From an uncultured Lachnospiraceae bacterium (GTDB lineage: Bacteria; Bacillota; Clostridia; Lachnospirales; Lachnospiraceae), in the NCBI GenBank assembly GCA_905203555.1, contig CAJKWK010000003.1:32032-96031 (forward strand): 64,000 bases of DNA, written 5' to 3'. Shown one piece after another: positions 1 through 64,000 of this stretch. Below the pieces are notes generated by a model. That model worked only from the letters and a program-made list of their open reading frames with translations, ran no database searches and had not been told where the DNA came from. Positions within the stretch are counted from its first letter, which is position 1; the number at the start of each line of letters is the position of its first letter. The translations under genes and the position numbers were made by a program.

Positions 1-3000
1 CAGCCTTTCTCAAGTAACTATCATCATCTTTGCTTTCTTTTCCGGATGGAGTATTGACGATAATATCAATTTTACCATTCGTAATCAAATCCAGCATATT
101 CGGTCTGCCTTCTTGCAGTTTCTTAATACTTTCTGCTTCAATTCCGTTTTCACGCAGCAGCTCACAAGTATGTTTGGAGGCGATAATATGAAAACCTGCT
201 TTTTCAAAATCTTTTGCCACATCCACAACTTCCGGCTTATCTCTGTTACTTACAGAGATCAATGCAGTACCTTCTAACGGAAGTTTTGTCTGTGTAGCTT
301 CCTGTGCCTTGTAAAACGCCTCTCCAAAGAACTTGGACAATCCTAATACTTCTCCTGTAGAACGCATCTCTGGTCCTAAGAGCGGATCCACTTCCTGGAA
401 CATGTTAAATGGAAATACTGCTTCTTTTACTCCATAATACGGAATCTCCTGTTCCTTTAATGCCGGAACCGGTGATGGTCTTCCTGTCAACTCCGAAGTA
501 ACAATATCAATTGCAAGCGGTACCATACGAATATTACATACTTTTGATACAAGCGGCACTGTTCTGGATGCTCTCGGATTGGCTTCCAAAACAAAAACCT
601 TGTCATTTTCAATTGCATACTGCATATTCATCAAACCTTTAACATGCATCTCTTCTGCAATTCTTCTTGTATATTCTTTGATTGTCTTCACGTTTTCCTC
701 AGAAATATGCTTAGACGGGATGATACATGCTGAATCACCGGAATGCACTCCTGCAAGTTCAATATGCTCCATCACTGCCGGAACAAATGCATGTGTTCCA
801 TCACTGATAGCATCTGCTTCGCATTCTGTCGCATGTCCAAGGAACCGGTCGATCAAAATCGGACGATCCGGTGTCACACCTACTGCTGCCTGCATATATC
901 CAACCATGCTCTCTGCGTCATAAACAACTTCCATTCCTCGTCCGCCAAGAACATAAGATGGACGTACCATAACCGGATATCCAATCTTTTCAGCAATCTC
1001 AAGGGCATCCTCTACAGTAACTGCCATGCCGGATTCCGGCATTGGAATCTCTAATTTTTCCATCATTTCCCGGAACAGATCGCGGTCTTCAGCAAGATCG
1101 ATCACAGAAGGCGCTGTACCTAAGATCTTCACGCCATTTCTTTCCAGATCTGCCGCCAGATTCAATGGGGTCTGACCACCAAACTGAGCAATCACACCTA
1201 CAGGCTGTTCTTTTTTGTAAATACTCAATACATCTTCCAACGTCAATGGCTCAAAATAAAGTTTATCAGATGTATCATAATCTGTAGATACAGTTTCTGG
1301 ATTACAATTTACAATAATCGTTTCAAACCCAAGTTTTCTAAGAGCAAGAGACGCATGAACACAGCAATAATCAAATTCAATTCCCTGTCCGATACGGTTT
1401 GGTCCGCCACCCAGAATCATAATCTTTGGCTTATCTGAACGAATCGGATTCTTATCTTCTGCATTATATGTGGAATAATAATATGCGCTGTCAGGTGTTG
1501 CACTTACATGAACGCCTTCCCATGCCTCTTCAACTCCAAGACTAATTCTCTTATTGCGAATCTCATCTTCACTAACTTCCAGAATCTGGCTCAAATATTT
1601 ATCGGAAAATCCATCTTTCTTAGCAGAGATCAATGCTTCATCAGTTGGCAGTTGTCCTTTAGATGCAAGAAGCGCCTCTTCTTCCTCTACCAATTCTTTT
1701 ATTTGCTCAAGGAAATAATGTTTCACCTTTGTAAGTTCATGAATTTCATCTATTGTTGCACCTTTACGCAACGCTTCATATATAATGAAGTAGCGTTCGC
1801 TTGTCGCATGAATCAACATTTTCAGTAATTCTTCTTTACTTCTGGAGTCAAAGTCTTTTGCATGGCCCAATCCATACCGACCGGTCTCCAAAGAGCGGAT
1901 TGCCTTCTGGAATGCCTCTTTGAAGTTCTTACCGATACTCATAACTTCACCAACGGCACGCATCTGTGTTCCCAGCTTATCTTCTACTCCTTTGAACTTT
2001 TCAAATGCCCAGCGCGCAAACTTGATTACAACATAATCCCCATCAGGAACATAGCGATCCAGTGTACCATATTTTCCGCATGGAATATCTTTCAACGTGA
2101 GACCCGTTGCAAGCATTGCTGATACAAGAGCGATCGGGAAACCAGTCGCTTTGGATGCCAATGCAGAAGAACGAGACGTACGAGGGTTAATTTCAATAAT
2201 AACATCTCTGTCTGTTTTCGGATCATGTGCCCACTGTACATTACATCCTCCGATTACCTGAACAGAATCTACGACTTTATGTGATTTTTCTTCCAGTCGT
2301 TTTTGTACTTCTTCGGAAATCGTCAGCATTGGCGCCGAGCAGAATGAATCTCCGGTGTGCACCCCAAGTGGGTCAATATTTTCAATAAAGCAAACCGTGA
2401 TCATATTTCCATCTGCGTCACGAACCACTTCCAACTCCAGCTCTTCCCAGCCAAGAATGGATTCCTCTACCAAAACCTGTCCTACAAGACTTGCCTGAAG
2501 TCCACGTGCACAAACTGTCTTCAATTCATCAATGTTATATACAAGACCGCCGCCTGCGCCTCCCATTGTATAGGCAGGACGAAGAACTACCGGATATCCT
2601 AATTTATCTGCAATTGCCAACGCCTCGTCGACGCTATATGCAACTTCACTTCTGGCCATTTCTATGCCGAGCTTATTCATCGTATGCTTAAACTCAATAC
2701 GATCTTCTCCACGCTCAATAGCATCAACCTGAACACCGATTACCTCTACATGATATTTCTCAAGTACTCCTGCTTTTGCTAATTCTGAACATAAATTAAG
2801 ACCGGACTGTCCGCCAAGATTCGGCAGCAATGCATCTGGTCTCTCCTTTTTTATAATCTGTTCTATTCTATCTACATTCAACGGTTCAATATAAGTAACG
2901 TCAGCTATCTCCGGATCAGTCATAATTGTAGCCGGATTAGAATTAACCAATACGATTTCATAGCCTAAATTTCTCAATGCTTTACAAGCCTGTGTACCGG

Positions 3001-3085
3001 AATAATCAAATTCACAAGCCTGTCCGATAATAATCGGGCCGGAACCGATGATAAGTACTTTATGGATATCATTTCTCTTTGTCAT
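1..3085 (-). CDS. carB: carbamoyl-phosphate synthase large subunit; C-terminal end runs off the left edge of the window
   Basis: Absent from the ORF track because it is open at the window edge. The reverse complement from the ATG at 3085 reads MTKRNDIHKVLIIGSGPIIIGQACEFDYSGTQACKALRNLGYEIVLVN, the canonical CarB N-terminus. Near position 1 the same frame reads ...EGRPNMLDLITNGKIDIIVNTPSGKESKDDDSYLRKA, which is MGS-like domain sequence. SD AGGAGGAAG at 3090-3098. Confidence 0.9.
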   Translation of the reverse strand, partial: MTKRNDIHKVLIIGSGPIIIGQACEFDYSGTQACKALRNLGYEIVLVNSNPATIMTDPEIADVTYIEPLNVDRIEQIIKKERPDALLPNLGGQSGLNLCSELAKAGVLEKYHVEVIGVQVDAIERGEDRIEFKHTMNKLGIEMARSEVAYSVDEALAIADKLGYPVVLRPAYTMGGAGGGLVYNIDELKTVCARGLQASLVGQVLVEESILGWEELELEVVRDADGNMITVCFIENIDPLGVHTGDSFCSAPMLTISEEVQKRLEEKSHKVVDSVQVIGGCNVQWAHDPKTDRDVIIEINPRTSRSSALASKATGFPIALVSAMLATGLTLKDIPCGKYGTLDRYVPDGDYVVIKFARWAFEKFKGVEDKLGTQMRAVGEVMSIGKNFKEAFQKAIRSLETGRYGLGHAKDFDSRSKEELLKMLIHATSERYFIIYEALRKGATIDEIHELTKVKHYFLEQIKELVEEEEALLASKGQLPTDEALISAKKDGFSDKYLSQILEVSEDEIRNKRISLGVEEAWEGVHVSATPDSAYYYSTYNAEDKNPIRSDKPKIMILGGGPNRIGQGIEFDYCCVHASLALRKLGFETIIVNCNPETVSTDYDTSDKLYFEPLTLEDVLSIYKKEQPVGVIAQFGGQTPLNLAADLERNGVKILGTAPSVIDLAEDRDLFREMMEKLEIPMPESGMAVTVEDALEIAEKIGYPVMVRPSYVLGGRGMEVVYDAESMVGYMQAAVGVTPDRPILIDRFLGHATECEADAISDGTHAFVPAVMEHIELAGVHSGDSACIIPSKHISEENVKTIKEYTRRIAEEMHVKGLMNMQYAIENDKVFVLEANPRASRTVPLVSKVCNIRMVPLAIDIVTSELTGRPSPVPALKEQEIPYYGVKEAVFPFNMFQEVDPLLGPEMRSTGEVLGLSKFFGEAFYKAQEATQTKLPLEGTALISVSNRDKPEVVDVAKDFEKAGFHIIASKHTCELLRENGIEAESIKKLQEGRPNMLDLITNGKIDIIVNTPSGKESKDDDSYLRKA

Positions 3086-3138
3086 CTGTCTTCCTCCTGT
3101 CTTCTCTCATAATGTTCTGTTTCCATTTTCAATTGGCT

Positions 3139-3167
3139 ATTATACAATAAAAAAAATACTCAGGCAA
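3139..3167 (-). promoter_or_regulatory. candidate sigma-A promoter of carB
   Basis: Minus strand reads TTGCCT, 17-nt spacer, TATAAT, about 55 nt upstream of the carB ATG. Confidence 0.4.
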
Positions 3168-3219
3168 TGCCAAAATACATTTTTTATGCAAACTCTTTTT
3201 TTGAAAATCTAAAAATTTT

Positions 3220-3654
3220 TTAGATTTGTTTCAGAACTTTGAAGAATGTTCCCACGAGAAATATTGCCAACGCAATCATTCCGGCTATTTCCAATGTCTG
3301 TATAAAATAATATGCACTTTTACTATGTTCACCTAATAATACATAATAGATGATCCTATACATCCCTGCTCCCGGCACTGTCGGCAAGATTCCGGGAATC
3401 AGAAAAATCGTGACCGGCGCATGTAAAATTCTTGCAAACGTGTGTGACATAAACGCAATCACAAGTGCAGAGAGAAAAGATGCCAGCACAGCACCGATTT
3501 CATATTCCATACTCACCAGATAAACACCGCCTCCTACAGCTCCTATGAGTCCCGCATACGGCAGATATTTTCTGGGACATTCCAACAGCACAGCAAAACA
3601 AGCGATTGCCAGAAAACTTCCGATCGTCCCCAAAATCAAATGTGCAATATTCAA
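3220..3654 (-). CDS. threonine/serine exporter (ThrE) family protein, small membrane subunit (DUF3815-like)
   Basis: 144-aa polytopic membrane ORF with a TTG start overlapping the stop of the upstream gene, and SD GGAGGTGG. Motif IPGILPTVPGAGMY is typical of the family. Paired with a DUF1212-like partner. Confidence 0.7.
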   Translation of the reverse strand: MNIAHLILGTIGSFLAIACFAVLLECPRKYLPYAGLIGAVGGGVYLVSMEYEIGAVLASFLSALVIAFMSHTFARILHAPVTIFLIPGILPTVPGAGMYRIIYYVLLGEHSKSAYYFIQTLEIAGMIALAIFLVGTFFKVLKQI

Positions 3655-4424
3655 AACAGTCCACCTCCTGGTTTTAAAATCCCCGTTACAGCCATTCCGA
3701 CGCCAACTCCCAAAGCAATGGCAACCGCTGTCATAAAAGCCTCCATTGTCCGGGCCGCCCCCGCCAGATAATCTCCTTGCAGAGAATCCCGAATTGCATA
3801 AGTAATTGCAACTCCGGGTACGATCGGCATAATACTGCTGATGATTACAGTATCCATATTCATGCCCGGAAAGTTATTTTTTAAAAAAATAGCAGAAAGA
3901 GCTACCGCAAATGCACTAAATGCATTCAAAATAAAACCATGTATATGAAAGTATTTCCCGATTGTTGTAATCATCGCCAGTGCGATTCCGGCTATTGCAG
4001 CCCCTCCGATTTCTGCCCAGCCTCCGCCAAAAAGAGGCGCAAATCCGGCACAGACCCCAACCGTCGCCAAATTATAAATCCATCTTTTATACTGACGGCC
4101 TTTAATCGTTTTCAATTCTGCATAAGCCTCATCCAGCGTCATCTCCCCAGCGCAATATCTTCTTGATACTGCGTTCACACGTTCGATCCGGTTCAGATTC
4201 ATCCCTCTGCTCTCTACACGTTTGATTACAGAAATATTTTCTATATCCGGATGATCCAAGGTAACAAAAATCCCTGTTGTCAAAACGACTGTTTCAACCA
4301 TATCAACATTTGCGGTTCCTAAAATACGTGTGATCGTCTCTTCCACACGATAAGTTTCCGCACCGCTCTTTAACATTATTTCTCCAGCCAGAACTGCTGT
4401 ATTCATCAATCGCTTATAGTCCAT
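3651..4424 (-). CDS. threonine/serine exporter (ThrE) family protein, large subunit (DUF1212-like)
   Basis: The ORF track gives 3651..4445 from a GTG. The ATG at 4424 has SD GAGGAAGAG 5 nt upstream and gives MDYKRLMNTAVLAGEIMLKSGAETYRVEETITRIL, the family N-terminal signature. Confidence 0.72.
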   Translation of the reverse strand: MDYKRLMNTAVLAGEIMLKSGAETYRVEETITRILGTANVDMVETVVLTTGIFVTLDHPDIENISVIKRVESRGMNLNRIERVNAVSRRYCAGEMTLDEAYAELKTIKGRQYKRWIYNLATVGVCAGFAPLFGGGWAEIGGAAIAGIALAMITTIGKYFHIHGFILNAFSAFAVALSAIFLKNNFPGMNMDTVIISSIMPIVPGVAITYAIRDSLQGDYLAGAARTMEAFMTAVAIALGVGVGMAVTGILKPGGGLF

Positions 4425-4562
4425 CCCACTCTTCCTCACTCGCACTCTATTTCATGGCTGTAAGCATATAAATCCTGCTAACATACAACTCTTCTTCCAC
4501 TATAGAGAGTTCTCATATATCCGTCAAGTACTATCAAAAAATCCACGTAAGTTTCCCATCCT

Positions 4563-5447
4563 TTACTCTGAAAAATTTCCTGTACACAGAAGATCCTTCA
4601 TCTTTTTGATTTCATCCGAACAATATTTATTCTTATGAATGATAAAATCAAAATCACGTTTGACCTTTTGATCTTTCAATGTCAGGATTCGCATCTCTCC
4701 GCTTTGTACTTCCTTTTTTACCATGCGTTTTGAAAAAACTGCAATTCCACGTCCACAGATCACCGCATTTTTGATTGCTTCTGTATTTGTACTTTCAAAG
4801 GTTCGATTTAAATGCAGCCCTTGTTCTTCAAAAAGTTTTTCGTATTGATTTCTCTCCACACTGCCGCTTTCACGACTAACGTAATCCTGTCCATCCAGCA
4901 TTTCCAATGTTATAACTGATTCTTTTGCCAAAGGATGCGTACATCCACATACAATTACGAGCTCATCTTCACAAATAGGAAAAACAGACAAATTTTCATT
5001 TTTAATATTTCCTTCCACAATTGCGAAGTCCACTTGATTATTCAACACTGCTTTTTCTATTTCGGCAGAATTGGTCACCGTGACGTGAAATTGACAATTT
5101 GGAATCACTTTCTCTGCCTCATTTAAAATATCATTGATAAGACAGGTTCCAACTGACACACTGCATCCGATACGTAAATCTCTGCTCTTTGCTGCATGAT
5201 TTATCGTTTCTTCCATTTGATCAAATGAGTCCAGAATATGACGAGAAAAAGAGAGCAGCAGCTCTCCCTCTTTTGTTAAATATAGTTTTTGTGACAATCG
5301 CTCAAATAATTTTACGTTATAATACTTTTCCAGCTCCGAAATTGCCTGACTTATACTTGGTTGAGAAATATGCAGCTCCCTTGCCGCTTTACTCATACCA
5401 CCTTTGTCAGCTACCATCGTAAAAATTTTCAAATGTCGAATGGTCAT
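4563..5447 (-). CDS. LysR-family transcriptional regulator
   Basis: N-terminal wHTH MTIRHLKIFTMVADKGGMSKAARELHISQPSISQAISELE followed by a LysR substrate-binding-length C-terminus. SD AGGAGAG. Confidence 0.88.
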   Translation of the reverse strand: MTIRHLKIFTMVADKGGMSKAARELHISQPSISQAISELEKYYNVKLFERLSQKLYLTKEGELLLSFSRHILDSFDQMEETINHAAKSRDLRIGCSVSVGTCLINDILNEAEKVIPNCQFHVTVTNSAEIEKAVLNNQVDFAIVEGNIKNENLSVFPICEDELVIVCGCTHPLAKESVITLEMLDGQDYVSRESGSVERNQYEKLFEEQGLHLNRTFESTNTEAIKNAVICGRGIAVFSKRMVKKEVQSGEMRILTLKDQKVKRDFDFIIHKNKYCSDEIKKMKDLLCTGNFSE

Positions 5448-5473
5448 GTTTCTCTCCTTTTTGATTCATCATT

Positions 5474-6046
5474 TTAAATCGCACCCATTAGCGCATAAAC
5501 AGCCGTCCCTGCCACACCGCTTCCCAGAATAATTGCAATTGCATTTACTTTATGTTTTCTTAAAAGATAAAGAGCTCCTACAAAAATTGCAAATTCAACC
5601 CATCGAATGTCGCTTAATATGAGTTTTCCTAATTCTGCCTGAAATAAAGCCAGCATTAAAATTGAGGCTCCTGCGGAACCGATCAATGCAACCACCGCCG
5701 GACGCATTGCTCCAAGTACAACCTGTACCCCGCTCACATTACGATATTTATAATAAAAGTGAGCAAGAATCAGACAGATACAGAAGGACGGAATGATACA
5801 TCCAATAGAACAAAGCAATACACCGGGGATTCCTGCAATTCTCATTCCCACAAAAGTTGCAGAATTAATAGAAATTGGTCCGGGTGTCATTTCTGCAACT
5901 GTAATTAAATCCGAAAATTCCTCCAATGTCATGAGACCATGTAGATTGACAATCTGTTCCTGTATCAATGGTATCGCAGCATAACCGCCGCCCACACTAA
6001 ACATACCAACCTGAATAAATGCAAAAAATAATTTCAATAGCAACAT
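5474..6046 (-). CDS. chromate transporter (CHR) family protein, half-size
   Basis: MLLLKLFFAFIQVGMFSVGGGYAAIPLIQ is the CHR signature. I moved the start to the ATG overlapping the upstream stop (TAATG), with SD GGAGGAA. Confidence 0.8.
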   Translation of the reverse strand: MLLLKLFFAFIQVGMFSVGGGYAAIPLIQEQIVNLHGLMTLEEFSDLITVAEMTPGPISINSATFVGMRIAGIPGVLLCSIGCIIPSFCICLILAHFYYKYRNVSGVQVVLGAMRPAVVALIGSAGASILMLALFQAELGKLILSDIRWVEFAIFVGALYLLRKHKVNAIAIILGSGVAGTAVYALMGAI

Positions 6047-6633
6047 TATGCAATTCCTCCGTTCTTGACTTTTCTTGTATTCCATGATGTAACTGCAAGA
6101 TCAATGAACCCAATCCCCAGACAAGTTAATATTACAAACATTGCACTGATATCCAAAATGTATGTTGCCAAAAAGGCAGCGATCATCATAATGATATATA
6201 AAGTTCTTTTTGTATGAATTACATTCTTTGCCAGATTAATCACAACGTCAAATATAACTGCGGCAACGCCCGCTCTCATAACCTGTAATGCCATACTGAT
6301 ATACGGATTGGTACGGAACTGTTCATAAAACATAGAGATAATTGATATAATGATCATTGGAGGCAGTATTGTTCCAAGAATTGCGACAAGCGATCCGACA
6401 ACACCTGCAAGGCGATATCCTATAATCACAGACGCATTCACCGGAAGCGGTCCGGGCGCTGACTGTGTAATCGCAGTCACATCTAACATCTCCTCTTCTT
6501 CCAGCCATTGCAGCTCTTCCACAAACTTCTTTTTCATCAGAGATACAATTACAAACCCACCGCCAAATGTACATGCACTCAGCATAAACATTGATTGAAA
6601 CAAAACCCATAATTTACTGTAATCTTTTTTCAT
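6046..6633 (-). CDS. chromate transporter (CHR) family protein, half-size
   Basis: LSACTFGGGFVIVSLMKKKFVEE is the CHR signature. The ATG at 6633 is preceded by GGAGGTTATTT. It forms a two-gene pair with 5474-6046. Confidence 0.8.
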   Translation of the reverse strand: MKKDYSKLWVLFQSMFMLSACTFGGGFVIVSLMKKKFVEELQWLEEEEMLDVTAITQSAPGPLPVNASVIIGYRLAGVVGSLVAILGTILPPMIIISIISMFYEQFRTNPYISMALQVMRAGVAAVIFDVVINLAKNVIHTKRTLYIIMMIAAFLATYILDISAMFVILTCLGIGFIDLAVTSWNTRKVKNGGIA

Positions 6634-6740
6634 AAATAACCTCCAATATCTTTCTTTTTCACTTCCTTCAAAGTGTAGCATAAAAAAGGTTATTTTTGAA
6701 ATACATAAGTTTTATACATCCTATAGGTATATGCCTATAA

Positions 6741-7220
6741 TTATTTATGATACGGTTCTTTTTTTATAATGCGATAACTCCGATATATTTGTTCCAGCAA
6801 TATTACGCGCATTAGCTGATGCGGAAATGTCATTTTTGAAAAACTCAACGCATAATTTGACTTCTCCAGTACTTTTTTCCCTAATCCCAGAGAACCACCT
6901 ATAACGAAAATAAGATGACTTGTACCTTGAATCCCCAATTTCTCAATTTTGTCAGCCAATTCTTCTGAAGTAAGCTGTTTTCCCTGAATTTCAAGTGTAA
7001 TGATATAAGCATCTTCCTTCAAATATTTTAAAATACGCTCTGCTTCTTTCGCTTTGATCGTTTCATTCATAGTATCGCTTGCATTTTCCGGCGTTTTTTC
7101 ATCTGCGACTTCTATGATTTCCATTTTACAATATTTACTCAATCGCTTGCTATACTCGCTAATTGCATCTCGTAAATACTTTTCTTTTATCTTCCCAACT
7201 GTAATGATCGTAATCCTCAT
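6741..7220 (-). CDS. rlmH: 23S rRNA (pseudouridine1915-N3)-methyltransferase
   Basis: 159-aa SPOUT protein: [16 protein letters not shown]...[10 protein letters not shown]...[27 protein letters not shown]. Confidence 0.9.
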
Positions 7221-7245
7221 TTATGTTTCTCCTGTCGGAACATTC

Positions 7246-7704
7246 TTATAAGATTTCTTTTAAGATTTTAGTCACCTTTTTTGTCAATAGATACTCCTCG
7301 GTCAGCGCTACCGCATCAACAATACACTGTTCACAACTAACAGCCTGTTTTCCATCTGTTTTTGCTTTCAAATCACGACAATACATCGAGCCATTCTTTT
7401 CCTGAAATTTTTTTGCATACTCTTTTACACTTTTATATGTGTCTGCTTTTGTAATTGCGCCTTTTTGAGGATTTCCAATGCTATTCTCCAGTCCAATGAT
7501 CATAAACATACCACTGAGAGCACCGCACACTTCTCGCATTCCCATACCAAACCCAAATCCTTCCGCAAGGCGAAACATCATTTCTTCATCTACACCAAAA
7601 TCCTCACAAAAAGAGCAGGCAACAGCCTGTGCACAATTATATCCGTTTTTATGATATTCTGCCGCTTTTTGTTGTCTTTTACTAAGGTTCTTATTCTCTT
7701 CCAT
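7246..7704 (-). CDS. C_GCAxxG_C_C family (putative redox-active) protein
   Basis: Family-defining motifs are GYNCAQAVACSFCEDFG near the N-terminus and the C-terminal C..C (CRDL...SCEQC). The ATG at 7704 has SD AGGAGTA; the track's TTG start lies 6 nt upstream. Confidence 0.8.
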   Translation of the reverse strand: MEENKNLSKRQQKAAEYHKNGYNCAQAVACSFCEDFGVDEEMMFRLAEGFGFGMGMREVCGALSGMFMIIGLENSIGNPQKGAITKADTYKSVKEYAKKFQEKNGSMYCRDLKAKTDGKQAVSCEQCIVDAVALTEEYLLTKKVTKILKEIL

Positions 7705-7739
7705 TGTCAATACTCCTTCTATCTCTGTTGTTCCATTTC

Positions 7740-7771
7740 AAAAAAAGGCGGACATGCTCACGCACATCCGC
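7740..7771 (-). terminator. intrinsic terminator after the nfnB-like gene
   Basis: Minus strand reads GCGGATGTGcgtgagCATGTCCGCC followed by a T run. Confidence 0.65.
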
Positions 7772-7800
7772 ACTTTTATTTCATTCAGCCTGATGCTCTC

Positions 7801-9189
7801 TTACTTATCTCTCAGATATTCATCAATACCTTTGGCAGCTGCCTTTCCGGCACCCATAGCTAAAATAACTGTTGCAGCGCCAGTTACAGCATCTCCACCG
7901 GCATATACACCTTCTTTGGATGTTTTACCGTTATTCTCATCAGCCACAATACATTTCCACTTATTAATTTCCAGACCTTCTGTTGTAGAAGAAATCAATG
8001 GATTCGGAGAAGTACCCAGTGACATGATTACTGTATCTACATCAATTGTATATTCAGAACCAGGAACCTCTACCGGACGTCTTCTTCCTGATGCATCCGG
8101 TTCTCCCAGTTCCATCTTAATAACTTTCATTCCTGTAACATTTCCCTTATCGTCCACAAGAATCTCTTTTGGATTCGTCAAAAGGTCGAAAATGATTCCT
8201 TCTTCCTTTGCATGATGTACTTCTTCCACACGTGCCGGAAGTTCTTCTTCACTTCTACGATAAACGATATGTACTTCCGCGCCAAGACGAAGTGCAGTTC
8301 TTGCAGCATCCATTGCCACATTACCGCCACCAACAACAGCCACCTTTGTTCCGGCACAAATCGGTGTATCATAATTTTCATCAAATGCTTTCATCAGGTT
8401 GCTTCTGGTCAGATATTCGTTTGCTGAGAATACTCCGTTCGCATTCTCTCCCGGAATACCCATAAACTTCGGAAGTCCTGCACCTGATCCAATAAAGACA
8501 GCCTCAAATCCTTCTTCTTCAATCAACTGATCGATTGTAGTAGATTTACCAATTACAACATTGGTTTCAAATTTAACGCCAAGTTCTTTTACTTTCTCAA
8601 TTTCTTTTGCAACAACTTTCTGTTTTGGAAGACGGAACTCCGGAATACCATACACCAATACTCCGCCCAGTTCATGAAGTGCTTCGAATACAGTTACTTC
8701 ATAACCGAGTTTTGCCAAATCTCCCGCACATGTCAATCCGGACGGACCGGAACCAATTACAGCAACTTTATGACCATTCGTCTTTTCTGCTCCAACCGGC
8801 TTAATATCATTCTCCAATGCATAATCTGCCACAAAACGCTCCAGTTTTCCAATGGAAATCGGCTCACCTTTGATTCCGCGAATACACTGTCCCTCACACT
8901 GTGACTCCTGAGGACATACACGACCGCAGATTGCCGGAAGAGCTGAAGATTGTCCGATCACTTTATATGCTTCTTCAATATTGCCGTTCTTGATTTCTTT
9001 AATAAATCCAGGAATGTTAATTGCTACCGGACAACCCTGAATACATTTTGCATTTTTACAATTAATACATCTGGAAGCCTCTTCCATAGCTTCTTCCATG
9101 TTATATCCAAGACAAACTTCTTCAAAGTTCGTTGCACGAACCTTTGGATCCTGTTCTCTTACCGGTACTTTTTTTAATACATCTCCCAT
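7801..9189 (-). CDS. nfnB: NADPH-dependent glutamate synthase small-chain-like oxidoreductase (NfnB-type subunit)
   Basis: N-terminal 2x[4Fe-4S] motifs CINCKNAKCIQGCP and CGRVCPQESQCEGQC. Two Rossmann motifs, VAVIGSGPSGL and VAVVGGGNVAMD. Start overlaps the stop of the upstream PyrK-like gene (TAATG). Confidence 0.85.
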   Translation of the reverse strand: MGDVLKKVPVREQDPKVRATNFEEVCLGYNMEEAMEEASRCINCKNAKCIQGCPVAINIPGFIKEIKNGNIEEAYKVIGQSSALPAICGRVCPQESQCEGQCIRGIKGEPISIGKLERFVADYALENDIKPVGAEKTNGHKVAVIGSGPSGLTCAGDLAKLGYEVTVFEALHELGGVLVYGIPEFRLPKQKVVAKEIEKVKELGVKFETNVVIGKSTTIDQLIEEEGFEAVFIGSGAGLPKFMGIPGENANGVFSANEYLTRSNLMKAFDENYDTPICAGTKVAVVGGGNVAMDAARTALRLGAEVHIVYRRSEEELPARVEEVHHAKEEGIIFDLLTNPKEILVDDKGNVTGMKVIKMELGEPDASGRRRPVEVPGSEYTIDVDTVIMSLGTSPNPLISSTTEGLEINKWKCIVADENNGKTSKEGVYAGGDAVTGAATVILAMGAGKAAAKGIDEYLRDK

Positions 9190-10079
9190 TATTCGTCACC
9201 TCCACAATGTCCGCATCCACCATGATGTGTATCGCCTTCCAGAATCTTCAGCATTGCACGTCCTTCAGCTGTCTTGTAGGTCTGAGCTCTCTTCATAGCC
9301 TGATCAAAATCTACGAGATGACCATCGAATTCCGGTCCGTCTACACAGGCAAATTTAATCTCATCTCCTACCTGTAAACGGCAAGCTCCGCACATTCCGG
9401 TTCCATCTACCATAATTGGATTCATGCTGACAATTGTCGGAATCTCTAATTTCTTTGTCAAAAGACAAACAAATTTCATCATGATCATTGGTCCGATTGC
9501 AACACAAACATCATACTGTTTTCCTTCATTCTGAACCAGATCTTCTACTACAGCTGTTACCATACCGGAACGACCATAAGAACCATCATCCGTTGTTACA
9601 TACAGATTGCCTGCAACAGCTTCTAATTCATTTTCAAGAATTACCATTTCTTTTGTTTTTGCACCCAGAACCACATCTGCTTCAATACCATGCTCATGCA
9701 GCCACTTTACCTGCGGATAGACCGGAGCCGCACCAACGCCGCCGGCTACAAAAAGCATCTTTTTATTCTTCAGAGAATCCAAATCTTCGTTTACGAACTC
9801 GGACGCACATCCCAAAGGTCCAACGAAATCGCGGAAACTATCCCCGGCTTTTAAACCGGACATCTTTACTGTTGATGCGCCGACTTCCTGAAATACAATC
9901 GTAATTGTACCGGCCTCACGGTCATAATCACAAATTGTCAACGGAATTCTCTCCCCTTTATCATCCATTTTAACAATCACAAACTGTCCCGGCTGACAAT
10001 GTTTTGCAACACGTGGTGCTTCCACATCCATAAGATAAATCTTATCAGCCAGTTTCTCTGCTTTCAAAATCTTATACAT
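9189..10079 (-). CDS. nfnA: sulfide/dihydroorotate dehydrogenase-like FAD/NAD-binding protein (NfnA-type subunit)
   Basis: PyrK-like 296-aa protein with C-terminal 2Fe-2S motif GTGMCGACRLQV...FACVDGPEF. Translationally coupled to the GltD-like partner, as in NADH-dependent ferredoxin:NADP oxidoreductases. Confidence 0.82.
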   Translation of the reverse strand: MYKILKAEKLADKIYLMDVEAPRVAKHCQPGQFVIVKMDDKGERIPLTICDYDREAGTITIVFQEVGASTVKMSGLKAGDSFRDFVGPLGCASEFVNEDLDSLKNKKMLFVAGGVGAAPVYPQVKWLHEHGIEADVVLGAKTKEMVILENELEAVAGNLYVTTDDGSYGRSGMVTAVVEDLVQNEGKQYDVCVAIGPMIMMKFVCLLTKKLEIPTIVSMNPIMVDGTGMCGACRLQVGDEIKFACVDGPEFDGHLVDFDQAMKRAQTYKTAEGRAMLKILEGDTHHGGCGHCGGDE

Positions 10080-10120
10080 GATTTTCCTCCTTGTATATTT
10101 TAAATAAATACCCTGTCACT

Positions 10121-10149
10121 ATCATACGCCATTCCATCTCGATTCGCAA
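10121..10149 (-). promoter_or_regulatory. candidate sigma-A promoter of the nfnAB-like operon
   Basis: Minus strand reads TTGCGA, 17-nt spacer, TATGAT, about 40 nt upstream of the ATG at 10079. Confidence 0.45.
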
Positions 10150-10204
10150 GTATTCTTTCCTGGAAATGACGGTTTTGCACAGAAAATTTCATCTGAAAAA
10201 CATC

Positions 10205-10235
10205 AAAAAAGGACAGACACAACTAGCATCTGTCC
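10205..10235 (-). terminator. intrinsic terminator after the alcohol dehydrogenase gene
   Basis: Minus strand reads GGACAGATGctagttGTGTCTGTCC followed by TTTTTTG. Confidence 0.7.
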
Positions 10236-10251
10236 CTTAATTCAGCTGTAA

Positions 10252-11433
10252 TTAGAAATCTACTTCTGTTCCGTAATAAATACATGTAAAGAGTTTTTCC
10301 ATAGTTGCAGGATCAATTGCACGTGGATTTGATCCAGTACAAGCATCTCCAACCGCATTTTCAGAAATTGTTGCAATTTTCTCTTTGAACTCTTCTTCAT
10401 CAATTCCAAATTCTTTTAATGTTTTTGGAATATTCAACTGAACATTGAAATCATCGATTTTTTCACACAAACTGTTAATGAGTGCTTTTTCAGAAGCTCC
10501 CGGAAGTCCAACTTTTCTTGCAATCTCTGCATAACGTTTTGCAGCTACAGGGTCTTTCGCATTGTATTTGATAACATATGGAAGATACATTGCATTTGCA
10601 CAGCCATGAGTAATATGACCTGTTGAAAATGCTGCTCCTGTTTTATGTGCCATAGAATGTACAATACCCAACAAAGCATTGGAAAATGCCATTCCTGCCA
10701 GACATTGTGCGTCATGCATCTCTGCTCTTGCATCCATATTGCCTCTGTATGAAGCCGGAAGGTAATCAAATACCATTTCAATTGCCTGAATTGCAAGCGG
10801 GTCTGTATATGCACAATGTAATGTAGAAACATATGCTTCAATTGCATGTGTAAGAGCATCCATACCAGTATATGCAACCTGTTTTGCCGGAAGACCTTCA
10901 ACCAGCTCAGAATCAACGATTGCTACATCCGGTGTGATATTGAAATCAGCCAATGGATATTTTACACCTGTCTGATAATTTGTAATTACAGAGAATGCTG
11001 TTACTTCTGTAGCTGTTCCTGATGTAGAAGGAATCGCACAGAATTTTGCTTTCTGTCTCAGTTCCGGGAAATTAAACGGAATACAAAGTTCTTCAAATGT
11101 TACATCCGGATACTCATAAAATGCCCACATTGCTTTTGCAGCATCAATCGGAGAGCCGCCTCCCATTGAAACGATCCAGTCCGGCTGGAATGCACGCATT
11201 GCTTCTGCACCTTTCATAACAGTTTCAACTGACGGATCTGGTTCAACACCCTCAAAAAGTTCTACTTCCATACCAGCTTCTTTCAGATAGCCGACAGCTT
11301 TGTCAAGAAATCCCTGACGTTTCATAGAGCCACCGCCAACAACAAGGATTGCTCTTTTTCCTTTCAGATTCTTGAGTTCTTCAAGACATCCTTTTCCATG
11401 ATAAACGTCTCTTGGTAATGTAAATCTTCCCAT
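10252..11433 (-). CDS. iron-containing (group III) alcohol dehydrogenase
   Basis: 393 aa with GGGSMKRQG, GGGSPIDAAKA and the metal-binding region DALTHAIEAY...HSMAHKTGA...THG. SD AGGAGA. Confidence 0.87.
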   Translation of the reverse strand: MGRFTLPRDVYHGKGCLEELKNLKGKRAILVVGGGSMKRQGFLDKAVGYLKEAGMEVELFEGVEPDPSVETVMKGAEAMRAFQPDWIVSMGGGSPIDAAKAMWAFYEYPDVTFEELCIPFNFPELRQKAKFCAIPSTSGTATEVTAFSVITNYQTGVKYPLADFNITPDVAIVDSELVEGLPAKQVAYTGMDALTHAIEAYVSTLHCAYTDPLAIQAIEMVFDYLPASYRGNMDARAEMHDAQCLAGMAFSNALLGIVHSMAHKTGAAFSTGHITHGCANAMYLPYVIKYNAKDPVAAKRYAEIARKVGLPGASEKALINSLCEKIDDFNVQLNIPKTLKEFGIDEEEFKEKIATISENAVGDACTGSNPRAIDPATMEKLFTCIYYGTEVDF

Positions 11434-11545
11434 GATAATGCATCTCCTTATGTATTAATATGTTATTTTTTTAACGCATTAATTATACCACTCTGACTTA
11501 TCGAAAACAAGCAATTTAACCTATTTTTAAACTTGAATAATGCAC

Positions 11546-11590
11546 AAAAAACCTCTCGTATTTTTGTACATAAATACAAGAGGTTTTTCA
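11546..11590. terminator. hairpin terminator downstream of the zinc-ribbon/TPR gene
   Basis: ACCTCTCGTATTTttgtacataAATACAAGAGGT, flanked by an A run on one side and a T run on the other. Confidence 0.6.
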
Positions 11591-11609
11591 CACAGGAAAA
11601 GAGTGCAGC

Positions 11610-12908
11610 CTACTCATATTCAAGCAGATAATTCCGTTTTGTAACCTGTGTCATTTTTCCGTTTTCACTGATCAAAACTGCCGAAAAGATAGTAGAACCT
11701 TCCGGCATATCAATCGGCCCGCTATATTCATTCGATGCAGCCGACGGAGTTGTTCCGTCTGTTGTATAATATGCTTTATATCCATCCGGAACCTGTATTG
11801 TAATCTGAGTCGCCGAAGTATATTGTCCGGTAGACGGAGTCACCGCCGGTGCATCTTCTATAGGGATCTCGATGGTATATGTCTTGGACGCAATCAAACT
11901 TGGAACTCCCTTTTTATTATAAGCCACCGCACGTATAGTCGTTGTCCCTTCATCCAGAAGTATTGGCTCCTCATACTTTGCACTGGACTTTGTAGGTTCT
12001 GTATCATCCGTCGTGTAATAAATCATTCCCTTACCTGAAATCGCAACTTCCTGCACTTCCGGATACGTACCTTCTTCCAAACTAAACTGAGGGATTCCGG
12101 AGACATACTCACTAACCGCACTCAGAACCCGATCATCACATCCATCTAAAAGACTGGAAATTTTTTCCTTTTGATCTGTCTTCATATAAAAATCAATTGC
12201 CGCCTGATACAGTCCTGCGTTTGCAGGTTGAGAATCAATCGCCTCAAGGAAAATATCTTCCGCCTTGTCCAGTGTCTTCTGCTGAATATATATTTCCGCC
12301 CTTCCTGTATACGCTTCTGCTCTTTTTCCATCTTTCCGAATTGCTCTTTCAAATGCATTCTCTGCCGCCGTATATTCTCCAGCCTGAAGAGAACGATATC
12401 CTCGATTCACAACCCCGGTATAAGAATTCTGATAAATAATATATCCACCTGCACCTAACACCAACGCCAAAAACAGCAGTACAGAGAGAATTGCATTTCG
12501 CCTTCTTCTCTTTGCCCGCTTTTTCTTTAACATCTGCTGACGCCTGCGTTCTTCTCTCGTATTTGGATGAACAGCCCCGGTATTTCGATTCCCGGAACCA
12601 CGTCTTTCCTGCCGCCATACCTCTGTTTGCTTTGAGACTGTTTTGGCACGCCCTGCGCGAATATCATCCAGCTCTCCCTGACTTAAAACTCGAGTCGCAT
12701 TTGCAGATTCTCGATTCAACTGTTCTCTATATCGACGCACTTCTTCCGGCCGAATGGGTCTTGTAGCATCTTCTACAGACCCCCTGACCTCTCTGGCAAG
12801 CACGTCTTCTAACGGATTATAATCCGGTACCATCTGTATTTCTGTTCTACAATCGGGGCAGATCAGAGTTCCCTCAGGTATTTCTGCACCACAATTTGTA
12901 CATTTCAT
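11610..12908 (-). CDS. zinc-ribbon / TPR / Fn3-like repeat membrane protein of unknown function
   Basis: From the ATG at 12908 (SD AGGAGGAAG): MKCTNCGAEIPEGTLICPDCRTEI (CxxC...CxxC). Then a basic low-complexity linker, one TM segment (ILSVLLFLALVLGAGGYII) and TPR-like repeats. Two C-terminal repeats of the 'YTTDGT.P...S..Y..PI' type resemble chitobiase/hexosaminidase C-terminal-like domains. Confidence 0.6.
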   Translation of the reverse strand: MKCTNCGAEIPEGTLICPDCRTEIQMVPDYNPLEDVLAREVRGSVEDATRPIRPEEVRRYREQLNRESANATRVLSQGELDDIRAGRAKTVSKQTEVWRQERRGSGNRNTGAVHPNTREERRRQQMLKKKRAKRRRRNAILSVLLFLALVLGAGGYIIYQNSYTGVVNRGYRSLQAGEYTAAENAFERAIRKDGKRAEAYTGRAEIYIQQKTLDKAEDIFLEAIDSQPANAGLYQAAIDFYMKTDQKEKISSLLDGCDDRVLSAVSEYVSGIPQFSLEEGTYPEVQEVAISGKGMIYYTTDDTEPTKSSAKYEEPILLDEGTTTIRAVAYNKKGVPSLIASKTYTIEIPIEDAPAVTPSTGQYTSATQITIQVPDGYKAYYTTDGTTPSAASNEYSGPIDMPEGSTIFSAVLISENGKMTQVTKRNYLLEYE

Positions 12909-12924
12909 AGAGCGCTTCCTCCTG

Positions 12925-13761
12925 TTATCTAGCCGTCTCCACACAATTGTTCATTAACATCGCAATCGTCATCGGTCCAACGCCACCCGGAACTGGCGTG
13001 ATTGCTGATGCTTTATCTTTTACTTTTTCAAAATCAACATCCCCGCACAACTTATTCTGAGCATCCCGATGCATTCCAACATCAATTACAACTGCACCTT
13101 CCTTGATATAGGTATCATCGATCATTTGCTGCTGTCCTACCGCAGCAATCAGAATATCTGCTCTTTTCGTAACTTCTTTTAAATTACGGGTTTTTGAATG
13201 TGCAATTGTAACAGTTGCATTTTCTCTGAGAAGCAATGCAGCCATTGGTTTTCCTACAATATTACTTCTTCCTATCACTACACATTCTTTTCCTTCGATG
13301 GAAATTCCGGAACGTTTTAGAAGCTGAATAACTCCTGCCGGAGTACAAGAAAGGAATCCCTTTTCTCCAAGCCAAAGCCGTCCAACACTCACCGGATGAA
13401 ATCCATCTACATCCTTTTCCGGAGAGATTGCACGAAGAACCTTATCTTCATTTAATGTTTTGGGAAGTGGTAACTGTACAAGAATCCCATTCACTTTTTC
13501 ATCTGCATTTAACCGTTCCACCAACTCCAAAAGTTCTCTTTCTGTGATTGTTTCCGGTAATTCATAAGATTCTGATCGAATCCCGATATAAGCACACGCC
13601 TTTTTCTTATTATTTACATAAACAGTAGAAGCCGGATCACTGCCAACTTGTACAACCGCAAGGCAGATTTCTCTGCCTTGTTGTTTCAAACGCTCTACTT
13701 CGATTTTCAGTTCCTCTTTTATTTCTTTTGAAATCTGTTTTCCATCAATTAATTGTGCCAT
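12925..13761 (-). CDS. folD: bifunctional methylenetetrahydrofolate dehydrogenase / methenyltetrahydrofolate cyclohydrolase
   Basis: MAQLIDGKQISKEIKEELK...LVQLPLP...DVDGFHP...VVIGRSNIVGKPMA...TPVPGGVGPMTIAMLM. Confidence 0.93.
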   Translation of the reverse strand: MAQLIDGKQISKEIKEELKIEVERLKQQGREICLAVVQVGSDPASTVYVNNKKKACAYIGIRSESYELPETITERELLELVERLNADEKVNGILVQLPLPKTLNEDKVLRAISPEKDVDGFHPVSVGRLWLGEKGFLSCTPAGVIQLLKRSGISIEGKECVVIGRSNIVGKPMAALLLRENATVTIAHSKTRNLKEVTKRADILIAAVGQQQMIDDTYIKEGAVVIDVGMHRDAQNKLCGDVDFEKVKDKASAITPVPGGVGPMTIAMLMNNCVETAR

Positions 13762-13781
13762 TCTGTACTCCTGTATCTTTT

Positions 13782-15452
13782 CTAAAACAGACCAACAATA
13801 TCGCCATCATCTGTTACATCTATATTATTTGCTGCCGGTACTTTTGGCAATCCCGGCATTGTCATGACTGCTCCTGTCAACGCAACAACAAATCCTGCTC
13901 CCGCACTTACATATACTTCACGAATATGAATATCAAAGTTTTCCGGACGTCCAAGTTTTTTCGCATCATCTGAGAGAGAATACTGATTCTTCGCCATACA
14001 AACAGGTACGTCTCCAAATCCCATTGCCTCGATCTTTGCAAGCTGTTTCTCTGCCGCCGGCTCATAAATAACGGAACGAGCACCGTAAATTTCCTTAGAA
14101 ATAGTTTCAATCTTCTCTTTCAGTGAATATGCATCCGGATAAAGCGGATGATAATGACTCTCCTTTGTTTCCAGTGTATCCAATACTTTCTGAGCAAGTG
14201 CGATACCGCCCTCTCCTCCTTTTGCCCAAACTTCAGCAAGTGCAAATTCACATCCATGTTCTTCACAGAACTTGCGGATAAATTCATTCTCAGCCGGAGT
14301 ATCAGTCACAAAAGAATTAAGTGTAACAACAACTGGTACATCGTATTTCTGTATATTTTCTATATGTTTCTCTAAATTAACAATTCCTTTTGCAAGAGCT
14401 TCGAGATTTTCCTCTCCCAGATCCGCCTTCGGAACTCCACCATTATACTTCAAAGCACGTACAGTTGCAACTAAAACAACAGCATCCGGTTTTAATCCTG
14501 CTTTACGGCATTTGATGTCCATAAACTTCTCTGCTCCCAGATCTGCACCAAATCCAGCCTCTGTAATAGTTATATCGCTCATCTTCAAAGCCATTTTGGT
14601 AGCTCGAACACTGTTGCAGCCATGTGCAATATTTGCAAACGGACCACCATGTACCAAAGCCGGTGTATGTTCTAATGTTTGAATCAAATTCGGTTTGATC
14701 GCATCTTTTAAAAGTGCAGCCATTGCACCTGTCGCCTGTAAATCATCCGCAGTAACCGGATCTCCGGCAAAATTATATGCAACGATAATCCGTCCCAGCC
14801 GACGTTTCAGATCTGCAAGGTCATCAGCAAGACAAAGAATTGCCATAATCTCAGATGCCACTGTAATAACAAAATGATCTTCTCGAACCATTCCATCCAT
14901 TTTATTTCCAAGACCCACTACTACATTTCTCAAAACTCTGTCATTCATATCTACACATCGTTTCCAAACCACTTGACGTGGATCGATCTGCAAAGCATTT
15001 CCCTGTTGGATATGATTATCTAACATTGCTGCAAGCAGATTGTTCGCCGAGGTAATTGCATGAAAATCACCTGTGAAATGCAGATTCAGATCATCCATAG
15101 GAACTACCTGAGAATAGCCGCCGCCGGCAGCTCCGCCTTTGATACCGAAACATGGTCCAAGAGAAGGTTCGCGAAGCGCGATCACAGCCTTTTTATTTAA
15201 TTTTGCCATTGCCTGTCCAAGACCTACTGTAACCGTTGTTTTTCCCTCTCCGGCAGGTGTCGGATTGATTGCAGTAACAAGAACCAGTTTCCCGTCTTCG
15301 TTATTTTTGATCTTATCCCAGAATCCTTCTGAAAGTTTTGCCTTGTACTTTCCATAGTACTCCAAATCCTCTTCTGCAATTCCTGCTCTCTGAGCCACTT
15401 CTTTAATCGGGAGCATCTCTGCTTCCTGTGCGATCTGAATGTCTGTTTTCAT
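13782..15452 (-). CDS. fhs: formate--tetrahydrofolate ligase
   Basis: 556 aa: [11 protein letters not shown]...[16 protein letters not shown]...[18 protein letters not shown]...[14 protein letters not shown]. Confidence 0.95.
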
Positions 15453-15473
15453 CTGTGCTTCCTCCTTTTGACT

Positions 15474-17906
15474 TTACTTTTCTTGCATAAATTGTTCAAA
15501 TTCTTCTTTTGACATAAGTACCTTACGTGGTTTTGTGCCTTCCTCCGGACCAACAACCCCTGCTTCTGCAAGCTGATCCATAATTCTGGCAGCTCTGTTA
15601 AATCCAATCTTAAACATCCGCTGAAGCATTCCGATTGATGCCTTTTCCTTTTCAATGATCAATCTTCCCGCATCTGCAAAATAGAGATCACGATTATCAG
15701 ATTCTTCCGATGAGGAAATCAACGTGGCGCCGGAATCCACTCCCAGATCTGCATTCATATGTTCCTCAAGTTCATCCGAATATGTTGCATCTCCATAATT
15801 CTGAATCAAATAATCCACTACTTTCTGCACTTCCTGATCAGATACAAAAGAGCCTTGTACACGCACAGGTTTGGGATATCCTGTAGGATAAAAAAGCATA
15901 TCTCCTTTTCCGAGTAACTTTTCAGCCCCATTCATATCAATGATCGTTCTGGAATCCACACCGGACGAAACAGCAAAAGCAACGCGGGATGGCATATTTG
16001 CCTTAATCAAACCTGTAATTACATTAACCGATGGTCGCTGTGTGGCAAGAATCAAATGCAGTCCGGCCGCTCTTGCCAACTGTGCCAGTCTGCAAATCGC
16101 ACCTTCCACATCCTTAGGAGCAACCATCATCAAATCTGCCAGCTCATCCACTATAATAACAATCTGCGGCATCTTTTTCGGTGCATTTTCCTCGCCTTTC
16201 AGTTCCAGAACTTTCTCATTAAATCCCGTAAGATCACGTACATTATATTCTGCAAACAACTGATATCGTTTCATCATTTCTGCAACTGCCCAGTTTAAGG
16301 CTCCTGCTGCTTTTCTCGGATCTGTTACAACCGGAATCAGCAAATGCGGAATTCCATTATATACGCTTAATTCCACCACTTTAGGATCCACCATGATGAG
16401 TTTTACATCTTCAGGATTTGATTTATAGAGAATACTCATAATCAGCGTGTTAATGCATACTGATTTTCCAGAACCGGTAGAACCTGCAACAAGTAAATGC
16501 GGCATCTTGGCAATATCCGCAACTACGACCTTTCCTGCAATATCTTTTCCTACAGCAAATGTGATTTTTGATGAACTTTGTTGAAATTCTTTCGACTCTA
16601 ATAAATCCCGAAGCATAACTGCTGAATTTTCACTATTGGGAACTTCAATTCCAACTGCCGCTTTTCCGGGAATCGGCGCTTCAATACGAAGATCTGTCAC
16701 TGCAAGATTTAACTTAATGTCATCTGCCAGGCCAACAATCTTACTCACTTTTACTCCCTGTTCCGGCTGCAGCTCATATCGAGTAACAGATGGTCCGCAG
16801 CTCGCATTGGTCACATGCACTTTCACTCCGAAATTCTGCAGTGTCTGTTCCAGTTTCAATGCTGTTTCACGAAGGTGTCTGTCGGAATTGCCGCCACCCT
16901 TTTTCCCTCGTTTTAAAAGACTGATCGGTGGAACCCGATATTCTTTCGGTTGTATCCCTTCTTGCTTTTGGATCTCTCTTTCTACATCCTCCGGCCGTTG
17001 GATTGGCTCATCAGCCTTTTTATGCGAACTTTTATCTGTAATTGATTCCTCCATCTGCAATGGTTCACTTCTCTGAATTACAAATTCAGGTTCTTCCTCC
17101 GGATCCTGTATTATCTCTTCATCAAATAAAGGCGGAAGGGGTTCCTCCTCGAGTATATTTAATTCCTGAACATCCGGTGACTTCCGCTTAGAATGTGCAT
17201 CTCCCAATGTTGTGGCGAAAGATACTCCGGATATCTTTTTACTTTCATTTCGTTTCTCCGGTTGCTCTTTTTTTTCTTTTGTTTCCTTTTTTTCTCTTGC
17301 AGAACGCTCCACCGCAGATTGGCGGCGGGTTCTGGCATCATCATAGATTCGTTTACTCCTTTGTCCCAAAGGTTTTAATAAAGATTTTTCTGTGATTAAA
17401 ATAATACAAATAATCATCAACAAAATCAATACAATATAGGTTCCTGCAACTCCGATTGCAGGACAGAGAATTGTAATCATCACTCCACCAAGCAAGCCTC
17501 CGGCTTCTTTTCCGATACTTGCCTGCCGATAGTATTCCATCAGTTCAGTTCCCGGATGATAAGAATTTACTACCAATTCCAAAATCGCCGTTGCAACAAT
17601 AACGAATACAATTGCTGCCACTGCTTTTATGTATGCATGCTTGTTTCCTTTATTTGAAATTAAAAATGCAGTAATACCAAAAATCAGCACCGGAATCAAA
17701 TATGCCATCCATCCAAAAATACCAAACATCAGAGCTGACAGGATATCTCCGATCAGCCCACCCAGTCCGAAATTACTGATTAACAGGAAAATACAGACCG
17801 CCAGCATTCCCAAAATGAGAATTTCACTTCGAAGTACTGTATTTTCCTGATTCTTTTTTGTTGTTCCCCTCGTGCTTTTTTTCTTCTTTGTCGACTTTGC
17901 AGCCAT
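15474..17906 (-). CDS. ftsK: DNA translocase FtsK/SpoIIIE
   Basis: N-terminal TM segments and a charged linker. Motor domain with Walker A AGSTGSGKSV and IVIIVDELADLMM. C-terminal gamma wHTH domain (ASIGMLQRMFKIGFNRAARIMDQLAEAGVVGP). Confidence 0.93.
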   Translation of the reverse strand: MAAKSTKKKKSTRGTTKKNQENTVLRSEILILGMLAVCIFLLISNFGLGGLIGDILSALMFGIFGWMAYLIPVLIFGITAFLISNKGNKHAYIKAVAAIVFVIVATAILELVVNSYHPGTELMEYYRQASIGKEAGGLLGGVMITILCPAIGVAGTYIVLILLMIICIILITEKSLLKPLGQRSKRIYDDARTRRQSAVERSAREKKETKEKKEQPEKRNESKKISGVSFATTLGDAHSKRKSPDVQELNILEEEPLPPLFDEEIIQDPEEEPEFVIQRSEPLQMEESITDKSSHKKADEPIQRPEDVEREIQKQEGIQPKEYRVPPISLLKRGKKGGGNSDRHLRETALKLEQTLQNFGVKVHVTNASCGPSVTRYELQPEQGVKVSKIVGLADDIKLNLAVTDLRIEAPIPGKAAVGIEVPNSENSAVMLRDLLESKEFQQSSSKITFAVGKDIAGKVVVADIAKMPHLLVAGSTGSGKSVCINTLIMSILYKSNPEDVKLIMVDPKVVELSVYNGIPHLLIPVVTDPRKAAGALNWAVAEMMKRYQLFAEYNVRDLTGFNEKVLELKGEENAPKKMPQIVIIVDELADLMMVAPKDVEGAICRLAQLARAAGLHLILATQRPSVNVITGLIKANMPSRVAFAVSSGVDSRTIIDMNGAEKLLGKGDMLFYPTGYPKPVRVQGSFVSDQEVQKVVDYLIQNYGDATYSDELEEHMNADLGVDSGATLISSSEESDNRDLYFADAGRLIIEKEKASIGMLQRMFKIGFNRAARIMDQLAEAGVVGPEEGTKPRKVLMSKEEFEQFMQEK

Positions 17907-17957
17907 TCATAGTTCCCCCTTGGCTTTTGAACATACTTATATTAGTATAGCATTTTT

Positions 17958-18638
17958 TCATAAGCCTGTCATTATTTTTCTTTCATCTATCATTTCACGC
18001 AGTTTTTTTATCGCCTGACTGATTCCTCCAACTTCATCGATCAGTCCTTCTCTCACTGCATCCTCGCCCTCAAGCATCGTCCCTACATCCTTCACCAGTT
18101 CGGTCGGATCCAGCATCAATTCTTCCAAACGTTTCTGGCTGATTTTGGAATGTTCCGAAATAAAAGTTGTAATACGATCCTGTGTTTTCTCCATATTTCG
18201 ATAACTTTGATATACCCCAATAAACATACCATTTGAACGCACCGGATGCACAATCATAGTTCCACTCGGAACAATAAAAGAATAATCTGCAGACACCGCA
18301 AGCGGTCCTCCAATTGAATGACTTCCACCCAATACAAGCGATACGGTAGGTTTACTCAACGAGGCTATCATTTCTGCAATTGCGAGCCCTGCTTCCACAT
18401 CGCCGCCTAACGTATTGAGCAAAATCAGCACACCGTCAATTTCCTCACTATCCTCAACTTCCGCTAATTTAGGAAGAAGATGCTCATATTTGGTTGCTTT
18501 TGTATTGCCCGACACAGCTTCATGTCCTTCGATTTCACCAATGATCGTCAACAGCTGGATGTGATGTCCCTTCCCATTTTCCAACTGCAATGTTCCTGTT
18601 TCTTTGATTTCATTATTTTTTGTTTCGCTCATAAACAT
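17958..18638 (-). CDS. ClpP/TepA-family (S14-like) protease homolog
   Basis: 226 aa with a ClpP-like core: LLNTLGGDVEAGLAIAEMI...GGSHSIGGPLA...MIVHPV. Lies immediately upstream of ftsK/spoIIIE, as TepA-like genes do in other Firmicutes. Confidence 0.65.
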   Translation of the reverse strand: MFMSETKNNEIKETGTLQLENGKGHHIQLLTIIGEIEGHEAVSGNTKATKYEHLLPKLAEVEDSEEIDGVLILLNTLGGDVEAGLAIAEMIASLSKPTVSLVLGGSHSIGGPLAVSADYSFIVPSGTMIVHPVRSNGMFIGVYQSYRNMEKTQDRITTFISEHSKISQKRLEELMLDPTELVKDVGTMLEGEDAVREGLIDEVGGISQAIKKLREMIDERKIMTGL

Positions 18639-18706
18639 CCAAACCTCCGAAATAATAATTTCTTCTGTTTAGTATGTTCAGTCTGCTTGATTCCATACTT
18701 TTTTCT

Positions 18707-18747
18707 AAAAAAATGGCATGGACATAAATTGTATACATCCATACCAT
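18707..18747 (-). terminator. intrinsic terminator after metY
   Basis: Minus strand reads ATGGTATGGATGTatacaatttATGTCCATGCCAT followed by TTTTTTT. Confidence 0.6.
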
Positions 18748-18752
18748 CTTAT

Positions 18753-20027
18753 TTATTCTAATGCCTGCTCTACATCCGCAATTATATCGTTTACACTCTC
18801 GATTCCAACACTGAATCGAATCAAATCCGGCTGTACGCCCGCTTCCATCAATTCTTGATCATTCATCTGACGATGGGTATGACTGGCAGGATGAAGTACA
18901 CAACTTCTCGCATCCGCAACATGTGTAACGATTGCAACAAGTTTTAATTTATCCATCATCTCTACTGCAGCCTCTCTTCCGCCTTTCAAACCAAAAGTAA
19001 TTACACCACAGGTTCCATTCGGCATATATTTCTGTGCCAGGTCGTAATACTTATCTCCCGGAAGTGATGGGCAGGATACCCAAGCTACTTTCTCGTGATT
19101 TTTCAAGTATTCTGCAACTTTTAAAGCGTTCTCGCAATGACGAGGTACACGTAAATGCAGTGTTTCCAATCCGATATTCAAAAGAAAAGCATTCTGTGGT
19201 GACTGAATTGATCCAAGATCACGCATCAACTGTGCCGTTGCTTTCGTAATATATGCACCTTTTCCAAATCTGTCAGTATACACAATTCCATGATAAGTCT
19301 CATCCGGAGTTGTAAGTCCCGGAAACTTATCTGCATATGCATTCCAATCAAAATTACCACTATCTACAATTGCACCGCCAACGCATGCCGCATGGCCATC
19401 CATATATTTTGTTGTAGAATGAGTTACAATATCAGCTCCCCACTCAAACGGTCTGCAATTGATTGGAGTTGCAAATGTATTGTCAACAATAAGCGGAACC
19501 CCATGTGCATGTGCTGCATTGGCAAACTTTTCAATATCCAGAACAACCAGCGCCGGGTTTGCAATTGTTTCTCCGAACACAGCTTTTGTATTCTCACGAA
19601 ATGCTGCATTTAATTCTTCTTCTGTACAATCCGGATCAACAAAAGTTGCCTCAACTCCCATCTTTCGGATTGTATGAGCATATAAATTATATGTACCACC
19701 ATAGACAGCAGATGCACAAATAATATGATCTCCCGCCTCAACAATGTTCATGATTGCATAAAAATTTGCAGCCTGACCGGATGATGTCAGCATTGCAGCA
19801 ACACCGCCCTCCAGATCACAGATTTTCGCTGCTACAGCATCATTGGTCGGATTCTGTAATCTTGTATAAAAGTATCCGTTCTCTTCCAGATCAAACAACC
19901 GGCCCATCTGTTCACTGCTTGTATAACGGAATGTTGTACTCTGATAAATTGGTAAAACACGTGGTTCGCCGTTTCCCGGTTCATAGCCGGATTGGATACA
20001 TTTTGTTTCAATATTAAAATTGCTCAT
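18753..20027 (-). CDS. metY: O-acetylhomoserine aminocarboxypropyltransferase / cysteine synthase family PLP enzyme
   Basis: 424-aa Cys/Met-metabolism PLP fold: TRLQNPTNDAVAAKI..., the lysine motif HSTTKYMDGH, and the C-terminal LIRFSVGIE. Confidence 0.88.
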   Translation of the reverse strand: MSNFNIETKCIQSGYEPGNGEPRVLPIYQSTTFRYTSSEQMGRLFDLEENGYFYTRLQNPTNDAVAAKICDLEGGVAAMLTSSGQAANFYAIMNIVEAGDHIICASAVYGGTYNLYAHTIRKMGVEATFVDPDCTEEELNAAFRENTKAVFGETIANPALVVLDIEKFANAAHAHGVPLIVDNTFATPINCRPFEWGADIVTHSTTKYMDGHAACVGGAIVDSGNFDWNAYADKFPGLTTPDETYHGIVYTDRFGKGAYITKATAQLMRDLGSIQSPQNAFLLNIGLETLHLRVPRHCENALKVAEYLKNHEKVAWVSCPSLPGDKYYDLAQKYMPNGTCGVITFGLKGGREAAVEMMDKLKLVAIVTHVADARSCVLHPASHTHRQMNDQELMEAGVQPDLIRFSVGIESVNDIIADVEQALE

Positions 20028-20058
20028 CTTCTGTCCTCTTTTCTGTCCTCAAGTCTGA

Positions 20059-20793
20059 TTATTCTTCGCTCCAGTTATGATATACATCCTGTACATCATC
20101 GTCTTCTTCCAAAAGATCCAGTGTCTTCTGGATGTTTTTAATATCTTCTTCTTTTGTTAATTCTACATAAGTCTGTGGAATCATAGTCACTTCAGCACTT
20201 GCCATAACAATCCCCTGCTCTTCCAGTTTCAAACGAACATCACTGAAATCAGCCGGTGCTGTTAAAATCTCAAAACTGTCTTCCTCTTCTGAAAAATCTT
20301 CTGCTCCTGCATCCAGAGCCAGCATCATCAATTCATCTGCATCCAGATCACAGTCTTCTTTCGCTACAAGAATTTGACCTCTTTCATCAAACATAAAGGA
20401 TACACATCCCGGAGTTCCGACATTTCCGCATCCTTTTGTAAAAGCATTTCTCACATTGGAAGCGGTACGGTTCTTATTGTCTGTCAGCGTATTTACAATA
20501 ATCGCAGTACCATTCGGTCCATAGCCTTCATATGTAATATGCTCATAATTATCTGCTGAACCTTCTCCTGCAGCTTTCTTGATATTTCTGTCAATGGTAT
20601 CGTTCGGCATGTTATTTGCCTTTGCTTTGGCAATTACATCTCGCAGCCGACTGTTATTTGCCGGATCCGGTCCACCGCCTTCTTTTACGGCAACCGCAAG
20701 CTCACGTCCGATTTTTGTAAAAATCTTCCCCTTTGCCGCATCATTTTTTTCTTTTTTATGCTTAATATTTGCAAACTTTGAATGTCCTGACAT
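20059..20793 (-). CDS. yebC: YebC/PmpR-family DNA-binding transcriptional regulator
   Basis: [51 protein letters not shown] is the invariant family N-terminus. Confidence 0.92.
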
Positions 20794-20865
20794 TTCCTGA
20801 TTTCTCCTCTTCTCGTATTATCTCACTTATTCTATCATTCTTTTTTCTATCTGTAAAGTAGACGA

Positions 20866-21213
20866 TTATGTATTCAAATCCAAGCTGATTCGAATTGCAT
20901 CACTTACTTTTCCCATCATTCGACTATCCACATGACATACATATTCTCTCAGACGTTTCTTATCAATTGTACGAATCTGCTCTAATAAAATCACCGAATC
21001 TTTTACAATCTGATATTTTTTTGTACTGAGCTCGATATGCGTCGGCAATTTTGCCTTATTCATTCTGGATGTAATTGCCGCACAGATTACAGTTGGACTA
21101 TGCCGATTTCCTACATCATTCTGAATGATCAGCACCGGTCGGATTCCACCCTGTTCAGATCCTACTACCGGACTTAAATCTGCATAATAAATATCCCCAC
21201 GTTTGATTAACAC
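20866..21213 (-). CDS. mazF: type II toxin-antitoxin system endoribonuclease toxin, MazF/EndoA (PemK) family
   Basis: 115 aa with a GTG start (SD GGAGTG). [30 protein letters not shown]...AKLPTHIEL...[17 protein letters not shown] closely resembles Bacillus EndoA. Located directly downstream of alr, as ndoA is. Confidence 0.9.
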
Positions 21214-21350
21214 ATCTATTCACACTCCGCTTATTTTTATTCCCGAATATCGGACATTTTTTGTATCAGACTTTCTCTGTACATTAAACCTGTCTATAGT
21301 ATTGCCCTGTTTATCAGAAGTATGCAAAGTGTTTTGGATTTTACTGTTTT

Positions 21351-22514
21351 CTAAAAACAGTCTTTTTGAATTGTAACTCTCCCATCCCGGGTATATACAC
21401 GTGGAATTCGTTTACTTAAGCAGCAGACAAATTCATAAGGAAACCGTCCGCTTAATTCACTCAATTCTTCCACAGAAATATGTTCCTCACCATCGTCACC
21501 CACTAAAATCACCTGATCCATGAACGCCGCTTTAGGGATATCCGTCACATCGACCATAAACTGATCCATACAAACTCTTCCAAGGATTCTTGCGCGTTTT
21601 CCTCGTATCAGAACATCTGCCTTATTTGAAAGAGAACGTGGATATCCATCCCCATATCCTACCGGGATTGTTGCTACACGCATTTTTTTAGGCGCTACGA
21701 ACGTTCCGCCATAGCTAATCGATGTTCCCGCTTCTACTTCTTTTACAAAAGAAATGTGACTGATCAGTTCCAAAGCCGGTTTCAGATCAATTGCCTGCTG
21801 ATTTACCTCATCAGACGGATACATTCCATACAGAGAAATCCCCGCCCTTGCCAAATCATGTTTCAGATCCGGAAAATCAATAATTCCCGCACTATTATCA
21901 CAGTCCAGATATGGAATCTCGATAGCCTTTTCTAACAACGCCCTCTGCATCCACACAAACTGTTCATGCTGCATTTTTGTATAGGTTTTATCCGTCTCGT
22001 CAGCCTTTGCAAAATGGGTAAACATTCCTTCCAGCACCACATGTTCCAGTTTTGAGATTCGCTCAATACATTCTACACTTTCTTCACTGACCGGAAATCC
22101 TATTCTTCCCATCCCCGTATCCAGTTTGATATGAAGTATTGCATTACCGCCAAGTCTTTCTGCAGCTTCTGACATCCCTTTTGCCATCTCAAATGTATAA
22201 ACAGCTGCCCGTATCTCATATCGTACCATATCTTCATATTGATCCGGGAACACACATCCCAATACAAGAATTGGTTTTTGGATCCCCGCATCCCGGAGCA
22301 CCATTGCCTCATCGAGACTTGCCGTTGCGTACCCCCAGACATACTCTGTGTCTTCAAACATCTGTGCAATTGGTATTGCACCATGGCCATATCCATCTGT
22401 CTTTACAACCGCAATCAGCTGTGTATCTCCCCCAAGACGCTTTTTCATTTGTTCCATATTATATGCAATCGCATCCAGATCAATTTTTGCATATACTCGA
22501 TTATATTGTTTCAT
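21351..22514 (-). CDS. alr: alanine racemase
   Basis: AVVKTDGYGHG (PLP lysine motif) ...VGYGDGYPR...ILGRVCMDQFMVDVT. Confidence 0.93.
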   Translation of the reverse strand: MKQYNRVYAKIDLDAIAYNMEQMKKRLGGDTQLIAVVKTDGYGHGAIPIAQMFEDTEYVWGYATASLDEAMVLRDAGIQKPILVLGCVFPDQYEDMVRYEIRAAVYTFEMAKGMSEAAERLGGNAILHIKLDTGMGRIGFPVSEESVECIERISKLEHVVLEGMFTHFAKADETDKTYTKMQHEQFVWMQRALLEKAIEIPYLDCDNSAGIIDFPDLKHDLARAGISLYGMYPSDEVNQQAIDLKPALELISHISFVKEVEAGTSISYGGTFVAPKKMRVATIPVGYGDGYPRSLSNKADVLIRGKRARILGRVCMDQFMVDVTDIPKAAFMDQVILVGDDGEEHISVEELSELSGRFPYEFVCCLSKRIPRVYTRDGRVTIQKDCF

Positions 22515-24009
22515 ATTCTTCCTCCGCCTCTTTCAAACATAATGCAAGTCCGTCAATCAGATCTTCCGCCAGAATACTGTAACTTCCCAGTTGTTCTTTT
22601 GCCAGATCTCCCCCACAAGCATGCAGATATACTCCTAAAACCGCCGCCTCATAAGAATCCAGATGTCCTGCCAACAGCCCGGTAATAACACCGGCCAGAA
22701 CATCTCCGGAACCTGCCTTTGCCATTCCTTGATTGCCTGCTGTATTAACATAAAATGACCGTTCACGTTCTGCCACAATAGTTCTGGAGTCTTTCAATGC
22801 ACAAACCACCGGATACTGTTCCGTAAAATCACGCAATTTATCCAGACGTTGTTCTTGCAATTCCGAAACCGTACACTTTATTAGTCCGGCCATTTCTTTC
22901 ATATGCGGTGTCAAGACTACAGGCATAGATGCCTTTTCAAGCATCTCACAACATTCTGAAAGCAGATTAATTCCATCTGCATCAATCACACATGGAACCC
23001 GGCAGAACTGCATCGTTGCTTTCAATATTGCTCTGGAGCAATCACTTTGTCCAAGTCCACATCCAATACATACTACGTCCGCCCAGTTCAATAAAGACTC
23101 TAATTCGTTTTCCTCATAGTCGGTATAACTTGAGATAATAGCCTCCGGCAGAAGTTGCTGCAAAATTTCCCGATTTGATTCCGGTGTATAAATCCGAACC
23201 AAACCCGCACCACTCCGATATGCCGCTTTCGCACTCAAAAAAGCTGCGCCTGCCATTCCTTCACTCCCAGTCAGCATCAAAACTTTTCCGTATGTCCCCT
23301 TATGAGAATTTGCCTTTCGCTCCGGCAAAAGACGCGGAATATCTTCCCGTTCCAATGTATAGCAGATTTCTCTCTGTTCCTTCATAAAAGAACAATCAAT
23401 CCCTATATCTACAGGGATCACTTTTCCCGCATATTCTTTTCCCGGAAAAAGTACAGTCCCAAGTTTTTCACACTGAAAAGAAACTGTAAGGTCTGCACGA
23501 AATGCCTTTCCCAATACTTTTCCATCCTCTGCATGGATTCCGGAAGGAATATCAACCGCTATCTTCTTACCCTTCTTTTTATTTAACTGCTCCAATATTT
23601 TTCGATAATGTCCGGCGACTTCTCTGTTTAATCCAACACCAAAGATTGCATCTAATATAACAGTATATTCTTCCTCCGGCATTTCTGTTACAATGGGAAT
23701 CTCCATATTCTTTACAATCTTTGCCTGAATCCTGCATTCTTCACTCATAGAATTTGCATTTCCGGCAAAAAATACGGTTACTTTGTTGCCTTTTTTGCGA
23801 AGTAATCGTGCAATCGCAAAACCATCGCCGCCATTATTCCCGGAACCGCACACGATCAATACAGACGAACAATCCATCTGTTCTGACTCTAATACCTCTA
23901 TTGTTTTACATGCGGCATGCTCCATCAGCACAATCGACGGGATGCCGATTTTCTCAATTGTATATACATCTGCCTTCTGCATCCAGACACCATCGGGTAA
24001 ATATCTCAT
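22501..24009 (-). CDS. nnr: bifunctional NAD(P)H-hydrate epimerase / ADP-dependent NAD(P)H-hydrate dehydratase
   Basis: YjeF-N (VLIVCGSGNNGGDGFAIARLL) plus YjeF-C carbohydrate-kinase domain (HKGTYGKVLMLTGS...AKAGSGDVLAGVITGLLA). The ATG at 24009 has SD AGGAGG; the track start at 24027 lacks one. Confidence 0.88.
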   Translation of the reverse strand: MRYLPDGVWMQKADVYTIEKIGIPSIVLMEHAACKTIEVLESEQMDCSSVLIVCGSGNNGGDGFAIARLLRKKGNKVTVFFAGNANSMSEECRIQAKIVKNMEIPIVTEMPEEEYTVILDAIFGVGLNREVAGHYRKILEQLNKKKGKKIAVDIPSGIHAEDGKVLGKAFRADLTVSFQCEKLGTVLFPGKEYAGKVIPVDIGIDCSFMKEQREICYTLEREDIPRLLPERKANSHKGTYGKVLMLTGSEGMAGAAFLSAKAAYRSGAGLVRIYTPESNREILQQLLPEAIISSYTDYEENELESLLNWADVVCIGCGLGQSDCSRAILKATMQFCRVPCVIDADGINLLSECCEMLEKASMPVVLTPHMKEMAGLIKCTVSELQEQRLDKLRDFTEQYPVVCALKDSRTIVAERERSFYVNTAGNQGMAKAGSGDVLAGVITGLLAGHLDSYEAAVLGVYLHACGGDLAKEQLGSYSILAEDLIDGLALCLKEAEEEYETI

Positions 24010-24027
24010 TCTACGCCTCCTGTTCAC

Positions 24028-24071
24028 AAAATGGAAAACGTGTAAAAAGGAACTCTTCCCCTTTTACACGT
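24028..24071 (-). terminator. intrinsic terminator after rex
   Basis: Minus strand reads ACGTGTAAAAGGggaagagttCCTTTTTACACGT followed by a T-rich tract. Confidence 0.6.
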
Positions 24072-24079
24072 CTATGTAT

Positions 24080-24727
24080 TCACTGCTTTTCGTTTTCCTC
24101 TCCGTAGCGTGTAATATTATACGACAGTCGCATAAGACTGTCAGAAAGATGTACGCTTTCTACAATCTTATCTTCCGGAAGATTTAAATCCGTATGCGCA
24201 AAATTCCAAATTCCTTTGATACTGCTCTTTGCCAGCAAATCGGCCACTTCAATCGCTTTTACTTTTGGAAGTGTCAACGCTGCAATTTCGATATCGTTGT
24301 TTTTTAAAAATTCTTCCAACTCATCAATCATTTGAATCTTGATGCCACGAATAGATGTTCCTTTTAAACTACGGTTTATATCAAATAATCCCTTTAAAAC
24401 AAAACCACTTTTCTCAAAAGACTGATATTTTGCAAGTGCCTGCCCCAGACTGCCGACACCGATAATGATCATATTATGGCTCCTGTCTAATCCCAGTATT
24501 TTGCCAATCTCTGCATGAAGATATTTAACATTATACCCATATCCCTGCTGACCAAAACCGCCAAAATTATTCAGATCCTGACGAATCTGAGATGCGGTAA
24601 CATTCATTTTTTTACTGAGTTCATTCGATGAAATACGTTCTACTCCATTTTCCATCAAATCCCCCAAATATCTATAATACCGCGGCAAACGACTGATTAC
24701 CGCTTTTGATATTGACTTTGCTTCCAC
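24080..24727 (-). CDS. rex: redox-sensing transcriptional repressor Rex
   Basis: ISKAVISRLPRYYRYL...ISSNELSKKMNVTASQIRQDLNNFGGFGQQGYGYNV plus Rossmann IIIGVGSLGQAL. GTG start with SD GGAGGAA. Confidence 0.93.
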   Translation of the reverse strand: MEAKSISKAVISRLPRYYRYLGDLMENGVERISSNELSKKMNVTASQIRQDLNNFGGFGQQGYGYNVKYLHAEIGKILGLDRSHNMIIIGVGSLGQALAKYQSFEKSGFVLKGLFDINRSLKGTSIRGIKIQMIDELEEFLKNNDIEIAALTLPKVKAIEVADLLAKSSIKGIWNFAHTDLNLPEDKIVESVHLSDSLMRLSYNITRYGEENEKQ

Positions 24728-24915
24728 AAATCATTCCTCCAAGTCCATGTTCACTGATATTTATTATATAAAATAACAACAACAAAGTCAAACTTTTGTC
24801 AATGTTTTGAGTACTTTTTCAAGTACAATTTTTTCACTTTTTCTGATAGACTGTTGTTTTTTATGCTTTTTTCGTTATAATTAGAAATGATGTTATTTTA
24901 AAATAGGAGGGTTTT

Positions 24916-26868
24916 ATGATACTCGCATGCCATAATTTATCAAAATCATTCGGAGAACACACCATTGTCCGTAATGGTTCTTTTCACATAGAAGACCGGG
25001 AAAAAGCTGCCCTTGTCGGTGTCAATGGTGCAGGTAAATCTACAATTTTGAAAATGATCATGAACGAAGAACTGCCTGATGACGGCACCATTGTTCTGAC
25101 AAAAGGAAAAACAATTGGTTATCTTGCCCAACAGCAGTCACTCACTGAAGGAGATACCATTTATGAAGAATTAAGAACAGCAAAAGCCGATCTGATAGAA
25201 ATGGAACAGCAGATCCGCTCCATTGAATTGGAATTAAAACATCTTTCCGGAGTGGCTTTAGAACAACGCTTAAATACATACCACCGGCTTATGTCTGAAT
25301 TCGAATCCCGCAATGGATATGCTTATGAAAGCGAAATTGTTGGTGTTCTGAAAGGATTGGGATTCAAAGAAGAGGAATTTGCAAAACAGACCTCTACCCT
25401 TTCCGGCGGACAAAAAACACGTGTTTCCTTAGGTAAACTCCTTTTAACAAAACCGGATATTTTACTACTGGACGAGCCTACAAACCATTTAGATCTAAAT
25501 TCCATCACCTGGTTGGAAACCTATCTTTTAAATTACCCGGGAGCTGTTTTCATCGTTTCTCACGACCGCTTTTTCTTAAACCGCGTTGTAACAAAAGTCG
25601 TTGAGATAGAAAATGCCGCTGTCCGCATGTACACCGGCAACTACAAAGCCTATGCAGATAAAAAGAAACTGATTCGCGATGCTCAGATGAAAGAATATCT
25701 GAATCAACAGCGTGAAATCAAACACCAGGAAGCTGTTATTGAAAAACTTCGGTCCTTTAACCGCGAAAAATCAATCAAGCGGGCAGAAAGCCGCGAAAAA
25801 ATGTTAGATAAAATTCAGGTTCTTGAAAAACCGCAGGAAACCTCTCAGGAAATGCATTTTTCACTGGAGCCTTCCTGTATCAGCGGAAATGATGTTCTAA
25901 AAATCGAACATCTTACAAAATGCTTTGATACTCAATGTTTATTTTCCGATATCAGCTTTGAAATCAAACGTGGAGAACATGTTGCTATCATTGGAGATAA
26001 TGGAACCGGAAAAACAACGCTCTTAAAAATTCTGAATCAAATTGTTGATGCAGATTCCGGTTCTTATGAACTCGGAGCCAAAGTTAAAATCGGATATTAC
26101 GACCAGGAACACCACGTACTGCATGATCAAAAAAGTATTTTTGATGAAATTTCCGATGACTATCCGACTTTAACCAATACAGCAATCCGCAATACATTAG
26201 CAGCATTTCAATTTACCGGAGATAATGTTTTCAAACTCGTAGGCGATCTGAGCGGTGGAGAAAAAGGTCGTGTTTCCCTCGCAAAACTTATGCTTTCCGA
26301 AGCAAATTTCCTGATTCTGGATGAGCCGACCAACCATTTGGACATCCTTTCAAAAGAGATCCTTGAGCAGGCACTGAACGAGTATACCGGAACCGTTTTA
26401 TATGTTTCCCATGACCGTTATTTTATCAACCAAACGGCAACGCGTATTCTGGAGCTTGTCAACCATTCTTTTGTAAATTATATCGGAAATTATGACTATT
26501 ATTTAGAAAAAAAAGAAGAACTTACCCTTGCCTATACAGGTTCTGCAAAATCGCCGACCGGAGGTTTTGTAAATACTCAATCACAAAATTTTGAACCAAC
26601 AGCCTCTGCAGTTACGTCCGATTCAAAAGCCAGCTGGCAAGAACAAAAGGAACAACAGGCAAGAGAACGAAAGCGAAAAAACGAATTAAAAAAGACCGAG
26701 GAACGAATTGCTTCTCTGGAAGAACGCAATCAAGAAATCGATGAGCAAATGACGCTTGAAGAAGTATACACAAATTCTGTGAAATGCCAGGAGCTTGCAA
26801 TCGAAAAAGATCAAAATAATTCTGAATTAGAGCTTTTATACGAAAAATGGGAAGAACTCGCCGAATAA
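24916..26868 (+). CDS. ABC-F family ATPase (two ABC domains, no transmembrane domain, coiled-coil C-terminal tail)
   Basis: Two Walker A motifs (GVNGAGKST, GDNGTGKTT) and two signature motifs (LSGGQKTRVSL, LSGGEKGRVSL). An inter-domain linker and a KE-rich C-terminal tail. SD AGGAGG. Confidence 0.88.
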   Translation: MILACHNLSKSFGEHTIVRNGSFHIEDREKAALVGVNGAGKSTILKMIMNEELPDDGTIVLTKGKTIGYLAQQQSLTEGDTIYEELRTAKADLIEMEQQIRSIELELKHLSGVALEQRLNTYHRLMSEFESRNGYAYESEIVGVLKGLGFKEEEFAKQTSTLSGGQKTRVSLGKLLLTKPDILLLDEPTNHLDLNSITWLETYLLNYPGAVFIVSHDRFFLNRVVTKVVEIENAAVRMYTGNYKAYADKKKLIRDAQMKEYLNQQREIKHQEAVIEKLRSFNREKSIKRAESREKMLDKIQVLEKPQETSQEMHFSLEPSCISGNDVLKIEHLTKCFDTQCLFSDISFEIKRGEHVAIIGDNGTGKTTLLKILNQIVDADSGSYELGAKVKIGYYDQEHHVLHDQKSIFDEISDDYPTLTNTAIRNTLAAFQFTGDNVFKLVGDLSGGEKGRVSLAKLMLSEANFLILDEPTNHLDILSKEILEQALNEYTGTVLYVSHDRYFINQTATRILELVNHSFVNYIGNYDYYLEKKEELTLAYTGSAKSPTGGFVNTQSQNFEPTASAVTSDSKASWQEQKEQQARERKRKNELKKTEERIASLEERNQEIDEQMTLEEVYTNSVKCQELAIEKDQNNSELELLYEKWEELAE

Positions 26869-26889
26869 AAAAACGCACATATAAAAAGC

Positions 26890-26939
26890 AGGACTGCCTT
26901 CCGTTCTACTACAGAGGAAGACAGTCCTATTTTATTTTC
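26890..26939. terminator. bidirectional terminator between the convergent ABC-F and icd genes
   Basis: AGGACTGCCTTCCgttctactacagaGGAAGACAGTCCT with an A run upstream and a T-rich tract downstream. Confidence 0.7.
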
Positions 26940-28136
26940 TTACAGTCGGGTTGCAATTGCTTTGATAAACTCTTCACTATTTAATACTTTTGGATTTTCG
27001 ATTGTAGTGATCAAAGCAAGATCTTTTGTCATTTCTCCGGCTTCAATCGTATCAATTGTAGCCTTCTCCAGCTTATCAGCGAATTCCATCAATTCCTGAT
27101 TGCCATCTAATTCTCCACGTTTACGAAGTGCTCCTGTCCATGCAAAAATAGTTGCCACAGAGTTTGTAGAAGTCTCTTCTCCCTTTAAATGTTTATAATA
27201 ATGACGCTGTACAGTTCCATGGGCAGCTTCGTATTCATAATATCCATCCGGAGATACCAATACAGAAGTCATCATTGCAAGAGAACCGAAAGCAGAAGAC
27301 ACCATATCACTCATAACATCTCCATCATAGTTCTTACAAGCCCAGATATATCCTCCCTCTGACTTCATGACACGTGCTACCGCATCATCGATCAAAGTAT
27401 AGAAATATTCGATTCCTGCCGCCTTGAACTGCTCCGCATATTCAGCATCATAGATTTCCTGGAAAATATCTTTAAATGTATGATCATATTTTTTCGATAT
27501 TGTATCTTTTGTAGCAAACCAAAGATCCTGTTTCGTATCTAATGCATAGTTGAAACAGCTTCTTGCAAAACTTTCAATGGAATTGTTAATATTATGCATT
27601 CCCTGCACGATTCCAGGACCTGCAAAGTTATGTACCAATTCTCTTGTCTCACTTCCATCTTCAGAAGTATAGACCAGCTCAACTTTACCGGCAGCAGGTA
27701 TTTTCATTTCTGATCCTTTATATACATCTCCATAAGCATGTCTTGCAATCGTAATTGGTTTCTTCCAATTCTTCACACATGGCTCAATTCCTTTTACTAC
27801 GATTGGAGCACGAAATACCGTTCCATCCAGAATTGCACGAATCGTTCCATTTGGACTCTTCCACATTTCTTTCAGATCATATTCATCCATACGTGCCGCA
27901 TTTGGAGTAATTGTTGCACATTTTACTGCTACCTTATATTTTTTTGTAGCATTAGCAGAATCAACAGTTACCTGATCATCTGTTTCATTTCTATGTTCCA
28001 GTCCAAGGTCATAATACTCTGTATTCAACTCAATATATGGCTCCAGAAGATTTTCTTTGATCATCTTCCAGAGAATCCTTGTCATTTCATCGCCGTCCAT
28101 CTCCACGAGTGGTGTTGTCATTTTGATTTTTTCCAT
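26940..28136 (-). CDS. icd: NADP-dependent isocitrate dehydrogenase (eukaryote-like subfamily II)
   Basis: [28 protein letters not shown]...TITPNAARM...KSPNGTIR...NYDGDVMSD. The ATG at 28136 has SD GGAGGAG 7 nt upstream; the track start at 28142 is a TTG. Confidence 0.9.
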
Positions 28137-28201
28137 TGTCAAACTCCTCCTGATTCTAACATACTTATACGATTTTCAAACCGGTCCCCTCATTTCAATT
28201 A

Positions 28202-28867
28202 CTATTTCTGACCAAACCCTTGCTTTTTCAAATTCTGTATCACATGTAAAATATGTTCATTCGCAAGCTGTTCTGCCAAGTCTGCATCCTTATCCCGGAT
28301 AGCACGCAAAATCTGCTTGTGCTCACGAATCGACTTTCGCGCACGCTCCTCTGATACGATCGAAGACTTTCTTGCCATTTGTACATATCTGTGAAAATCA
28401 GTTAATACATGTCCCAAAATCCGACTGTCTGAAGCCTCATATAAAACTGCATGGAATCTGCCATCCAAAATTGCAATCTGCTCTGTATTATTGTGCCCTT
28501 CTTTCTTCATATGGAACTCTGAAAGAAGAACAATCTCTTCTAATTCATCCAACTGCTCTTCTGTAATATGTTCTGTTGCCCAACGGGCACACAATCCTTC
28601 CAACAAAGACCGCACCGTATAAATATCCCGGACATCCTTCGCTGTAATCCCGGTTACATAAGCCCCTTTGTTTGGAACAATTGTAACCAATCCTTCCAGC
28701 TCCAGCTGACGAAGCGCTTCTCTGACAGGAGTTCTGCTGACTCCAAGCTCTTTACCGATCGTATTTTCACGCAGCTCATCCTGCTCTTTATAAACGCCAT
28801 TTAAAATATTATCCCGAATCTTCTGAAAGACCCGGTTGCTTAGCGAATGTTCCTGATACTCTTCCAT
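28202..28867 (-). CDS. GntR-family transcriptional regulator with FCD (FadR C-terminal) domain
   Basis: wHTH RENTIGKELGVSRTPVREALRQLELEGLV followed by an all-helical FCD-length C-terminus. Confidence 0.87.
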   Translation of the reverse strand: MEEYQEHSLSNRVFQKIRDNILNGVYKEQDELRENTIGKELGVSRTPVREALRQLELEGLVTIVPNKGAYVTGITAKDVRDIYTVRSLLEGLCARWATEHITEEQLDELEEIVLLSEFHMKKEGHNNTEQIAILDGRFHAVLYEASDSRILGHVLTDFHRYVQMARKSSIVSEERARKSIREHKQILRAIRDKDADLAEQLANEHILHVIQNLKKQGFGQK

Positions 28868-28886
28868 TCTACTACACAGCCTCCTG

Positions 28887-30275
28887 TTACAATGTTATAT
28901 GCAGCGTCTCACATACACTGTTTATTTTCTCAACTAATTCCTCATCTGTCAAGACTGTAATCCGACCTTCTTCATATTCTTTATCAATCCATGCCTTTAC
29001 TGCTCTGACAAGTTCTGAATTCTTATCCACCTGTTTATCTTTTGGTAATTTGTAATATGTGTTGATCCAATAAGCAATTCCTGCAACTCCTGAAGTATTC
29101 GATATTGCAACCATCGCCGGTCTGTTCAAAAACTTCTCTGTATCAAACACATTGTAGATTTCCTCATTTTTCAACATTCCATCCGCATGGATTCCCGCTC
29201 TTGTTACATTAAAATTTTTTCCTACAAACGGGGTACGTGACGGCACACGATATCCAATCTCTTTTTCATAATATTCTGCCAGTTCTGTAATCACTGTCGT
29301 ATCCATACCATCTAAAGTCCCACGAAGCTGCGCATACTCAAACACCATTGCTTCCAATGGAGTATTTCCTGTTCTCTCTCCGATTCCAAATAAAGAACAG
29401 TTTACGCCACTGGCGCCATAGAGCCAAGCAGTAGTCGAATTGCTGACTGCTTTATAAAAATCATTATGTCCATGAAATTCAATTAATTCACTAGGCACAC
29501 CTGCATGAACCATTATTCCATAAATAATTCCCGGAATTGAACGTGGAATCACTGCTCCCGGATAATTCACACCATATCCCATTGTATCACAAACACGTAT
29601 TTTCACAGGAATCTGGTATTCTTCCATCAATTTCATCAGTTCGACACAAAACGGAATCACAAAACCATAAATATCAGAACGCGTAATGTCTTCCAAATGA
29701 CATCTTGGACGTATTCCTGTTTCCATACACTCTCTTACAATAGAAAGGTAGTGTTCCATTGCTTCCCGTCTGGTCATTTTTAATTTATAAAAAATGTGAT
29801 AATCAGAACAACTTACGAGTATCCCTGTTTCTTTTAATCCAATCTCTTTAACAAGCTCAAAATCCTTCTTACTTGCCCGGATCCAACTTGTTATTTCGGG
29901 AAATTCATAACCTTTTTCCATACATTTATACACTGCATCTCTGTCTTTTTTACTATATAAGAAGAATTCACACTGGCGTATCTTTCCATTTGGTCCTCCC
30001 AGCCTGTGAAAATAATCATAAATAGTTACAATCTGCTCTGTTGTATATGGAGCTCTGGACTGCTGACCATCGCGGAAAGTCGTATCTGTAATCCAGATCT
30101 CATCCGGCATATGATGTGGAACAATACGGTCATTGAAAGCAATTTTCGGAATTTCATCATACCGGAATAAATTGCGGAATGTGTTTGGTGTCTTTACATC
30201 CACAAGCGGATACATATGCTCTTCCAATTCTAATAAATTCGTATGATAGTTAAAAAAAACTTTTCGATTTTCCAT
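28887..30275 (-). CDS. HMGL-like (homocitrate/isopropylmalate synthase family) enzyme; likely Re-face citrate synthase
   Basis: ITDTTFRDGQQS DRE-TIM metallolyase signature and HGHNDFYKAVSNS metal site, with no LeuA regulatory domain. Same operon as icd. Clostridial Re-citrate synthases belong to this family. The function is inferred from context. Confidence 0.6.
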   Translation of the reverse strand: MENRKVFFNYHTNLLELEEHMYPLVDVKTPNTFRNLFRYDEIPKIAFNDRIVPHHMPDEIWITDTTFRDGQQSRAPYTTEQIVTIYDYFHRLGGPNGKIRQCEFFLYSKKDRDAVYKCMEKGYEFPEITSWIRASKKDFELVKEIGLKETGILVSCSDYHIFYKLKMTRREAMEHYLSIVRECMETGIRPRCHLEDITRSDIYGFVIPFCVELMKLMEEYQIPVKIRVCDTMGYGVNYPGAVIPRSIPGIIYGIMVHAGVPSELIEFHGHNDFYKAVSNSTTAWLYGASGVNCSLFGIGERTGNTPLEAMVFEYAQLRGTLDGMDTTVITELAEYYEKEIGYRVPSRTPFVGKNFNVTRAGIHADGMLKNEEIYNVFDTEKFLNRPAMVAISNTSGVAGIAYWINTYYKLPKDKQVDKNSELVRAVKAWIDKEYEEGRITVLTDEELVEKINSVCETLHITL

Positions 30276-30317
30276 GATTGCTTCCTCCTAATAATCACAT
30301 TTATGTATTCTTGAATC

Positions 30318-30345
30318 CTTGTATAATTGTATACAATTATACAAG
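30318..30345. promoter_or_regulatory. 28-bp perfect palindrome; candidate GntR-family operator
   Basis: CTTGTATAATTGTA|TACAATTATACAAG is exactly self-complementary. The centre TTGTATACAA fits the GntR/FadR-type T.GT..AC.A pattern. It overlaps the spacer and -10 box of the predicted promoter. Confidence 0.65.
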
Positions 30346-30354
30346 TTATGTCAA
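30326..30354 (-). promoter_or_regulatory. candidate sigma-A promoter of the Re-citrate-synthase-like / GntR / icd operon
   Basis: Minus strand reads TTGACA (30354-30349), 17-nt spacer, TACAAT (30331-26), about 50 nt upstream of the ATG at 30275. Confidence 0.55.
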
Positions 30355-30409
30355 TACCTTTTTCGTTTTAATGTGTTAAATTAAAAAAGCCTTCTTTTCT
30401 CAGAAAATT

Positions 30410-30459
30410 GAAAAGAATTCTATAACTATCATTGATTTGATAATTACAGAATTCTTTTC
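30410..30459 (-). terminator. long-loop hairpin downstream of the URO-D-family gene (possible terminator)
   Basis: GAAAAGAATTCT (30410-21) and AGAATTCTTTTC (30448-59) form a 12-bp stem with a 26-nt loop. On the minus strand it is followed by AATTTTCT. TTCTTTTC at 30392-99 offers an alternative pairing. Confidence 0.35.
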
Positions 30460-30500
30460 ATCTGGCAAATTGATTCTATCTGTTATTTAATTCGCACTTC

Positions 30501-31505
30501 TTATTTATAATACTCTTCTACCGCATCAAAGAACGCCTGAATATTTTCTATCGGTGTCTGCGGTGGCATATCACATCCGCTGGAGATCACAAAGTTTGGA
30601 TATTTACTGCAGTTTTCTAATAATTTTAACGCCTCTTTCCGCACTTCCTCAGGTGTTCCGTTTCTCAAAACACCTGCCGGATCCAGATTGCCAACGACCA
30701 CTGCATCAGCTGGCAGTCCTTTTAATGTTGTCTCCATATCTACAGCATTTCCTACACTATATGATCCTACACCAATCTCCCGGATATTATCTAACAGCGG
30801 AATAATATTTCCACAATTATGATACATAATCATAAAATTCTCATCCTCTACTGCATCTCGAATTCTCTGCACATACGGAGTAGAAAATTCTTTGATCAAA
30901 CTCGGAGAGAGCAGCCCTGCTGCCGGCTCTGCAATTGCAATTCCGTTAGCTCCAGCTTCTTTAAACGCCAGCGAATACGCAATCAGAAATTCCGTTGCTT
31001 TCTCTAATACAGTCTCCACCAATTCCGGTTCTTCATAACAAAGAATCATTATTTCTGTCATATCCAGCAATCTACCTGCCAGGGAAAACGGTCCGATAAT
31101 CCCCGCAAGAACCGGTCTGTCTGTAATCCGCTGTGCTGCCTCCTTTATTCCCTTAATGCATTCTCCTGTACGTCCTGCTCCTACCTTCGGCACCTCCAGC
31201 TGATCGGCCTCTTCCTCATCATGAACCAATGCAGCCGTAACTGTTGGAACTTCATCTTCAAAATAGCTGACAGGACTTCCAAATGCTTCCGCTTCCACTG
31301 ACAAATCCATCAAACTAAACGCCGCACCTGTATTAAATTTTTTTGCAATTGCCTCCATACAGTCTGCCTGCAAACTTCCATTTCTCACCAGTTCCTCTAC
31401 CGTATGTCCAATCAGCTGAACTCCCGGAAAAGATAAAATCGGGGCTGCTTTTTTCCGCTCTGACTTGATGGTTTCAGCCACCCATTCTTTCATATTCATT
31501 TTCAT
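30501..31505 (-). CDS. uroporphyrinogen-decarboxylase-family methyltransferase (MtaA/MtbA-like methylcorrinoid:acceptor methyltransferase, MT2)
   Basis: 334-aa URO-D fold with candidate zinc ligands YHNCGN and SSGCDMPP, as in MtaA-type enzymes. SD GGAGGAA. Last gene of the M24-MFS-ThrE-sda string. Confidence 0.78.
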   Translation of the reverse strand: MKMNMKEWVAETIKSERKKAAPILSFPGVQLIGHTVEELVRNGSLQADCMEAIAKKFNTGAAFSLMDLSVEAEAFGSPVSYFEDEVPTVTAALVHDEEEADQLEVPKVGAGRTGECIKGIKEAAQRITDRPVLAGIIGPFSLAGRLLDMTEIMILCYEEPELVETVLEKATEFLIAYSLAFKEAGANGIAIAEPAAGLLSPSLIKEFSTPYVQRIRDAVEDENFMIMYHNCGNIIPLLDNIREIGVGSYSVGNAVDMETTLKGLPADAVVVGNLDPAGVLRNGTPEEVRKEALKLLENCSKYPNFVISSGCDMPPQTPIENIQAFFDAVEEYYK

Positions 31506-31602
31506 TCTCTGTTCCTCCTCGAATGGTTCATTTTTCTAAATCATAACATTTTTCCAAAATTATTCTTGTAGTAAATCTATTTTTTTTGTCATAATTTAAG
31601 AT

Positions 31603-33195
31603 TTAGCGGGCAGCATCTCGAATATCCTGCTCTTTCGCCAATTGCGCTCCACATGGAGTAATGCATAATCCACCCTTGCAGGTACATCGTAATTCCGAAG
31701 GAAGCTGTTTTCCTACTCGAAATAAAGTCTCAGCCGTCTGATCCAGTGGTATTAACGGATCAAATCCACCCATAATCATATTTGCAGATACAACCGCATT
31801 TGCTGCTGACATTGCATTTCTATTGATACATGGAATCTGCACCAACCCGGCTACCGGATCACAAATTGTCCCAAGAATATTCTGAACAGCACAAGATGCA
31901 GCCATACAGCACTGTTCCGGAGTTCCGCCCATCATATACACAAGCGCTCCCGCAGCCATTCCCGATGCCGCCCCCGGCTCCACCTGACATCCATATAATT
32001 CAGCCGAATAATTGCAATCTTTACTCATTACAATTCCTATTACAGAAGTTACAAACATCGCTTTTACTTTTTCTTCCATAGAGAGCCCCAGATGATTTGC
32101 TGTTCCAAGAACAGCTCCCGGAAAGATTCCCGCCGAACCGCCTGTAGGAGCACAAAGTACAACGCCCATAGCACTGCTGTATTCCATTGTAGCCATGGCC
32201 CATGGAACTGCCGTATTCAACACACCCATGTCCAACGCTTTTGTATTCTTCTTTATATACTGTTCCACTTTTCCCGCTGTTGGCTCAATGATGCCAGACA
32301 TATCAATTTCACCTTTTAATGCCTCTTTGGAACTATGTTCCATAGTCTCAACTACACCTTCCATGTACTTCCAAACTGCTTCATAGTCCCAACCACTTCG
32401 AGCCATTTCATATGCGATCCCAAGTTCCCATAATTCTTTTCCGTTTTCTTTTGAAACCTTCAGCATTTCTTCCGCACTTACAAACGGAATTTTTGCATGC
32501 CGATTGGATGGAACAGCTAATACCGGTTTTACATATCTTACTTCTTCTACATGTTCCATTTCTTTCACTTTTTCCAAAAATTCTTTCGGTACTTCCATAC
32601 GTTGCTTTAAATTAATCAAACATTTTCCTTCAAAACTTGAAATAGCATTTCCTTCATCCTCCGGAAGCCTTGCCTGCAATTGTTCCATAAACTGCTCTGC
32701 ATCCCTTTCCGAATAATCCGTAAAAATAAGAACCTCATAGCAATCTCCTACAATCGTAATCGGATATCCATCTACTTGTAACAATTTAACTGTTCCGCCT
32801 CCAGTAGAATCCGAATGCACCTCCACCACTTTTCCTTCTGTATTTTCAAGGATTAAATGAGAAATATTGGGTACAGTCGGCGGGAAATCCTCGATTACAA
32901 ATTCTACTTCTATTCCAGCCGCCTTCGCATCTGAAAATGAATTTCTCAATGCAGGGTCTTCCGGTCTTCTTCCCAGCAAACCATTGACATAGCCCATATC
33001 AGACCTCTGTCCCTTATACATTAACGTATACGCCCCTTCTTTTGCAAACGCGATTGTCGCCTTTTTTAACGCCCCTGGCAACAACTGTTGTGCCAGATAG
33101 CCAATGCGAGAAGGACCGCAAGTATGAGAACTGGATGGTCCAATCATAACCGGTCCTACAATATCATTAAATACGCTTGGATTTTGTCTTTTCAT
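31603..33195 (-). CDS. sdaA: L-serine ammonia-lyase, iron-sulfur dependent, single-chain (beta-alpha fused)
   Basis: N-terminal SdaAB-like SVFNDIVGPVMIGPSSSHTCGPSRIG and GGGTVKLLQVDGYPI, followed by an SdaAA-like C-terminus (CAPTGGSAGIFPGAVLG...CDPVAGLVQIPCINRNA). The 530-aa length is consistent with a fusion. Confidence 0.85.
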   Translation of the reverse strand: MKRQNPSVFNDIVGPVMIGPSSSHTCGPSRIGYLAQQLLPGALKKATIAFAKEGAYTLMYKGQRSDMGYVNGLLGRRPEDPALRNSFSDAKAAGIEVEFVIEDFPPTVPNISHLILENTEGKVVEVHSDSTGGGTVKLLQVDGYPITIVGDCYEVLIFTDYSERDAEQFMEQLQARLPEDEGNAISSFEGKCLINLKQRMEVPKEFLEKVKEMEHVEEVRYVKPVLAVPSNRHAKIPFVSAEEMLKVSKENGKELWELGIAYEMARSGWDYEAVWKYMEGVVETMEHSSKEALKGEIDMSGIIEPTAGKVEQYIKKNTKALDMGVLNTAVPWAMATMEYSSAMGVVLCAPTGGSAGIFPGAVLGTANHLGLSMEEKVKAMFVTSVIGIVMSKDCNYSAELYGCQVEPGAASGMAAGALVYMMGGTPEQCCMAASCAVQNILGTICDPVAGLVQIPCINRNAMSAANAVVSANMIMGGFDPLIPLDQTAETLFRVGKQLPSELRCTCKGGLCITPCGAQLAKEQDIRDAAR

Positions 33196-33662
33196 AGTTT
33201 CTCTCCTCGTTTTCTATTAAAATCACATATTTTTGAAATTGCACTTGACGGAATCTCAAAGGTAAATAAAATTCCCAAAACAATAGCTACCGCAATCCCC
33301 AGTGTATGTCTTCCATACCCCGAACATTGAAATATATTTCCTTCTATTAAATAATAAATAGTCCAATATATCCCTACTCCGGGGACAAGCGGAAAAATTC
33401 CAGACAATAAAAATACCGTAACAGGACATTTTACACTTGTACTGCAGATTCTGGAGCATAACACAACAAATACTGTCGCACACAACGTACTTATATAAGA
33501 AGAAACATTTGTTGCATTTGTTAACAGCCAGCAGATCCCCCATCCCAGACCGCCTATCACACCACAGTGCAAATAATATTTATGCGGAACCTGAAAAATA
33601 GAAGAAAAAGCAATTGTACCCAGAAATGCAGCAAAAAATTGAGATAATAACGATATAACCAT
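33192..33662 (-). CDS. threonine/serine exporter (ThrE) family protein, small subunit (second copy)
   Basis: The ATG at 33662 has SD GGAGGAAG; the track start at 33710 is a TTG inside the upstream gene. Motif LSGIFPLVPGVGIYWTIYY parallels the 3220-3654 paralog. Its stop overlaps the sdaA start. Confidence 0.72.
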   Translation of the reverse strand: MVISLLSQFFAAFLGTIAFSSIFQVPHKYYLHCGVIGGLGWGICWLLTNATNVSSYISTLCATVFVVLCSRICSTSVKCPVTVFLLSGIFPLVPGVGIYWTIYYLIEGNIFQCSGYGRHTLGIAVAIVLGILFTFEIPSSAISKICDFNRKRGEKL

Positions 33663-33678
33663 GCATCTTCCTCCGTTT

Positions 33679-34437
33679 TTATAACAAATAAATCGCAATA
33701 CCAACTCCAATTGCCAGTCCGCTAGTAATTAAAAGCGTATCCAGAAACCGGACCCAGCCCGCAATATAATTTGAATTAGCCAGTTCTCTGACTGCTGTTA
33801 CAAATGAAACGCCCGGTAAATAAGGCATAATCCCTCCCAGAATAATACTATTTACATCATCTCCTATTCCCAACTTAAAAATGATCAACCCTGCGCCTGC
33901 AGCAACAAAACCTGCCATTATATTCCTTATGATTTTAGATGGAATTTCTTTTCTTGTTTCAAAGAAACAAGTCAAACAATATAAAAACACTCCCGAAAGA
34001 AATGCTGCGCCGGAATCATATAAGTTTCCTCCAAATGTATAACAAAAACAAGCAGCTCCAAGACCATATGCCAGCATAGTTTCCAGCACGCTCTTGTTCC
34101 CGAGTTTTTCTATGTACTTTAACTCTTCCAGCGCATCTTCTACAGCATATTCTCCCTGCTCGATCCTTCTGGACAATTCATTGACCTTTGTTATTTTTTC
34201 CATATGCACACCTGAAAATGGAATATGAGACACCTTTGCATACATCTCAAACCGCTCATTTTCCGATGTAAAGAAAATCCCATTACTTAAAACAAAGATC
34301 CCATTCTCAATCAATCCATAGTATTGTAAAATTCTCTGCATTGTTTCTTCTACGCGATAGATTTCTGCTCCACTTGATAAGAGGATACTGCCAGCTCTCA
34401 TGGCAGTATCCAATATATTTTTTTCATATTCTTTCAT
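33679..34437 (-). CDS. threonine/serine exporter (ThrE) family protein, large subunit (second copy)
   Basis: LDTAMRAGSILLSSGAEIYRVEETMQRIL signature, shared with the 3651-4424 paralog. C-terminal TM segments carry GIMPYLPGVSF. Confidence 0.72.
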   Translation of the reverse strand: MKEYEKNILDTAMRAGSILLSSGAEIYRVEETMQRILQYYGLIENGIFVLSNGIFFTSENERFEMYAKVSHIPFSGVHMEKITKVNELSRRIEQGEYAVEDALEELKYIEKLGNKSVLETMLAYGLGAACFCYTFGGNLYDSGAAFLSGVFLYCLTCFFETRKEIPSKIIRNIMAGFVAAGAGLIIFKLGIGDDVNSIILGGIMPYLPGVSFVTAVRELANSNYIAGWVRFLDTLLITSGLAIGVGIAIYLL

Positions 34438-34445
34438 TCAATTCT

Positions 34446-35735
34446 TTATTTTTTCTTTTTTGACTCCTGAATCAGTTTTCTTTTTTCTTTTGTTACTCCC
34501 ATCCATGCAACACTGGCAAGTAAACCTACGACAGCCATCACGCAGAGCACACCAAAGAATACCTTATATCCCGTAGCTCCTGCCCATTTATCCAGACAAA
34601 CGCCTGCGATCAACGGCATGAAAAATTCAGCACTGTAACCAAGAGGTGTAATAATCGCTGTTGCTGTACCTGTAATCTCCAACGGATATTCTCCTTCTTC
34701 CATAATCGCAAAATGCATGGATTGAATTGCATACATAGATACATAAATTGCTGCAATAAACACTAGCAGCATCCAAAGCATGGACGGCTGTCCCGGTGTA
34801 AAGATAACTCCTGCAATTCCGGCAATCATAATCCCAAACGAAACTGCCGCAACTTTAGAGGAACCTATTTTATCTGCGATCACACCTGATGCGAAACATC
34901 CCACCGGGCGGCAATACTGTGAAAAATATCCCAATGCAGCAGCAATAACAGCAGACATTCCAAATACGCTGGTAGCATACGGAGTAATATAGAAATAACT
35001 GATGATCATTCCGTAAGAACAGAAAATAATTACAATCTGCAGCCAGGTTGTCGGCATTTTTGCAACACGTTTTAAAATTGCTTTATTGAAAAGTTTCTTG
35101 TCTTTTTCCTCTTTTTCGCCGTCGCTCTCCGGCTCCTTAAACATAAAGAATACCAAGATACCAAGTAATACATTAATCAATGAGTATACAATAATAATTG
35201 CAGACAATGCAGTCTGATCAGAATATACTTTTGCAAGATATCCAAACATTGCAAGAATCAATGCAGACTGAACCATATTGACAACCCCACGTCCACCTTC
35301 AAAGAAACCAAACGCTTTTCCCTGCTCATCTGAATTTGCAAGAGAACGTATCGCCTTTACCAAAGCACTCCAAAATGTAAGAATAGAGGTAATTCCCCAG
35401 ACACAATGAATTAGCATGACAACCGGATATGGCGGGAATAACAGCAATACAAAGCCCAAAACTCCCGTTGTAATAAGTGAAATTGTCATCAGATATCTTG
35501 CCGGCCAGCGGTCTGCACAAAATCCACCTAATGCATATGCAATAATACTGAAACCTCCATATGCGCTCCCAAGCGCTCCCATCTGCGTATTTGTAATCCC
35601 AAAACTAGCAACAAATGCATCATAATAATAATTTCTGAAGTATGGCAATGCATAAATCATTGCTCCTGACAAAACCAAGATAATCAAAGTTGGCATATTT
35701 TTCTTTAATTTACTTCCTGTATTCTTTTCGCTCAT
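34446..35735 (-). CDS. MFS transporter
   Basis: 429 aa with about 12 predicted hydrophobic segments, a central charged loop (EPESDGEKEEKDKK) and an MFS-like motif GGFCADRWPAR after TM2. SD AGGAGAG. Confidence 0.8.
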   Translation of the reverse strand: MSEKNTGSKLKKNMPTLIILVLSGAMIYALPYFRNYYYDAFVASFGITNTQMGALGSAYGGFSIIAYALGGFCADRWPARYLMTISLITTGVLGFVLLLFPPYPVVMLIHCVWGITSILTFWSALVKAIRSLANSDEQGKAFGFFEGGRGVVNMVQSALILAMFGYLAKVYSDQTALSAIIIVYSLINVLLGILVFFMFKEPESDGEKEEKDKKLFNKAILKRVAKMPTTWLQIVIIFCSYGMIISYFYITPYATSVFGMSAVIAAALGYFSQYCRPVGCFASGVIADKIGSSKVAAVSFGIMIAGIAGVIFTPGQPSMLWMLLVFIAAIYVSMYAIQSMHFAIMEEGEYPLEITGTATAIITPLGYSAEFFMPLIAGVCLDKWAGATGYKVFFGVLCVMAVVGLLASVAWMGVTKEKRKLIQESKKKK

Positions 35736-35771
35736 AACAACTCTCCTACACTTCCTAATTTGTACTTTTCA

Positions 35772-36872
35772 TTATCTGATCGGAACAATGCTGTCTTCTA
35801 ATTTTTTACTTCTGTGTGTCAATGTTACACACCCATCTTCTGTTACCAAAATATCGTCTTCCAGACGAACTCCGCCGATTCCCTGCAGATAAATTCCCGG
35901 CTCGATCGTAAAAGTCATGCCTTCTTCCAGTACCAGTTCATTTACCGACGTAATATACGGTTCCTCATGTACACTTAAACCAAGTCCATGACCTGTTCTA
36001 TGTAAGAAAAACTCGCCATATCCTGCTTCTGTAATATAATCTCTTGCTGCTTTATCAATTTCTTTTGCCTTCACTCCCGGTCTTACTTTTGAAATCGCAG
36101 TTAAATTAGCGTGAAGCACGATATTATATATTTCTTCCAGTTTTGGATTACCAACATGCCCAACAAACAGACACCGGGTTGTATCTGACCAATATCCTTT
36201 GTAATAGGCACAGAAATCCATTAAAATAATATCGCCTTCTTTAAATCCATAGTCTCCGCTTGCTCCATGCGGATTTGCAGAGTTGTCTGCCGCCTGAACC
36301 AGGATAATAATTTCCTCTGTACTAAATCCCGGATACTGAGACATGTAATTTAAAAGCATCATATTCAGTTCACTTTCCGTCATTCCAGGCTTAATCTTGT
36401 CAAATACATAGTCAACTGCTTTATCAACAATTTCAGCCGCCGTCTGCATTGCCTCAATTTCTTTAGCATCTTTATACATACGCAGTCTGGAAATGCTATC
36501 TCCGATATCACATACTTCGCATGGAAGTGAAGTGAAAATATCCCCAATCATCATATTAAAATATTTCTTCTCTACTGCCAGCTTACCACATTCTCCAATT
36601 ACTTCTTCGATCAGTGCTGCCGGACCATTTTCATCCAAATATGTCTTTTCCGGAACAACGCCTTTCATACAATCCGTATCAACACTTGGAACCATCATTA
36701 CAAAAGTTTCTTTCTCTGCATCTGCAACCAACGCATAAAAACGTTCGTATGGTGTAATGTGGATTCCAGTAAGATAATCAACAGACATCGGATCACCAAT
36801 GACTGCTTTATCAAATCCGTTTTCTCTTAATAATCTGCATGCTTTTAACTGTCTTTCTCGAATTAAATCCAT
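35772..36872 (-). CDS. M24B-family metallopeptidase (Xaa-Pro dipeptidase / aminopeptidase P-like hydrolase)
   Basis: Creatinase/prolidase N-domain plus a pita-bread domain. Metal ligands look intact: DFCAYYKGYWSD, HRTGHGLGLSVHE, TIEPG and VRLED. Confidence 0.85.
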   Translation of the reverse strand: MDLIRERQLKACRLLRENGFDKAVIGDPMSVDYLTGIHITPYERFYALVADAEKETFVMMVPSVDTDCMKGVVPEKTYLDENGPAALIEEVIGECGKLAVEKKYFNMMIGDIFTSLPCEVCDIGDSISRLRMYKDAKEIEAMQTAAEIVDKAVDYVFDKIKPGMTESELNMMLLNYMSQYPGFSTEEIIILVQAADNSANPHGASGDYGFKEGDIILMDFCAYYKGYWSDTTRCLFVGHVGNPKLEEIYNIVLHANLTAISKVRPGVKAKEIDKAARDYITEAGYGEFFLHRTGHGLGLSVHEEPYITSVNELVLEEGMTFTIEPGIYLQGIGGVRLEDDILVTEDGCVTLTHRSKKLEDSIVPIR

Positions 36873-36907
36873 TTTAAATTCTCTCCTTATGAAATTATAT
36901 TATTTTT

Positions 36908-36923
36908 TTCACGTTTATGATTT
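36908..36923. promoter_or_regulatory. 16-bp motif TTCACGTTTATGATTT, copy 1 (candidate regulator-binding site upstream of the M24 operon)
   Basis: Exact 16/16 match to 37917-37932. Lies 36-51 nt upstream of the M24 ATG, between a TTGACT(-35)-like box and the SD. Confidence 0.45.
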
Positions 36924-37013
36924 ATTTAAACAATAACATGGTTTTTGTAAATAGTCAACCATATTCCTTCACACAAAATCTTATTTTTATGAAATTTGCA
37001 CATTTTTGACAAT

Positions 37014-37054
37014 AAAAAAAATCGGACTTCCTATTATAAGTAGAATCGTCCGAT
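37014..37054 (-). terminator. intrinsic terminator after the XRE-cupin regulator gene
   Basis: Minus strand reads ATCGGACgattctacttataataggaaGTCCGAT followed by TTTTTTTT. Confidence 0.6.
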
Positions 37055-37082
37055 TTGTATATTTTCACATATATGATATTAT

Positions 37083-37670
37083 TTACTCTTCTTCATCTTC
37101 TTCACTAGAGAATTCCTCTTTGTTGATCCGCGTCCAATGCGATACAGACGCTTGATCCGTACTCTTATTAAAAAAGCTGTGTTTTGTATTTGCCTTTACA
37201 AAAATACTATCACCTTCTTGAAGGTCAATCTCCTCATTTTCCAATAAGACTGTCAGTTGACCGCTCAGCACAGTTCCTACCTCGTCAAATTCATGGGTCC
37301 AGCGCTCTTCTCTCGTATCAGACATCGGCTCCAAATGCACAAATAAAAAAGAAACCTGTTCAATCCCAAAGTCTACGATATCAATTTTCATATCTGATTG
37401 ATTATCCAGATAACTCTCGCGTTCTTCTTTTTTGATCACTATTCGTTCCTGTGCGTTTCGTTCGATAAGGTCTCCTAGAGATGTATTAAAAACCTCACAT
37501 ATTTTCTGCAGATTCATCAATGTAGGACTTGTAATATTTCTTTCTATATTACTCAAATAACCCGTTGAAAGTCCTGTTTCACTCGCCATCTGCTGCAATG
37601 TAATTTTATTTGCCTTTCTAAGACTCCTGATACTTCTTCCTATTTTGTCAAGATTCCCCATACTGTTCAC
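37083..37670 (-). CDS. XRE-family HTH + cupin-domain transcriptional regulator
   Basis: HTH_3 (IRSLRKANKITLQQMASETGLSTGYLSNIERN) and a C-terminal cupin (GTVLSGQLTVLLENEEIDLQEGDSIFVKANTKHSF). The start may instead be the ATG at 37661. Confidence 0.85.
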   Translation of the reverse strand: MNSMGNLDKIGRSIRSLRKANKITLQQMASETGLSTGYLSNIERNITSPTLMNLQKICEVFNTSLGDLIERNAQERIVIKKEERESYLDNQSDMKIDIVDFGIEQVSFLFVHLEPMSDTREERWTHEFDEVGTVLSGQLTVLLENEEIDLQEGDSIFVKANTKHSFFNKSTDQASVSHWTRINKEEFSSEEDEEE

Positions 37671-37868
37671 TTCTTTCTTTATTCTTTTCTATTTCAACAT
37701 TTTCATATGTTTTTTTCCTATACTATAATTTTATTTAAAATTTCAAGATGAAAAACATATTTCTCTTCTATTATACACGATTTTTTTGCATTTTCCAGCT
37801 TTTTCGCCTTAAAAATATTTCGTTATTTTTTATTTAAATGAAATTATATATATTTTTTCACAAATGTA

Positions 37869-37897
37869 TTGACTTTTAATATTCTCCGATATATGAT
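37869..37897 (+). promoter_or_regulatory. candidate sigma-A promoter of the MttB-family gene
   Basis: TTGACT (37869-74), 17-nt spacer, TATGAT (37892-97), about 60 nt upstream of the ATG at 37958. Confidence 0.55.
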
Positions 37898-37916
37898 GGG
37901 TATAACAAAGCAATAC

Positions 37917-37932
37917 TTCACGTTTATGATTT
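37917..37932. promoter_or_regulatory. 16-bp motif TTCACGTTTATGATTT, copy 2 (in the 5' leader of the MttB-family gene)
   Basis: Exact repeat of 36908-36923. Lies between the predicted -10 box and the SD GGAGG of the gene at 37958. Confidence 0.45.
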
Positions 37933-37957
37933 TAATATTTTATCTTGGAGGATTCTT

Positions 37958-39391
37958 ATGTATATTCCACAGCTTAGTTATGCAAATCAGGAACAACTTG
38001 AATTTCTTCACCAGTATAGTGTTGATATTCTTTGCAAGATTGGTATGAAAGTTGAAGATCCTGAGATTCGAAAAGCATTATGCGAACACAATTGTACAGA
38101 AAAGGGTGAGCGCATCTTATTCAGCGAATCTCTAATCGAAAAAACCATTCAAAATTTAAAGCAAACACTTACGTTTACCTGTCACGCATCCGGTAAAAAA
38201 ACAATTGCTGAACTTTATAAAACAATCACACACAGCACCGGTGGTGCGCCATGGATTTTAGATCCCATACATAAAACAAAACGAAACGGTATGTTGACTG
38301 ATCTGGTTGATACCATTCGGGTTATGAACCAACTGCCGGAACTGGACATCCCTTGTGCCTTATTATATCCGTCAGATGTTCCGGCTGAGATCACACAACT
38401 CAAGCAGACAGCTACCATGTTCCAATATTCCAGAAAACCAATCTATGGTCCTGGAGTATCCATGGCAAACAATGCGAAATATATTGCAGAACTTTTTAAA
38501 GTATATGGAGGCGGTGCAGATGAACTGACTGAAAATCCTATTGGTATGGTTGGTATTTCTCCGGAATCTCCTTTATTCTTGCCAAAAGAAATTACAGATA
38601 CTATGAAATATATCATTGGCGCCGGAATCCCTACCAGCGTACTTTCTGCTCCGATGGGCGGTCTTACATCCCCATTATCCGTAGCTGGTACTGTCACTCA
38701 GGCTCATGCAGAAATTCTTGGATTTGCCTGTGTTGCATATTTGATCAATCCAAACTGTACTTTATTCTATGGATCCAGAACATTTTTTGCAAACATGAAG
38801 AACGCACAGAGTATATTGGGCCTTCCTGAAACCGGTATCTCCAGTACACTTTGTGTTCAATTAGCAAATAGGATTGGTTTTATGACAGATATTTATGGTA
38901 TGACTACCACCTCTTGTGCAATGGATGAACAGGCAGCTTATGAAAAAATGCTGAATGGAATTCTTCCTGGTATGGCACATGGTACGATTATTACTGGTTT
39001 TGGATGTCTTGCAAGTAACATGGCTTGTTCACTGGGACAGCTTGTATTGGATAACGAAATGATGGCAATCATCCGAAAAGCACAGCGTGCCATGGAATAT
39101 ACACCTGAAGAAATGGGATTGGAAGCATTGGAAGCAGTCATCAATGATGAGGAAACATTCCTGGTTCAGGATCACACACTGGACCACCTGTATGATGAAG
39201 TATTTCAGCCTGAAATTGGATTTGACAGTGTCTGGGCTGACTGGTCCGCACGCGGCGAAATACCATTAAACGTTCGAGCTGAAGAACGTGCACGAGAACT
39301 CATTCAGAAGGACGGCGATTTTGAAGCTCCCGCCGAATTGATTGCAGAAGCAGAAAAAATTCTGAACTTTGCAGAAAAAGAGCTTATGTGA
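37958..39391 (+). CDS. MttB-superfamily (trimethylamine methyltransferase family) substrate:corrinoid methyltransferase, non-pyrrolysine type
   Basis: 477-aa uninterrupted ORF with no in-frame TAG. Family-like segments are GISPESPL, SAPMGGLTSPLSVAGTVTQAHAEIL and LDNEMMAIIRKA. SD GGAGG. Neighbours are a corrinoid protein and an activator. Confidence 0.82.
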   Translation: MYIPQLSYANQEQLEFLHQYSVDILCKIGMKVEDPEIRKALCEHNCTEKGERILFSESLIEKTIQNLKQTLTFTCHASGKKTIAELYKTITHSTGGAPWILDPIHKTKRNGMLTDLVDTIRVMNQLPELDIPCALLYPSDVPAEITQLKQTATMFQYSRKPIYGPGVSMANNAKYIAELFKVYGGGADELTENPIGMVGISPESPLFLPKEITDTMKYIIGAGIPTSVLSAPMGGLTSPLSVAGTVTQAHAEILGFACVAYLINPNCTLFYGSRTFFANMKNAQSILGLPETGISSTLCVQLANRIGFMTDIYGMTTTSCAMDEQAAYEKMLNGILPGMAHGTIITGFGCLASNMACSLGQLVLDNEMMAIIRKAQRAMEYTPEEMGLEALEAVINDEETFLVQDHTLDHLYDEVFQPEIGFDSVWADWSARGEIPLNVRAEERARELIQKDGDFEAPAELIAEAEKILNFAEKELM

Positions 39392-39406
39392 AACCTTTAA
39401 AACTAG

Positions 39407-39451
39407 TAAAAGAAAACGAGGCGATGATCAAAAACCGCCTCGTTTTCTTTT
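39407..39451. terminator. bidirectional terminator between the convergent MttB-family and activator genes
   Basis: AAAAGAAAACGAGGCGatgatcaaaaacCGCCTCGTTTTCTTTT. Confidence 0.75.
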
Positions 39452-39453
39452 AC

Positions 39454-41640
39454 TTAAAACATCATATATTCTACATAAAACTCCTGAAACTTTTTATTGG
39501 ATGAAAGTTCAATTTCTTTTGAGCTGGTTACAATTTCCTCAAAACGCACCTCCGCTTCTGGATCTCTCAGGCTTTTTACGAGCCCCTTCAAACAACTATT
39601 TCCAATTGCAATGATCTTATCTACACATTCCTCTGGAAAAAGTCCGATTTGAATCGCTTTTTCAACATTCATTTTATATCCAAATCCGCCTCCAATATAA
39701 ATATGCTCAATCTCATCATAGGAAATTCCATACTCCAGAATCAACGTTTCCAAGCCAGCCCTCACTGCAGACTTGGCAAGCTGTATCTCTCTGATATCTT
39801 TCTGATAAAAGCGAATATCTTCTGTATGCGATAACTCAAAGCCATCCTCGAAATAGTCTTCTTCCATCAGACCACTTTCTTCTATCACCCCTGCCTTCAA
39901 GAGCTCATATGTCGTTTCCAAAACACCGGTTCCACAAATCCCCAAAGGTTTTTTCCCACCGATTGTTTCCACTTTTGCTTTCTTCTTTTCATCTACAGAA
40001 ACACTACAGATTGCTCCAGGTATACTTCCCGTACCACATGTAATATTTCCACCCTCAAATGCGGGACCTGCCGCTGTTGATGTGACATAAATCTGATTTT
40101 GTTTTCCAATAGCCATTTCTCCATTGGTTCCAAGATCAATCAAAACTGACACCGATTCATTTTTATGGAAATCAAGTGCATATAAACCTGCTGTAATATC
40201 CCCTCCAACATAAGTCGATATTCCCGGATATATCGTAATGGGGAAATCCATCTGATCCGTAGAAAGCAGGTCTTTTGCACAAGTATGTATGGTATCTATG
40301 TTTACCGGATGGAACGGATATACCCCCAGTGTTTCACAGGAATAACCCATCAACAGATGAACCATTGTAGTATTGGCGCCGATCACCATCTTCTCTACTT
40401 GAAGAGTTCCCGCTTGTGTAAGGCTCAAAACTCCCTTATATAAATCATTTTGTATCATGGCTCTCAAAGCATCCCTTTTCCCCTGATTCGATGCATTGAT
40501 CCGACTGATTACATCTGCTCCATAAGCGCGCTGTCGATTAATCGAAGTATACGTATCAATTACACTTCCATTATTCTGATCTACCAGCTGCATCGCAATT
40601 GTCGTAGTGCCAATATCCGCTGCAATCGCAAAAGAATGTTTCTCCTCGTTATCCGGAGTGCTTTCAACTCCATTCTCAATGTCAGAATCATGCGCTGTAA
40701 CTACCTCCATTTCATTCTCATTCCCAACAATCCTGATTTTACAATCAGACGCAGGAAACAGGGAACACGCCAACCGCCATCCAATTTTCAGTTCTTCCTC
40801 TGAAAAGAAAATTTCATCCTCTCCGCTTGCCGGACATTCGCCCGCCAAAACCAGCACCTTACATTTTCCACACGTTCCTCTTCCCGCACAAATTGCAGGA
40901 AGATAGATCTGATGTCTTTGCAAAGCCGTCAATAAACTTTCTGACTTTCTTGCAAAGATTTCACGTTCTTCTCCCTCTATCTGTACCAAAATCGATACCA
41001 TATCTGTTTTTCTTCGTTTGCAGGTATAATTATCACAGCGCCGACAGTCATGCTGGGTTCGAAATCTTTTTTCATTATCATCCAGCAAATATATTGAGCA
41101 AAGCGTTTTAACCGGATCGTACATAAAACTAGGCTTAATCAAAATTCCTTCCTTCTCTGCCCCTGTTGCCTCGTATGCCGCTTGCTGCTGTTCCATTGGG
41201 AAATCTTTCGGAATTTCTGCTCTTCCCACAATTCCCTTTTTCTTCATGCGCCCATATTGAATCACATCCTCTTCCAATTGTCCATCCATCTGAAACAGGT
41301 AATCATCTGCAATCGCATCTGCGAGCATTCCCTTTACATAATCTCCTTCCGCAAAAAACCGCGAACTCCAGTTTTCCATTTCTTTTCCAATGGAACATAT
41401 TGAATAAAGCGCCTCTGTAATCTTTTCCCCCTTATACTCTATTTCTTGATTTTTTAAACTTCCAATTTCCAACAATGCTATCGGTTTTATTTTTTCTTTT
41501 GCCAATGGCAGCATCTCCTGTAATTCCTCGAAAACTTCCTCATACAGATGATGCCCCTGGAAAATCCCCATCCAACTCAATACATTCTCTACTGATATTG
41601 TAATTTTAAAGTCTGTCTTTCTCATTGTATTTTCACCCAT
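39454..41640 (-). CDS. corrinoid reductive activator (RamA/RACE-type: 2Fe-2S ferredoxin + ASKHA ATPase domains) with an extra ~210-aa N-terminal domain
   Basis: Ferredoxin motif CAGRGTCGKCKV...LAC near residue 250. ASKHA/DUF4445-like part with AADIGTTTIAM...IDLGTNGEMA...GICGTG. A start at the second ATG (41625, GGGTGA 7 nt upstream) is equally possible. Confidence 0.8.
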   Translation of the reverse strand: MGENTMRKTDFKITISVENVLSWMGIFQGHHLYEEVFEELQEMLPLAKEKIKPIALLEIGSLKNQEIEYKGEKITEALYSICSIGKEMENWSSRFFAEGDYVKGMLADAIADDYLFQMDGQLEEDVIQYGRMKKKGIVGRAEIPKDFPMEQQQAAYEATGAEKEGILIKPSFMYDPVKTLCSIYLLDDNEKRFRTQHDCRRCDNYTCKRRKTDMVSILVQIEGEEREIFARKSESLLTALQRHQIYLPAICAGRGTCGKCKVLVLAGECPASGEDEIFFSEEELKIGWRLACSLFPASDCKIRIVGNENEMEVVTAHDSDIENGVESTPDNEEKHSFAIAADIGTTTIAMQLVDQNNGSVIDTYTSINRQRAYGADVISRINASNQGKRDALRAMIQNDLYKGVLSLTQAGTLQVEKMVIGANTTMVHLLMGYSCETLGVYPFHPVNIDTIHTCAKDLLSTDQMDFPITIYPGISTYVGGDITAGLYALDFHKNESVSVLIDLGTNGEMAIGKQNQIYVTSTAAGPAFEGGNITCGTGSIPGAICSVSVDEKKKAKVETIGGKKPLGICGTGVLETTYELLKAGVIEESGLMEEDYFEDGFELSHTEDIRFYQKDIREIQLAKSAVRAGLETLILEYGISYDEIEHIYIGGGFGYKMNVEKAIQIGLFPEECVDKIIAIGNSCLKGLVKSLRDPEAEVRFEEIVTSSKEIELSSNKKFQEFYVEYMMF

Positions 41641-41661
41641 TTTAATCTACTTTAGCCATTA

Positions 41662-41892
41662 TAACAAAATAAACTCTTTTTGTCGCAAAAAGAGTTCTTC
41701 ATTACACCATATTTTATAGCAAGCCTCCTACCCCAGACAATGCTATAAGAAAATTGATCCAGTATCCTGACTCACAGTTCATCCTCCAAATCCCTTCTCA
41801 TCTTTCGACAATGGTCTTTGATTCTTCGTCCCTGTTTACAGTAGGGGTAAGCCTGTACCAGATTTTCACTGGTTTCCTTTTATCATTTTCTT
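41662..41892 (-). promoter_or_regulatory. cobalamin riboswitch with intrinsic-terminator expression platform
   Basis: Minus-strand RNA reads GGAAACCAGUGAAAAUCUGGUACAGGCUUACCCCUACUGUAAACAGGGACGAAG ... GACCAUUGucgaaagaugaGAAGGGA ... then the B12 box AGUCAGGAUACUGG (41772-41759). The terminator is AACUCUUUUUgcgacAAAAAGAGUU + UAUUUU (41696-41662). This matches the conserved cobalamin aptamer core. Confidence 0.8.
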
Positions 41893-41905
41893 CATCTGTC
41901 TTTTC

Positions 41906-42547
41906 TTATTTTGCAGCCAATACCAATTCCTTCGCAAGATCAGCACAGGAAGCCGCATCCGGTGTATAATGGTCTGCACCGATTTGTTCGCAGAAGCTTT
42001 CATTTACAGGTGCTCCGCCAATCATAACAATATACTTATCGCGAACTCCTCTTTCTTTTAACAATTCAACCACTTCCTGCATTTTAGGCATTGTTGTTGT
42101 AAGTAATGCAGACATACAGATCACATCTGCTCCAACCTCTTCTGCCTTATCCAAAAATGCTGCTGATTCAACATCAACGCCTAAGTCGAACACTTCGAAA
42201 CCGGCTCCTTTTAACATCATTACAACCAGATTTTTACCGATATCGTGTAAGTCTCCCTGCACGCTACCAACAACTGCTTTTCCCAAAGGCTCATTTCCAA
42301 TTTCGATTAATTTTGGTTCAAGAATAGTAAGTCCTGCATTCATTGCACGTGCTGCAACAAGAACTTCCGGAACAAAAACTTCATTGTTTTTGAATTTTGC
42401 ACCGATGATCATCATTCCACCCAATAATCCCTCATTAAGGATCAGCTTTGGATCCATTTCTTCATCGATCGCCTGCTGCACCAATGCTTTTACATTTTTT
42501 GCACGCCCTTTTTGTAAATACTCTGAAATTTCCTGAATCAGTTCCAT
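41906..42547 (-). CDS. corrinoid (cobalamin-binding) protein of a methyltransferase system
   Basis: 213 aa: an N-terminal B12-binding_2 helical cap and a Rossmann B12-binding domain with DxHxxG (GDLHDIGKNLV) plus MSALLTTTMP. SD GGAGGAGAG. Confidence 0.88.
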   Translation of the reverse strand: MELIQEISEYLQKGRAKNVKALVQQAIDEEMDPKLILNEGLLGGMMIIGAKFKNNEVFVPEVLVAARAMNAGLTILEPKLIEIGNEPLGKAVVGSVQGDLHDIGKNLVVMMLKGAGFEVFDLGVDVESAAFLDKAEEVGADVICMSALLTTTMPKMQEVVELLKERGVRDKYIVMIGGAPVNESFCEQIGADHYTPDAASCADLAKELVLAAK

Positions 42548-42738
42548 TTTCTCTCCTCCGTTTGTTTTTATTTATCTATAATTATACATTTACCCTCAAA
42601 TTCTTTTTGTACTTTCTTTAGAAAATTATAAATTATTTACCTATTTTTGTCGATAGCATACATTTTCTTCAAATCTATGATATGATAATACTAAATTTAT
42701 AAATAAAATTTTTCGTATCGTATTTTAGGAGGTATCTC

Positions 42739-43986
42739 ATGAAACCATTACTATACACCATTGTCCCGGAGGAAAATATACATTCTATGGCTCTTACCTT
42801 TAGTAAATGCGTAAAACTCCCCATACAGATTATTAACGAAGAAGGAAAACTATTAGTTTCAGAAGGAGATTCTCCACATTTTTGTACACTTTTTCAAAAA
42901 CATCTTCCTTCTTATGATTCCTGTGAAAAAATGCATCTTTCCGCCAGTAAAAAGGCAATTACACTTGGAGAGGCCTATATTTTTGCCTGTCATGCAGAAT
43001 TAAATCACATTGTTTATCCACTTTTTACAAGAAACATCTTCCTCGGTTCCATTCTGGTCGGTCCTTTTTTAATGGATACACCCGATTCTATTCTGATCAG
43101 TGATATTGCAAAAAAATATCCGTTTACTACAGAAGAAGCTCTGGAACTATACGATGAAAGTAATTCCATCCCGGTCATTGAACCAGCACTTGTAAATCAC
43201 ATCAGCCATCTGCTCTTTTATTTATTTTCAAACTTAATTGCAGACAGCAAAAAGGAATTGCTTCAAAACAACCAAAAACTTTTACAACAGTCCAGAATCA
43301 ATGAATCCATCCAGCGTTATAAGGCTGAAAATCTTAAAACCAATTCCTATCCCTATGAAAAAGAAAAGGAATTGATCAATCAAGTAAAAAAGGGGGACTC
43401 AAAAGCTGCAAATGCTGTTCTAAATGATTTATTGGGCTATGTGTTATTTTCACAAGGAAATAGTCTGGATGCAGTAAAACCTCGCGCCATTGAATTGTGC
43501 ACCCTGCTTTCACGTACTGCAATCGAAGGAGGCGCGCCCACAGACAGTATTTTAAAATTAAACAATCACTTTTTGCAGAATCTGCAGAAAATTGACTCCA
43601 TGGATACCCTATGCCATAAGCTCCAGGAAGTGGTAGAAACGTTCTCGGAAAGTATGTTTAATTATATTCCTTCAAAAAACAACGAAATCATCAAGCGTGC
43701 CTTGCAATACATATATGAACATTTTCAGATGCCGGTTACTTTAGAGGATGCAGCAGAATCTGTACATCTCCATCCATCCTATTTTTCCAGTATGTTTAAG
43801 AAATCCACCGGCTCTTCTTTCAAAGAATATCTGAATATGGTTCGAATAGAAGAAAGCAAACGCCTGCTCACTAACACCGATTTTTCCATTATCGACATTG
43901 CCATTGCAGTCGGTTTTGAAGATCAAAGTTATTTTTCAAAAGTATTCAAAAAGTACACCGGTCTTACGCCAAAACAATTTCGCTGA
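42739..43986 (+). CDS. PocR-sensor-domain AraC-family transcriptional regulator
   Basis: The N-terminal ~160 aa is PocR-like (FCTLFQKH...CEKMHL...FACHAELNHIVYPL). The C-terminal AraC HTH pair is TLEDAAESVHLHPSYFSSMFKK...IIDIAIAVGFEDQSYFSKVFKKYTGLTPKQFR. Divergent from the corrinoid protein gene. Confidence 0.85.
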   Translation: MKPLLYTIVPEENIHSMALTFSKCVKLPIQIINEEGKLLVSEGDSPHFCTLFQKHLPSYDSCEKMHLSASKKAITLGEAYIFACHAELNHIVYPLFTRNIFLGSILVGPFLMDTPDSILISDIAKKYPFTTEEALELYDESNSIPVIEPALVNHISHLLFYLFSNLIADSKKELLQNNQKLLQQSRINESIQRYKAENLKTNSYPYEKEKELINQVKKGDSKAANAVLNDLLGYVLFSQGNSLDAVKPRAIELCTLLSRTAIEGGAPTDSILKLNNHFLQNLQKIDSMDTLCHKLQEVVETFSESMFNYIPSKNNEIIKRALQYIYEHFQMPVTLEDAAESVHLHPSYFSSMFKKSTGSSFKEYLNMVRIEESKRLLTNTDFSIIDIAIAVGFEDQSYFSKVFKKYTGLTPKQFR

Positions 43987-43989
43987 CCG

Positions 43990-44040
43990 TAAAAAAAAGG
44001 AAAAGAAATGCGATCTCTGCATCCTTTTCCTTTTTATTTT
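43990..44040. terminator. bidirectional terminator between the convergent AraC and serA genes
   Basis: AAAAAAAAGGAAAAGaaATGCgatctctGCATcCTTTTCCTTTTTATTTT. Confidence 0.6.
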
Positions 44041-44043
44041 CGA

Positions 44044-45207
44044 TTATTTTATAACACGTACTTTTAGTACTCCTTCAATTGTTTCCAGTTTTTTCTCTAC
44101 AGCTTCCGGTACTTCTGCCTCTACGTCAATCATTGTATAAGCATATTCTTTTCGACTCTTATTTGTCATCAAGGAAATGTTCATATTTTCCTGTGCCAAT
44201 ACCGCTGTCAGCTGACCGATCATATTTGGAATATTTTTATGCAAAATCGTAATTCTGTTTCCTGCCTCTTTCACTCCCATATCACATGCCGGATAGTTAA
44301 CAGAATTCTTAATATTTCCATTTTCCAGATAATCTCTTAACTCTTTTACTGCCATTCTGGCACAGTTTTCTTCTGATTCCTCTGTAGATGCTCCAAGATG
44401 TGGAATTACAATTGCGCCCTTCACTCCTGCAATTTCCGGTGTCGGGAAATCTGTAACATAACGTTTTACTGCACCAGACACAAGTGCGTCTACCATCGCC
44501 TCGCTGTCTACAAGTACATCACGTGCAAAATTCAGAACAACAACACCTTTTTTCATCAAACTGATTGCATCTTTATTAATCATTCCTTTTGTATCCGGAA
44601 GAGCTGGTACATGAATCGTAATATAGTCGCAATCTTTATATAATTCATCCACTGTTTTTGCATGATGGATATTTCTGGACAATCTCCATGCTGCATCTAC
44701 AGAAACATACGGATCATATCCATATACTTCCATTCCCAGATGCACTGCCGCATTTGCAACAAGAACTCCGATTGCACCCAGTCCAATTACACCTAACTTC
44801 TTGCCTTCCAATTCTGTTCCTGCAAATGCTTTCTTTGCTTTTTCTGCCGCCTTAGCAAGATCTCCGTCTTCTTCATGTTCCTGTACCCAGTTTATGCCTC
44901 CGATTACATCTCTGGCTGCCAAAAGCATTCCTGCTATCACAAGCTCTTTTACACCATTCGCATTTGCCCCCGGTGTATTAAATACTACAATTCCGTTTTC
45001 AGCACATTGTTCTAATGGAATATTATTAACACCTGCTCCTGCTCTTGCAATTGCTTTTAAATTCTTACTAAACTCCATCTCATGCATTCCGGCACTCCGA
45101 ACCAGAACTGCATCTGCCTCATCTATAGTTTCTGTTCTGCTATAATTCTCATCAAAAAGTTCGATTCCCGTCTGGGCAATCGGATTCAGGCAATGATAAC
45201 GATACAT
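44044..45207 (-). CDS. serA: D-3-phosphoglycerate dehydrogenase (with C-terminal ACT domain)
   Basis: 2-hydroxyacid dehydrogenase fold (GKKLGVIGLGAIGVLVA...HLGASTEESEEN) plus an ACT-like tail. The ATG at 45207 lies directly after the serC stop. The track's earlier start overlaps serC. Confidence 0.85.
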   Translation of the reverse strand: MYRYHCLNPIAQTGIELFDENYSRTETIDEADAVLVRSAGMHEMEFSKNLKAIARAGAGVNNIPLEQCAENGIVVFNTPGANANGVKELVIAGMLLAARDVIGGINWVQEHEEDGDLAKAAEKAKKAFAGTELEGKKLGVIGLGAIGVLVANAAVHLGMEVYGYDPYVSVDAAWRLSRNIHHAKTVDELYKDCDYITIHVPALPDTKGMINKDAISLMKKGVVVLNFARDVLVDSEAMVDALVSGAVKRYVTDFPTPEIAGVKGAIVIPHLGASTEESEENCARMAVKELRDYLENGNIKNSVNYPACDMGVKEAGNRITILHKNIPNMIGQLTAVLAQENMNISLMTNKSRKEYAYTMIDVEAEVPEAVEKKLETIEGVLKVRVIK

Positions 45208-45208
45208 C

Positions 45209-46291
45209 TTACAAATTCGCCTCCTCAAACTTCTTCATAAATGCAACAAGGGCTTCAACACCTTCATACGGCATTGCATTGTATATACTTGCACGCATTC
45301 CGCCAACTGTCCGGTGTCCCTTTAAATTCTCAAGACCAGCCTCTTTTGCCTCTTTTACAAATTTTGCATCTAACTCCGCATCTCCTGTTACAAACGGTAC
45401 ATTCATCAACGAACGATCTTCCGGTACGACAGTTCCTTTAAACAATTTGCTCTGATCCAGAAAATCATACAATAACTTTGCTTTTTTCTCATTGCGTTCT
45501 TTCATTGCTTCCAGTCCGCCCATTGATTTTAACCATTTAAATACTTTTCCACAGATATAGATACCATATGCCGGTGGTGTATTATACAAAGATTTTGCGT
45601 CTGCATGTGTTTTATATGTAAGCATTGTAGGTGTTCCCGGAAGTACATCCTCAGTAATCAGATCTTCACGAATAATTACAATGACAACACCGGCAGGTCC
45701 GATATTCTTCTGCACTCCTCCGTATACTATTCCATATTTGCTGACATCCATTGGCTCTGACAGGAAACAAGATGATACATCTGATACCAGCAGTTTCCCT
45801 TTTGTATTTGGAAGTTGTTTATACTTTGTTCCGTAAATTGTATTATTCTCACAAATATAAACGTAATCCGCATCTTCAGATATTGGAAGATCGGAACAAT
45901 CCGGAATATAAGAAAATGTTTTATCTGCTGAGGATGCAACGCGATTTACTTTACCGTATTTCTCAGCTTCCTGAGCAGCTTTTTTTGCCCACTGACCTGT
46001 AATAATATAATCTGCCACTTTATTCTTCATCAAATTCATAGGGATCATTGCAAACTGCTGTGATGCTCCCCCCTGCAAAAACAATACTTTATAATTATCC
46101 GGAATATTTAACAACTCTCGTAAATCTGCTTCTGCTGTCTCAATAATTTCTTCAAATGCTTTGGAACGATGGCTCATCTCCATCACCGACATTCCTGTTC
46201 CACGATAATCCATCATTTCTTCTGCCGCTTCTTTCAGCACTTCTTCCGGAAGTACTGCAGGTCCTGCAGAAAAATTATATACTCTGCTCAT
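45209..46291 (-). CDS. serC: 3-phosphoserine/phosphohydroxythreonine aminotransferase
   Basis: MSRVYNFSAGPAVLPEEVLKEAAEEM...MEMSHRSK...GGVQKNIGPAG...HRTVGGMRASIYNAMP. Confidence 0.93.
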   Translation of the reverse strand: MSRVYNFSAGPAVLPEEVLKEAAEEMMDYRGTGMSVMEMSHRSKAFEEIIETAEADLRELLNIPDNYKVLFLQGGASQQFAMIPMNLMKNKVADYIITGQWAKKAAQEAEKYGKVNRVASSADKTFSYIPDCSDLPISEDADYVYICENNTIYGTKYKQLPNTKGKLLVSDVSSCFLSEPMDVSKYGIVYGGVQKNIGPAGVVIVIIREDLITEDVLPGTPTMLTYKTHADAKSLYNTPPAYGIYICGKVFKWLKSMGGLEAMKERNEKKAKLLYDFLDQSKLFKGTVVPEDRSLMNVPFVTGDAELDAKFVKEAKEAGLENLKGHRTVGGMRASIYNAMPYEGVEALVAFMKKFEEANL

Positions 46292-46311
46292 CTCTTCTTC
46301 CTCCTCATATT

Positions 46312-47994
46312 TTATTTTTTCTGTTTCAAATCTTCTTCATCAAACACATCACTGATCGCGGCTCCCGGCGCTACCATTGGCCACACTTTGTCGTCACAAT
46401 CAATCTGACAATCAATCAAAACCGGCATTTGCAATGTAAGCGCTTTTGCAAATGCCTCTTTAAATTCATCCCGAGTTGTGGCTCGTATTCCTACTGCCCC
46501 CATAGCCTCAGCAAGTTTTACAAAATCAACTCCGTCGTTTAAGATAGTCGCTGAATAACGCTGTTCATAAAATAAGTTCTGCCACTGACGAACCATTCCA
46601 AGTACATGATTGTTAATAACAACTTCTATGATTGGAATCTGATGCCGGACTGCTGTTGCAATCTCATTCATATTCATACGGAAACAGCCGTCTCCTGCAA
46701 TATTTACGACGGTTTTCTCCGGGCATCCCATCTTAGCGCCAAGAGATGCGCCGAGCCCATATCCCATTGTTCCGAGGCCTCCGGAAGTCAATAAGGTTCG
46801 CGCCTTTGTATATTTATAATATTGCGCTGCCCACATCTGATGCTGTCCTACCTCCGTTACAATGACTGCGTCTCCTTTGGTCTGTTTATAAATTTCCTCT
46901 ACCACAAACGGCCCGCTCAAACCTTCCGGATGATATTTCAATGGATAATTTTTCTTATATTCCTCGACCATTTCTACCCACTCTGTATGAGACTGCGGTT
47001 CCAGTTTCGCATTGATTTTTTTCAATACTTCCTTGATATCCCCCACAACTCCGGCCGTAATCATTACATTTTTATTCATCTCTGCAGGATCAACATCAAA
47101 CTGCAGGATCTTTGCCTTTTTTGCAAAAGTCTTCGTATTTCCAGTTACGCGATCGCTAAATCTGGCTCCAATCACAATTAATAAGTCGCAGCCGCTTACT
47201 CCATAATTTGATGCCTTGGTTCCATGCATACCGAGCATTCCTGTATAACGAGGATCTGTTCCGGGAAATGCCCCTTTTCCCATCAGCGAGTCTGTAACCG
47301 GTGCATTTACTTTATTGACAAACTCCATCAATTCATCGCTTGCATCAGATAAAACTGCGCCGCCGCCAACAAAAATATATGGCCGTTTCGCCTTTTTAAT
47401 CATTGCAACTGCTGTCTCAACTTCACTTTCAGAAATATTCGACGAATCCGGATAATACGGCTCAATTTCAACACATTCATAATTTGTTTTTGCAGCAGTG
47501 ATATCCTTTGGAATATCAATCAATACCGGTCCAGGGCGTCCGCTGCGAGCAATATTAAATGCTTTTCGAATCGTATCCGCCAGTTTTGTAATATCCTTTA
47601 CAATAAAATTATGTTTGGTAATCGGCATCGTGATTCCGGTAATATCAATTTCCTGAAAACTATCCTTTCCAAGAAGTGAAACACCGACATTACATGTAAT
47701 CGCCACAATCGGGATTGAATCCATATACGCAGTCGCAATTCCAGTTACCAGATTTGTTGCTCCCGGTCCACTGGTTGCAAAACAAACACCTACTTTTCCT
47801 GTTGCTCGCGCATATCCATCTGCAGCATGGGATGCCCCCTGCTCATGTGAAGTCAAGATATGCCGAATTTCTCCACTATGCCTATATAAAGCATCATAAA
47901 CATTTAAAATCGCACCGCCCGGATATCCGAAAACAGTATCCACTCCCTGCTCTTTCAAACATTCGATTACTATTTCTGCTCCTGTTAACTGCAT
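46312..47994 (-). CDS. ilvB: acetolactate synthase (biosynthetic type), large subunit
   Basis: From the ATG at 47994 (SD AGGAGGAAGG): MQLTGAEIVIECLKEQGVDTVFGYPGGAIL, with TPP motif GDGCFRMNMNE. The track's extended start (48114) overlaps ilvD and lacks an SD. Confidence 0.9.
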   Translation of the reverse strand: MQLTGAEIVIECLKEQGVDTVFGYPGGAILNVYDALYRHSGEIRHILTSHEQGASHAADGYARATGKVGVCFATSGPGATNLVTGIATAYMDSIPIVAITCNVGVSLLGKDSFQEIDITGITMPITKHNFIVKDITKLADTIRKAFNIARSGRPGPVLIDIPKDITAAKTNYECVEIEPYYPDSSNISESEVETAVAMIKKAKRPYIFVGGGAVLSDASDELMEFVNKVNAPVTDSLMGKGAFPGTDPRYTGMLGMHGTKASNYGVSGCDLLIVIGARFSDRVTGNTKTFAKKAKILQFDVDPAEMNKNVMITAGVVGDIKEVLKKINAKLEPQSHTEWVEMVEEYKKNYPLKYHPEGLSGPFVVEEIYKQTKGDAVIVTEVGQHQMWAAQYYKYTKARTLLTSGGLGTMGYGLGASLGAKMGCPEKTVVNIAGDGCFRMNMNEIATAVRHQIPIIEVVINNHVLGMVRQWQNLFYEQRYSATILNDGVDFVKLAEAMGAVGIRATTRDEFKEAFAKALTLQMPVLIDCQIDCDDKVWPMVAPGAAISDVFDEEDLKQKK

Positions 47995-48005
47995 GAGCCT
48001 TCCTC

Positions 48006-49679
48006 CTATTGATTCTTTGGTATTTCTAAGATTGCCCCACGATTTCCTGATGTCACCATGGACGCATATCTTGCCAAATATCCAGTAGTTACTTTCGGTT
48101 CTCTTGGCTGCCATTTCTTTCTTCTCTCTGCAAGTTCCTCATCAGATACTGCAATCTCCAGTTTCAATTCCGGAATATTAATTCGGATCAGATCTCCTTC
48201 TTCCACAAGCGCAATCGGGCCACCCACTGCCGCTTCCGGAGACACGTGTCCGATGGATGCCCCTCTGGATGCACCGCTGAAACGTCCATCTGTAATCAAT
48301 GCAACAGAAGAACCCAATCCCATTCCTGCAATCGCAGAAGTCGGATTCAGCATCTCACGCATTCCAGGTCCACCTTTTGGTCCTTCATAGCGAATAACAA
48401 CGACATCTCCCGGATTAATTTTTCCACCTTTAATTGCATCAATCGCATCCTCTTCGCAATCAAATACTCTGGCCGGTCCTTCATGAACTAACATTTCATC
48501 TACAACAGCAGAACGCTTTACAACGCTTCCATCTGGTGCCAGATTTCCTTTTAATACAGCAAGCCCGCCGGTTGTACTGTATGGATTCTCTACCGGGCGA
48601 ATTACTTCCGGATTACGATTTTTTGCATTTTCAATATTTTCTCCAACTGTTTTTCCAGTAACAGTCATACATTCTGTATGTAACAAGCCCAGCTTATTCA
48701 GTTCGTTCATTACTGCGGAAACACCGCCTGCCTCATTCAAATCTTCCATATACGTCGGACCGGCAGGTGCTAGATGACACAGATTCGGTGTTTTCTCACT
48801 GATTCCATTGGCAAAATCAATCTCAAAGTCCATTCCAATCTCATGGGCAATAGCCGGTAAATGCAGCATACTATTTGTAGAACATCCAAGCGCCATATCT
48901 ACCGTTAATGCATTTAAAATTGCATCTTCTGTCATAATATCTCTTGGACGGATATTGTTTTTCACCATTTCCATCACTTGCATACCTGCATGTTTCGCAA
49001 GCTGGATTCTGGCAGAATAAACCGCCGGTATCGTACCATTTCCCGGCAATCCCATACCAAGGGCTTCTGTCAGGCAGTTCATACTATTAGCTGTGTACAT
49101 TCCGGAACAGGAACCGCACGTCGGACACACTTTATTTTCAAATTCACAAACATCCTCTTCCGTCATTGTTCCGGCAGCATAAGAACCAACAGCTTCAAAC
49201 ATGCTGGATAAACTTCTCTTCTGTCCTTTTACACGCCCTGCAAGCATTGGACCACCACTGACAAATACTGTCGGAATATTAACTCTGGCAGCCGCCATTA
49301 AAAGCCCGGGTACATTTTTGTCACAATTTGGAATCATTACCAATCCATCAAACTGATGCGCCATTGCAAGAGCCTCTGTGGAATCTGCAATCAAATCTCT
49401 TGTCACCAGTGAATACTTCATTCCAATATGTCCCATTGCAATTCCATCACAAACTGCAATTGCAGGAACCATGATCGGAGTTCCTCCTGCCATTGCAACG
49501 CCCATTTTTACGGCATCACAAATCTTATCCAGATTCATATGTCCGGGAACAATTTCATTATAAGAACAAACAACACCAATCAACGGTCTGTCCAATTCTT
49601 CCTGTGTCATTCCCAACGCATGAAACAGCGAGCGGTGAGGTGCCTGCTGCATTCCCTTTGTAACTGTATCACTTCTCAT
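48006..49679 (-). CDS. ilvD: dihydroxy-acid dehydratase
   Basis: [18 protein letters not shown]...CDGIAMGH...[10 protein letters not shown]...[17 protein letters not shown]...[12 protein letters not shown]. Confidence 0.94.
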
Positions 49680-49701
49680 ATGTATAGCCTCACTTTCCTG
49701 A

Positions 49702-50787
49702 TTATATTATATTGTTACAGATTTTATCACCCATTTCAGAAGTACCAATCTGTATTTTACCTTCTGACATAATATCAATTGTCCGATATCCTTCTTCCAA
49801 TACACGTTCGATTGCATTTTCGATTGCACTTGCTTCCTTATCCAGATCAAAGGAAAATCTCAACATCATTGCCGCCGAAAGAATCGTTGCTATCGGATTT
49901 GCAATTCCTTTTCCTGCAATATCAGGAGCTGAGCCTCCACTTGGCTCATACAATCCAAACTTCGTCTCATTCAAACTTGCAGATGCAAGCATACCGATCG
50001 AACCTGTAACCATACTTGCTTCATCTGACAAAATATCTCCAAACATGTTCTCTGTCAAAATCACATCAAACTGTCTTGGATCTTTTACCAGCTGCATTGC
50101 ACAATTATCCACCAGCATATGCTCAAGTTTTACTTCCGGATAATCTCCGGCAACTTCTTCCACAACTTTTCTCCATAATCTGGAAGAATCTAATACGTTT
50201 GCTTTATCGACACTGGTCACCTTTTTCCGCCGTTTCATTGCAATATCAAATGCCCTTCTTGCAATCCTTCGAATCTCATTTTCATTGTATGTAAGCGAAT
50301 CACAAGCAGTTAAAACTCCGTCAATTTCTTCTGTAGAACGTGCCCCAAAATAGAGTCCCCCGGTCAGTTCACGCATGATCATCATATCAAATCCGCCCTC
50401 TGTGATTTCCTCTTTCAGAGGACATGCACCCTTCAACTCGTCATACAACACTGCCGGCCGCAAATTTGCAAACAGATTCAATTCTTTTCTAATCTGTAGA
50501 AGACCTGCCTCCGGCCTCTTCGAAGGTTCTAACTGGTACCAGGGTGATGTCTTAGCATCCCCGCCTATCGAGCCCATCAAAACAGCATCACTTTTCTTAG
50601 CCAGTTGAATCGTCTCTTCTGTCAACGGAACACCATGAACATCAATAGAAGCCCCTCCCATTAGAAGCTGCGTATACTGAAACTCATGACCGTATAATTC
50701 TCCAACCTTATCCAATACTTTCATGGCTTCTGTTACAATCTCTGGACCAATCCCGTCTCCTTTGATCACACCTATATTCAGCTTCAT
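49702..50787 (-). CDS. leuB: 3-isopropylmalate dehydrogenase
   Basis: [17 protein letters not shown]...[13 protein letters not shown]...[20 protein letters not shown]...[13 protein letters not shown]. Confidence 0.93.
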
Positions 50788-50827
50788 TTCTGCCTCATCC
50801 TTCCTTATTCCAAAAACTTTTCTATTT

Positions 50828-50856
50828 ATAATACCCTATTTCCAGACACATTTCAA
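50828..50856 (-). promoter_or_regulatory. candidate sigma-A promoter of the leuB-ilvD-ilvB-serC-serA string
   Basis: Minus strand reads TTGAAA, 17-nt spacer, TATTAT, about 40 nt upstream of the leuB ATG. The leader is too short for a T-box. Confidence 0.4.
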
Positions 50857-50928
50857 CCCTTTAATACGTGAAAGTGTTTTGTTTTCTTTTTCGTTTCCGA
50901 ATTTCAAAACAACATCCCCCGGACATTT

Positions 50929-50960
50929 AAAAAAAAACCGGAAGCCATAACGCCTCCGGT
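50929..50960 (-). terminator. intrinsic terminator after yajC
   Basis: Minus strand reads AACCGGAGGCGttatGGCTTCCGGTT followed by TTTTTTTTT. Confidence 0.75.
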
Positions 50961-50974
50961 TCTTTACACTCACA

Positions 50975-51277
50975 TTATTCAGCACTTGGTTTTTCCAACT
51001 GTGCGATTGCTGCTTTCTGCATCGGGATACGGCAGTTCTTATTATTACCAAACTCAACAATTACATCTTCGTCTGTAATATCAATGATTACACCGTAAAA
51101 TCCACTTGTTGTCAGAACAGTATCTCCAACTTCCATTGTGGAAAGCATTGCCTGAATTCTTTTTTGCTCTTTCTTTTGCGGGCGCATCAAAAGGAACCAC
51201 ATTCCTCCGAGGATTACTGCATAAACTAAAATGATAGTAATCATACTGCCACCGCCTGAAGCTAATAAACCATACAT
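50975..51277 (-). CDS. yajC: preprotein translocase subunit YajC
   Basis: 100 aa with a single TM segment and FLLMRPQKKEQKR...GDTVLTTSGFYGVI. Lies downstream of tgt, the conserved order. Confidence 0.88.
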   Translation of the reverse strand: MYGLLASGGGSMITIILVYAVILGGMWFLLMRPQKKEQKRIQAMLSTMEVGDTVLTTSGFYGVIIDITDEDVIVEFGNNKNCRIPMQKAAIAQLEKPSAE

Positions 51278-51372
51278 GTTACTTCCTCCTAACTACTTCT
51301 TTAAGCAATACTATACATTATACACAAACCTTGTACATTCTTCAACATATTTTTGCTTAAATATATAAAAAC

Positions 51373-52503
51373 TCAATTCTTTTGAAGCACACCTTCTAAT
51401 TTTTTCTTCTTATAATCCTTATAACAGCCGGCCTCAATCGCTTCGCGAATCTCTTCCATCATCGTATTATAGAAATACAAATTATGCAACACACAGAGAC
51501 GCATACCTAACATTTCTTTAGCTTTTAATAAATGTCTGATATATGCCCTGCTGTAACTTCTGCACGCCGGACATTGACACCCTTCTTCTATCGGCCGCTC
51601 ATCCAGTTCATACTTCGCATTGAATAAATTCAGTTTTCCATGATTGGTATATACATGTCCATGTCTTCCATTTCTTGTAGGATATACACAGTCAAAAAAA
51701 TCAACTCCGCGGTCAACACCTTCCAGTATATTTGCAGGTGTTCCGACTCCCATCAGATATGTCGGTTTGTTTTCCGGAAGTTCCGGTACAACCGCATCCA
51801 GAATACGGTACATATCCTCATGACTTTCGCCTACTGCCAAACCACCAACCGCATATCCATCCAGATCCAAAGCCGCAATCTGACGGGCGTGTTCCACACG
51901 AATATCTTCATAGACACCGCCCTGATTAATTCCAAACAACAACTGTTTTTGATTGATCGTATCAGGCAGACCGTTCAGACGCTCCATTTCTGCTTTACAT
52001 CGTTTCAGCCATCTGGTTGTTCTTGCTACTGATTGCTCAATATATGCCCGTTCTGCTACACTGGACGGACATTCATCAAGTGCCATTGCAATTGTCGATG
52101 CCAGATTTGACTGAATCTGCATACTCTCCTCCGGCCCCATAAAAATTTTCCTTCCATCTATATGGGAATGGAAATGTACTCCTTCTTCTTTGATTTTTCT
52201 CAATCCTGCAAGGGAAAACACCTGAAATCCGCCGGAATCGGTCAGAATCGGTCGATCCCAATTCATAAACTTATGGAGTCCGCCTAACTGTTTGATTACA
52301 CGATCTCCGGTTCGCACATGCAAATGATACGTATTGGACAATTCCACCTGCGTTTTAATTTGACGCAGATCATCCGTAGAAACAGCGCCTTTGATCGCAG
52401 CAACCGTTCCCACATTCATAAAAACCGGTGTCTCGATCGTTCCGTGAACGGTATGCAGACGTCCGCGTTTTGCCATTCCGTCCTTTTTTATAATTTCGTA
52501 CAT
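51373..52503 (-). CDS. tgt: tRNA-guanosine(34) transglycosylase
   Basis: From the ATG at 52503 (SD AGAGGAAAGAGG): MYEIIKKDGMAKRGRLHTVHGTIETPVFMNVGT...LTDSGGFQV...YLMGVG, with zinc motif CQCPACRSYSRAYIRHL. The track's longer start overlaps the upstream gene. Confidence 0.94.
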   Translation of the reverse strand: MYEIIKKDGMAKRGRLHTVHGTIETPVFMNVGTVAAIKGAVSTDDLRQIKTQVELSNTYHLHVRTGDRVIKQLGGLHKFMNWDRPILTDSGGFQVFSLAGLRKIKEEGVHFHSHIDGRKIFMGPEESMQIQSNLASTIAMALDECPSSVAERAYIEQSVARTTRWLKRCKAEMERLNGLPDTINQKQLLFGINQGGVYEDIRVEHARQIAALDLDGYAVGGLAVGESHEDMYRILDAVVPELPENKPTYLMGVGTPANILEGVDRGVDFFDCVYPTRNGRHGHVYTNHGKLNLFNAKYELDERPIEEGCQCPACRSYSRAYIRHLLKAKEMLGMRLCVLHNLYFYNTMMEEIREAIEAGCYKDYKKKKLEGVLQKN

Positions 52504-52531
52504 AATAACCTCTTTCCTCTTTTTTACAAAT

Positions 52532-54118
52532 TTAATAATGGACGATCGCCGGTGTTCCCATTGGCAGCATATTATACAATGCTCCCGCCATATCATACGG
52601 CATATTAATACATCCATGTGAGCCGACACCCGGAATTTGATTCAGTGTGCCGCCAAAAGCCGATTGCCATGTAGCATCATGAAATCCGATACCGGACCAG
52701 GTAATACGCATCCAATATGAAACCGGGGTTTCGTATTCCGGTTTGCCGGTGCCGGGCACAATATCCCCGACTAACGTCTTATTTTGCTGCATTTCCTTTA
52801 CAAACCATACTCCCTGAGTAGTTTCCTTGGCAGGAATTGGCTCTCCTGTTACAACATCTGTCTCGAGGGCAACCGCTCCGTCAACAATAAACCACATATG
52901 CTGCGCAGACAGATCCACTTCCAGATAGGTAGTCCCCCAATCCTGCGGTCCATGAGACGCCGCTGTTCCGCCATCATAATATGCCGGCTCCTTTGTAACG
53001 ACTTCGCCGTTTTTAATGCTGGCTACCAAGGCAGCAAACTCTGTATCTTCATCGATTGACCATCCATAGTCTCCACCGCTTACTTCTGCAGTTTTTCCCC
53101 AAGGGCTGGTAATTGTTCTTGTACCACCCATCGTATCGTATTTCTCGCCAAAGGCAGATAACCATTCCTTAACAGCAGTTTCATTGAAGATCACCTGCAT
53201 TTTATCATCTACTGTCAGCCATGTGGAAATCAATTCCTTATCTACAATTACATTTTCATCCATAGTGTAGGTAATACTTGCTTTTAAATATTGATTCATT
53301 GCTGTACATGCTGCTTCTACTTCCTTTGAATCAGAAGTATACTTGGGAAGTGCATAGCATTTTTCCTTTTCCATATAAAGCTCCGGCTGAAAAGCTGCAA
53401 TCGCTTCATGAATCTTCTTTTGTAAAACTTCCATATCCACTGCTGTTCCCAACTGTTCCGGTTCTACAACAAACTTCTCCCCATCGTACTTCGGATATGC
53501 ATTCACTGCCGGAATCTGCTCTGCTGTTACTGATTGAAGTTCAGCAATCTTCTGATTCAATGCCTTCTCATCATATGTAACATCTACTACCACTTGTGTA
53601 GAACTTTCCGCAAAAAATGCCATAGGCCATAAAAATGCATTTTGTTTTTTCAATGCATCCTCTATATCATTATTTTTCTTATATTCCAAAGATATGTCCG
53701 ATCCCAAAATGGTATCTTTCTTGTTGTCTTTCTCATAAACAGTCAGTTCATATCCCTGCACTTCTTTTTTCATAAAAGATTCCACATCAGCTGCTGTTTT
53801 TCCAGAAAAAGAATGTCCGTTAATCTCTGTATTGATATAAAAATGACTCATAAAGAAAATCGAGATACCTATATAAACAGCCGCAATCACACCTACGATA
53901 CTGCCAATAATAATACCAATCTTTTTTCGATTTCTCTTTTTCGGAACAAGCTCTTCATCTTCTATTTCATCATATTCTTCTATCTCATATTCACCTTCAT
54001 CTTCTGATGCATCATCCAGTTCTTCATCGTCCTCATCCAGCCAGTAATCCTCATCAAGAAAAAGGACTTCGTCTTCTATGTTCTGCTTATCCTTCTGCTT
54101 TTTATTTTTTTTGCTCAT
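52532..54118 (-). CDS. L,D-transpeptidase (YkuD) family protein with an acidic cytoplasmic tail, one TM segment and extracellular peptidoglycan-associated repeats
   Basis: C-terminal YkuD catalytic motif GFHDATWQ...GSHGCINMP. TM segment IGIIIGSIVGVIAAVYIGISIFF. N-terminal D/E-rich stretch. Confidence 0.8.
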   Translation of the reverse strand: MSKKNKKQKDKQNIEDEVLFLDEDYWLDEDDEELDDASEDEGEYEIEEYDEIEDEELVPKKRNRKKIGIIIGSIVGVIAAVYIGISIFFMSHFYINTEINGHSFSGKTAADVESFMKKEVQGYELTVYEKDNKKDTILGSDISLEYKKNNDIEDALKKQNAFLWPMAFFAESSTQVVVDVTYDEKALNQKIAELQSVTAEQIPAVNAYPKYDGEKFVVEPEQLGTAVDMEVLQKKIHEAIAAFQPELYMEKEKCYALPKYTSDSKEVEAACTAMNQYLKASITYTMDENVIVDKELISTWLTVDDKMQVIFNETAVKEWLSAFGEKYDTMGGTRTITSPWGKTAEVSGGDYGWSIDEDTEFAALVASIKNGEVVTKEPAYYDGGTAASHGPQDWGTTYLEVDLSAQHMWFIVDGAVALETDVVTGEPIPAKETTQGVWFVKEMQQNKTLVGDIVPGTGKPEYETPVSYWMRITWSGIGFHDATWQSAFGGTLNQIPGVGSHGCINMPYDMAGALYNMLPMGTPAIVHY

Positions 54119-54318
54119 ATAGTATTACTCCCTTTATTTTACTCAATATCTAGCCATTATTATATTATGTATCTTAGAAATTGTACAGTAAATTTCTCGG
54201 ATTTAAATGAAAATTAAGGATTCCCTGATAAAACAATTTTTTTCATGTTCAAGTTGCAATATAAAAGCGTATGAGATATACTTTTTCTATCTATTTTTTA
54301 CAGAAAGAAGGAAAAACT

Positions 54319-55419
54319 ATGAGTGGTTCATCATTTGGAAAACTATTCCGCATTACAACCTGGGGAGAATCTCATGGTGCAGCCATTGGTGTTGTCATCG
54401 ATGGATGCCCTGCCGGACTTGCTCTTACAGCAGACGATATTCAAGTATTTTTAGACCGCCGGAAACCCGGCCAAAGCAAATATGCAACAAAACGCCAGGA
54501 AGGAGATACCGTAGAAATACTGTCCGGAATCTTTGAAGGACGAACTACAGGTACACCAATTTCACTTTTAATACGAAATCAGGATCAGCGTTCTCATGAT
54601 TATGGTAATATCGCTTCTGTTTATCGTCCGGGACATGCCGACTATACATACGATGCAAAATATGGTTTCCGCGATTATCATTACGGCGGTCCATCTTCCG
54701 TTCGAGAAACAATCGGCCGCACTGCAGCCGGAGCAGTTGCTGCTCTGATTTTAAAAGAACTCGGTATCACATTAACCGCATATTCAAAAGGAATTGGACC
54801 GGTTGTATTAGATACATCCGAATATCATTATGATGAAATCATGCAGAACCCTTTATACATGCCGAATAATTCACGCGCTCAGGAGGCCTCTGCTTATTTG
54901 GACCGCATGATGCAGAATCTGGATTCCTCCGGTGGAATCATAGAATGCGTTGTAAACGGCATGCCTGCCGGAATCGGAGAACCTGTCTTTGAAAAACTGG
55001 ACGCTGTACTTTCTCAGGCAATCACCTCCATCGGCGCCGTTAAAGCAATTGAATTCGGTGATGGCTACCAGGTTTCTGCTTCCAACGGCAGCAAAAATAA
55101 TGACGCATTTTATATCCACGAAGATGGAAGTGTCCAAAAAGAAACCAACCATGCAGGGGGAATTTTAGGCGGTATGAGTGACGGTTCCAGTATTGTACTT
55201 CGTGCCTATATCAAACCAACACCATCCATTGCCCAGCCGCAGAATACGATTACTACAACCGGTGAAAATACAGAAATTATCATCAAAGGCCGACATGATC
55301 CTATTATCGTTCCACGTGCTGTTGTTGTAGTAGAATCTATGACTGCAATCACGCTGGTGGATCTTCTTCTGCAGAATATGAGCTGCAAACTGGATTCTGT
55401 CAAGGATTTCTATCAGTAG
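54319..55419 (+). CDS. aroC: chorismate synthase
   Basis: From the ATG at 54319: MSGSSFGKLFRITTWGESHGAAIGVVIDGCPAG...RPGHADYTYDAKYG...IKGRHDP. Confidence 0.9.
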   Translation: MSGSSFGKLFRITTWGESHGAAIGVVIDGCPAGLALTADDIQVFLDRRKPGQSKYATKRQEGDTVEILSGIFEGRTTGTPISLLIRNQDQRSHDYGNIASVYRPGHADYTYDAKYGFRDYHYGGPSSVRETIGRTAAGAVAALILKELGITLTAYSKGIGPVVLDTSEYHYDEIMQNPLYMPNNSRAQEASAYLDRMMQNLDSSGGIIECVVNGMPAGIGEPVFEKLDAVLSQAITSIGAVKAIEFGDGYQVSASNGSKNNDAFYIHEDGSVQKETNHAGGILGGMSDGSSIVLRAYIKPTPSIAQPQNTITTTGENTEIIIKGRHDPIIVPRAVVVVESMTAITLVDLLLQNMSCKLDSVKDFYQ

Positions 55420-55443
55420 CCACACCAAATGGGACTATCCTGC

Positions 55444-55504
55444 AAAAAAGAGAACACTGTCCAACACTTGATAAGCTCCTTATTGGACAATGCTCTCTTT
55501 TTTC
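55444..55504. terminator. bidirectional terminator between the convergent aroC and potD genes
   Basis: AAAAAAGAGAACACTGTCCAAcacttgataagctccttaTTGGACAATGCTCTCTTTTTT. Confidence 0.7.
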
Positions 55505-55510
55505 TTACTT

Positions 55511-56569
55511 TTATTCTGCTTTCAACTGTTTCCACAATTCATTTTCTAAAGCCAGAATCTCAGGAGACTGCTGCACACATACTTCACAATTCTCAGTTAT
55601 CTCATCTGCCGGAACCAATGTTTCATCTTTACGCTCCTCTTCAGACAAGGATTCAATAACAGCCTCATTCGGGGTAGAATAATATATATATTCAAAATTC
55701 ATCTGAGCTACATCTTCTCTGCAGAGAAAATCCAAAAACTGCATTGCCATATCGAGATTTTTACAGTTTTTTGTCACTCCCCATGAATCCTGCCATACCT
55801 GTGAACCTTCTTTTGGAACAACATACTCCAGATTTCCATTATATTCTCTTCCCAAATATGCTTCTCCGGAATACACCAGCGCCATCGCAGCATTGCCTGC
55901 AACTACTTCATCACGAGCTTCATCCACCAGATATGCCTGTACATCCGGTTTCTGTTTCGTCAGAAGGTCATACGCCTGACGGATTTCATTTTCATCGTTG
56001 GTATTCACTGAATATCCCAATGCCTTCAACGCTACAGATAATGTATCGCGCATACTGTTCTGCATAATCACTTCTCCGGCATATTCCCCATCAAACAATA
56101 CATCCCAACTATCAACCGGTCCTTTCACCTTAGTCTTATCATAGAGGATTCCTACAGTTCCCCAAAAATATGGAACCGTATACTTATTCTCCGGGTCAAA
56201 AGCTTTTGAAAAATCCCAATATTTTTCTCCAATATTTCCCGCATTCTCCATAGATTCAATATCAATTTCCTGAAGTTCTCCTTCTTGGATTAACTTTTCA
56301 ATCATATAATCCGTAGAGCAAAGCAAATCATACTCAATGGCTCCTGATTTGTACTTCGTGTACATTTCTTCCGGTGTCAATGCTTCTTCGTACTTCACTT
56401 CAATCCCTGTTTCATCATAGAACATATCCAACACCGCCGGATCCATATATTCTCCATAATTAAACACCGTAAGCGTTCCTTTTTTTTCCTTTGAACCACC
56501 GCATCCTGTTGCAAGCAGTCCTACTCCCAGTGCCAGCGCCATAACTGCACATAAAACTCTTTTTTTCAT
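55511..56569 (-). CDS. potD: spermidine/putrescine ABC transporter substrate-binding lipoprotein
   Basis: Lipobox LLATGCGG and a PotD-like body. The ATG at 56569 has SD AAGGAGAGGG; the track start is a TTG 6 nt upstream. Confidence 0.87.
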   Translation of the reverse strand: MKKRVLCAVMALALGVGLLATGCGGSKEKKGTLTVFNYGEYMDPAVLDMFYDETGIEVKYEEALTPEEMYTKYKSGAIEYDLLCSTDYMIEKLIQEGELQEIDIESMENAGNIGEKYWDFSKAFDPENKYTVPYFWGTVGILYDKTKVKGPVDSWDVLFDGEYAGEVIMQNSMRDTLSVALKALGYSVNTNDENEIRQAYDLLTKQKPDVQAYLVDEARDEVVAGNAAMALVYSGEAYLGREYNGNLEYVVPKEGSQVWQDSWGVTKNCKNLDMAMQFLDFLCREDVAQMNFEYIYYSTPNEAVIESLSEEERKDETLVPADEITENCEVCVQQSPEILALENELWKQLKAE

Positions 56570-56571
56570 AA

Positions 56572-57369
56572 TCAAGCCCTCTCCTTTACTGTTTTGCTCT
56601 TTCTCTGAGGAAGATAATTCGCTGCAAGTAACAAAACAAAAACAAATGCAAAAATAATCGTTGACAATGCATACATTTCCGGTTTGATACCCTTTCGTAT
56701 TTCGCCATAGATCATCGTAGACAATGTGTTTACTCCCGGACCCTTTGTAAAATAAGTAATCACAAAATCATCCATCGACATCGTAAATGCCATAAAAAAT
56801 CCGGACACGATTCCCCCTGTCAACTGAGGAAGAATTACTTTAAAAAATCCGTAAACTGCATTTGCTCCCAAATCTCTCGCCGCCTCATACACACTCAGAT
56901 TCATCTGCTGGATTTTCGGCATAACACTTAAAATCACGTAAGGAATATTAAATGTAATATGTGCCAGCAGCACACTTCCAAATCCAAGTGGAATAAAACG
57001 TACAAACCAAAGCATCAGCGCAATTCCCGTAACGATGTCTGCATTCACCATTGGAATATTGGTAAACACCATTGCAATCTGATAGTTTTTTTGACGCATT
57101 GCATGAATCCCAAGCGCTCCGATCACGCCGATCAAGGTAGCAATCAGTGCCGAAACAGTTGCCAGCACCAATGTTGTTGTCAGCGCTTCTGATATCTGAC
57201 GATTCGAGAACAACCGCACATACCAGTTTAATGTAAAACCGCCCCATTTCACACGTGACCGAGAATTATTAAAAGAAAGTACGATCAACACCATAATCGG
57301 AGCATATAAGAATAATATAATCAATCCGAGATAAAACCGACTGACCCAGTCCTTTATTCTTTCTACCAT
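56572..57369 (-). CDS. potC: spermidine/putrescine ABC transporter permease
   Basis: 6-TM BPD-type permease with EAA loop YEAARDLGANAVYGFFKVILP. Start and stop overlap the neighbouring genes. Confidence 0.87.
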   Translation of the reverse strand: MVERIKDWVSRFYLGLIILFLYAPIMVLIVLSFNNSRSRVKWGGFTLNWYVRLFSNRQISEALTTTLVLATVSALIATLIGVIGALGIHAMRQKNYQIAMVFTNIPMVNADIVTGIALMLWFVRFIPLGFGSVLLAHITFNIPYVILSVMPKIQQMNLSVYEAARDLGANAVYGFFKVILPQLTGGIVSGFFMAFTMSMDDFVITYFTKGPGVNTLSTMIYGEIRKGIKPEMYALSTIIFAFVFVLLLAANYLPQRKSKTVKERA

Positions 57370-58199
57370 ATCGCGGACCCCTTCCCTTCTGCATCATGTT
57401 TCATTGTAAACGCCATACTGATTAAAACGAATATCATCAGTGACACTGACAAACCTGAACCCAGATGCCAATTCATACTCTTTGTAAATTCCTGTTCAAT
57501 AATATTTCCAACCAACTGCAGTTTTCCTCCGCCTAAAATATCAGATACGACAAATGACGTCATAGACGGAACAAATACCATGACAATTCCACTCAGCAGT
57601 CCCGGAACAGATAACGGAAAAATAATTTTTCTAAAAATAGTCAGACTTCCAGCCCCCAAATCTTTTGCCGCTTCAATAATATCTTCATCAATTTCCGCTA
57701 TTGCATTGAAAATCGGCAGCACCATATAGGGCAGATAATCATATACCATTCCAATCATAATTGCCGTTCCGGAATTTGCAATCGCTAAAGGCTCCAGGCC
57801 AATCTTTTGCAACAGAAAATTCAAAATTCCATTATTCGACAAGATCATCTGCCATGCCAGAATACGCAATATGAAGTTCATCCACATGGGCAGAATCAAA
57901 ATAAATAATGCAAATCCCTGTTTTCCCAGATTCAACCGCCTCATTGCCATAACCAAAGGATAAGACAAAAGAATACAGATGAACGTACTTCCGATTGCTA
58001 TCTGAAGAGAAAATATCAACGCTTTTAAATGAACCGGATCTAAAATTGCAGTAATCTGCGATACAGTAAACGCGCCGCTTTCATCTGTAAAAGCATATCG
58101 AAAAATCATAATCATCGGTATCACAGTAAAACCTATGATCCAGACTATATACGGAGAAGCTAACCAGCTTCTTTTATTGATACTTTTTACTCTATTCAT
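57363..58199 (-). CDS. potB: spermidine/putrescine ABC transporter permease
   Basis: Permease with EAA loop IEAAKDLGAGSLTIFRKIIFP. Overlaps both potA and potC. Confidence 0.87.
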   Translation of the reverse strand: MNRVKSINKRSWLASPYIVWIIGFTVIPMIMIFRYAFTDESGAFTVSQITAILDPVHLKALIFSLQIAIGSTFICILLSYPLVMAMRRLNLGKQGFALFILILPMWMNFILRILAWQMILSNNGILNFLLQKIGLEPLAIANSGTAIMIGMVYDYLPYMVLPIFNAIAEIDEDIIEAAKDLGAGSLTIFRKIIFPLSVPGLLSGIVMVFVPSMTSFVVSDILGGGKLQLVGNIIEQEFTKSMNWHLGSGLSVSLMIFVLISMAFTMKHDAEGKGSAIW

Positions 58200-59265
58200 T
58201 CTCTTTTACGACCTCCGCGTCTTTGGAATGAGGTTTATGCATAATCTGAATATTATCCGGTAAAATCGTCAATCCAACCATACTTCCGATCTGCGCCGGA
58301 TTTACACTCTGTACACTCCACTCATACTGATCTACACGAACTTTAATCTCATAATAAGCACCCTTAAAAATGATGGAAACAACCATACCTTTCAGATACC
58401 CTGCCTCTTCTTCTACGATCAGCAGATCCTCCGGACGAATCACTACGTCTACCAGTTCATTTTTCGCAAATCCCGTATCAACACATGGAATCATTACATT
58501 TTGAATCTGTACCAGACGGTCTTCTTTCATAATTCCATCGATAATATTACTGTCTCCGATAAAATCTGCAACAAATGCATTCTGAGGTTCATCATAAATG
58601 CTCTTAGAGGTACCCATCTGCTGAATGATTCCCTGATTCATTACAATGATTCTATCTGACATCGTCAAAGCCTCTTCCTGATCATGTGTAACATAGACGA
58701 ATGTAATTCCTACTTCTTGTTTGATTTTGATCAATTCCCGCTGCATCTCATGACGAAGTTTCAAGTCCAGCGCACCAAGAGGCTCATCCAACAACAGAAT
58801 TTTAGGTTCGTTAACAATTGCTCGTGCAATCGCCACACGCTGTTGCTGACCTCCGCTCAAAACGGTAGGTGACTGATTGCCGTATCCCTCCATATTCACC
58901 AATTTCAGTGCATATGCAATCTTATCCTTGATATACTGCTGACTTTTCTTTTTTAATTTCAGACCGAATGCAATATTTTCTGCAACTGTCATATGAGGAA
59001 ACAAGGAATACTTCTGAAAAACAGTATTCACATTCCTTTTATCCGGAGTCAGATTGGTAATATCTTTTCCTTCAAATAACACTCTGCCTTCATCAGGTTT
59101 AACAAAACCTCCGATAATCCGAAGTGTAGTCGATTTTCCGCAGCCTGACGGCCCTAAAAGCGTAATGAACTCATTCCGCTGAATTTCCAGATTTAAATTA
59201 TCAATTACCTGTTCTCCATCAAAAGACTTACTGATGGAATCCAATTCCAAAATCACATCTGCCAT
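58192..59265 (-). CDS. potA: spermidine/putrescine ABC transporter ATP-binding protein
   Basis: From the ATG at 59265 (SD AAGGAGGAAG): MADVILELDSISKSF...GPSGCGKST...LSGGQQQRVAIARA...LLLDEP, with a TOBE-like C-terminus. Confidence 0.9.
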   Translation of the reverse strand: MADVILELDSISKSFDGEQVIDNLNLEIQRNEFITLLGPSGCGKSTTLRIIGGFVKPDEGRVLFEGKDITNLTPDKRNVNTVFQKYSLFPHMTVAENIAFGLKLKKKSQQYIKDKIAYALKLVNMEGYGNQSPTVLSGGQQQRVAIARAIVNEPKILLLDEPLGALDLKLRHEMQRELIKIKQEVGITFVYVTHDQEEALTMSDRIIVMNQGIIQQMGTSKSIYDEPQNAFVADFIGDSNIIDGIMKEDRLVQIQNVMIPCVDTGFAKNELVDVVIRPEDLLIVEEEAGYLKGMVVSIIFKGAYYEIKVRVDQYEWSVQSVNPAQIGSMVGLTILPDNIQIMHKPHSKDAEVVKENE

Positions 59266-59276
59266 GTTCTTCCTCC

Positions 59277-59825
59277 TTAAAAGCTTGGTGGGGTGCTGAT
59301 CCATAAAATCGTAGACACCCTTTTACAAGCTGAACTTATCTTATGTTTTCGATCTGCCGGAAAGATAAAGGAATCGCCTTTCTTTACCTTATACGTCTCT
59401 TCTCCATATTGTAAAATAATCTCGCCTTCCAGTACATAACCGTATTCTTCACCTTCATGAGGTTTATCTTCAGGCATCGACTTTCCCGGCTGAAGCCGCA
59501 CTAGAATCGGTTCAAGACTTCTGCTTTGTGCACTTGCGATCAGCCATGTAATGCTGTTTTTATCCTCATCTTCTTTTTCAAAATAATCTTCTTTCCGGTA
59601 AACCACCTGTAAGTCGTCTTTCTCATGAAAAAACTCTGACAGATTCGTTCCCAGACACTCCACTATATCAAGCAGCGTGGATACCGATGGCGCTGTCAGT
59701 CCTCGCTCTAACTGAGAGATAAATCCCTTCGTCAATTCGGTTCTGTCCGCAAGTTCTTCCTGGGTAAGCCCATTCTGGTTCCGCAAGTCTCGAATCTTTG
59801 CTCCTATCTGCTCTTCAATAGTCAT
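59277..59825 (-). CDS. XRE-family HTH + cupin transcriptional regulator (PuuR-like) heading the pot operon
   Basis: IRDLRNQNGLTQEELADRTELTKGFISQLERG plus cupin GYVLEGEIILQYGEETYKVKKGDSFIFPADRKHK. Confidence 0.82.
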   Translation of the reverse strand: MTIEEQIGAKIRDLRNQNGLTQEELADRTELTKGFISQLERGLTAPSVSTLLDIVECLGTNLSEFFHEKDDLQVVYRKEDYFEKEDEDKNSITWLIASAQSRSLEPILVRLQPGKSMPEDKPHEGEEYGYVLEGEIILQYGEETYKVKKGDSFIFPADRKHKISSACKRVSTILWISTPPSF

Positions 59826-59948
59826 TTTATCATCCTCTTATTCTACATACATTTACAATCACTAAATTTTTTGTTTACCAAAATTTATTATACATACACT
59901 AAACTAAAAGTCAACTATTATTTCGCTTTTCATACAAAGAAAACACAG

Positions 59949-59980
59949 AAAAACAGTCCGGATGCAAAACATCCGGACTG
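59949..59980 (-). terminator. intrinsic terminator after the nucleoside-kinase-like gene
   Basis: Minus strand reads CAGTCCGGATGttttgCATCCGGACTG followed by TTTTTCTG. Confidence 0.75.
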
Positions 59981-59997
59981 TCAGTCATTCTTTCTTC

Positions 59998-61668
59998 TTA
60001 TACCTGGAAACAACCGCCTCCGATAAACTCTCTCAACAAAGAATTCGTCGGAATAAATTCGCTTCCTATGCCCACAAAATAATCAAAAAACTTCAATAGT
60101 CTTTTTGCCTCTGTATATTCCGGCGCCTGTTTATCCACCCCAAAAAGCAAAGGCTCAACATACTGTTTTAAAACCGCCAGTTCATACAACAGCGATGAAT
60201 TAAACATCACGTCAGCTTCCTCTTGGAATGGGAAAATATTTTTCTCTTCCCCATCTCTCACCGACTTCCACATTGCAATTGTCTGTGTTGCGGACGTTCC
60301 GCGTGTGCGCGCATCTCTTACAATACGCCGGATCAAGCGTCCGTCCGTTGAAGGAATCCGATTATGTTCATCAATATTCAACTGTGTCAATGCACTAATA
60401 TATATTTTAAATTTGTTAGAATCATCCAACATCTCTGTCAATTTCGGGTTCAGACAATGAATTCCTTCAACCACTAAAATATCCTGACTTCCCAGTCTTT
60501 TAGGTTTTGTAGATTCCATTCTTTTCCCTGTCTTAAAATTAAAGATCGGCAAATATACCTCTTCTCCATTTAACAATGCTTTCATATCCTGATTAAACCG
60601 TACGGTATCAATCGCTTCCAAACATTCAAAATTATAATTTCCATTTTCATCTTTCGGAGTCTTTTCCCTGTCTACAAAATAATTGTCAACAGCGATCGGA
60701 TGCGGTTTTAATCCATTCACCCGTAACTGGATCGAAAGCCGATGGGAAAAGGTTGTTTTACCTGAAGAAGACGGACCTGCAATCAAGACCATTTTCACAT
60801 CCGGACGCTCTGCAATCTGTTTCGCAATTTCTCCGATCTGCCGTTCCTGAAATGCTTCCTGTACCAGAACAGCCTCCTGCATATTATCTTTTGTGATCCG
60901 GTCATTCAAAGCCCCTACCGTTTCTATATCTTGGATATCTCCCCATACAACAGACTCTTTTAATACTTGAAATAATTTTTCTCTTGGATGAAATTCCGGT
61001 ACTGTTTCAGGTTCTTCCATGGTAGGCATTTGCAGCACAAAACCTTCATCGTACAAATGAAGGGAAAAGTATTTTAAATATCCGGTATCAGGAACCATAT
61101 ACCCATAATAATAGTCCTCAAATTCATTGATCGTATAAATATTTACATTAGAAACGCGTCGATATCCGAACAATCGTTCTTTATCATACATGCCATGCTT
61201 GCGAAATAGATCAACCGCTTCACTGGTCCGTACGGATCGTTTCATAATCGGAATCTTTGCCTCACATAATTCCCGCATACGCATTGCGACCTTCTCCAAA
61301 AACGCTTCATTTAAAGTAACATTTCCTTCTACCGTGCAATAATATCCCTTACTTACCGAAAAATGAATTCTGACACGTTTCACTTGATCATGTCCGCCCA
61401 CATCATGAACTGCTTTCACCAACAAGAAACTCATGCTCCGGCGATATGTCTCATGTCCTGCCTGATCTGCAGTTGTTACAAACTCCAAACTGCAGTCTCT
61501 GTCTAAAAATCGGTTTAACTCTTGCAGACGATTCCCATCCAGATTCACAAGTACAATTTCATGTTTATATTCTCCCTGGAAATCCTCTGCAATTTTCAGA
61601 AATGAGGTGCCCGATTCATACTGCCTGCTTTGATTCCCAATTTGTACAATACACATTTTTTTCTCCAT
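59998..61668 (-). CDS. uridine/nucleoside-kinase-family P-loop protein with an N-terminal TGS-like region
   Basis: From the ATG at 61668 (SD GGAGG). Walker A IAGPSSSGKTTFSHRL in the middle of the protein, and uridine-kinase-like ILVVEGIH. The specific substrate is unknown. Confidence 0.6.
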   Translation of the reverse strand: MEKKMCIVQIGNQSRQYESGTSFLKIAEDFQGEYKHEIVLVNLDGNRLQELNRFLDRDCSLEFVTTADQAGHETYRRSMSFLLVKAVHDVGGHDQVKRVRIHFSVSKGYYCTVEGNVTLNEAFLEKVAMRMRELCEAKIPIMKRSVRTSEAVDLFRKHGMYDKERLFGYRRVSNVNIYTINEFEDYYYGYMVPDTGYLKYFSLHLYDEGFVLQMPTMEEPETVPEFHPREKLFQVLKESVVWGDIQDIETVGALNDRITKDNMQEAVLVQEAFQERQIGEIAKQIAERPDVKMVLIAGPSSSGKTTFSHRLSIQLRVNGLKPHPIAVDNYFVDREKTPKDENGNYNFECLEAIDTVRFNQDMKALLNGEEVYLPIFNFKTGKRMESTKPKRLGSQDILVVEGIHCLNPKLTEMLDDSNKFKIYISALTQLNIDEHNRIPSTDGRLIRRIVRDARTRGTSATQTIAMWKSVRDGEEKNIFPFQEEADVMFNSSLLYELAVLKQYVEPLLFGVDKQAPEYTEAKRLLKFFDYFVGIGSEFIPTNSLLREFIGGGCFQV

Positions 61669-61716
61669 GACCAATCCTCCTTGCATCCATCTTCTTATTT
61701 TCTTATATTGTGACGT

Positions 61717-62499
61717 TTAGATCACTTGAAACGGAAATTTAACTTCTGCAGTTTCTATGCAAAGATCCGGACAATACTTCTGCAAAAAAAGTTTCATATC
61801 TTCAATAAACATATATTCCGTCCCATAATGTCCGGCATCAATCACACAAAGTCCTTGCTCCATTGCATCCAGACCGTCATGATGACCGATATCTCCTGTT
61901 ATGAGTACATCTGCCTTCTTTTCCAAAGCCGGTTTCACTGCACTCTTTCCGGATCCGGGTGAAATTGCGAGTCTTTGAACTCTGCTGTTTAAATCTCCAA
62001 ACACCTTCACATGTTGCAGACCCAGACTGTCTTTCACCACAGCACAACATTCCTGTAAAGTCATGCTTTCTTTCCTGTCCCCAATCCGTCCGATTCCTTC
62101 TGCATTTCCATTTATTTCTGCGGTTTCATCCAATACTTCCGCATCTATAAGCTCAAACTTTTTTTCTGCAAGCGCCGCCATTCCGAGCACATCATAATTT
62201 GTATGCATGGCATAATACGAAACATCATTCTGGATCAATTTTAAAATCCTTCTGCTCACAAAATCTTGATCTGTCACCGCCTTTAATGGCGTAAAAATCA
62301 AAGGATGATGTGTGATTAATAAATCGGCTTTTTTTTCAATTGCATCACAGATCACTTCCTCTGTCGCATCAAGCGCCAGATAAATACGATTTACTTCTTT
62401 CTCACTTCTGCCCGCCTGCAGCCCCACATTATCAAGACTTAAAGCGGCGCTTTTCGGGTATACAGTTTCGATTAATTCTGTCACTTCTTTACACTGCAT
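61717..62499 (-). CDS. Nif3-like dinuclear metal center protein (YqfO family)
   Basis: LDNVGLQ...LLITHHPLIF...AMHTNYD...ITGDIGHHD. Follows trmK as in the Bacillus sigA-yqfN-yqfO arrangement. Confidence 0.86.
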   Translation of the reverse strand: MQCKEVTELIETVYPKSAALSLDNVGLQAGRSEKEVNRIYLALDATEEVICDAIEKKADLLITHHPLIFTPLKAVTDQDFVSRRILKLIQNDVSYYAMHTNYDVLGMAALAEKKFELIDAEVLDETAEINGNAEGIGRIGDRKESMTLQECCAVVKDSLGLQHVKVFGDLNSRVQRLAISPGSGKSAVKPALEKKADVLITGDIGHHDGLDAMEQGLCVIDAGHYGTEYMFIEDMKLFLQKYCPDLCIETAEVKFPFQVI

Positions 62500-63205
62500 A
62501 ATACTCCAGCCCTTTCTCTATATGATATAAATCCTCTTTCAGTTCACTTTTGCGCTTTTCTATCTTTTCTCCGCTCTTCTCTTCAAGTCTCTTCAGGATC
62601 TGTTTATGTAATGTATATTCTCTCTTCAGAAAAGTATGTAAAACCGGGTTTTTCTCTTCCAAAAGCAATTTTCCAAAACGTAGTTCTGTTTCCGTCCACC
62701 CGTCAAATTTCGGCTCTGCTTCAGATGTTTTTGACGGAACCACCTTCATCATCGGATAATATTTTCCCTCGTCCAATACCATATCTTCTTCCACAAACTG
62801 AAATCCCTGTTGCAAGAGAAATGCACGAACTTTCGCAATTTCCGACTGAGGCTGCAGCACACACTCCTTCAGTCGAGAGGTAACCTCCGGATATGCAGAC
62901 AGAATTTTTATCACCAATCCGCCTCCCATTCCTGCAATGACAGCGCAATCCACCTCACCCGGAACTAATTTTTCAAACCCATCCGAAAGACGAGTCTCTA
63001 TCAGATCTTGAAGTCCAGCCTCTTCTATATGTACTTCCGCCCGTTCCAGCGGTCCTTTGTTTACATCCATGGCAATCGCAGAGATACTTCTTTTTTTCTC
63101 CATAAGATAAATCGGGATATAAGCATGATCTGTGCCTATATCCGCGATTCTGTTTCCCGGCGTTACCAGGGATGCAACTGCAAACAATCGTTTGGACAAT
63201 TCCAT
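62489..63205 (-). CDS. trmK: tRNA (adenine22-N1)-methyltransferase
   Basis: MELSKRLFAVASLVTPGNRIADIGTDHAYIPIYL...IAGMGGGLI-type SAM motifs. Lies immediately downstream of sigA. Confidence 0.86.
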   Translation of the reverse strand: MELSKRLFAVASLVTPGNRIADIGTDHAYIPIYLMEKKRSISAIAMDVNKGPLERAEVHIEEAGLQDLIETRLSDGFEKLVPGEVDCAVIAGMGGGLVIKILSAYPEVTSRLKECVLQPQSEIAKVRAFLLQQGFQFVEEDMVLDEGKYYPMMKVVPSKTSEAEPKFDGWTETELRFGKLLLEEKNPVLHTFLKREYTLHKQILKRLEEKSGEKIEKRKSELKEDLYHIEKGLEYYAV

Positions 63206-63235
63206 CCTGTTATCCCCCTGCTTATTCTTTTTTCA

Positions 63236-64000
63236 TCAATCCAAATAATCTCTTAATTTTCTGCTTCTGCTCGGATGTCTGAGCTTACGCAGTGCTTTCG
63301 CCTCGATCTGACGAATACGTTCTCGTGTTACGTCGAACTCTTTTCCAACTTCCTCAAGCGTCCTTGCACGTCCGTCATTCATACCAAAACGCAGTCTCAG
63401 TACCTTCTGTTCACGTTCTGTTAACGTATCCAAAACTTCATCCAACTGTTCCTTGAGCAAGGTCTGTGCTGCTGCCTCTGCCGGAACCGGAACATTGTCA
63501 TCCTGAATAAAATCACCCAAATGACTGTCCTCTTCTTCTCCAATCGGAGTTTCCAAAGATACCGGTTCCTGGGAAATCTTCAAGATCTCACGCACTCGTT
63601 CAACCGGCATGTCCAACTCTTTCGCAATCTCTTCCGGCGTGGGTTCACGTCCTAATTCCTGCAGCAACTGTCTGGACACACGAATCAGTTTATTAATTGT
63701 CTCAACCATGTGCACCGGAATACGAATGGTTCTTGCCTGATCTGCAATTGCTCTTGTAATCGCCTGACGAATCCACCAGGTAGCATAAGTACTGAATTTA
63801 TATCCTTTGTGATAATCAAACTTTTCCACTGCTTTGATCAATCCCAGATTACCTTCCTGAATCAAATCCAAGAATAACATTCCACGTCCTACATAACGCT
63901 TAGCAATACTGACAACCAGTCGAAGATTTGCTTCTGCCAGTTCTTTCTTGGCATCTTCATCTCCCTCTTCCATACGCTGCGCCAACTCAATTTCACGCTC
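63236..64000 (-). CDS. rpoD: RNA polymerase primary sigma factor (N-terminal part lies outside the window)
   Basis: Regions 2-4: [54 protein letters not shown] ... [33 protein letters not shown]. The frame stays open to the right edge. Confidence 0.94.

Follow-up and report, generated by a model that had tools for sequence, protein, structure and literature searches.

An MttB-superfamily methyltransferase of an unstudied clade is linked to a prolidase-type peptidase within a common corrinoid module of Lachnospiraceae

Organization of the locus

The window, i.e. the whole stretch of 64,000 nt that was analyzed, stems from a gut Lachnospiraceae bacterium and contains a locus for corrinoid-dependent demethylation. 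ORF calls and domain profiles confirmed that the four protein types of a corrinoid system reside at the positions given in an earlier note. The intervening genes were also as listed there (M24 hydrolase, MFS transporter, ThrE and ThrE_2, serine-dehydratase-like enzyme), and an HTH-cupin regulator is added here. The features are as follows:

30411-30458, minus strand: terminator-like hairpin ending the transcription unit from M24 to URO-D
30501-31505, minus strand: URO-D/MtaA-like methyltransferase (UROD_A), candidate MT2 (URO-D, 218.7 bits)
31603-33195, minus strand: fused beta-alpha Fe-S L-serine-dehydratase-like enzyme (SDH_alpha, SDH_beta)
33192-33662, minus strand: ThrE_2 small subunit (PF12821 in the called gene)
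33679-34437, minus strand: ThrE-family membrane protein, large subunit (PF06738)
34446-35735, minus strand: MFS_1 transporter (Pfam MFS_1)
35772-36872, minus strand: M24B prolidase-type (Xaa-Pro dipeptidase-like) metallohydrolase (Creatinase_N, Peptidase_M24)
37083-37670, minus strand: HTH_3 and cupin (PuuR-like) regulator, divergent from the MttB gene (Pfam HTH_3, Cupin_2)
37958-39391, plus strand: MT1, MttB-superfamily methyltransferase of the D311 clade (PF06253, AlphaFold, signature residues)
39406-39453, no strand assigned: hairpin with a 20-bp stem between the convergent MttB and activase genes
39454-41640, minus strand: RACE/RamA-type reductive activase (Fer2, RACo_middle, RACo_C_ter)
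41739-41942, minus strand: cobalamin riboswitch aptamer (RF00174, 55.6 bits, full-length match)
41906-42547, minus strand: corrinoid (methyl-carrier) protein (B12-binding_2, B12-binding)
42739-43986, plus strand: PocR-sensor/AraC-type regulator, divergent from the corrinoid-protein gene (PocR, HTH_AraC, HTH_18)

The span 30501-43986, which had been assigned to the system, holds the four parts, but its end (42739-43986) encodes the PocR-AraC regulator, which is none of them. The description of the system as complete is correct at the level of protein families, but not beyond that level. The 16-kb gene arrangement was seen again in independent metagenome assemblies (including L083), and therefore the locus is not an assembly artefact. 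The genes fhs (13782-15452) and folD (12925-13761), from which the availability of THF as methyl acceptor had been argued, are present in the window, but they are housekeeping genes 16 kb away and say little about the acceptor.

The riboswitch match (gathering score 31.5, E = 4e-11) lies upstream of the activase gene, shares 37 nt with the end of the corrinoid-protein gene, and is followed downstream by a terminator-like hairpin at 41671-41697. No cobalamin riboswitch was present in the eight related loci checked. The hairpin at 39406-39453 is likely a bidirectional terminator.

The MttB homologue belongs to an unstudied clade

The MttB homologue (477 aa) matches PF06253 (MTTB) with 211.7 bits across residues 3-452. 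It is encoded by a single uninterrupted ORF, and Thr316 aligns with the pyrrolysine of Methanosarcina barkeri MttB; the central claim of the earlier note, a non-pyrrolysine MttB-family corrinoid system, is well supported. The TIGR02369 score is 258.9, below the cut-off of 525. The AlphaFold model (pLDDT 89.6) superimposes on MttB (7xcl) with a TM value of 0.93 at 24% identity and on MtgB (9yce) with 0.91 at 21% identity, and the identities to all solved superfamily members range from 19 to 24%.

The signature residues are G95, D311, T316, T346, and N354, compared to Y97, R312, L, H348, and F356 in MtgB. In a MAFFT alignment and an NJ tree, an Asp in place of MtgB R312 marks a monophyletic group, in which it is invariant; MtgB-like paralogues that adjoin this D311 clade in the tree retain Arg. 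In MtgB, R312 binds the carboxylate of the substrate, and this Arg is also conserved in MtcB, MtpB, MtyB, and MthB (PMC13080624), so that the clade has Asp instead of the Arg with which the characterized betaine and phosphocholine enzymes hold the acidic substrate group. The clade was set apart from MtpB, MtcB, MtyB, and MthB by this published conservation and by their absence from a pattern-based genome scan. As had been claimed, MT1 falls outside all characterized specificity groups (identity, signature residues, NJ tree), and its sequence places it in an unstudied branch within the trimethylamine-methyltransferase family.

The clade-specific invariant residues H92, Y137, S201, A231-P232, R274, and D311 are situated within or just past predicted barrel strands, i.e. 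at the location of TIM-barrel active sites. Based on the alignment and the secondary structure, Asp311, Arg274, and His92 may participate in substrate binding.

An MttB-peptidase unit within a generic module

The PocR regulator (70-74% identity), the corrinoid protein (213 aa, 82%, with the previously reported DLHDIG motif at residues 99-104), and the URO-D protein are 70-82% identical to their counterparts in a module that is common in Lachnospiraceae. The activase (728 aa), in which Fer2 (residues 220-296), RACo_middle, and the RACo_C_ter ASKHA domain were verified, is 54% identical to the activase of this module over its full length; a Pfam search with its N-terminal 215-aa domain gave no match for residues 1-211. 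The common module usually has a second URO-D protein in place of MttB. On these identities, the locus is a chimera, in which an MttB-peptidase unit resides within a widespread Lachnospiraceae module.

The module resembles the type 1 mlp clusters (Kountz and Balskus preprint, PMC10418091), which also encode a His-Cys-Cys MtaA-like URO-D protein, a corrinoid protein, and a bacterial RACE activase, and both are devoid of a pterin-binding MT2. The mlp clusters have two or three URO-D paralogues and no MttB (PMC10418091), whereas the window has one URO-D protein and the MttB-peptidase unit. The closest solved relative of the URO-D protein (334 aa) is MtaA (4ay7, 91 bits). The zinc-ligand candidates proposed before, His229-x-Cys231 and Cys311, align with the zinc ligands of MtaA and are invariant among five aligned URO-D homologues. 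A His-Cys-Cys zinc site of URO-D enzymes is typical of thiol and selenol methyltransferases (preprint, PMC10418091), and therefore a thiol-type acceptor is proposed for this candidate MT2.

A somewhat less likely alternative to a single pathway is that the locus combines two: URO-D, PocR, corrinoid protein, and activase would form an mlp-like system for methyl-S or methyl-Se compounds from which the second URO-D gene was lost, and the inserted MttB-M24 unit would draw on an MT2, and perhaps also a corrinoid protein, encoded elsewhere. The generic module is indeed far more common, with at least 7998 URO-D relatives (E <= 1e-30) compared to 115 MttB hits (E <= 1e-20), and its usual two URO-D paralogues both have the His-Cys-Cys site, like clusters linked to methyl-S/Se compounds. 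In most MttB-M24 loci, genes for a corrinoid protein, an activase, or URO-D are missing within 10 kb, and in some relatives (L011, L090, L091) a pterin MT2 fills the role ascribed here to URO-D. However, the M24-MFS-ThrE-SDH operon ends with the URO-D gene; its intergenic gaps are short, and the sole terminator lies behind URO-D. In addition, the self-contained tandem-MttB clusters L032, L033, and L099 each have a sole URO-D gene, the product of which is 51-54% identical to the window protein and is the only methyltransferase besides MttB, and the scanned ORFs of the window did not include a pterin-binding gene.

Conserved linkage of the MttB clade and dipeptidases

The top solved relatives of the M24 protein are Xaa-Pro dipeptidases (Pyrococcus horikoshii, 229 bits; P. 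furiosus, 201 bits), and its motif blocks for the five M24B metal ligands align with the P. horikoshii enzyme. It resembles the prolidase PepQ (M24B): the alignment with archaeal prolidases covers its whole length, metal-ligand blocks included, but the scores fall short of the NCBIfam equivalog cut-offs (210 vs. 630; 205 vs. 500). An embedding of dipeptidase genes within corrinoid methyltransferase operons has not been described for housekeeping PepQ.

The neighborhoods of about 140 loci of the D311 clade from genomes and metagenomes were surveyed. Of the 82 D311-type genes that have enough flanking DNA, 53 have an M24 or amidohydrolase-type dipeptidase gene at a distance of 10 kb or less. For loci with at least 60% MttB identity, the values are 23 of 27 for M24, 23 of 27 for MFS, and 24 of 27 for HTH-cupin, compared to an M24 gene near other (non-D311) MttB in only 1 of 22 loci. 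The dipeptidase is absent from the available DNA of about one third of the D311-type loci, many of which are on short contigs.

The linkage takes various forms. In contigs of Desulfobacteraceae and Synergistaceae, M24 immediately precedes MttB in the same orientation, and the Desulfotruncus operon consists of HTH-cupin, M24, DppBCDF-SBP5, and MttB; solved relatives of its binding protein were uninformative. Peptococcaceae-type loci have an ABC system of the Dpp/Opp type instead of MFS, and L090 is a compact one-strand operon (OCD, corrinoid protein, M24, MFS, MttB, pterin MT2, corrinoid protein). In the tandem-MttB sister branch, the hydrolase is a cog1228 amidohydrolase, the best relatives of which are amidohydrolase-type Xaa-Pro dipeptidases/prolidases; judged by these matches, it is a non-homologous replacement of M24 with equal predicted specificity. 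As a caution, genes for prolidases and for transporters of the peptide type are common in general, and the ligands of SBP_bac_5 proteins include non-peptides.

The large ThrE subunit is found near clade MttB in many Lachnospiraceae loci, accompanied by ThrE_2. The serine-dehydratase-like gene occurs in a minority of related loci (L006, L014, L024, L029, L031, L083, L084, L096, L098, L105), and its product scores below all equivalog cut-offs (TIGR00718, 227 vs. 243).

Comparison with characterized systems

Several features are shared with the quaternary-amine systems of Eubacterium limosum (MtpB/MtcB/MtyB-MtqC-MtqA-RamQ) and Desulfitobacterium hafniense (MtgB-MtgC-MtgA): an anaerobic Bacillota host, an MT1 of the MttB superfamily without pyrrolysine, a small corrinoid protein with DxHxxG, a reductive activase that depends on ATP, and a separate MT2. 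In contrast to these, the candidate MT2 is of the URO-D/MtaA type instead of pterin-binding, a BCCT carrier is absent, and a dipeptidase is a conserved partner; MT1 has Asp for the carboxylate-binding Arg and lacks the aromatic pair of MtgB. The presumed uptake step is the MFS transporter, in accord with the earlier note. In the phosphocholine system of E. limosum (MthB-MthC-MthA and MthK), an accessory enzyme of the same cluster also processes the nutrient, and M24 parallels MthK. However, MthK is a kinase that attaches an acidic group, and the Arg is retained in MthB, whereas the window has a metallopeptidase and Asp.

The methanogen trimethylamine system (MttB-MttC-MtbA/RamA) offers the closest solved structure, a URO-D-family zinc MT2, and an ASKHA activase, but its MT1 has the pyrrolysine codon and coenzyme M cannot be assumed as acceptor in Lachnospiraceae. 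The neighborhood thus differs from the described systems, as anticipated, and no description of the system was found in the literature searched.

Predicted substrates

The earlier note had regarded the substrate as not assignable. This was too pessimistic, because M24, MFS, HTH-cupin, and ThrE are partners conserved with the MttB clade across phyla, which allows a class-level prediction. Our tentative reading, to which we give somewhat less than an even chance, is that the substrate is an N-terminally methylated Xaa-Pro dipeptide, which would be demethylated and then cleaved, and not a simple betaine. The top candidates would be remnants of alpha-N-methylated protein N-termini, i.e. N,N,N-trimethyl-alanyl-proline betaine (TMAP) and N,N-dimethyl-prolyl-proline, as the genomic context suggests. 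Both are measured human metabolites; TMAP is listed in metabolite tables for plasma, urine, and stool, and its presumed source is myosin light chains (PMC6497643, PMC13318015, PMC10927265). The carriers of D311-type loci include sediment and digester bacteria, which was counted against remnants of methylated protein N-termini as substrates.

The HTH-cupin regulator, the clade MttB, the M24 prolidase-type dipeptidase, the transporter, and the ThrE-type membrane proteins would form a substrate-specific half of the pathway, and the PocR regulator, the corrinoid protein, the ATP-dependent reductive activase, and the MtaA-like methyltransferase a generic half. The MFS carrier (Dpp/Opp ABC in relatives) would import an N-methylated, positively charged amine borne on an Xaa-Pro-type dipeptide. 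The MttB homologue would bind the dipeptide with Asp311 toward the methylammonium, and Arg274 and His92 may grip the distant proline carboxylate. The methyl group would pass to the Co(I) corrinoid protein, which the activase would re-reduce from Co(II), and the MtaA-like enzyme would move it off methyl-Co(III) to the putative thiol-type acceptor; where relatives have a pterin-binding MT2, the methyl group would go to THF. The M24 prolidase would split the unblocked dipeptide, and the freed amino acids would be catabolized (by the serine-dehydratase-like enzyme here, by AlaDH/OCD-family enzymes in relatives) or exported via ThrE.

The reverse order is unlikely, i.e. that M24 frees an N-methyl or betaine amino acid (trimethylalanine, N-methylalanine, sarcosine) from a dipeptide or amide and that MttB then demethylates it. 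The same linkage of MttB and dipeptidase would fit this order, and the MthK kinase is a precedent, as an accessory enzyme whose activity provides an MttB member with its substrate (PMC12155760). However, a free betaine or N-methyl amino acid has its carboxylate beside the nitrogen, and all characterized enzymes with substrates of this kind keep the Arg where the clade has Asp. In M24B prolidases, the metal center engages the free alpha-amino group of the substrate, and therefore, by this general mechanism, a peptide with a trimethylated N-terminus would be expected to be cleaved poorly.

That MT1 acts on an ordinary free amine, quaternary or tertiary and of a kind not assayed before, with dipeptidase, transporter, and ThrE as a co-regulated but chemically unlinked peptide/amino-acid set, appears quite improbable. 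All six characterized superfamily substrates are small free amines, and the majority of gut-genome MttB clusters are unassigned (PMC10653893), but the linkage survives changes of gene order, transporter, and hydrolase fold, extends over Bacillota, Synergistaceae, and Desulfobacteraceae contigs, and in L090 places M24 and MFS between corrinoid-protein and MttB genes. A creatine pathway (M24 "creatinase" to sarcosine, MttB homologue to glycine, then serine and pyruvate), suggested by the Creatinase_N domain of M24 and by the serine-dehydratase-like gene in its vicinity, is hardly credible, because the metal-ligand blocks fit a solved prolidase, the best matches are prolidases (190-229 bits), creatinase is absent among the 60 best solved M24 relatives listed (weakest E ~8e-13), and the peptide-type ABC transporters of relatives are unsuited to creatine.

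If methylated Xaa-Pro dipeptides are indeed the substrates, either one MttB would strip up to three methyl groups, or the dipeptidase would accept a partly methylated N-terminus.

Gene content of the locus

All genes that the earlier note had named were recovered at the same positions by an ORF map and Pfam/NCBIfam scans. The four corrinoid parts, i.e. a methyltransferase (MT1), a corrinoid protein (CP), a reductive activase, and a candidate methyl-unloading enzyme (MT2), as well as a regulator outside these four parts, are encoded as follows:

30501-31505 (-), URO-D-family protein, candidate MT2; best solved relative MtaA, with His229-x-Cys231...Cys311 aligned with the MtaA zinc ligands
37958-39391 (+), MttB-family protein, MT1, 477 aa; uninterrupted ORF; PF06253, 211.7 bits
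39454-41640 (-), reductive activase; Fer2, RACo_middle, RACo_C_ter
41906-42547 (-), corrinoid protein; DLHDIG motif
42739-43986 (+), PocR-AraC regulator

The interval between the URO-D and MttB genes contains minus-strand genes spaced by 0-100 bp, and the neighbours claimed earlier are all present, i.e. a fused serine-dehydratase-like gene, ThrE_2 and ThrE, an MFS carrier, and a Creatinase_N/Peptidase_M24 hydrolase. Beyond a 210-bp gap after the M24 gene lies the gene for an HTH-cupin regulator, which is divergent from MttB. A hairpin with a 20-bp stem (39406-39453) is common to MttB and the convergent activase gene. Hairpin and promoter scans suggest that the genes from M24 to URO-D form one transcription unit (terminator at 30411-30458) and that MttB, the activase, the CP, and PocR are each transcribed separately. 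Housekeeping genes of amino-acid biosynthesis flank the cluster. The same gene order occurs in an 89%-identical relative, and the identical arrangement was found on several independent metagenome contigs.

Three further features of the window were observed. A second ThrE-family gene, with fused ThrE and ThrE_2 regions, lies downstream of a LysR regulator (3651-4445, minus strand) and is paralogous to the ThrE/ThrE_2 gene pair of the cluster. A serA-like (2-Hacid_dh) and a serC-like (Aminotran_5) gene (44044-46291, minus strand) directly flank the cluster, so that genes for serine synthesis and, given the serine-dehydratase-like gene, serine breakdown are adjacent, which may be a coincidence. 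The GC skew is uniformly and strongly negative from 1 to 64000 (-0.09 to -0.34) and the minus strand carries almost every gene, indicating that the window lies on one replichore and is read against the given strand.

The MttB homologue belongs to a clade with an inverted charge

The window MttB has a full-length MTTB domain (residues 3-452; cut-off for PF06253 25 bits), and its AlphaFold model (pLDDT 89.6) is a TIM barrel with TM scores of 0.93 to 7xcl and 0.91 to 9yce and 2qne. The sequence identity to these superposed MttB and MtgB structures is only 21-24%, at modelled TM scores of 0.91-0.93. Among solved structures, the single sequence scores 143 bits against the pyrrolysine MttB and 109 bits against the glycine-betaine enzyme MtgB, and a profile built from its relatives scores 256 and 251 bits, respectively. 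The window MttB and the profile of its relatives thus score about equally against both enzymes. A protein search returned 115 relatives, none bearing a specific name; the window comes from an uncultured Lachnospiraceae bacterium, and the closest genome match is a Marvinbryantia MAG with 84% MttB identity.

A pyrrolysine-dependent trimethylamine methyltransferase had been discounted in the earlier note, and this holds: the ORF is uninterrupted, Thr316 aligns with pyrrolysine, and the TIGR02369 score is 258.9, below the cut-off of 525. The MtgB active site holds the carboxylate through R312 and H348 and the trimethylammonium group through Y97 and F356 (PMC13080624, 2026). R312, the residue to which the substrate carboxylate or phosphate binds, is conserved in MtcB, MtpB, MtyB, and MthB (PMC13080624). 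In a MAFFT alignment of 87 sequences, the positions equivalent to Y97, R312, H348, and F356 are occupied in the window MttB by Gly95, Asp311, Thr346, and Asn354. An MtgB identity was therefore rejected, as the aromatic pair and the histidine are replaced, and so was membership of the acidic quaternary-amine group (MtgB, MtpB, MtcB, MtyB, MthB), as Asp311 stands in place of the conserved arginine. The earlier note had proposed a comparison with the characterized enzymes; this comparison places MT1 apart from MtgB and the pyrrolysine MttB by alignment, and apart from MtpB, MtcB, MtyB, and MthB of E. limosum by the published arginine rule, the latter comparison being based on published residue conservation and solved structures. 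Taken together, domain, fold, Thr316, and Asp311 show that the window MttB is a member of the superfamily outside the pyrrolysine group and fails the residue rule common to all characterized quaternary-amine enzymes.

In the same alignment, Asp311 is present in all proteins of a monophyletic group that reaches down to about 36% identity (the D311 clade), and MtgB-like paralogues in the same loci retain Tyr, Arg, and His. Invariant residues of the clade that are unlike those of MtgB, MttB, and 4yyc are H92, C133, Y137, S201, A231-P232, R274, N333, and F422. Most of the clade-specific invariants are situated within or just after predicted barrel strands of the AlphaFold model. The active sites of TIM barrels are located at or just after barrel strands.

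A second, unrelated MttB clade, with Pro/Phe/Cys/His/Gly at five marker positions, was found in two distant genomes (L077 13720-16285 and L050 3783-5249), where it occurs together with D311-clade genes, Dpp transporters, and an OCD/mu-crystallin gene; its substrate may be a related one.

Dipeptidase genes recur beside the D311 clade

The sample searched with the window proteins comprised 69 loci of species-representative genomes and 70 metagenomic loci, all retrieved with clade-specific peptide patterns. The earlier note had asked whether the neighbourhood is conserved in other genomes. Within 10 kb of 27 MttB genes with at least 60% identity and at least 6 kb of flank, M24 is found in 23 cases, MFS in 23, and HTH-cupin in 24. 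For 22 MttB genes in loci without a D311 copy, the respective values are 1, 0, and 0. In the whole D311-type set, an M24 or amidohydrolase-type dipeptidase is near 53 of the 82 genes; for the counts, D311 was assigned from pairwise BLAST columns, so that very distant homologues may be misassigned, and the set with at least 60% identity and the MAFFT-based analyses are the reliable part.

The linkage extends to distant taxa. Desulfotruncus and its relatives have an operon of HTH-cupin, M24, DppBCDF with an SBP_bac_5 binding protein, and MttB; M24 is directly upstream of MttB in Desulfobacteraceae, Synergistaceae, and the ENA metagenome contig L077; and the metagenome contig L090 carries on a single strand an OCD-family gene, CP, M24, MFS, MttB, a pterin-binding MT2, and CP. 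The association of MttB with a dipeptidase thus withstands rearrangement and taxonomic distance. A sister branch (L032, L033, and L099) has tandem MttB genes and no M24. Instead, it encodes an amidohydrolase whose best relatives are cog1228 Xaa-Pro dipeptidases and prolidases, together with a Dpp-type ABC system, an AlaDH/SbnB-like OCD-family gene, CP, activase, and a URO-D protein that is 51-54% identical to that of the window. The same specificity is predicted for hydrolases of two unrelated folds, and this, together with the peptide-type transporters, suggests that the substrate resembles a dipeptide with proline, or an equivalent, at its C-terminus. The Desulfotruncus substrate-binding protein is of no help in choosing among substrates, its solved relatives being generic binders of peptides, nickel, and glutathione.

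Additional features of the sampled loci were as follows. In the sister branch, whose clusters are self-contained, the D311-type pairs (at about 8400-11400) have one Tyr and one Ser at the pyrrolysine position, with DUF2284 in the cluster, and may perform successive demethylations. In several Ruminococcus/Blautia loci (L007 7823-8995, minus strand; L008, L009, L015), a CD0519/CD1768-family membrane protein (590 bits) is encoded between M24 and HTH-cupin and may be an additional transporter of the system. The Lactonifactor locus (L011) is interrupted by a reverse-transcriptase ORF of the group II intron-like type (1556-2374, minus strand), situated between a pterin MT2/CP pair and a duplicated MFS-M24 pair.

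The M24 hydrolase is a predicted prolidase

The window M24 protein contains both the Creatinase_N and the Peptidase_M24 (pita-bread) domain and aligns end to end with archaeal Xaa-Pro dipeptidases (190-229 bits). Residues 10-354 align with the prolidase 1wn1, including the motif blocks that bear the five M24B metal ligands (D, D, H, E, E). The PepQ equivalog models score it below their cut-offs. Its domains and metal-ligand motifs are thus those of an M24B prolidase, and an Xaa-Pro specificity is putative. A role in creatine degradation was rejected: creatinases are not known to have the metal ligands, the motifs are retained here, and the top matches are prolidases; the best 60 solved relatives listed, the weakest of which has an E value of about 8e-13, include no creatinase.

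The corrinoid half and the candidate MT2

The CP has the B12-binding_2 cap, the Rossmann B12-binding domain, and the DxHxxG motif, with DLHDIG at residue 99, in agreement with the motif read earlier. Its TIGR02370 score of 196.9 is just under the cut-off (215.3), and it is far below the cut-offs of the substrate-specific models MtgC, MtbC, and MtaC. The activase likewise proved to be of the RACE/RamA type assigned before, with all three expected domains, and is predicted to catalyse ATP-dependent Co(II) reduction. Its N-terminal extension (residues 1-215), with a cysteine cluster (C181, C199, C202, C207) before the 2Fe-2S domain, has no Pfam match over the first 211 residues and is shared with the activase of a common Lachnospiraceae module (the two proteins being 54% identical across 99% of the length).

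Between the CP and activase genes, Rfam predicts a cobalamin riboswitch (RF00174; 41739-41942, minus strand; 55.6 bits versus a gathering threshold of 31.5, E = 4e-11, model positions 1-189 of 189), which overlaps the last 37 nt of the CP gene and is followed by a terminator-like hairpin (41671-41697, minus strand) just upstream of the activase gene. The putative cobalamin-dependent control of a corrinoid-protein activase is unusual. Rfam found no riboswitch in eight related loci, including a generic module in which the CP and activase genes abut, so that it does not qualify as a conserved component of the system.

The URO-D protein (218.7 bits; TIGR01463 164.9 versus a cut-off of 235.4) has thousands of close relatives. 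Its suspected zinc ligands were borne out by the MtaA alignment, H229, C231, and C311 being invariant in five aligned homologues. The very common generic module comprises URO-D(A), a divergent PocR-AraC gene, CP, the 2Fe-2S activase, and a second paralogue, URO-D(B). The window URO-D is 74-77% identical to URO-D(A), to which URO-D(B) is only 26% identical; the identities of PocR, CP, and activase to their module counterparts are 70-74%, 82%, and 54%, respectively. In contrast to the generic module, the window has no URO-D(B), and the MttB-peptidase unit (HTH-cupin, MttB, M24, transporter, and ThrE genes) is situated between the activase and URO-D(A). A type 1 mlp cluster, defined by at least two distinct URO-D paralogues together with a corrinoid protein and a RACE protein (PMC10418091), was rejected, as the locus has a single URO-D gene and an MttB gene and the definition requires both Mlp2 and Mlp3. 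In L078-L080 (about 900-16600), the generic module with its two URO-D genes adjoins genes for a GFO/IDH oxidoreductase, an M20 peptidase, a Dpp-type binding protein, and an SDH_alpha-only protein; it may be another peptide-linked, mlp-like, uncharacterized corrinoid methyl-transfer system.

We read URO-D(A) as the constant unloading enzyme, i.e. the candidate MT2, and MttB as the exchangeable MT1. No pterin-binding gene is among the window ORFs scanned, and in Lactonifactor, L090, and L091 a pterin-binding MT2 lies beside the MttB-M24-MFS unit. His-Cys-Cys is retained in both URO-D types, and the mlp-cluster preprint describes this sphere as typical of S- and Se-methyltransferases, O-demethylases having replaced the cysteines (PMC10418091). 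A less likely rival reading is that URO-D(A) is part of a separate methyl-S/Se system and not of the MttB pathway. For URO-D(A) as MT2 of the MttB pathway, a thiol may be the methyl acceptor in place of THF. The genes fhs and folD, on which the proposal of THF was based, are indeed in the window, 16 kb from the cluster, but no feature of the URO-D protein supports THF.

A proposed substrate and mechanism

A substrate has to account for a positively charged methyl donor (the chemistry of the family), the replacement of the carboxylate-binding arginine by aspartate, the new invariant Arg and His at strand ends, a prolidase-type partner, and peptide-type uptake. The simplest fit would be an N-terminally methylated Xaa-Pro dipeptide, since an amide would be placed beside the methylammonium and the sole carboxylate would be on the distant proline. 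The dipeptide would be imported, demethylated intact, and cleaved by the prolidase, and the released amino acids would be used by the serine-dehydratase-like enzyme (AlaDH/OCD-like in relatives) or exported via ThrE. Enzymes other than prolidases of the M24B or an analogous type are not known to cleave Xaa-Pro bonds. As prolidases bind a free alpha-amine at the metal centre, demethylation before cleavage is the likely order. As a whole, this peptide-borne methylamine mechanism is tentative, and we rate it as somewhat short of an even chance.

In eukaryotes, alpha-N-methylation takes place at the motif X-Pro-Lys. Two compounds of the proposed kind, N,N,N-trimethyl-alanyl-proline betaine (TMAP) and N,N-dimethyl-Pro-Pro, are measured routinely as metabolites in humans; tables for plasma, urine, and stool list TMAP, which has been proposed to derive from the trimethyl-Ala-Pro N-terminus of myosin light chains (PMC6497643, PMC13318015, PMC10927265). 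A search for TMAP together with germ-free found no paper. It is quite doubtful that TMAP-type compounds specifically are the substrates. Equally speculative is the broader proposal that anaerobes, including gut Lachnospiraceae, have a dedicated B12-dependent pathway that takes methyl groups from alpha-N-methylated protein N-termini (TMAP, dimethyl-prolyl-proline), in which the MttB clade would unblock the peptide and the coupled prolidase would finish its degradation.

Comparison with known systems and implications

The proposed system would work like the quaternary-amine:THF systems of E. limosum and D. hafniense, is similar in MT2 type to MttB-MttC-MtbA of methanogens, and, like the phosphocholine system, would recruit an accessory enzyme that processes the nutrient. 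It differs in the MT1 clade and its active-site charge, the hydrolase partner, the transporter type, and the chimeric build on an mlp-like module. The earlier impression of a neighbourhood unlike those described stands. The searchable literature contains no link of MttB to prolidases or methylated dipeptides and nothing describing the D311 clade; a Formimonas proteome paper has no data on its MttB homologue. The MttB superfamily is very large, with only six known substrates, all small free amines (PMC12155760), and gut surveys list 17 non-pyrrolysine MttB clusters, two of which have a characterized member (PMC10653893). The inverted charge at a key substrate position and the conserved dipeptidase partner turn one orphan into a short, testable list of substrates, and cultured carriers are available (Lactonifactor longoviformis, Bilifractor porci, and Desulfotruncus alcoholivorax). 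That some loci have a pterin-type and others an MtaA-type MT2 partner is also relevant to the question of whether THF or thiols are methylated by bacterial MtaA-like enzymes.

If this proposal is true, the window MttB would be the first of its family to act on a peptide, extending B12-dependent demethylation to peptides, and methylated, otherwise peptidase-resistant dipeptides would have a first catabolic fate. The pathway would explain the recycling of peptidase-resistant methylated N-termini in anoxic habitats, and would tie gut bacteria to circulating TMAP and dimethyl-Pro-Pro, which are markers of kidney function.

Follow-up and report, generated by a model that had tools for sequence, protein, structure and literature searches.

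Six genes lie in a row beside a divergently oriented gene for an MttB-family methyltransferase in an uncultured Lachnospiraceae bacterium from the pig gut. Do these genes form one transcription unit, does that unit belong to the methyltransferase system, and what would such a system consume? We addressed these questions in a 64,000-nt stretch of DNA, hereafter the window, using ORF calls, domain profiles and comparison with related loci.

Six genes with the layout of a single operon

The genes occupy the minus strand from 36872 down to 30501, in the order M24B hydrolase, MFS, ThrE, ThrE_2, SdaF and URO-D-type methyltransferase, and are closed by a hairpin:

35772 to 36872, minus strand: M24B (prolidase-like) metallohydrolase, the operon's first gene (Pfam Peptidase_M24, 1.6e-65, and Creatinase_N)
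34446 to 35735, minus strand: MFS transporter, presumed importer (Pfam MFS_1, 3.8e-30)
33679 to 34437, minus strand: ThrE-family exporter, large subunit (Pfam ThrE, 9.2e-60, 202 bits)
33192 to 33662, minus strand: ThrE_2 small subunit (Pfam ThrE_2, 1.8e-35, 122 bits)
31603 to 33195, minus strand: SdaF, a fused beta-alpha Fe-S serine-dehydratase-family paralog of 530 aa (SDH_beta and SDH_alpha; SDH_alpha 3.9e-64)
30501 to 31505, minus strand: URO-D / MtaA-CmuA-type methyltransferase, presumed methylcorrinoid:THF MT2 (Pfam URO-D, 1.4e-64, 219 bits)
30411 to 30458, minus strand: terminator-like hairpin at the operon end (stem of 20 pairs, -34 kcal/mol, z = -7.1, with a U-rich tail behind it)

The original prediction had described a co-operonic string of six same-strand genes with tiny gaps and one overlap, and every ORF was found where it had been placed, with the domain attributed to it. 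Read from the sequence, the gaps are 36 nt (M24-MFS), 8 nt (MFS-ThrE), about 16 nt (ThrE-ThrE_2, if ATG 33662 is the start) and -4 nt (ThrE_2/SdaF, where the ThrE_2 stop lies within the SdaF start, ATGA), and a 97-nt spacer separates SdaF from the MT2 gene. The likely ThrE_2 start, ATG 33662, stands behind GGAGGA; TTG 33710 is an alternative opening of this ORF. The 97-nt spacer is not significantly structured (z = -1.0), and its coding strand gave neither a promoter-like nor a terminator-like match. The only terminator-like hairpin in the operon is the strong one 3' of the MT2 stop, past which lies the predicted promoter of the next operon (TTGACA-17-TACAAT, 30354-30326). Thus, with one strand, short gaps, a spacer free of such signals, no internal terminator and a terminator-like end, the genes have the arrangement expected of one transcription unit. 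In two runs of one study, RNA libraries gave contigs (30347-33246 and 31313-31631) that bridge the SdaF-MT2 gap, which is weak evidence, as the libraries may contain DNA and contigs of this kind do not establish one continuous transcript.

The adjoining methyl-transfer locus

The region upstream of the operon encodes further methyl-transfer parts and two regulators, and the serine biosynthesis genes lie beyond them:

37083 to 37670, minus strand: XRE-cupin (PuuR-like) regulator, between both units (HTH_3 and Cupin_2)
37958 to 39391, plus strand: non-Pyl MttB-family MT1, clade A, here MttB-A (Pfam MTTB, 1.5e-62)
39454 to 41640, minus strand: RACo-type reductive activator (RACo_C_ter, Raco_middle, Fer2)
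41739 to 41942, minus strand: cobalamin riboswitch, between the corrinoid-protein and activator genes (Rfam RF00174, 55.6 bits against a gathering threshold of 31.5)
41906 to 42547, minus strand: corrinoid protein (B12-binding and B12-binding_2)
42739 to 43986, plus strand: PocR-AraC regulator, divergent from the corrinoid-protein unit (PocR and HTH_AraC)
45228 to 44044, strand as given by the coordinates: serA, outside the locus
46291 to 45209, strand as given by the coordinates: serC, outside the locus

MttB-A matched the MTTB profile (PF06253) over its full length (212 bits, residues 3-452 on positions 28-475). Its 477-aa ORF is uninterrupted and carries Thr316 at the Pyl position of 7xcl, making it a non-Pyl member. 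Around it, the corrinoid protein, RACo, B12 riboswitch and URO-D methyltransferase have a predicted role in methyl transfer. The MttB gene and the URO-D-family gene are each the single one found in the 92%-complete host genome, both in this locus; the small corrinoid protein is likewise the single one found, the other B12-binding_2 match being a 799-aa open frame. FTHFS and FolD are encoded in the window, and the host's ACS match is weak.

The URO-D enzyme scored 165 bits on TIGR01463 against a cut-off of 235, and contains an H-x-C motif (Y-H-N-C) and a later GCD (G-C-D); the zinc motif of MtaA is H-x-C ... C. In anaerobes, methyltransferases of the URO-D family may act as MT1 as well, which makes MT2 a presumed label here. 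It had further been proposed that serC-serA lie just beyond the locus, and they do, but their adjacency is not conserved: no match to serA or serC was reported in the 39-locus set or in 14 metagenome clade-A loci, so it looks incidental.

A hydrolase-transporter core recurs with clade-A MttB

The neighborhood could be fortuitous, an operon for serine/threonine transport and catabolism (M24, MFS, ThrE, SdaF) that happens to sit beside an unrelated methyltransferase locus. Every gene family involved is common on its own, the serC-serA adjacency is not conserved, and SdaF, the ThrE pair and MT2 are each absent from many related loci. In the counts across genomes, near-duplicates (L054/L055; L015/L063/L064; L037/L065) reduce 22 loci to about a dozen independent lineages. 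Of 14 metagenome loci with clade-A MttB, 13 have M24 and MFS genes nearby; M24B also adjoins this MttB in 4 genome loci and in 3/3 further family genomes, all three of which have XRE, M24 and MFS genes. The XRE-cupin gene is present in 12/14 metagenome loci, the ThrE and ThrE_2 pair in 7/14 (and in 2/3 family genomes) and SdaF in 5/14, and one 98%-complete clade-A genome gave no SdaF-like match at E<=1e-30.

In clade-A loci the MFS gene is always paired with the M24 gene, and wherever flanks could be examined both stood beside clade-A MttB, usually with XRE-cupin, in at least five gene orders. In one of these (L059) they are part of a one-strand operon, CoP-M24-MFS-MttB-(pterin-binding MT2)-CoP. 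Of 33 SdaF genomes, from Bacillota, Thermodesulfobacteriota and one Actinomycetota MAG, 18 have an MttB-family gene close to SdaF, compared to 0/6 for canonical sdaA, and XRE-cupin adjoins SdaF in 24/33. These observations argue against a chance juxtaposition, as do the position of the host's sole MT2 candidate at the end of the string and the motif common to both leaders (below), and we consider it very improbable. The link between the M24-MFS operon and the MttB gene is not chance.

The expectation that M24, MFS, ThrE and sdaA would co-occur with this MttB clade thus held for M24 and MFS, while ThrE was present in about half of the loci and SdaF was facultative. MT2 belongs to the string here, but its position directly 3' of SdaF was seen in no other lineage; in L053 the place is taken by PFL, and in L052 the contig stops short of it. 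M24 and MFS (with XRE-cupin) are the core of the module, to which the ThrE pair is often and SdaF optionally added. Since SdaF and the ThrE pair are absent from many clade-A loci, they are dispensable for the core reaction.

A common operator-like motif in both leaders

An exact 16-mer is present in the leaders of both units:

36908 to 36923, unstranded: operator-like motif in the M24-operon leader, about 38 nt 5' of the ATG
37917 to 37932, unstranded: the same 16-mer in the mttB leader, between the -10 box and the RBS

A third copy, at 37064-37079, differs by 3 mismatches. A core, CAYRNNNATGA, stands 34-38 nt 5' of the M24 ATG in the window and in L052, L053, L054/L055, L056 and L057. The palindrome-like motif occurs in both leaders of diverged loci at a conserved distance, with about 20-fold enrichment, the P value of which is inflated because CAYRNNNATGA was defined from the same sequences that were later counted. 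The predicted tie between the string and the MttB gene is thereby strengthened by a conserved element of regulatory appearance. The XRE-cupin protein, encoded between the two leaders, is the presumed repressor.

An intact M24B metal site and an atypical MttB pocket

The closest solved relative of M24B is the Pyrococcus horikoshii dipeptidase 1wn1 (229 bits). Alignment to 1wn1 identified all five metal ligands, D219, D230, H295, E324 and E338, which were kept in 20/20 homologs, consistent with the earlier claim of an intact metal site. The protein falls short of the PepQ/YpdF equivalog level (NF040821, 210 vs 630; NF007310, 191 vs 393), and the MFS transporter received no specific NCBIfam or Atlas assignment. 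The M24 enzyme is similar to ordinary prolidases, and a housekeeping-like specificity could apply.

In the MttB pocket, Asp311 replaces Arg312 of MtgB (alignment to MtgB 9yce and MttB 7xcl), and 101 of 102 proteins of clade A, a small clade, have Asp at this position. The Arg binds the acid group of the substrate and is conserved in MtgB, MtcB, MtpB, MthB and MtyB (PMC13080624). Clade-A MttB thus lacks the acid-binding Arg that every characterized quaternary-amine MttB has.

SdaF and two readings of its role

SdaF fell under all equivalog cut-offs (TIGR00718, 227 vs 243; TIGR00720, 182 vs 345; TIGR00719, 98.5 vs 161). Its cluster cysteines C403, C445 and C456, T351 and the GPSSSHT motif align to the Legionella L-serine dehydratase (LSD) 4rqo and are invariant across 12 SdaF-family members. 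Near the active site, it departs from canonical alpha subunits in having G352 and A355 in place of Cys, and its C-terminus carries a Cys-rich motif (C504, C506 and C511 family-invariant, C515 in the family consensus) at positions that are non-Cys in six canonical alpha subunits. On sequence grounds, SdaF is a distinct family, separate from canonical SdaA and widely linked to MttB. PFL and its activase lie directly 3' of SdaF in L053, and RidA comes after it in L038 and L040, which hints at a 2-oxo acid made via an enamine.

Two readings of SdaF's role, both put forward in the original prediction, were weighed. According to the first, which is possible but which we hold only tentatively, the substrate would be an N-methylated beta-hydroxy-alpha-amino-acid derivative, e.g. 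serine or threonine betaine, imported free via BCCT in clade B and amide-linked via MFS, followed by M24 cleavage, in clade A; SdaF would dehydrate the demethylated, perhaps still N-methyl, skeleton to pyruvate or 2-oxobutyrate and an amine. This is supported by a racemase-like protein (Asp_Glu_race, PRK07475), implying an alpha-stereocenter, that accompanies SdaF in 9/33 SdaF genomes and, among MttB-A-anchored loci, in 3/5 SdaF-positive but 0/9 SdaF-negative ones. The ThrE-family exporter in the same operon also supports it, as do TRAP-SdaF and SdaF-RidA-permease operons without MttB, which suggest direct import of the SdaF substrate. Furthermore, the substitutions and Cys motif of SdaF differ from the canonical enzyme, the BCCT-linked MttBs retain the alpha-betaine-binding Y/R/H/F residues of MtgB, and the Asp-for-Arg exchange of clade A is compatible with a carboxylate masked as an amide. 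On the other hand, serine and threonine betaines are not known to be abundant in the gut. With one methyl removed per MttB, SdaF would have to take an N,N-dimethyl amino acid, for which its family offers no precedent; all catalytic residues of L-serine dehydratase are retained; and the MttBs linked to SdaF have at least three pocket types (clade A with Asp, clade B with an MtgB-like R-L-H-F/Y, and others), which a generic role would explain more simply.

Such a generic role is the substance of the second reading, which we hold just as tentatively: SdaF would be an inducible L-serine ammonia-lyase at the outlet of methyl-group or glycine catabolism, methyl-THF being oxidized to methylene-THF and joined with glycine by GlyA to give serine and then pyruvate, so that SdaF joins MttB modules whatever their substrate. 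The C1 unit or glycine would be the simplest common denominator of the diverse SdaF-linked pockets; the canonical catalytic residues fit, and PFL beside SdaF in L053 is compatible with a pyruvate product. There is also precedent: in Pseudomonas, sdaB and glyA are members of the betaine catabolic (GbdR) regulon. In Ruegeria pomeroyi grown on glycine betaine, choline and carnitine, SdaA is among the top-induced proteins, together with THF-linked C1 oxidation (PMC12478193). However, none of glyA, gcv, metF and folD turned up in the selected, annotated clusters of conserved neighbor families at SdaF loci, which counts against the serine route and in favor of the betaine one. The same holds for canonical enzymes, as sdaA is present besides SdaF in 6/6 SdaF genomes tested and the host itself already carries sdaAB. 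Moreover, the serine route leaves the racemase-like partner, the ThrE pair and the MttB-free TRAP and permease operons unexplained, and with FTHFS, FolD and a weak ACS match, methyl-THF may enter acetyl-CoA directly.

Comparison with known systems

The locus resembles the MthB/MthC/MthA and MthK choline (phosphocholine) system of Eubacterium limosum, which likewise pairs a non-Pyl MT1 of the MttB superfamily with a corrinoid protein and an MT2 (PMC12155760). There, too, a clustered accessory enzyme fixes what MT1 sees and the genes co-localize in many genomes; MthK acting with phosphocholine is thus a precedent for an accessory enzyme setting the true MttB substrate (PMC12155760). The accessory enzyme of that system is a kinase, whereas here, known from sequence alone, there are M24B, MFS, a ThrE pair and an Fe-S dehydratase. 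In addition, the MthB substrate phosphocholine is acidic and the Arg is conserved (PMC13080624), in contrast to Asp in the window's MttB.

The MtgB/MtgC/MtgA glycine betaine system of Desulfitobacterium hafniense (2qne, 9yce) belongs to the same fold family. MtgB scored 109 bits to the window's MttB, which has Asp, Thr and Asn at R312, H348 and F356 and a gap at Y97, and whose companions are MFS and M24 instead of a BCCT transporter. BCCT-linked MttBs beside SdaF elsewhere scored 270 bits and kept Y97, R312, H348 and F356.

Co-regulation of N-demethylation genes with a serine dehydratase leading to pyruvate, as predicted here, is also a feature of aerobic betaine catabolism by MtgBCD and SdaA of Ruegeria pomeroyi (PMC12478193) and of the Pseudomonas GbdR regulon. 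In those betaine regulons all methyls are removed to glycine and the SdaA or SdaB is of housekeeping type, whereas here there is one MT1, a paralog dehydratase with an extra Cys motif and no linked glyA. Compared to Legionella pneumophila 4rqo, SdaF has the same cluster cysteines, catalytic Thr, GPSSSHT motif and beta-then-alpha order, but scores only 135 bits, is about 70 residues longer between domains, has Cys 504, 506, 511 and 515 where canonical enzymes have E-T...GG-L-A, and misses the NCBIfam equivalog cut-offs. The ThrE and ThrE_2 domains, which sit on adjacent genes, likewise missed theirs, and their exporter role is predicted.

The Escherichia coli tdc operon encodes the dehydratase TdcB, the transporter TdcC, the keto-acid formate-lyase TdcE, the RidA protein TdcF and the SdaA-type dehydratase TdcG. 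Its combination of transporter, Ser/Thr dehydratase, RidA and PFL-like enzyme recurs piecewise around SdaF (L038, L040, L053), but tdc lacks any methyltransferase, corrinoid protein, M24 hydrolase or ThrE exporter and is under other regulators.

A proposed pathway and its implications

The gene architecture, the conserved co-occurrence and the operator-like motif common to both leaders are established by this analysis. The six genes probably make up an operon for transport and catabolism within one substrate-specific corrinoid methyltransferase regulon. Its MT1 would be the divergent non-Pyl clade-A MttB, partnered by the corrinoid protein, RACo and the terminal URO-D methyltransferase, with the last of these, the sole candidate found in the genome, as the putative MT2. 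The MFS transporter would import an N-methylated compound, probably amide-linked, in which the group beside the methyl-bearing nitrogen would be non-acidic because Asp replaces the acid-binding Arg. MttB-A would then methylate the Co(I) corrinoid protein, and the URO-D enzyme would pass the methyl to tetrahydrofolate. The M24B metallohydrolase may cut an amide bond, either in the substrate or in the product left by demethylation, SdaF would turn a product of serine type into a 2-oxo acid (probably pyruvate), and the ThrE pair may export amino-acid-like product that is not degraded.

Two features go beyond the original prediction, namely the Asp-for-Arg exchange in the MttB pocket and the standing of SdaF as a separate MttB-linked paralog family. 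As a rather speculative extension, which we think improbable as a whole, clade-A MttB with its obligate M24B may define a new substrate class of corrinoid methyltransferases: non-acidic amide-linked N-methyl compounds, e.g. N-terminally di- or trimethylated Xaa-Pro peptides from host or dietary protein, or betainyl amides. The prolidase-like enzyme would cut the Xaa-Pro-type bond, and SdaF would be the first Fe-S dehydratase acting on an N-methylated serine, yielding methylamine and pyruvate. Altogether, that these genes recur next to an unusual B12-dependent demethylase suggests a methylated nutrient as the substrate.

Layout of a probable six-gene operon

The six same-strand genes between 36872 and 30501 were assigned with Pfam and NCBIfam as follows:

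36872-35772, minus strand, M24B hydrolase (Peptidase_M24 + Creatinase_N)
35735-34446, minus strand, transporter (MFS_1)
34437-33679, minus strand, ThrE
33710/33662-33192, minus strand, ThrE_2, with ATG 33662 behind GGAGGA
33195-31603, minus strand, SdaF, a 530-aa serine-dehydratase-family protein (SDH_beta and SDH_alpha fused)
31505-30501, minus strand, URO-D protein of MtaA/CmuA type (presumed MT2)

None of the six proteins reached a curated NCBIfam equivalog cut-off, and they are therefore treated as family members, not as named orthologues. Read from the sequence, 36 nt separate the M24 and MFS genes, 8 nt the MFS and ThrE genes, about 16 nt ThrE and ThrE_2 (assuming a start at ATG 33662), and 97 nt SdaF and MT2, while ThrE_2 and SdaF share a 4-nt ATGA overlap; the coordinates and tiny gaps from which the original prediction had proposed an operon read as claimed. 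On the coding strand of the 97-nt spacer neither a terminator nor a promoter was predicted, and the spacer folded no better than shuffled sequences (z = -1.0). The MT2 stop codon is immediately followed by a hairpin with a stem of 20 pairs (-34 kcal/mol, z = -7.1), beyond which the next unit, HMGL-like/GntR/IDH, has a promoter close to consensus. Thus, the gaps, the quiet spacer and the hairpin after MT2 give the string the layout of one operon ending at 30.4 kb. In the HMGL-like/GntR/IDH promoter (TTGACA-17-TACAAT), the -10 box is overlapped by a perfect 14+14 palindrome (30318-30345), a likely operator for the GntR regulator that this unit encodes.

RNA-library contigs from two metatranscriptome runs of one study, originating from a close relative (90-99% alike), covered 30347-33246 (MT2, spacer, SdaF and the start of ThrE_2) and 31313-31631, the latter also spanning the SdaF-MT2 spacer. 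These contigs give a weak hint of co-transcription, bearing in mind that assembled contigs are no proof of one transcript and that RNA libraries can contain DNA. RNA-library run X19 had no cover at 34061-36815 (M24 and most of MFS) and run X20 left the M24 region uncovered, and no conclusion is based on either; runs X23 and X24 gave short fragments only.

Upstream of the operon are found:

37670-37083, minus strand, XRE-cupin regulator
37958-39391, plus strand, non-Pyl MttB-family gene (MT1)
RACo activator
cobalamin riboswitch (Rfam, 55.6 bits)
corrinoid protein
PocR-AraC regulator
serA and serC

In the 92%-complete genome there is exactly one MttB gene and exactly one URO-D gene, and both belong to the locus; the last gene of the operon is therefore the sole MT2 candidate for the sole MT1. 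The genome's two B12-binding_2 matches correspond to the small corrinoid protein of the locus and to a site inside a 799-aa open frame. The same 9-kb stretch was found in pig-gut metagenomes from several studies. The mttB and RACo genes converge, and the perfect 19-bp inverted repeat between them (39405-39454; loop of 12 nt) is likely a bidirectional terminator.

The first gene had been predicted to encode a pita-bread hydrolase with intact ligands and no creatinase-type loss. This was borne out: the metal ligands are present and prolidases score highest (229 bits, versus 85 bits for the ectoine hydrolase model), and identity as a creatinase or ectoine hydrolase was rejected on these grounds. 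A second ThrE (264 aa, Pfam ThrE 241 bits), followed by a 144-aa ORF in the ThrE_2 position, is encoded at 3220-4445 on the minus strand, beside a LysR regulator and a chromate-transporter pair, which makes the ThrE pair inside the operon an extra copy.

Conserved partners of the clade-A MttB

The window's MttB and those of four related loci (L015, L016, L027 and L037; 44-65% identity) form clade A, which is small, with about 100 sequence clusters among 5.8 billion sequences; the BCCT-linked MttBs of clade B share about 20% identity with this group. Among named organisms, Ruminococcus sp. OA3 (68% identical), Desulfotruncus alcoholivorax and Syntrophaceticus schinkii encode a clade-A MttB. M24 and MFS genes were present in 13 of 14 metagenome clade-A loci, the exception being a locus in which the gene stands at a contig end. 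XRE-cupin genes occurred in 12 of these loci, the ThrE pair in seven, SdaF in five, and a racemase-like gene in three, every one SdaF-positive. Within the host family, clade A was found in 3/400 sampled genomes, all three with XRE, M24 and MFS and two with the ThrE pair. One of these genomes (98% complete) gave no SdaF-like match at E<=1e-30, and in another SdaF is located elsewhere, in a BCCT/clade-B context. The proposed co-occurrence with this MttB clade thus holds for M24 and MFS, and in part for ThrE and the serine dehydratase, each of which is missing from many clade-A loci.

The M24-MFS-ThrE-ThrE_2-SdaF string of the window is repeated in L052 (89% identical) and L053 (72%), and the same gene set recurs across clade-A loci in at least five gene orders; L059 carries a one-strand operon of CoP-M24-MFS-MttB-(pterin-binding MT2)-CoP, where CoP is a corrinoid protein. 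Since several loci are near-duplicates (L054/L055; L015/L063/L064; L037/L065), the independent lineages number about a dozen. M24, MFS and XRE-cupin form the core set that accompanies clade A, the ThrE pair is often added to it, SdaF and the racemase-like gene are a facultative module that is also plugged into other MttB systems, and the position of MT2 right after SdaF is peculiar to the window's lineage. One clade-A locus (L056:92-6615, minus strand) has two M24-MFS pairs on either side of the ThrE pair, and L037 and L065 have two M24 and two MttB genes in tandem.

The serC-serA genes, which the original prediction had placed just beyond the locus, were rejected as members of the unit, as the window's SerA and SerC proteins had no match in related loci. 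HMGL-GntR-IDH was rejected because HMGL and IDH had no match there and the HMGL operon has its own strong promoter, and FTHFS/FolD because they are about 15 kb distant. No serA, serC, HMGL or IDH lay near SdaF in the loci fetched from species-representative genomes.

A motif shared by the M24 and mttB leaders

An exact 16-mer is common to 36908 and 37917, and a third copy with 3 mismatches lies at 37064. We compared the M24 and mttB leaders of nine further clade-A loci, whose proteins have diverged to 60-90%. In the window's own locus, L052, L053, L054/L055, L056 and L057, the core CAYRNNNATGA stands 34-38 nt before the M24 ATG; in several loci it also precedes the mttB ATG, by 39-77 nt, and in some it is palindromic. 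It is about 20-fold enriched versus the rest of the loci, with a P value that is inflated because the pattern was drawn from the same sequences. The real argument for this putative element is its conserved position, not its enrichment. Also shared is a second element, TGAAA...TTTCA, positioned upstream of the mttB -35 box and overlapping the M24-leader copy.

The clade-A pocket differs from that of MtgB

In MtgB, Y97 and F356 provide cation-pi contacts and R312 and H348 bind the acid group, and R312 is kept in MtgB, MtcB, MtpB, MthB and MtyB, the substrates of which are all acidic (PMC13080624). When aligned to 9yce, the window's MttB carries Asp311 in place of R312, Thr346 in place of H348 and Asn354 in place of F356, and it has a gap at Y97; Thr316 stands at the Pyl position of 7xcl. 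Asp occupies the R312 position in 101/102 full-length clade-A proteins, down to 37% identity. Clade-B proteins read R-L-H-F/Y, and the clade-B MttB of Faecalicatena, which scores 270 bits to MtgB, keeps all four pocket residues. The Asp for Arg in the clade-A pocket makes it unlikely, judging from these alignments, that clade A binds an acidic betaine in the MtgB manner.

SdaF is an extra serine-dehydratase paralog

SdaF shares only 32% identity with the canonical alpha subunit of its own genome, and a canonical sdaA is also present in five other SdaF genomes, which makes SdaF an additional paralog. Like Legionella LSD, it has three cluster cysteines, a catalytic Thr and a GPSSSHT motif, and it has G352 and A355 where six canonical alpha subunits have Ala and Cys, respectively. 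Furthermore, Cys 504, 506 and 511 near its C-terminus do not vary within the family and C515 belongs to the family consensus, whereas the six canonical subunits read E-T...GG-L-A with no Cys at these positions (504-515; window 31603-31700, minus strand). This motif may form a second metal or cluster site.

Relatives of SdaF are many, about 530 aa long and 58-99% identical, and come from varied lineages. We assembled 39 SdaF-anchored loci from species-representative genomes, which include Lachnospiraceae, Oscillospiraceae, Eubacteriaceae, Desulfovibrionaceae, Dethiosulfatibacter, Desulfotomaculum, Syntrophaceticus and a Propionibacterium MAG, and counted neighbors in the 33 with a full-length SdaF. 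XRE-cupin genes were found in 24 of the 33 (mostly divergent from SdaF), MttB-family genes in 18, BCCT transporters in 14, the PRK07475 Asp/Glu-racemase-like gene in nine and the M24-MFS pair in four; other contexts were TRAP-SdaF and SdaF-RidA-permease operons. As a control, 20 kb around the canonical sdaA of six SdaF genomes contained no MttB, XRE-cupin, BCCT, M24 or MFS gene of these families. In a quick tree, in which the partial paralog L004 with its very long branch was ignored, clade-A contexts appeared at two places among predominantly BCCT/clade-B contexts and Desulfovibrionaceae were nested among Bacillota groups, which suggests that SdaF is a mobile module.

In two Desulfovibrionaceae loci (L029:8439-9656 and L033:6435-7610), an alpha/beta hydrolase with an epoxide-hydrolase N domain stands between SdaF and the MttB-BCCT pair, in the slot taken elsewhere by the racemase-like or M24 gene. 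Five SdaF/clade-B loci (L019 and L022-L025; for example L024:8622-9035) encode a conserved 137-157-aa protein between the XRE-cupin and BCCT genes, with no Pfam or NCBIfam match. For the MttB proteins, the MFS transporter and this 137-aa protein, no specific name came from NCBIfam, and Atlas gives generic names only for the MFS transporter and the racemase-like protein. Bengtsoniella intestinalis (L066:4085-10367) offers another example of a serine dehydratase next to corrinoid methyltransferase genes, here without MttB: a PocR regulator, a corrinoid protein and a URO-D methyltransferase are closely followed by a canonical sdaAB of two subunits.

In L053 (555-3550, minus strand; locus 72-83% identical), pyruvate formate-lyase and its activating enzyme directly follow SdaF on the same strand, in the place of the window's URO-D methyltransferase, and in L038 and L040 RidA follows SdaF. 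Together with the ThrE family name, which suggests a Ser/Thr-type product, these neighbors suggest that SdaF yields a 2-oxo acid via an enamine. SdaF may act on the skeleton of the methylated substrate itself. This is favored by its racemase-like partner and the ThrE pair, by transporter-SdaF operons that lack MttB, and by the lack of glyA or gcv among those conserved neighbor families that were annotated. About equally likely, SdaF acts on serine formed from C1 units and glycine: SdaF partners MttBs with differing pockets, and there is a precedent in Ruegeria, whose SdaA is strongly induced on glycine betaine, choline and carnitine (PMC12478193).

A proposed pathway and its implications

Taken together, we favor, with moderate confidence, the reading that the six genes and the MttB locus constitute one corrinoid methyltransferase regulon for import, demethylation, amide hydrolysis, SdaF action and export. 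The MFS transporter would import a non-acidic, probably amide-linked N-methyl compound, and MttB-A (the clade-A MttB), the corrinoid protein and the URO-D enzyme would pass one methyl group to THF. The M24B enzyme would hydrolyze an amide bond and SdaF would turn a serine-type product into pyruvate, while anything left undegraded would be exported by the ThrE pair.

The corrinoid methyltransferase system as such is known; the pocket signature, the obligate hydrolase and transporter partners and the dedicated Fe-S dehydratase paralog are undescribed, and among the papers searched none connects MttB with a gene cluster for serine dehydratase or with an M24 peptidase, and none mentions both MttB and Xaa-Pro. 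Non-Pyl MttB members without an assigned substrate, most of the superfamily, are labelled MtxB in MAGICdb (PMC10653893). That an accessory enzyme in such a cluster can define the true substrate is known from MthK and phosphocholine (PMC12155760), the last MttB-superfamily substrate to be solved, and by way of the clustered accessory enzyme only. Clade A is a small, sharply bounded MttB clade with a diagnostic pocket change and fixed partners (M24B, MFS and XRE-cupin), and the question of its substrate can now be put to the test at the bench with four or five proteins and a limited panel of candidate compounds. Separately, an Fe-S serine-dehydratase paralog family is found time and again in connection with methylamine-type catabolism in anaerobes from gut and sediment. 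These findings are relevant to the ways in which gut microbes get rid of methylated nitrogen compounds without forming trimethylamine.
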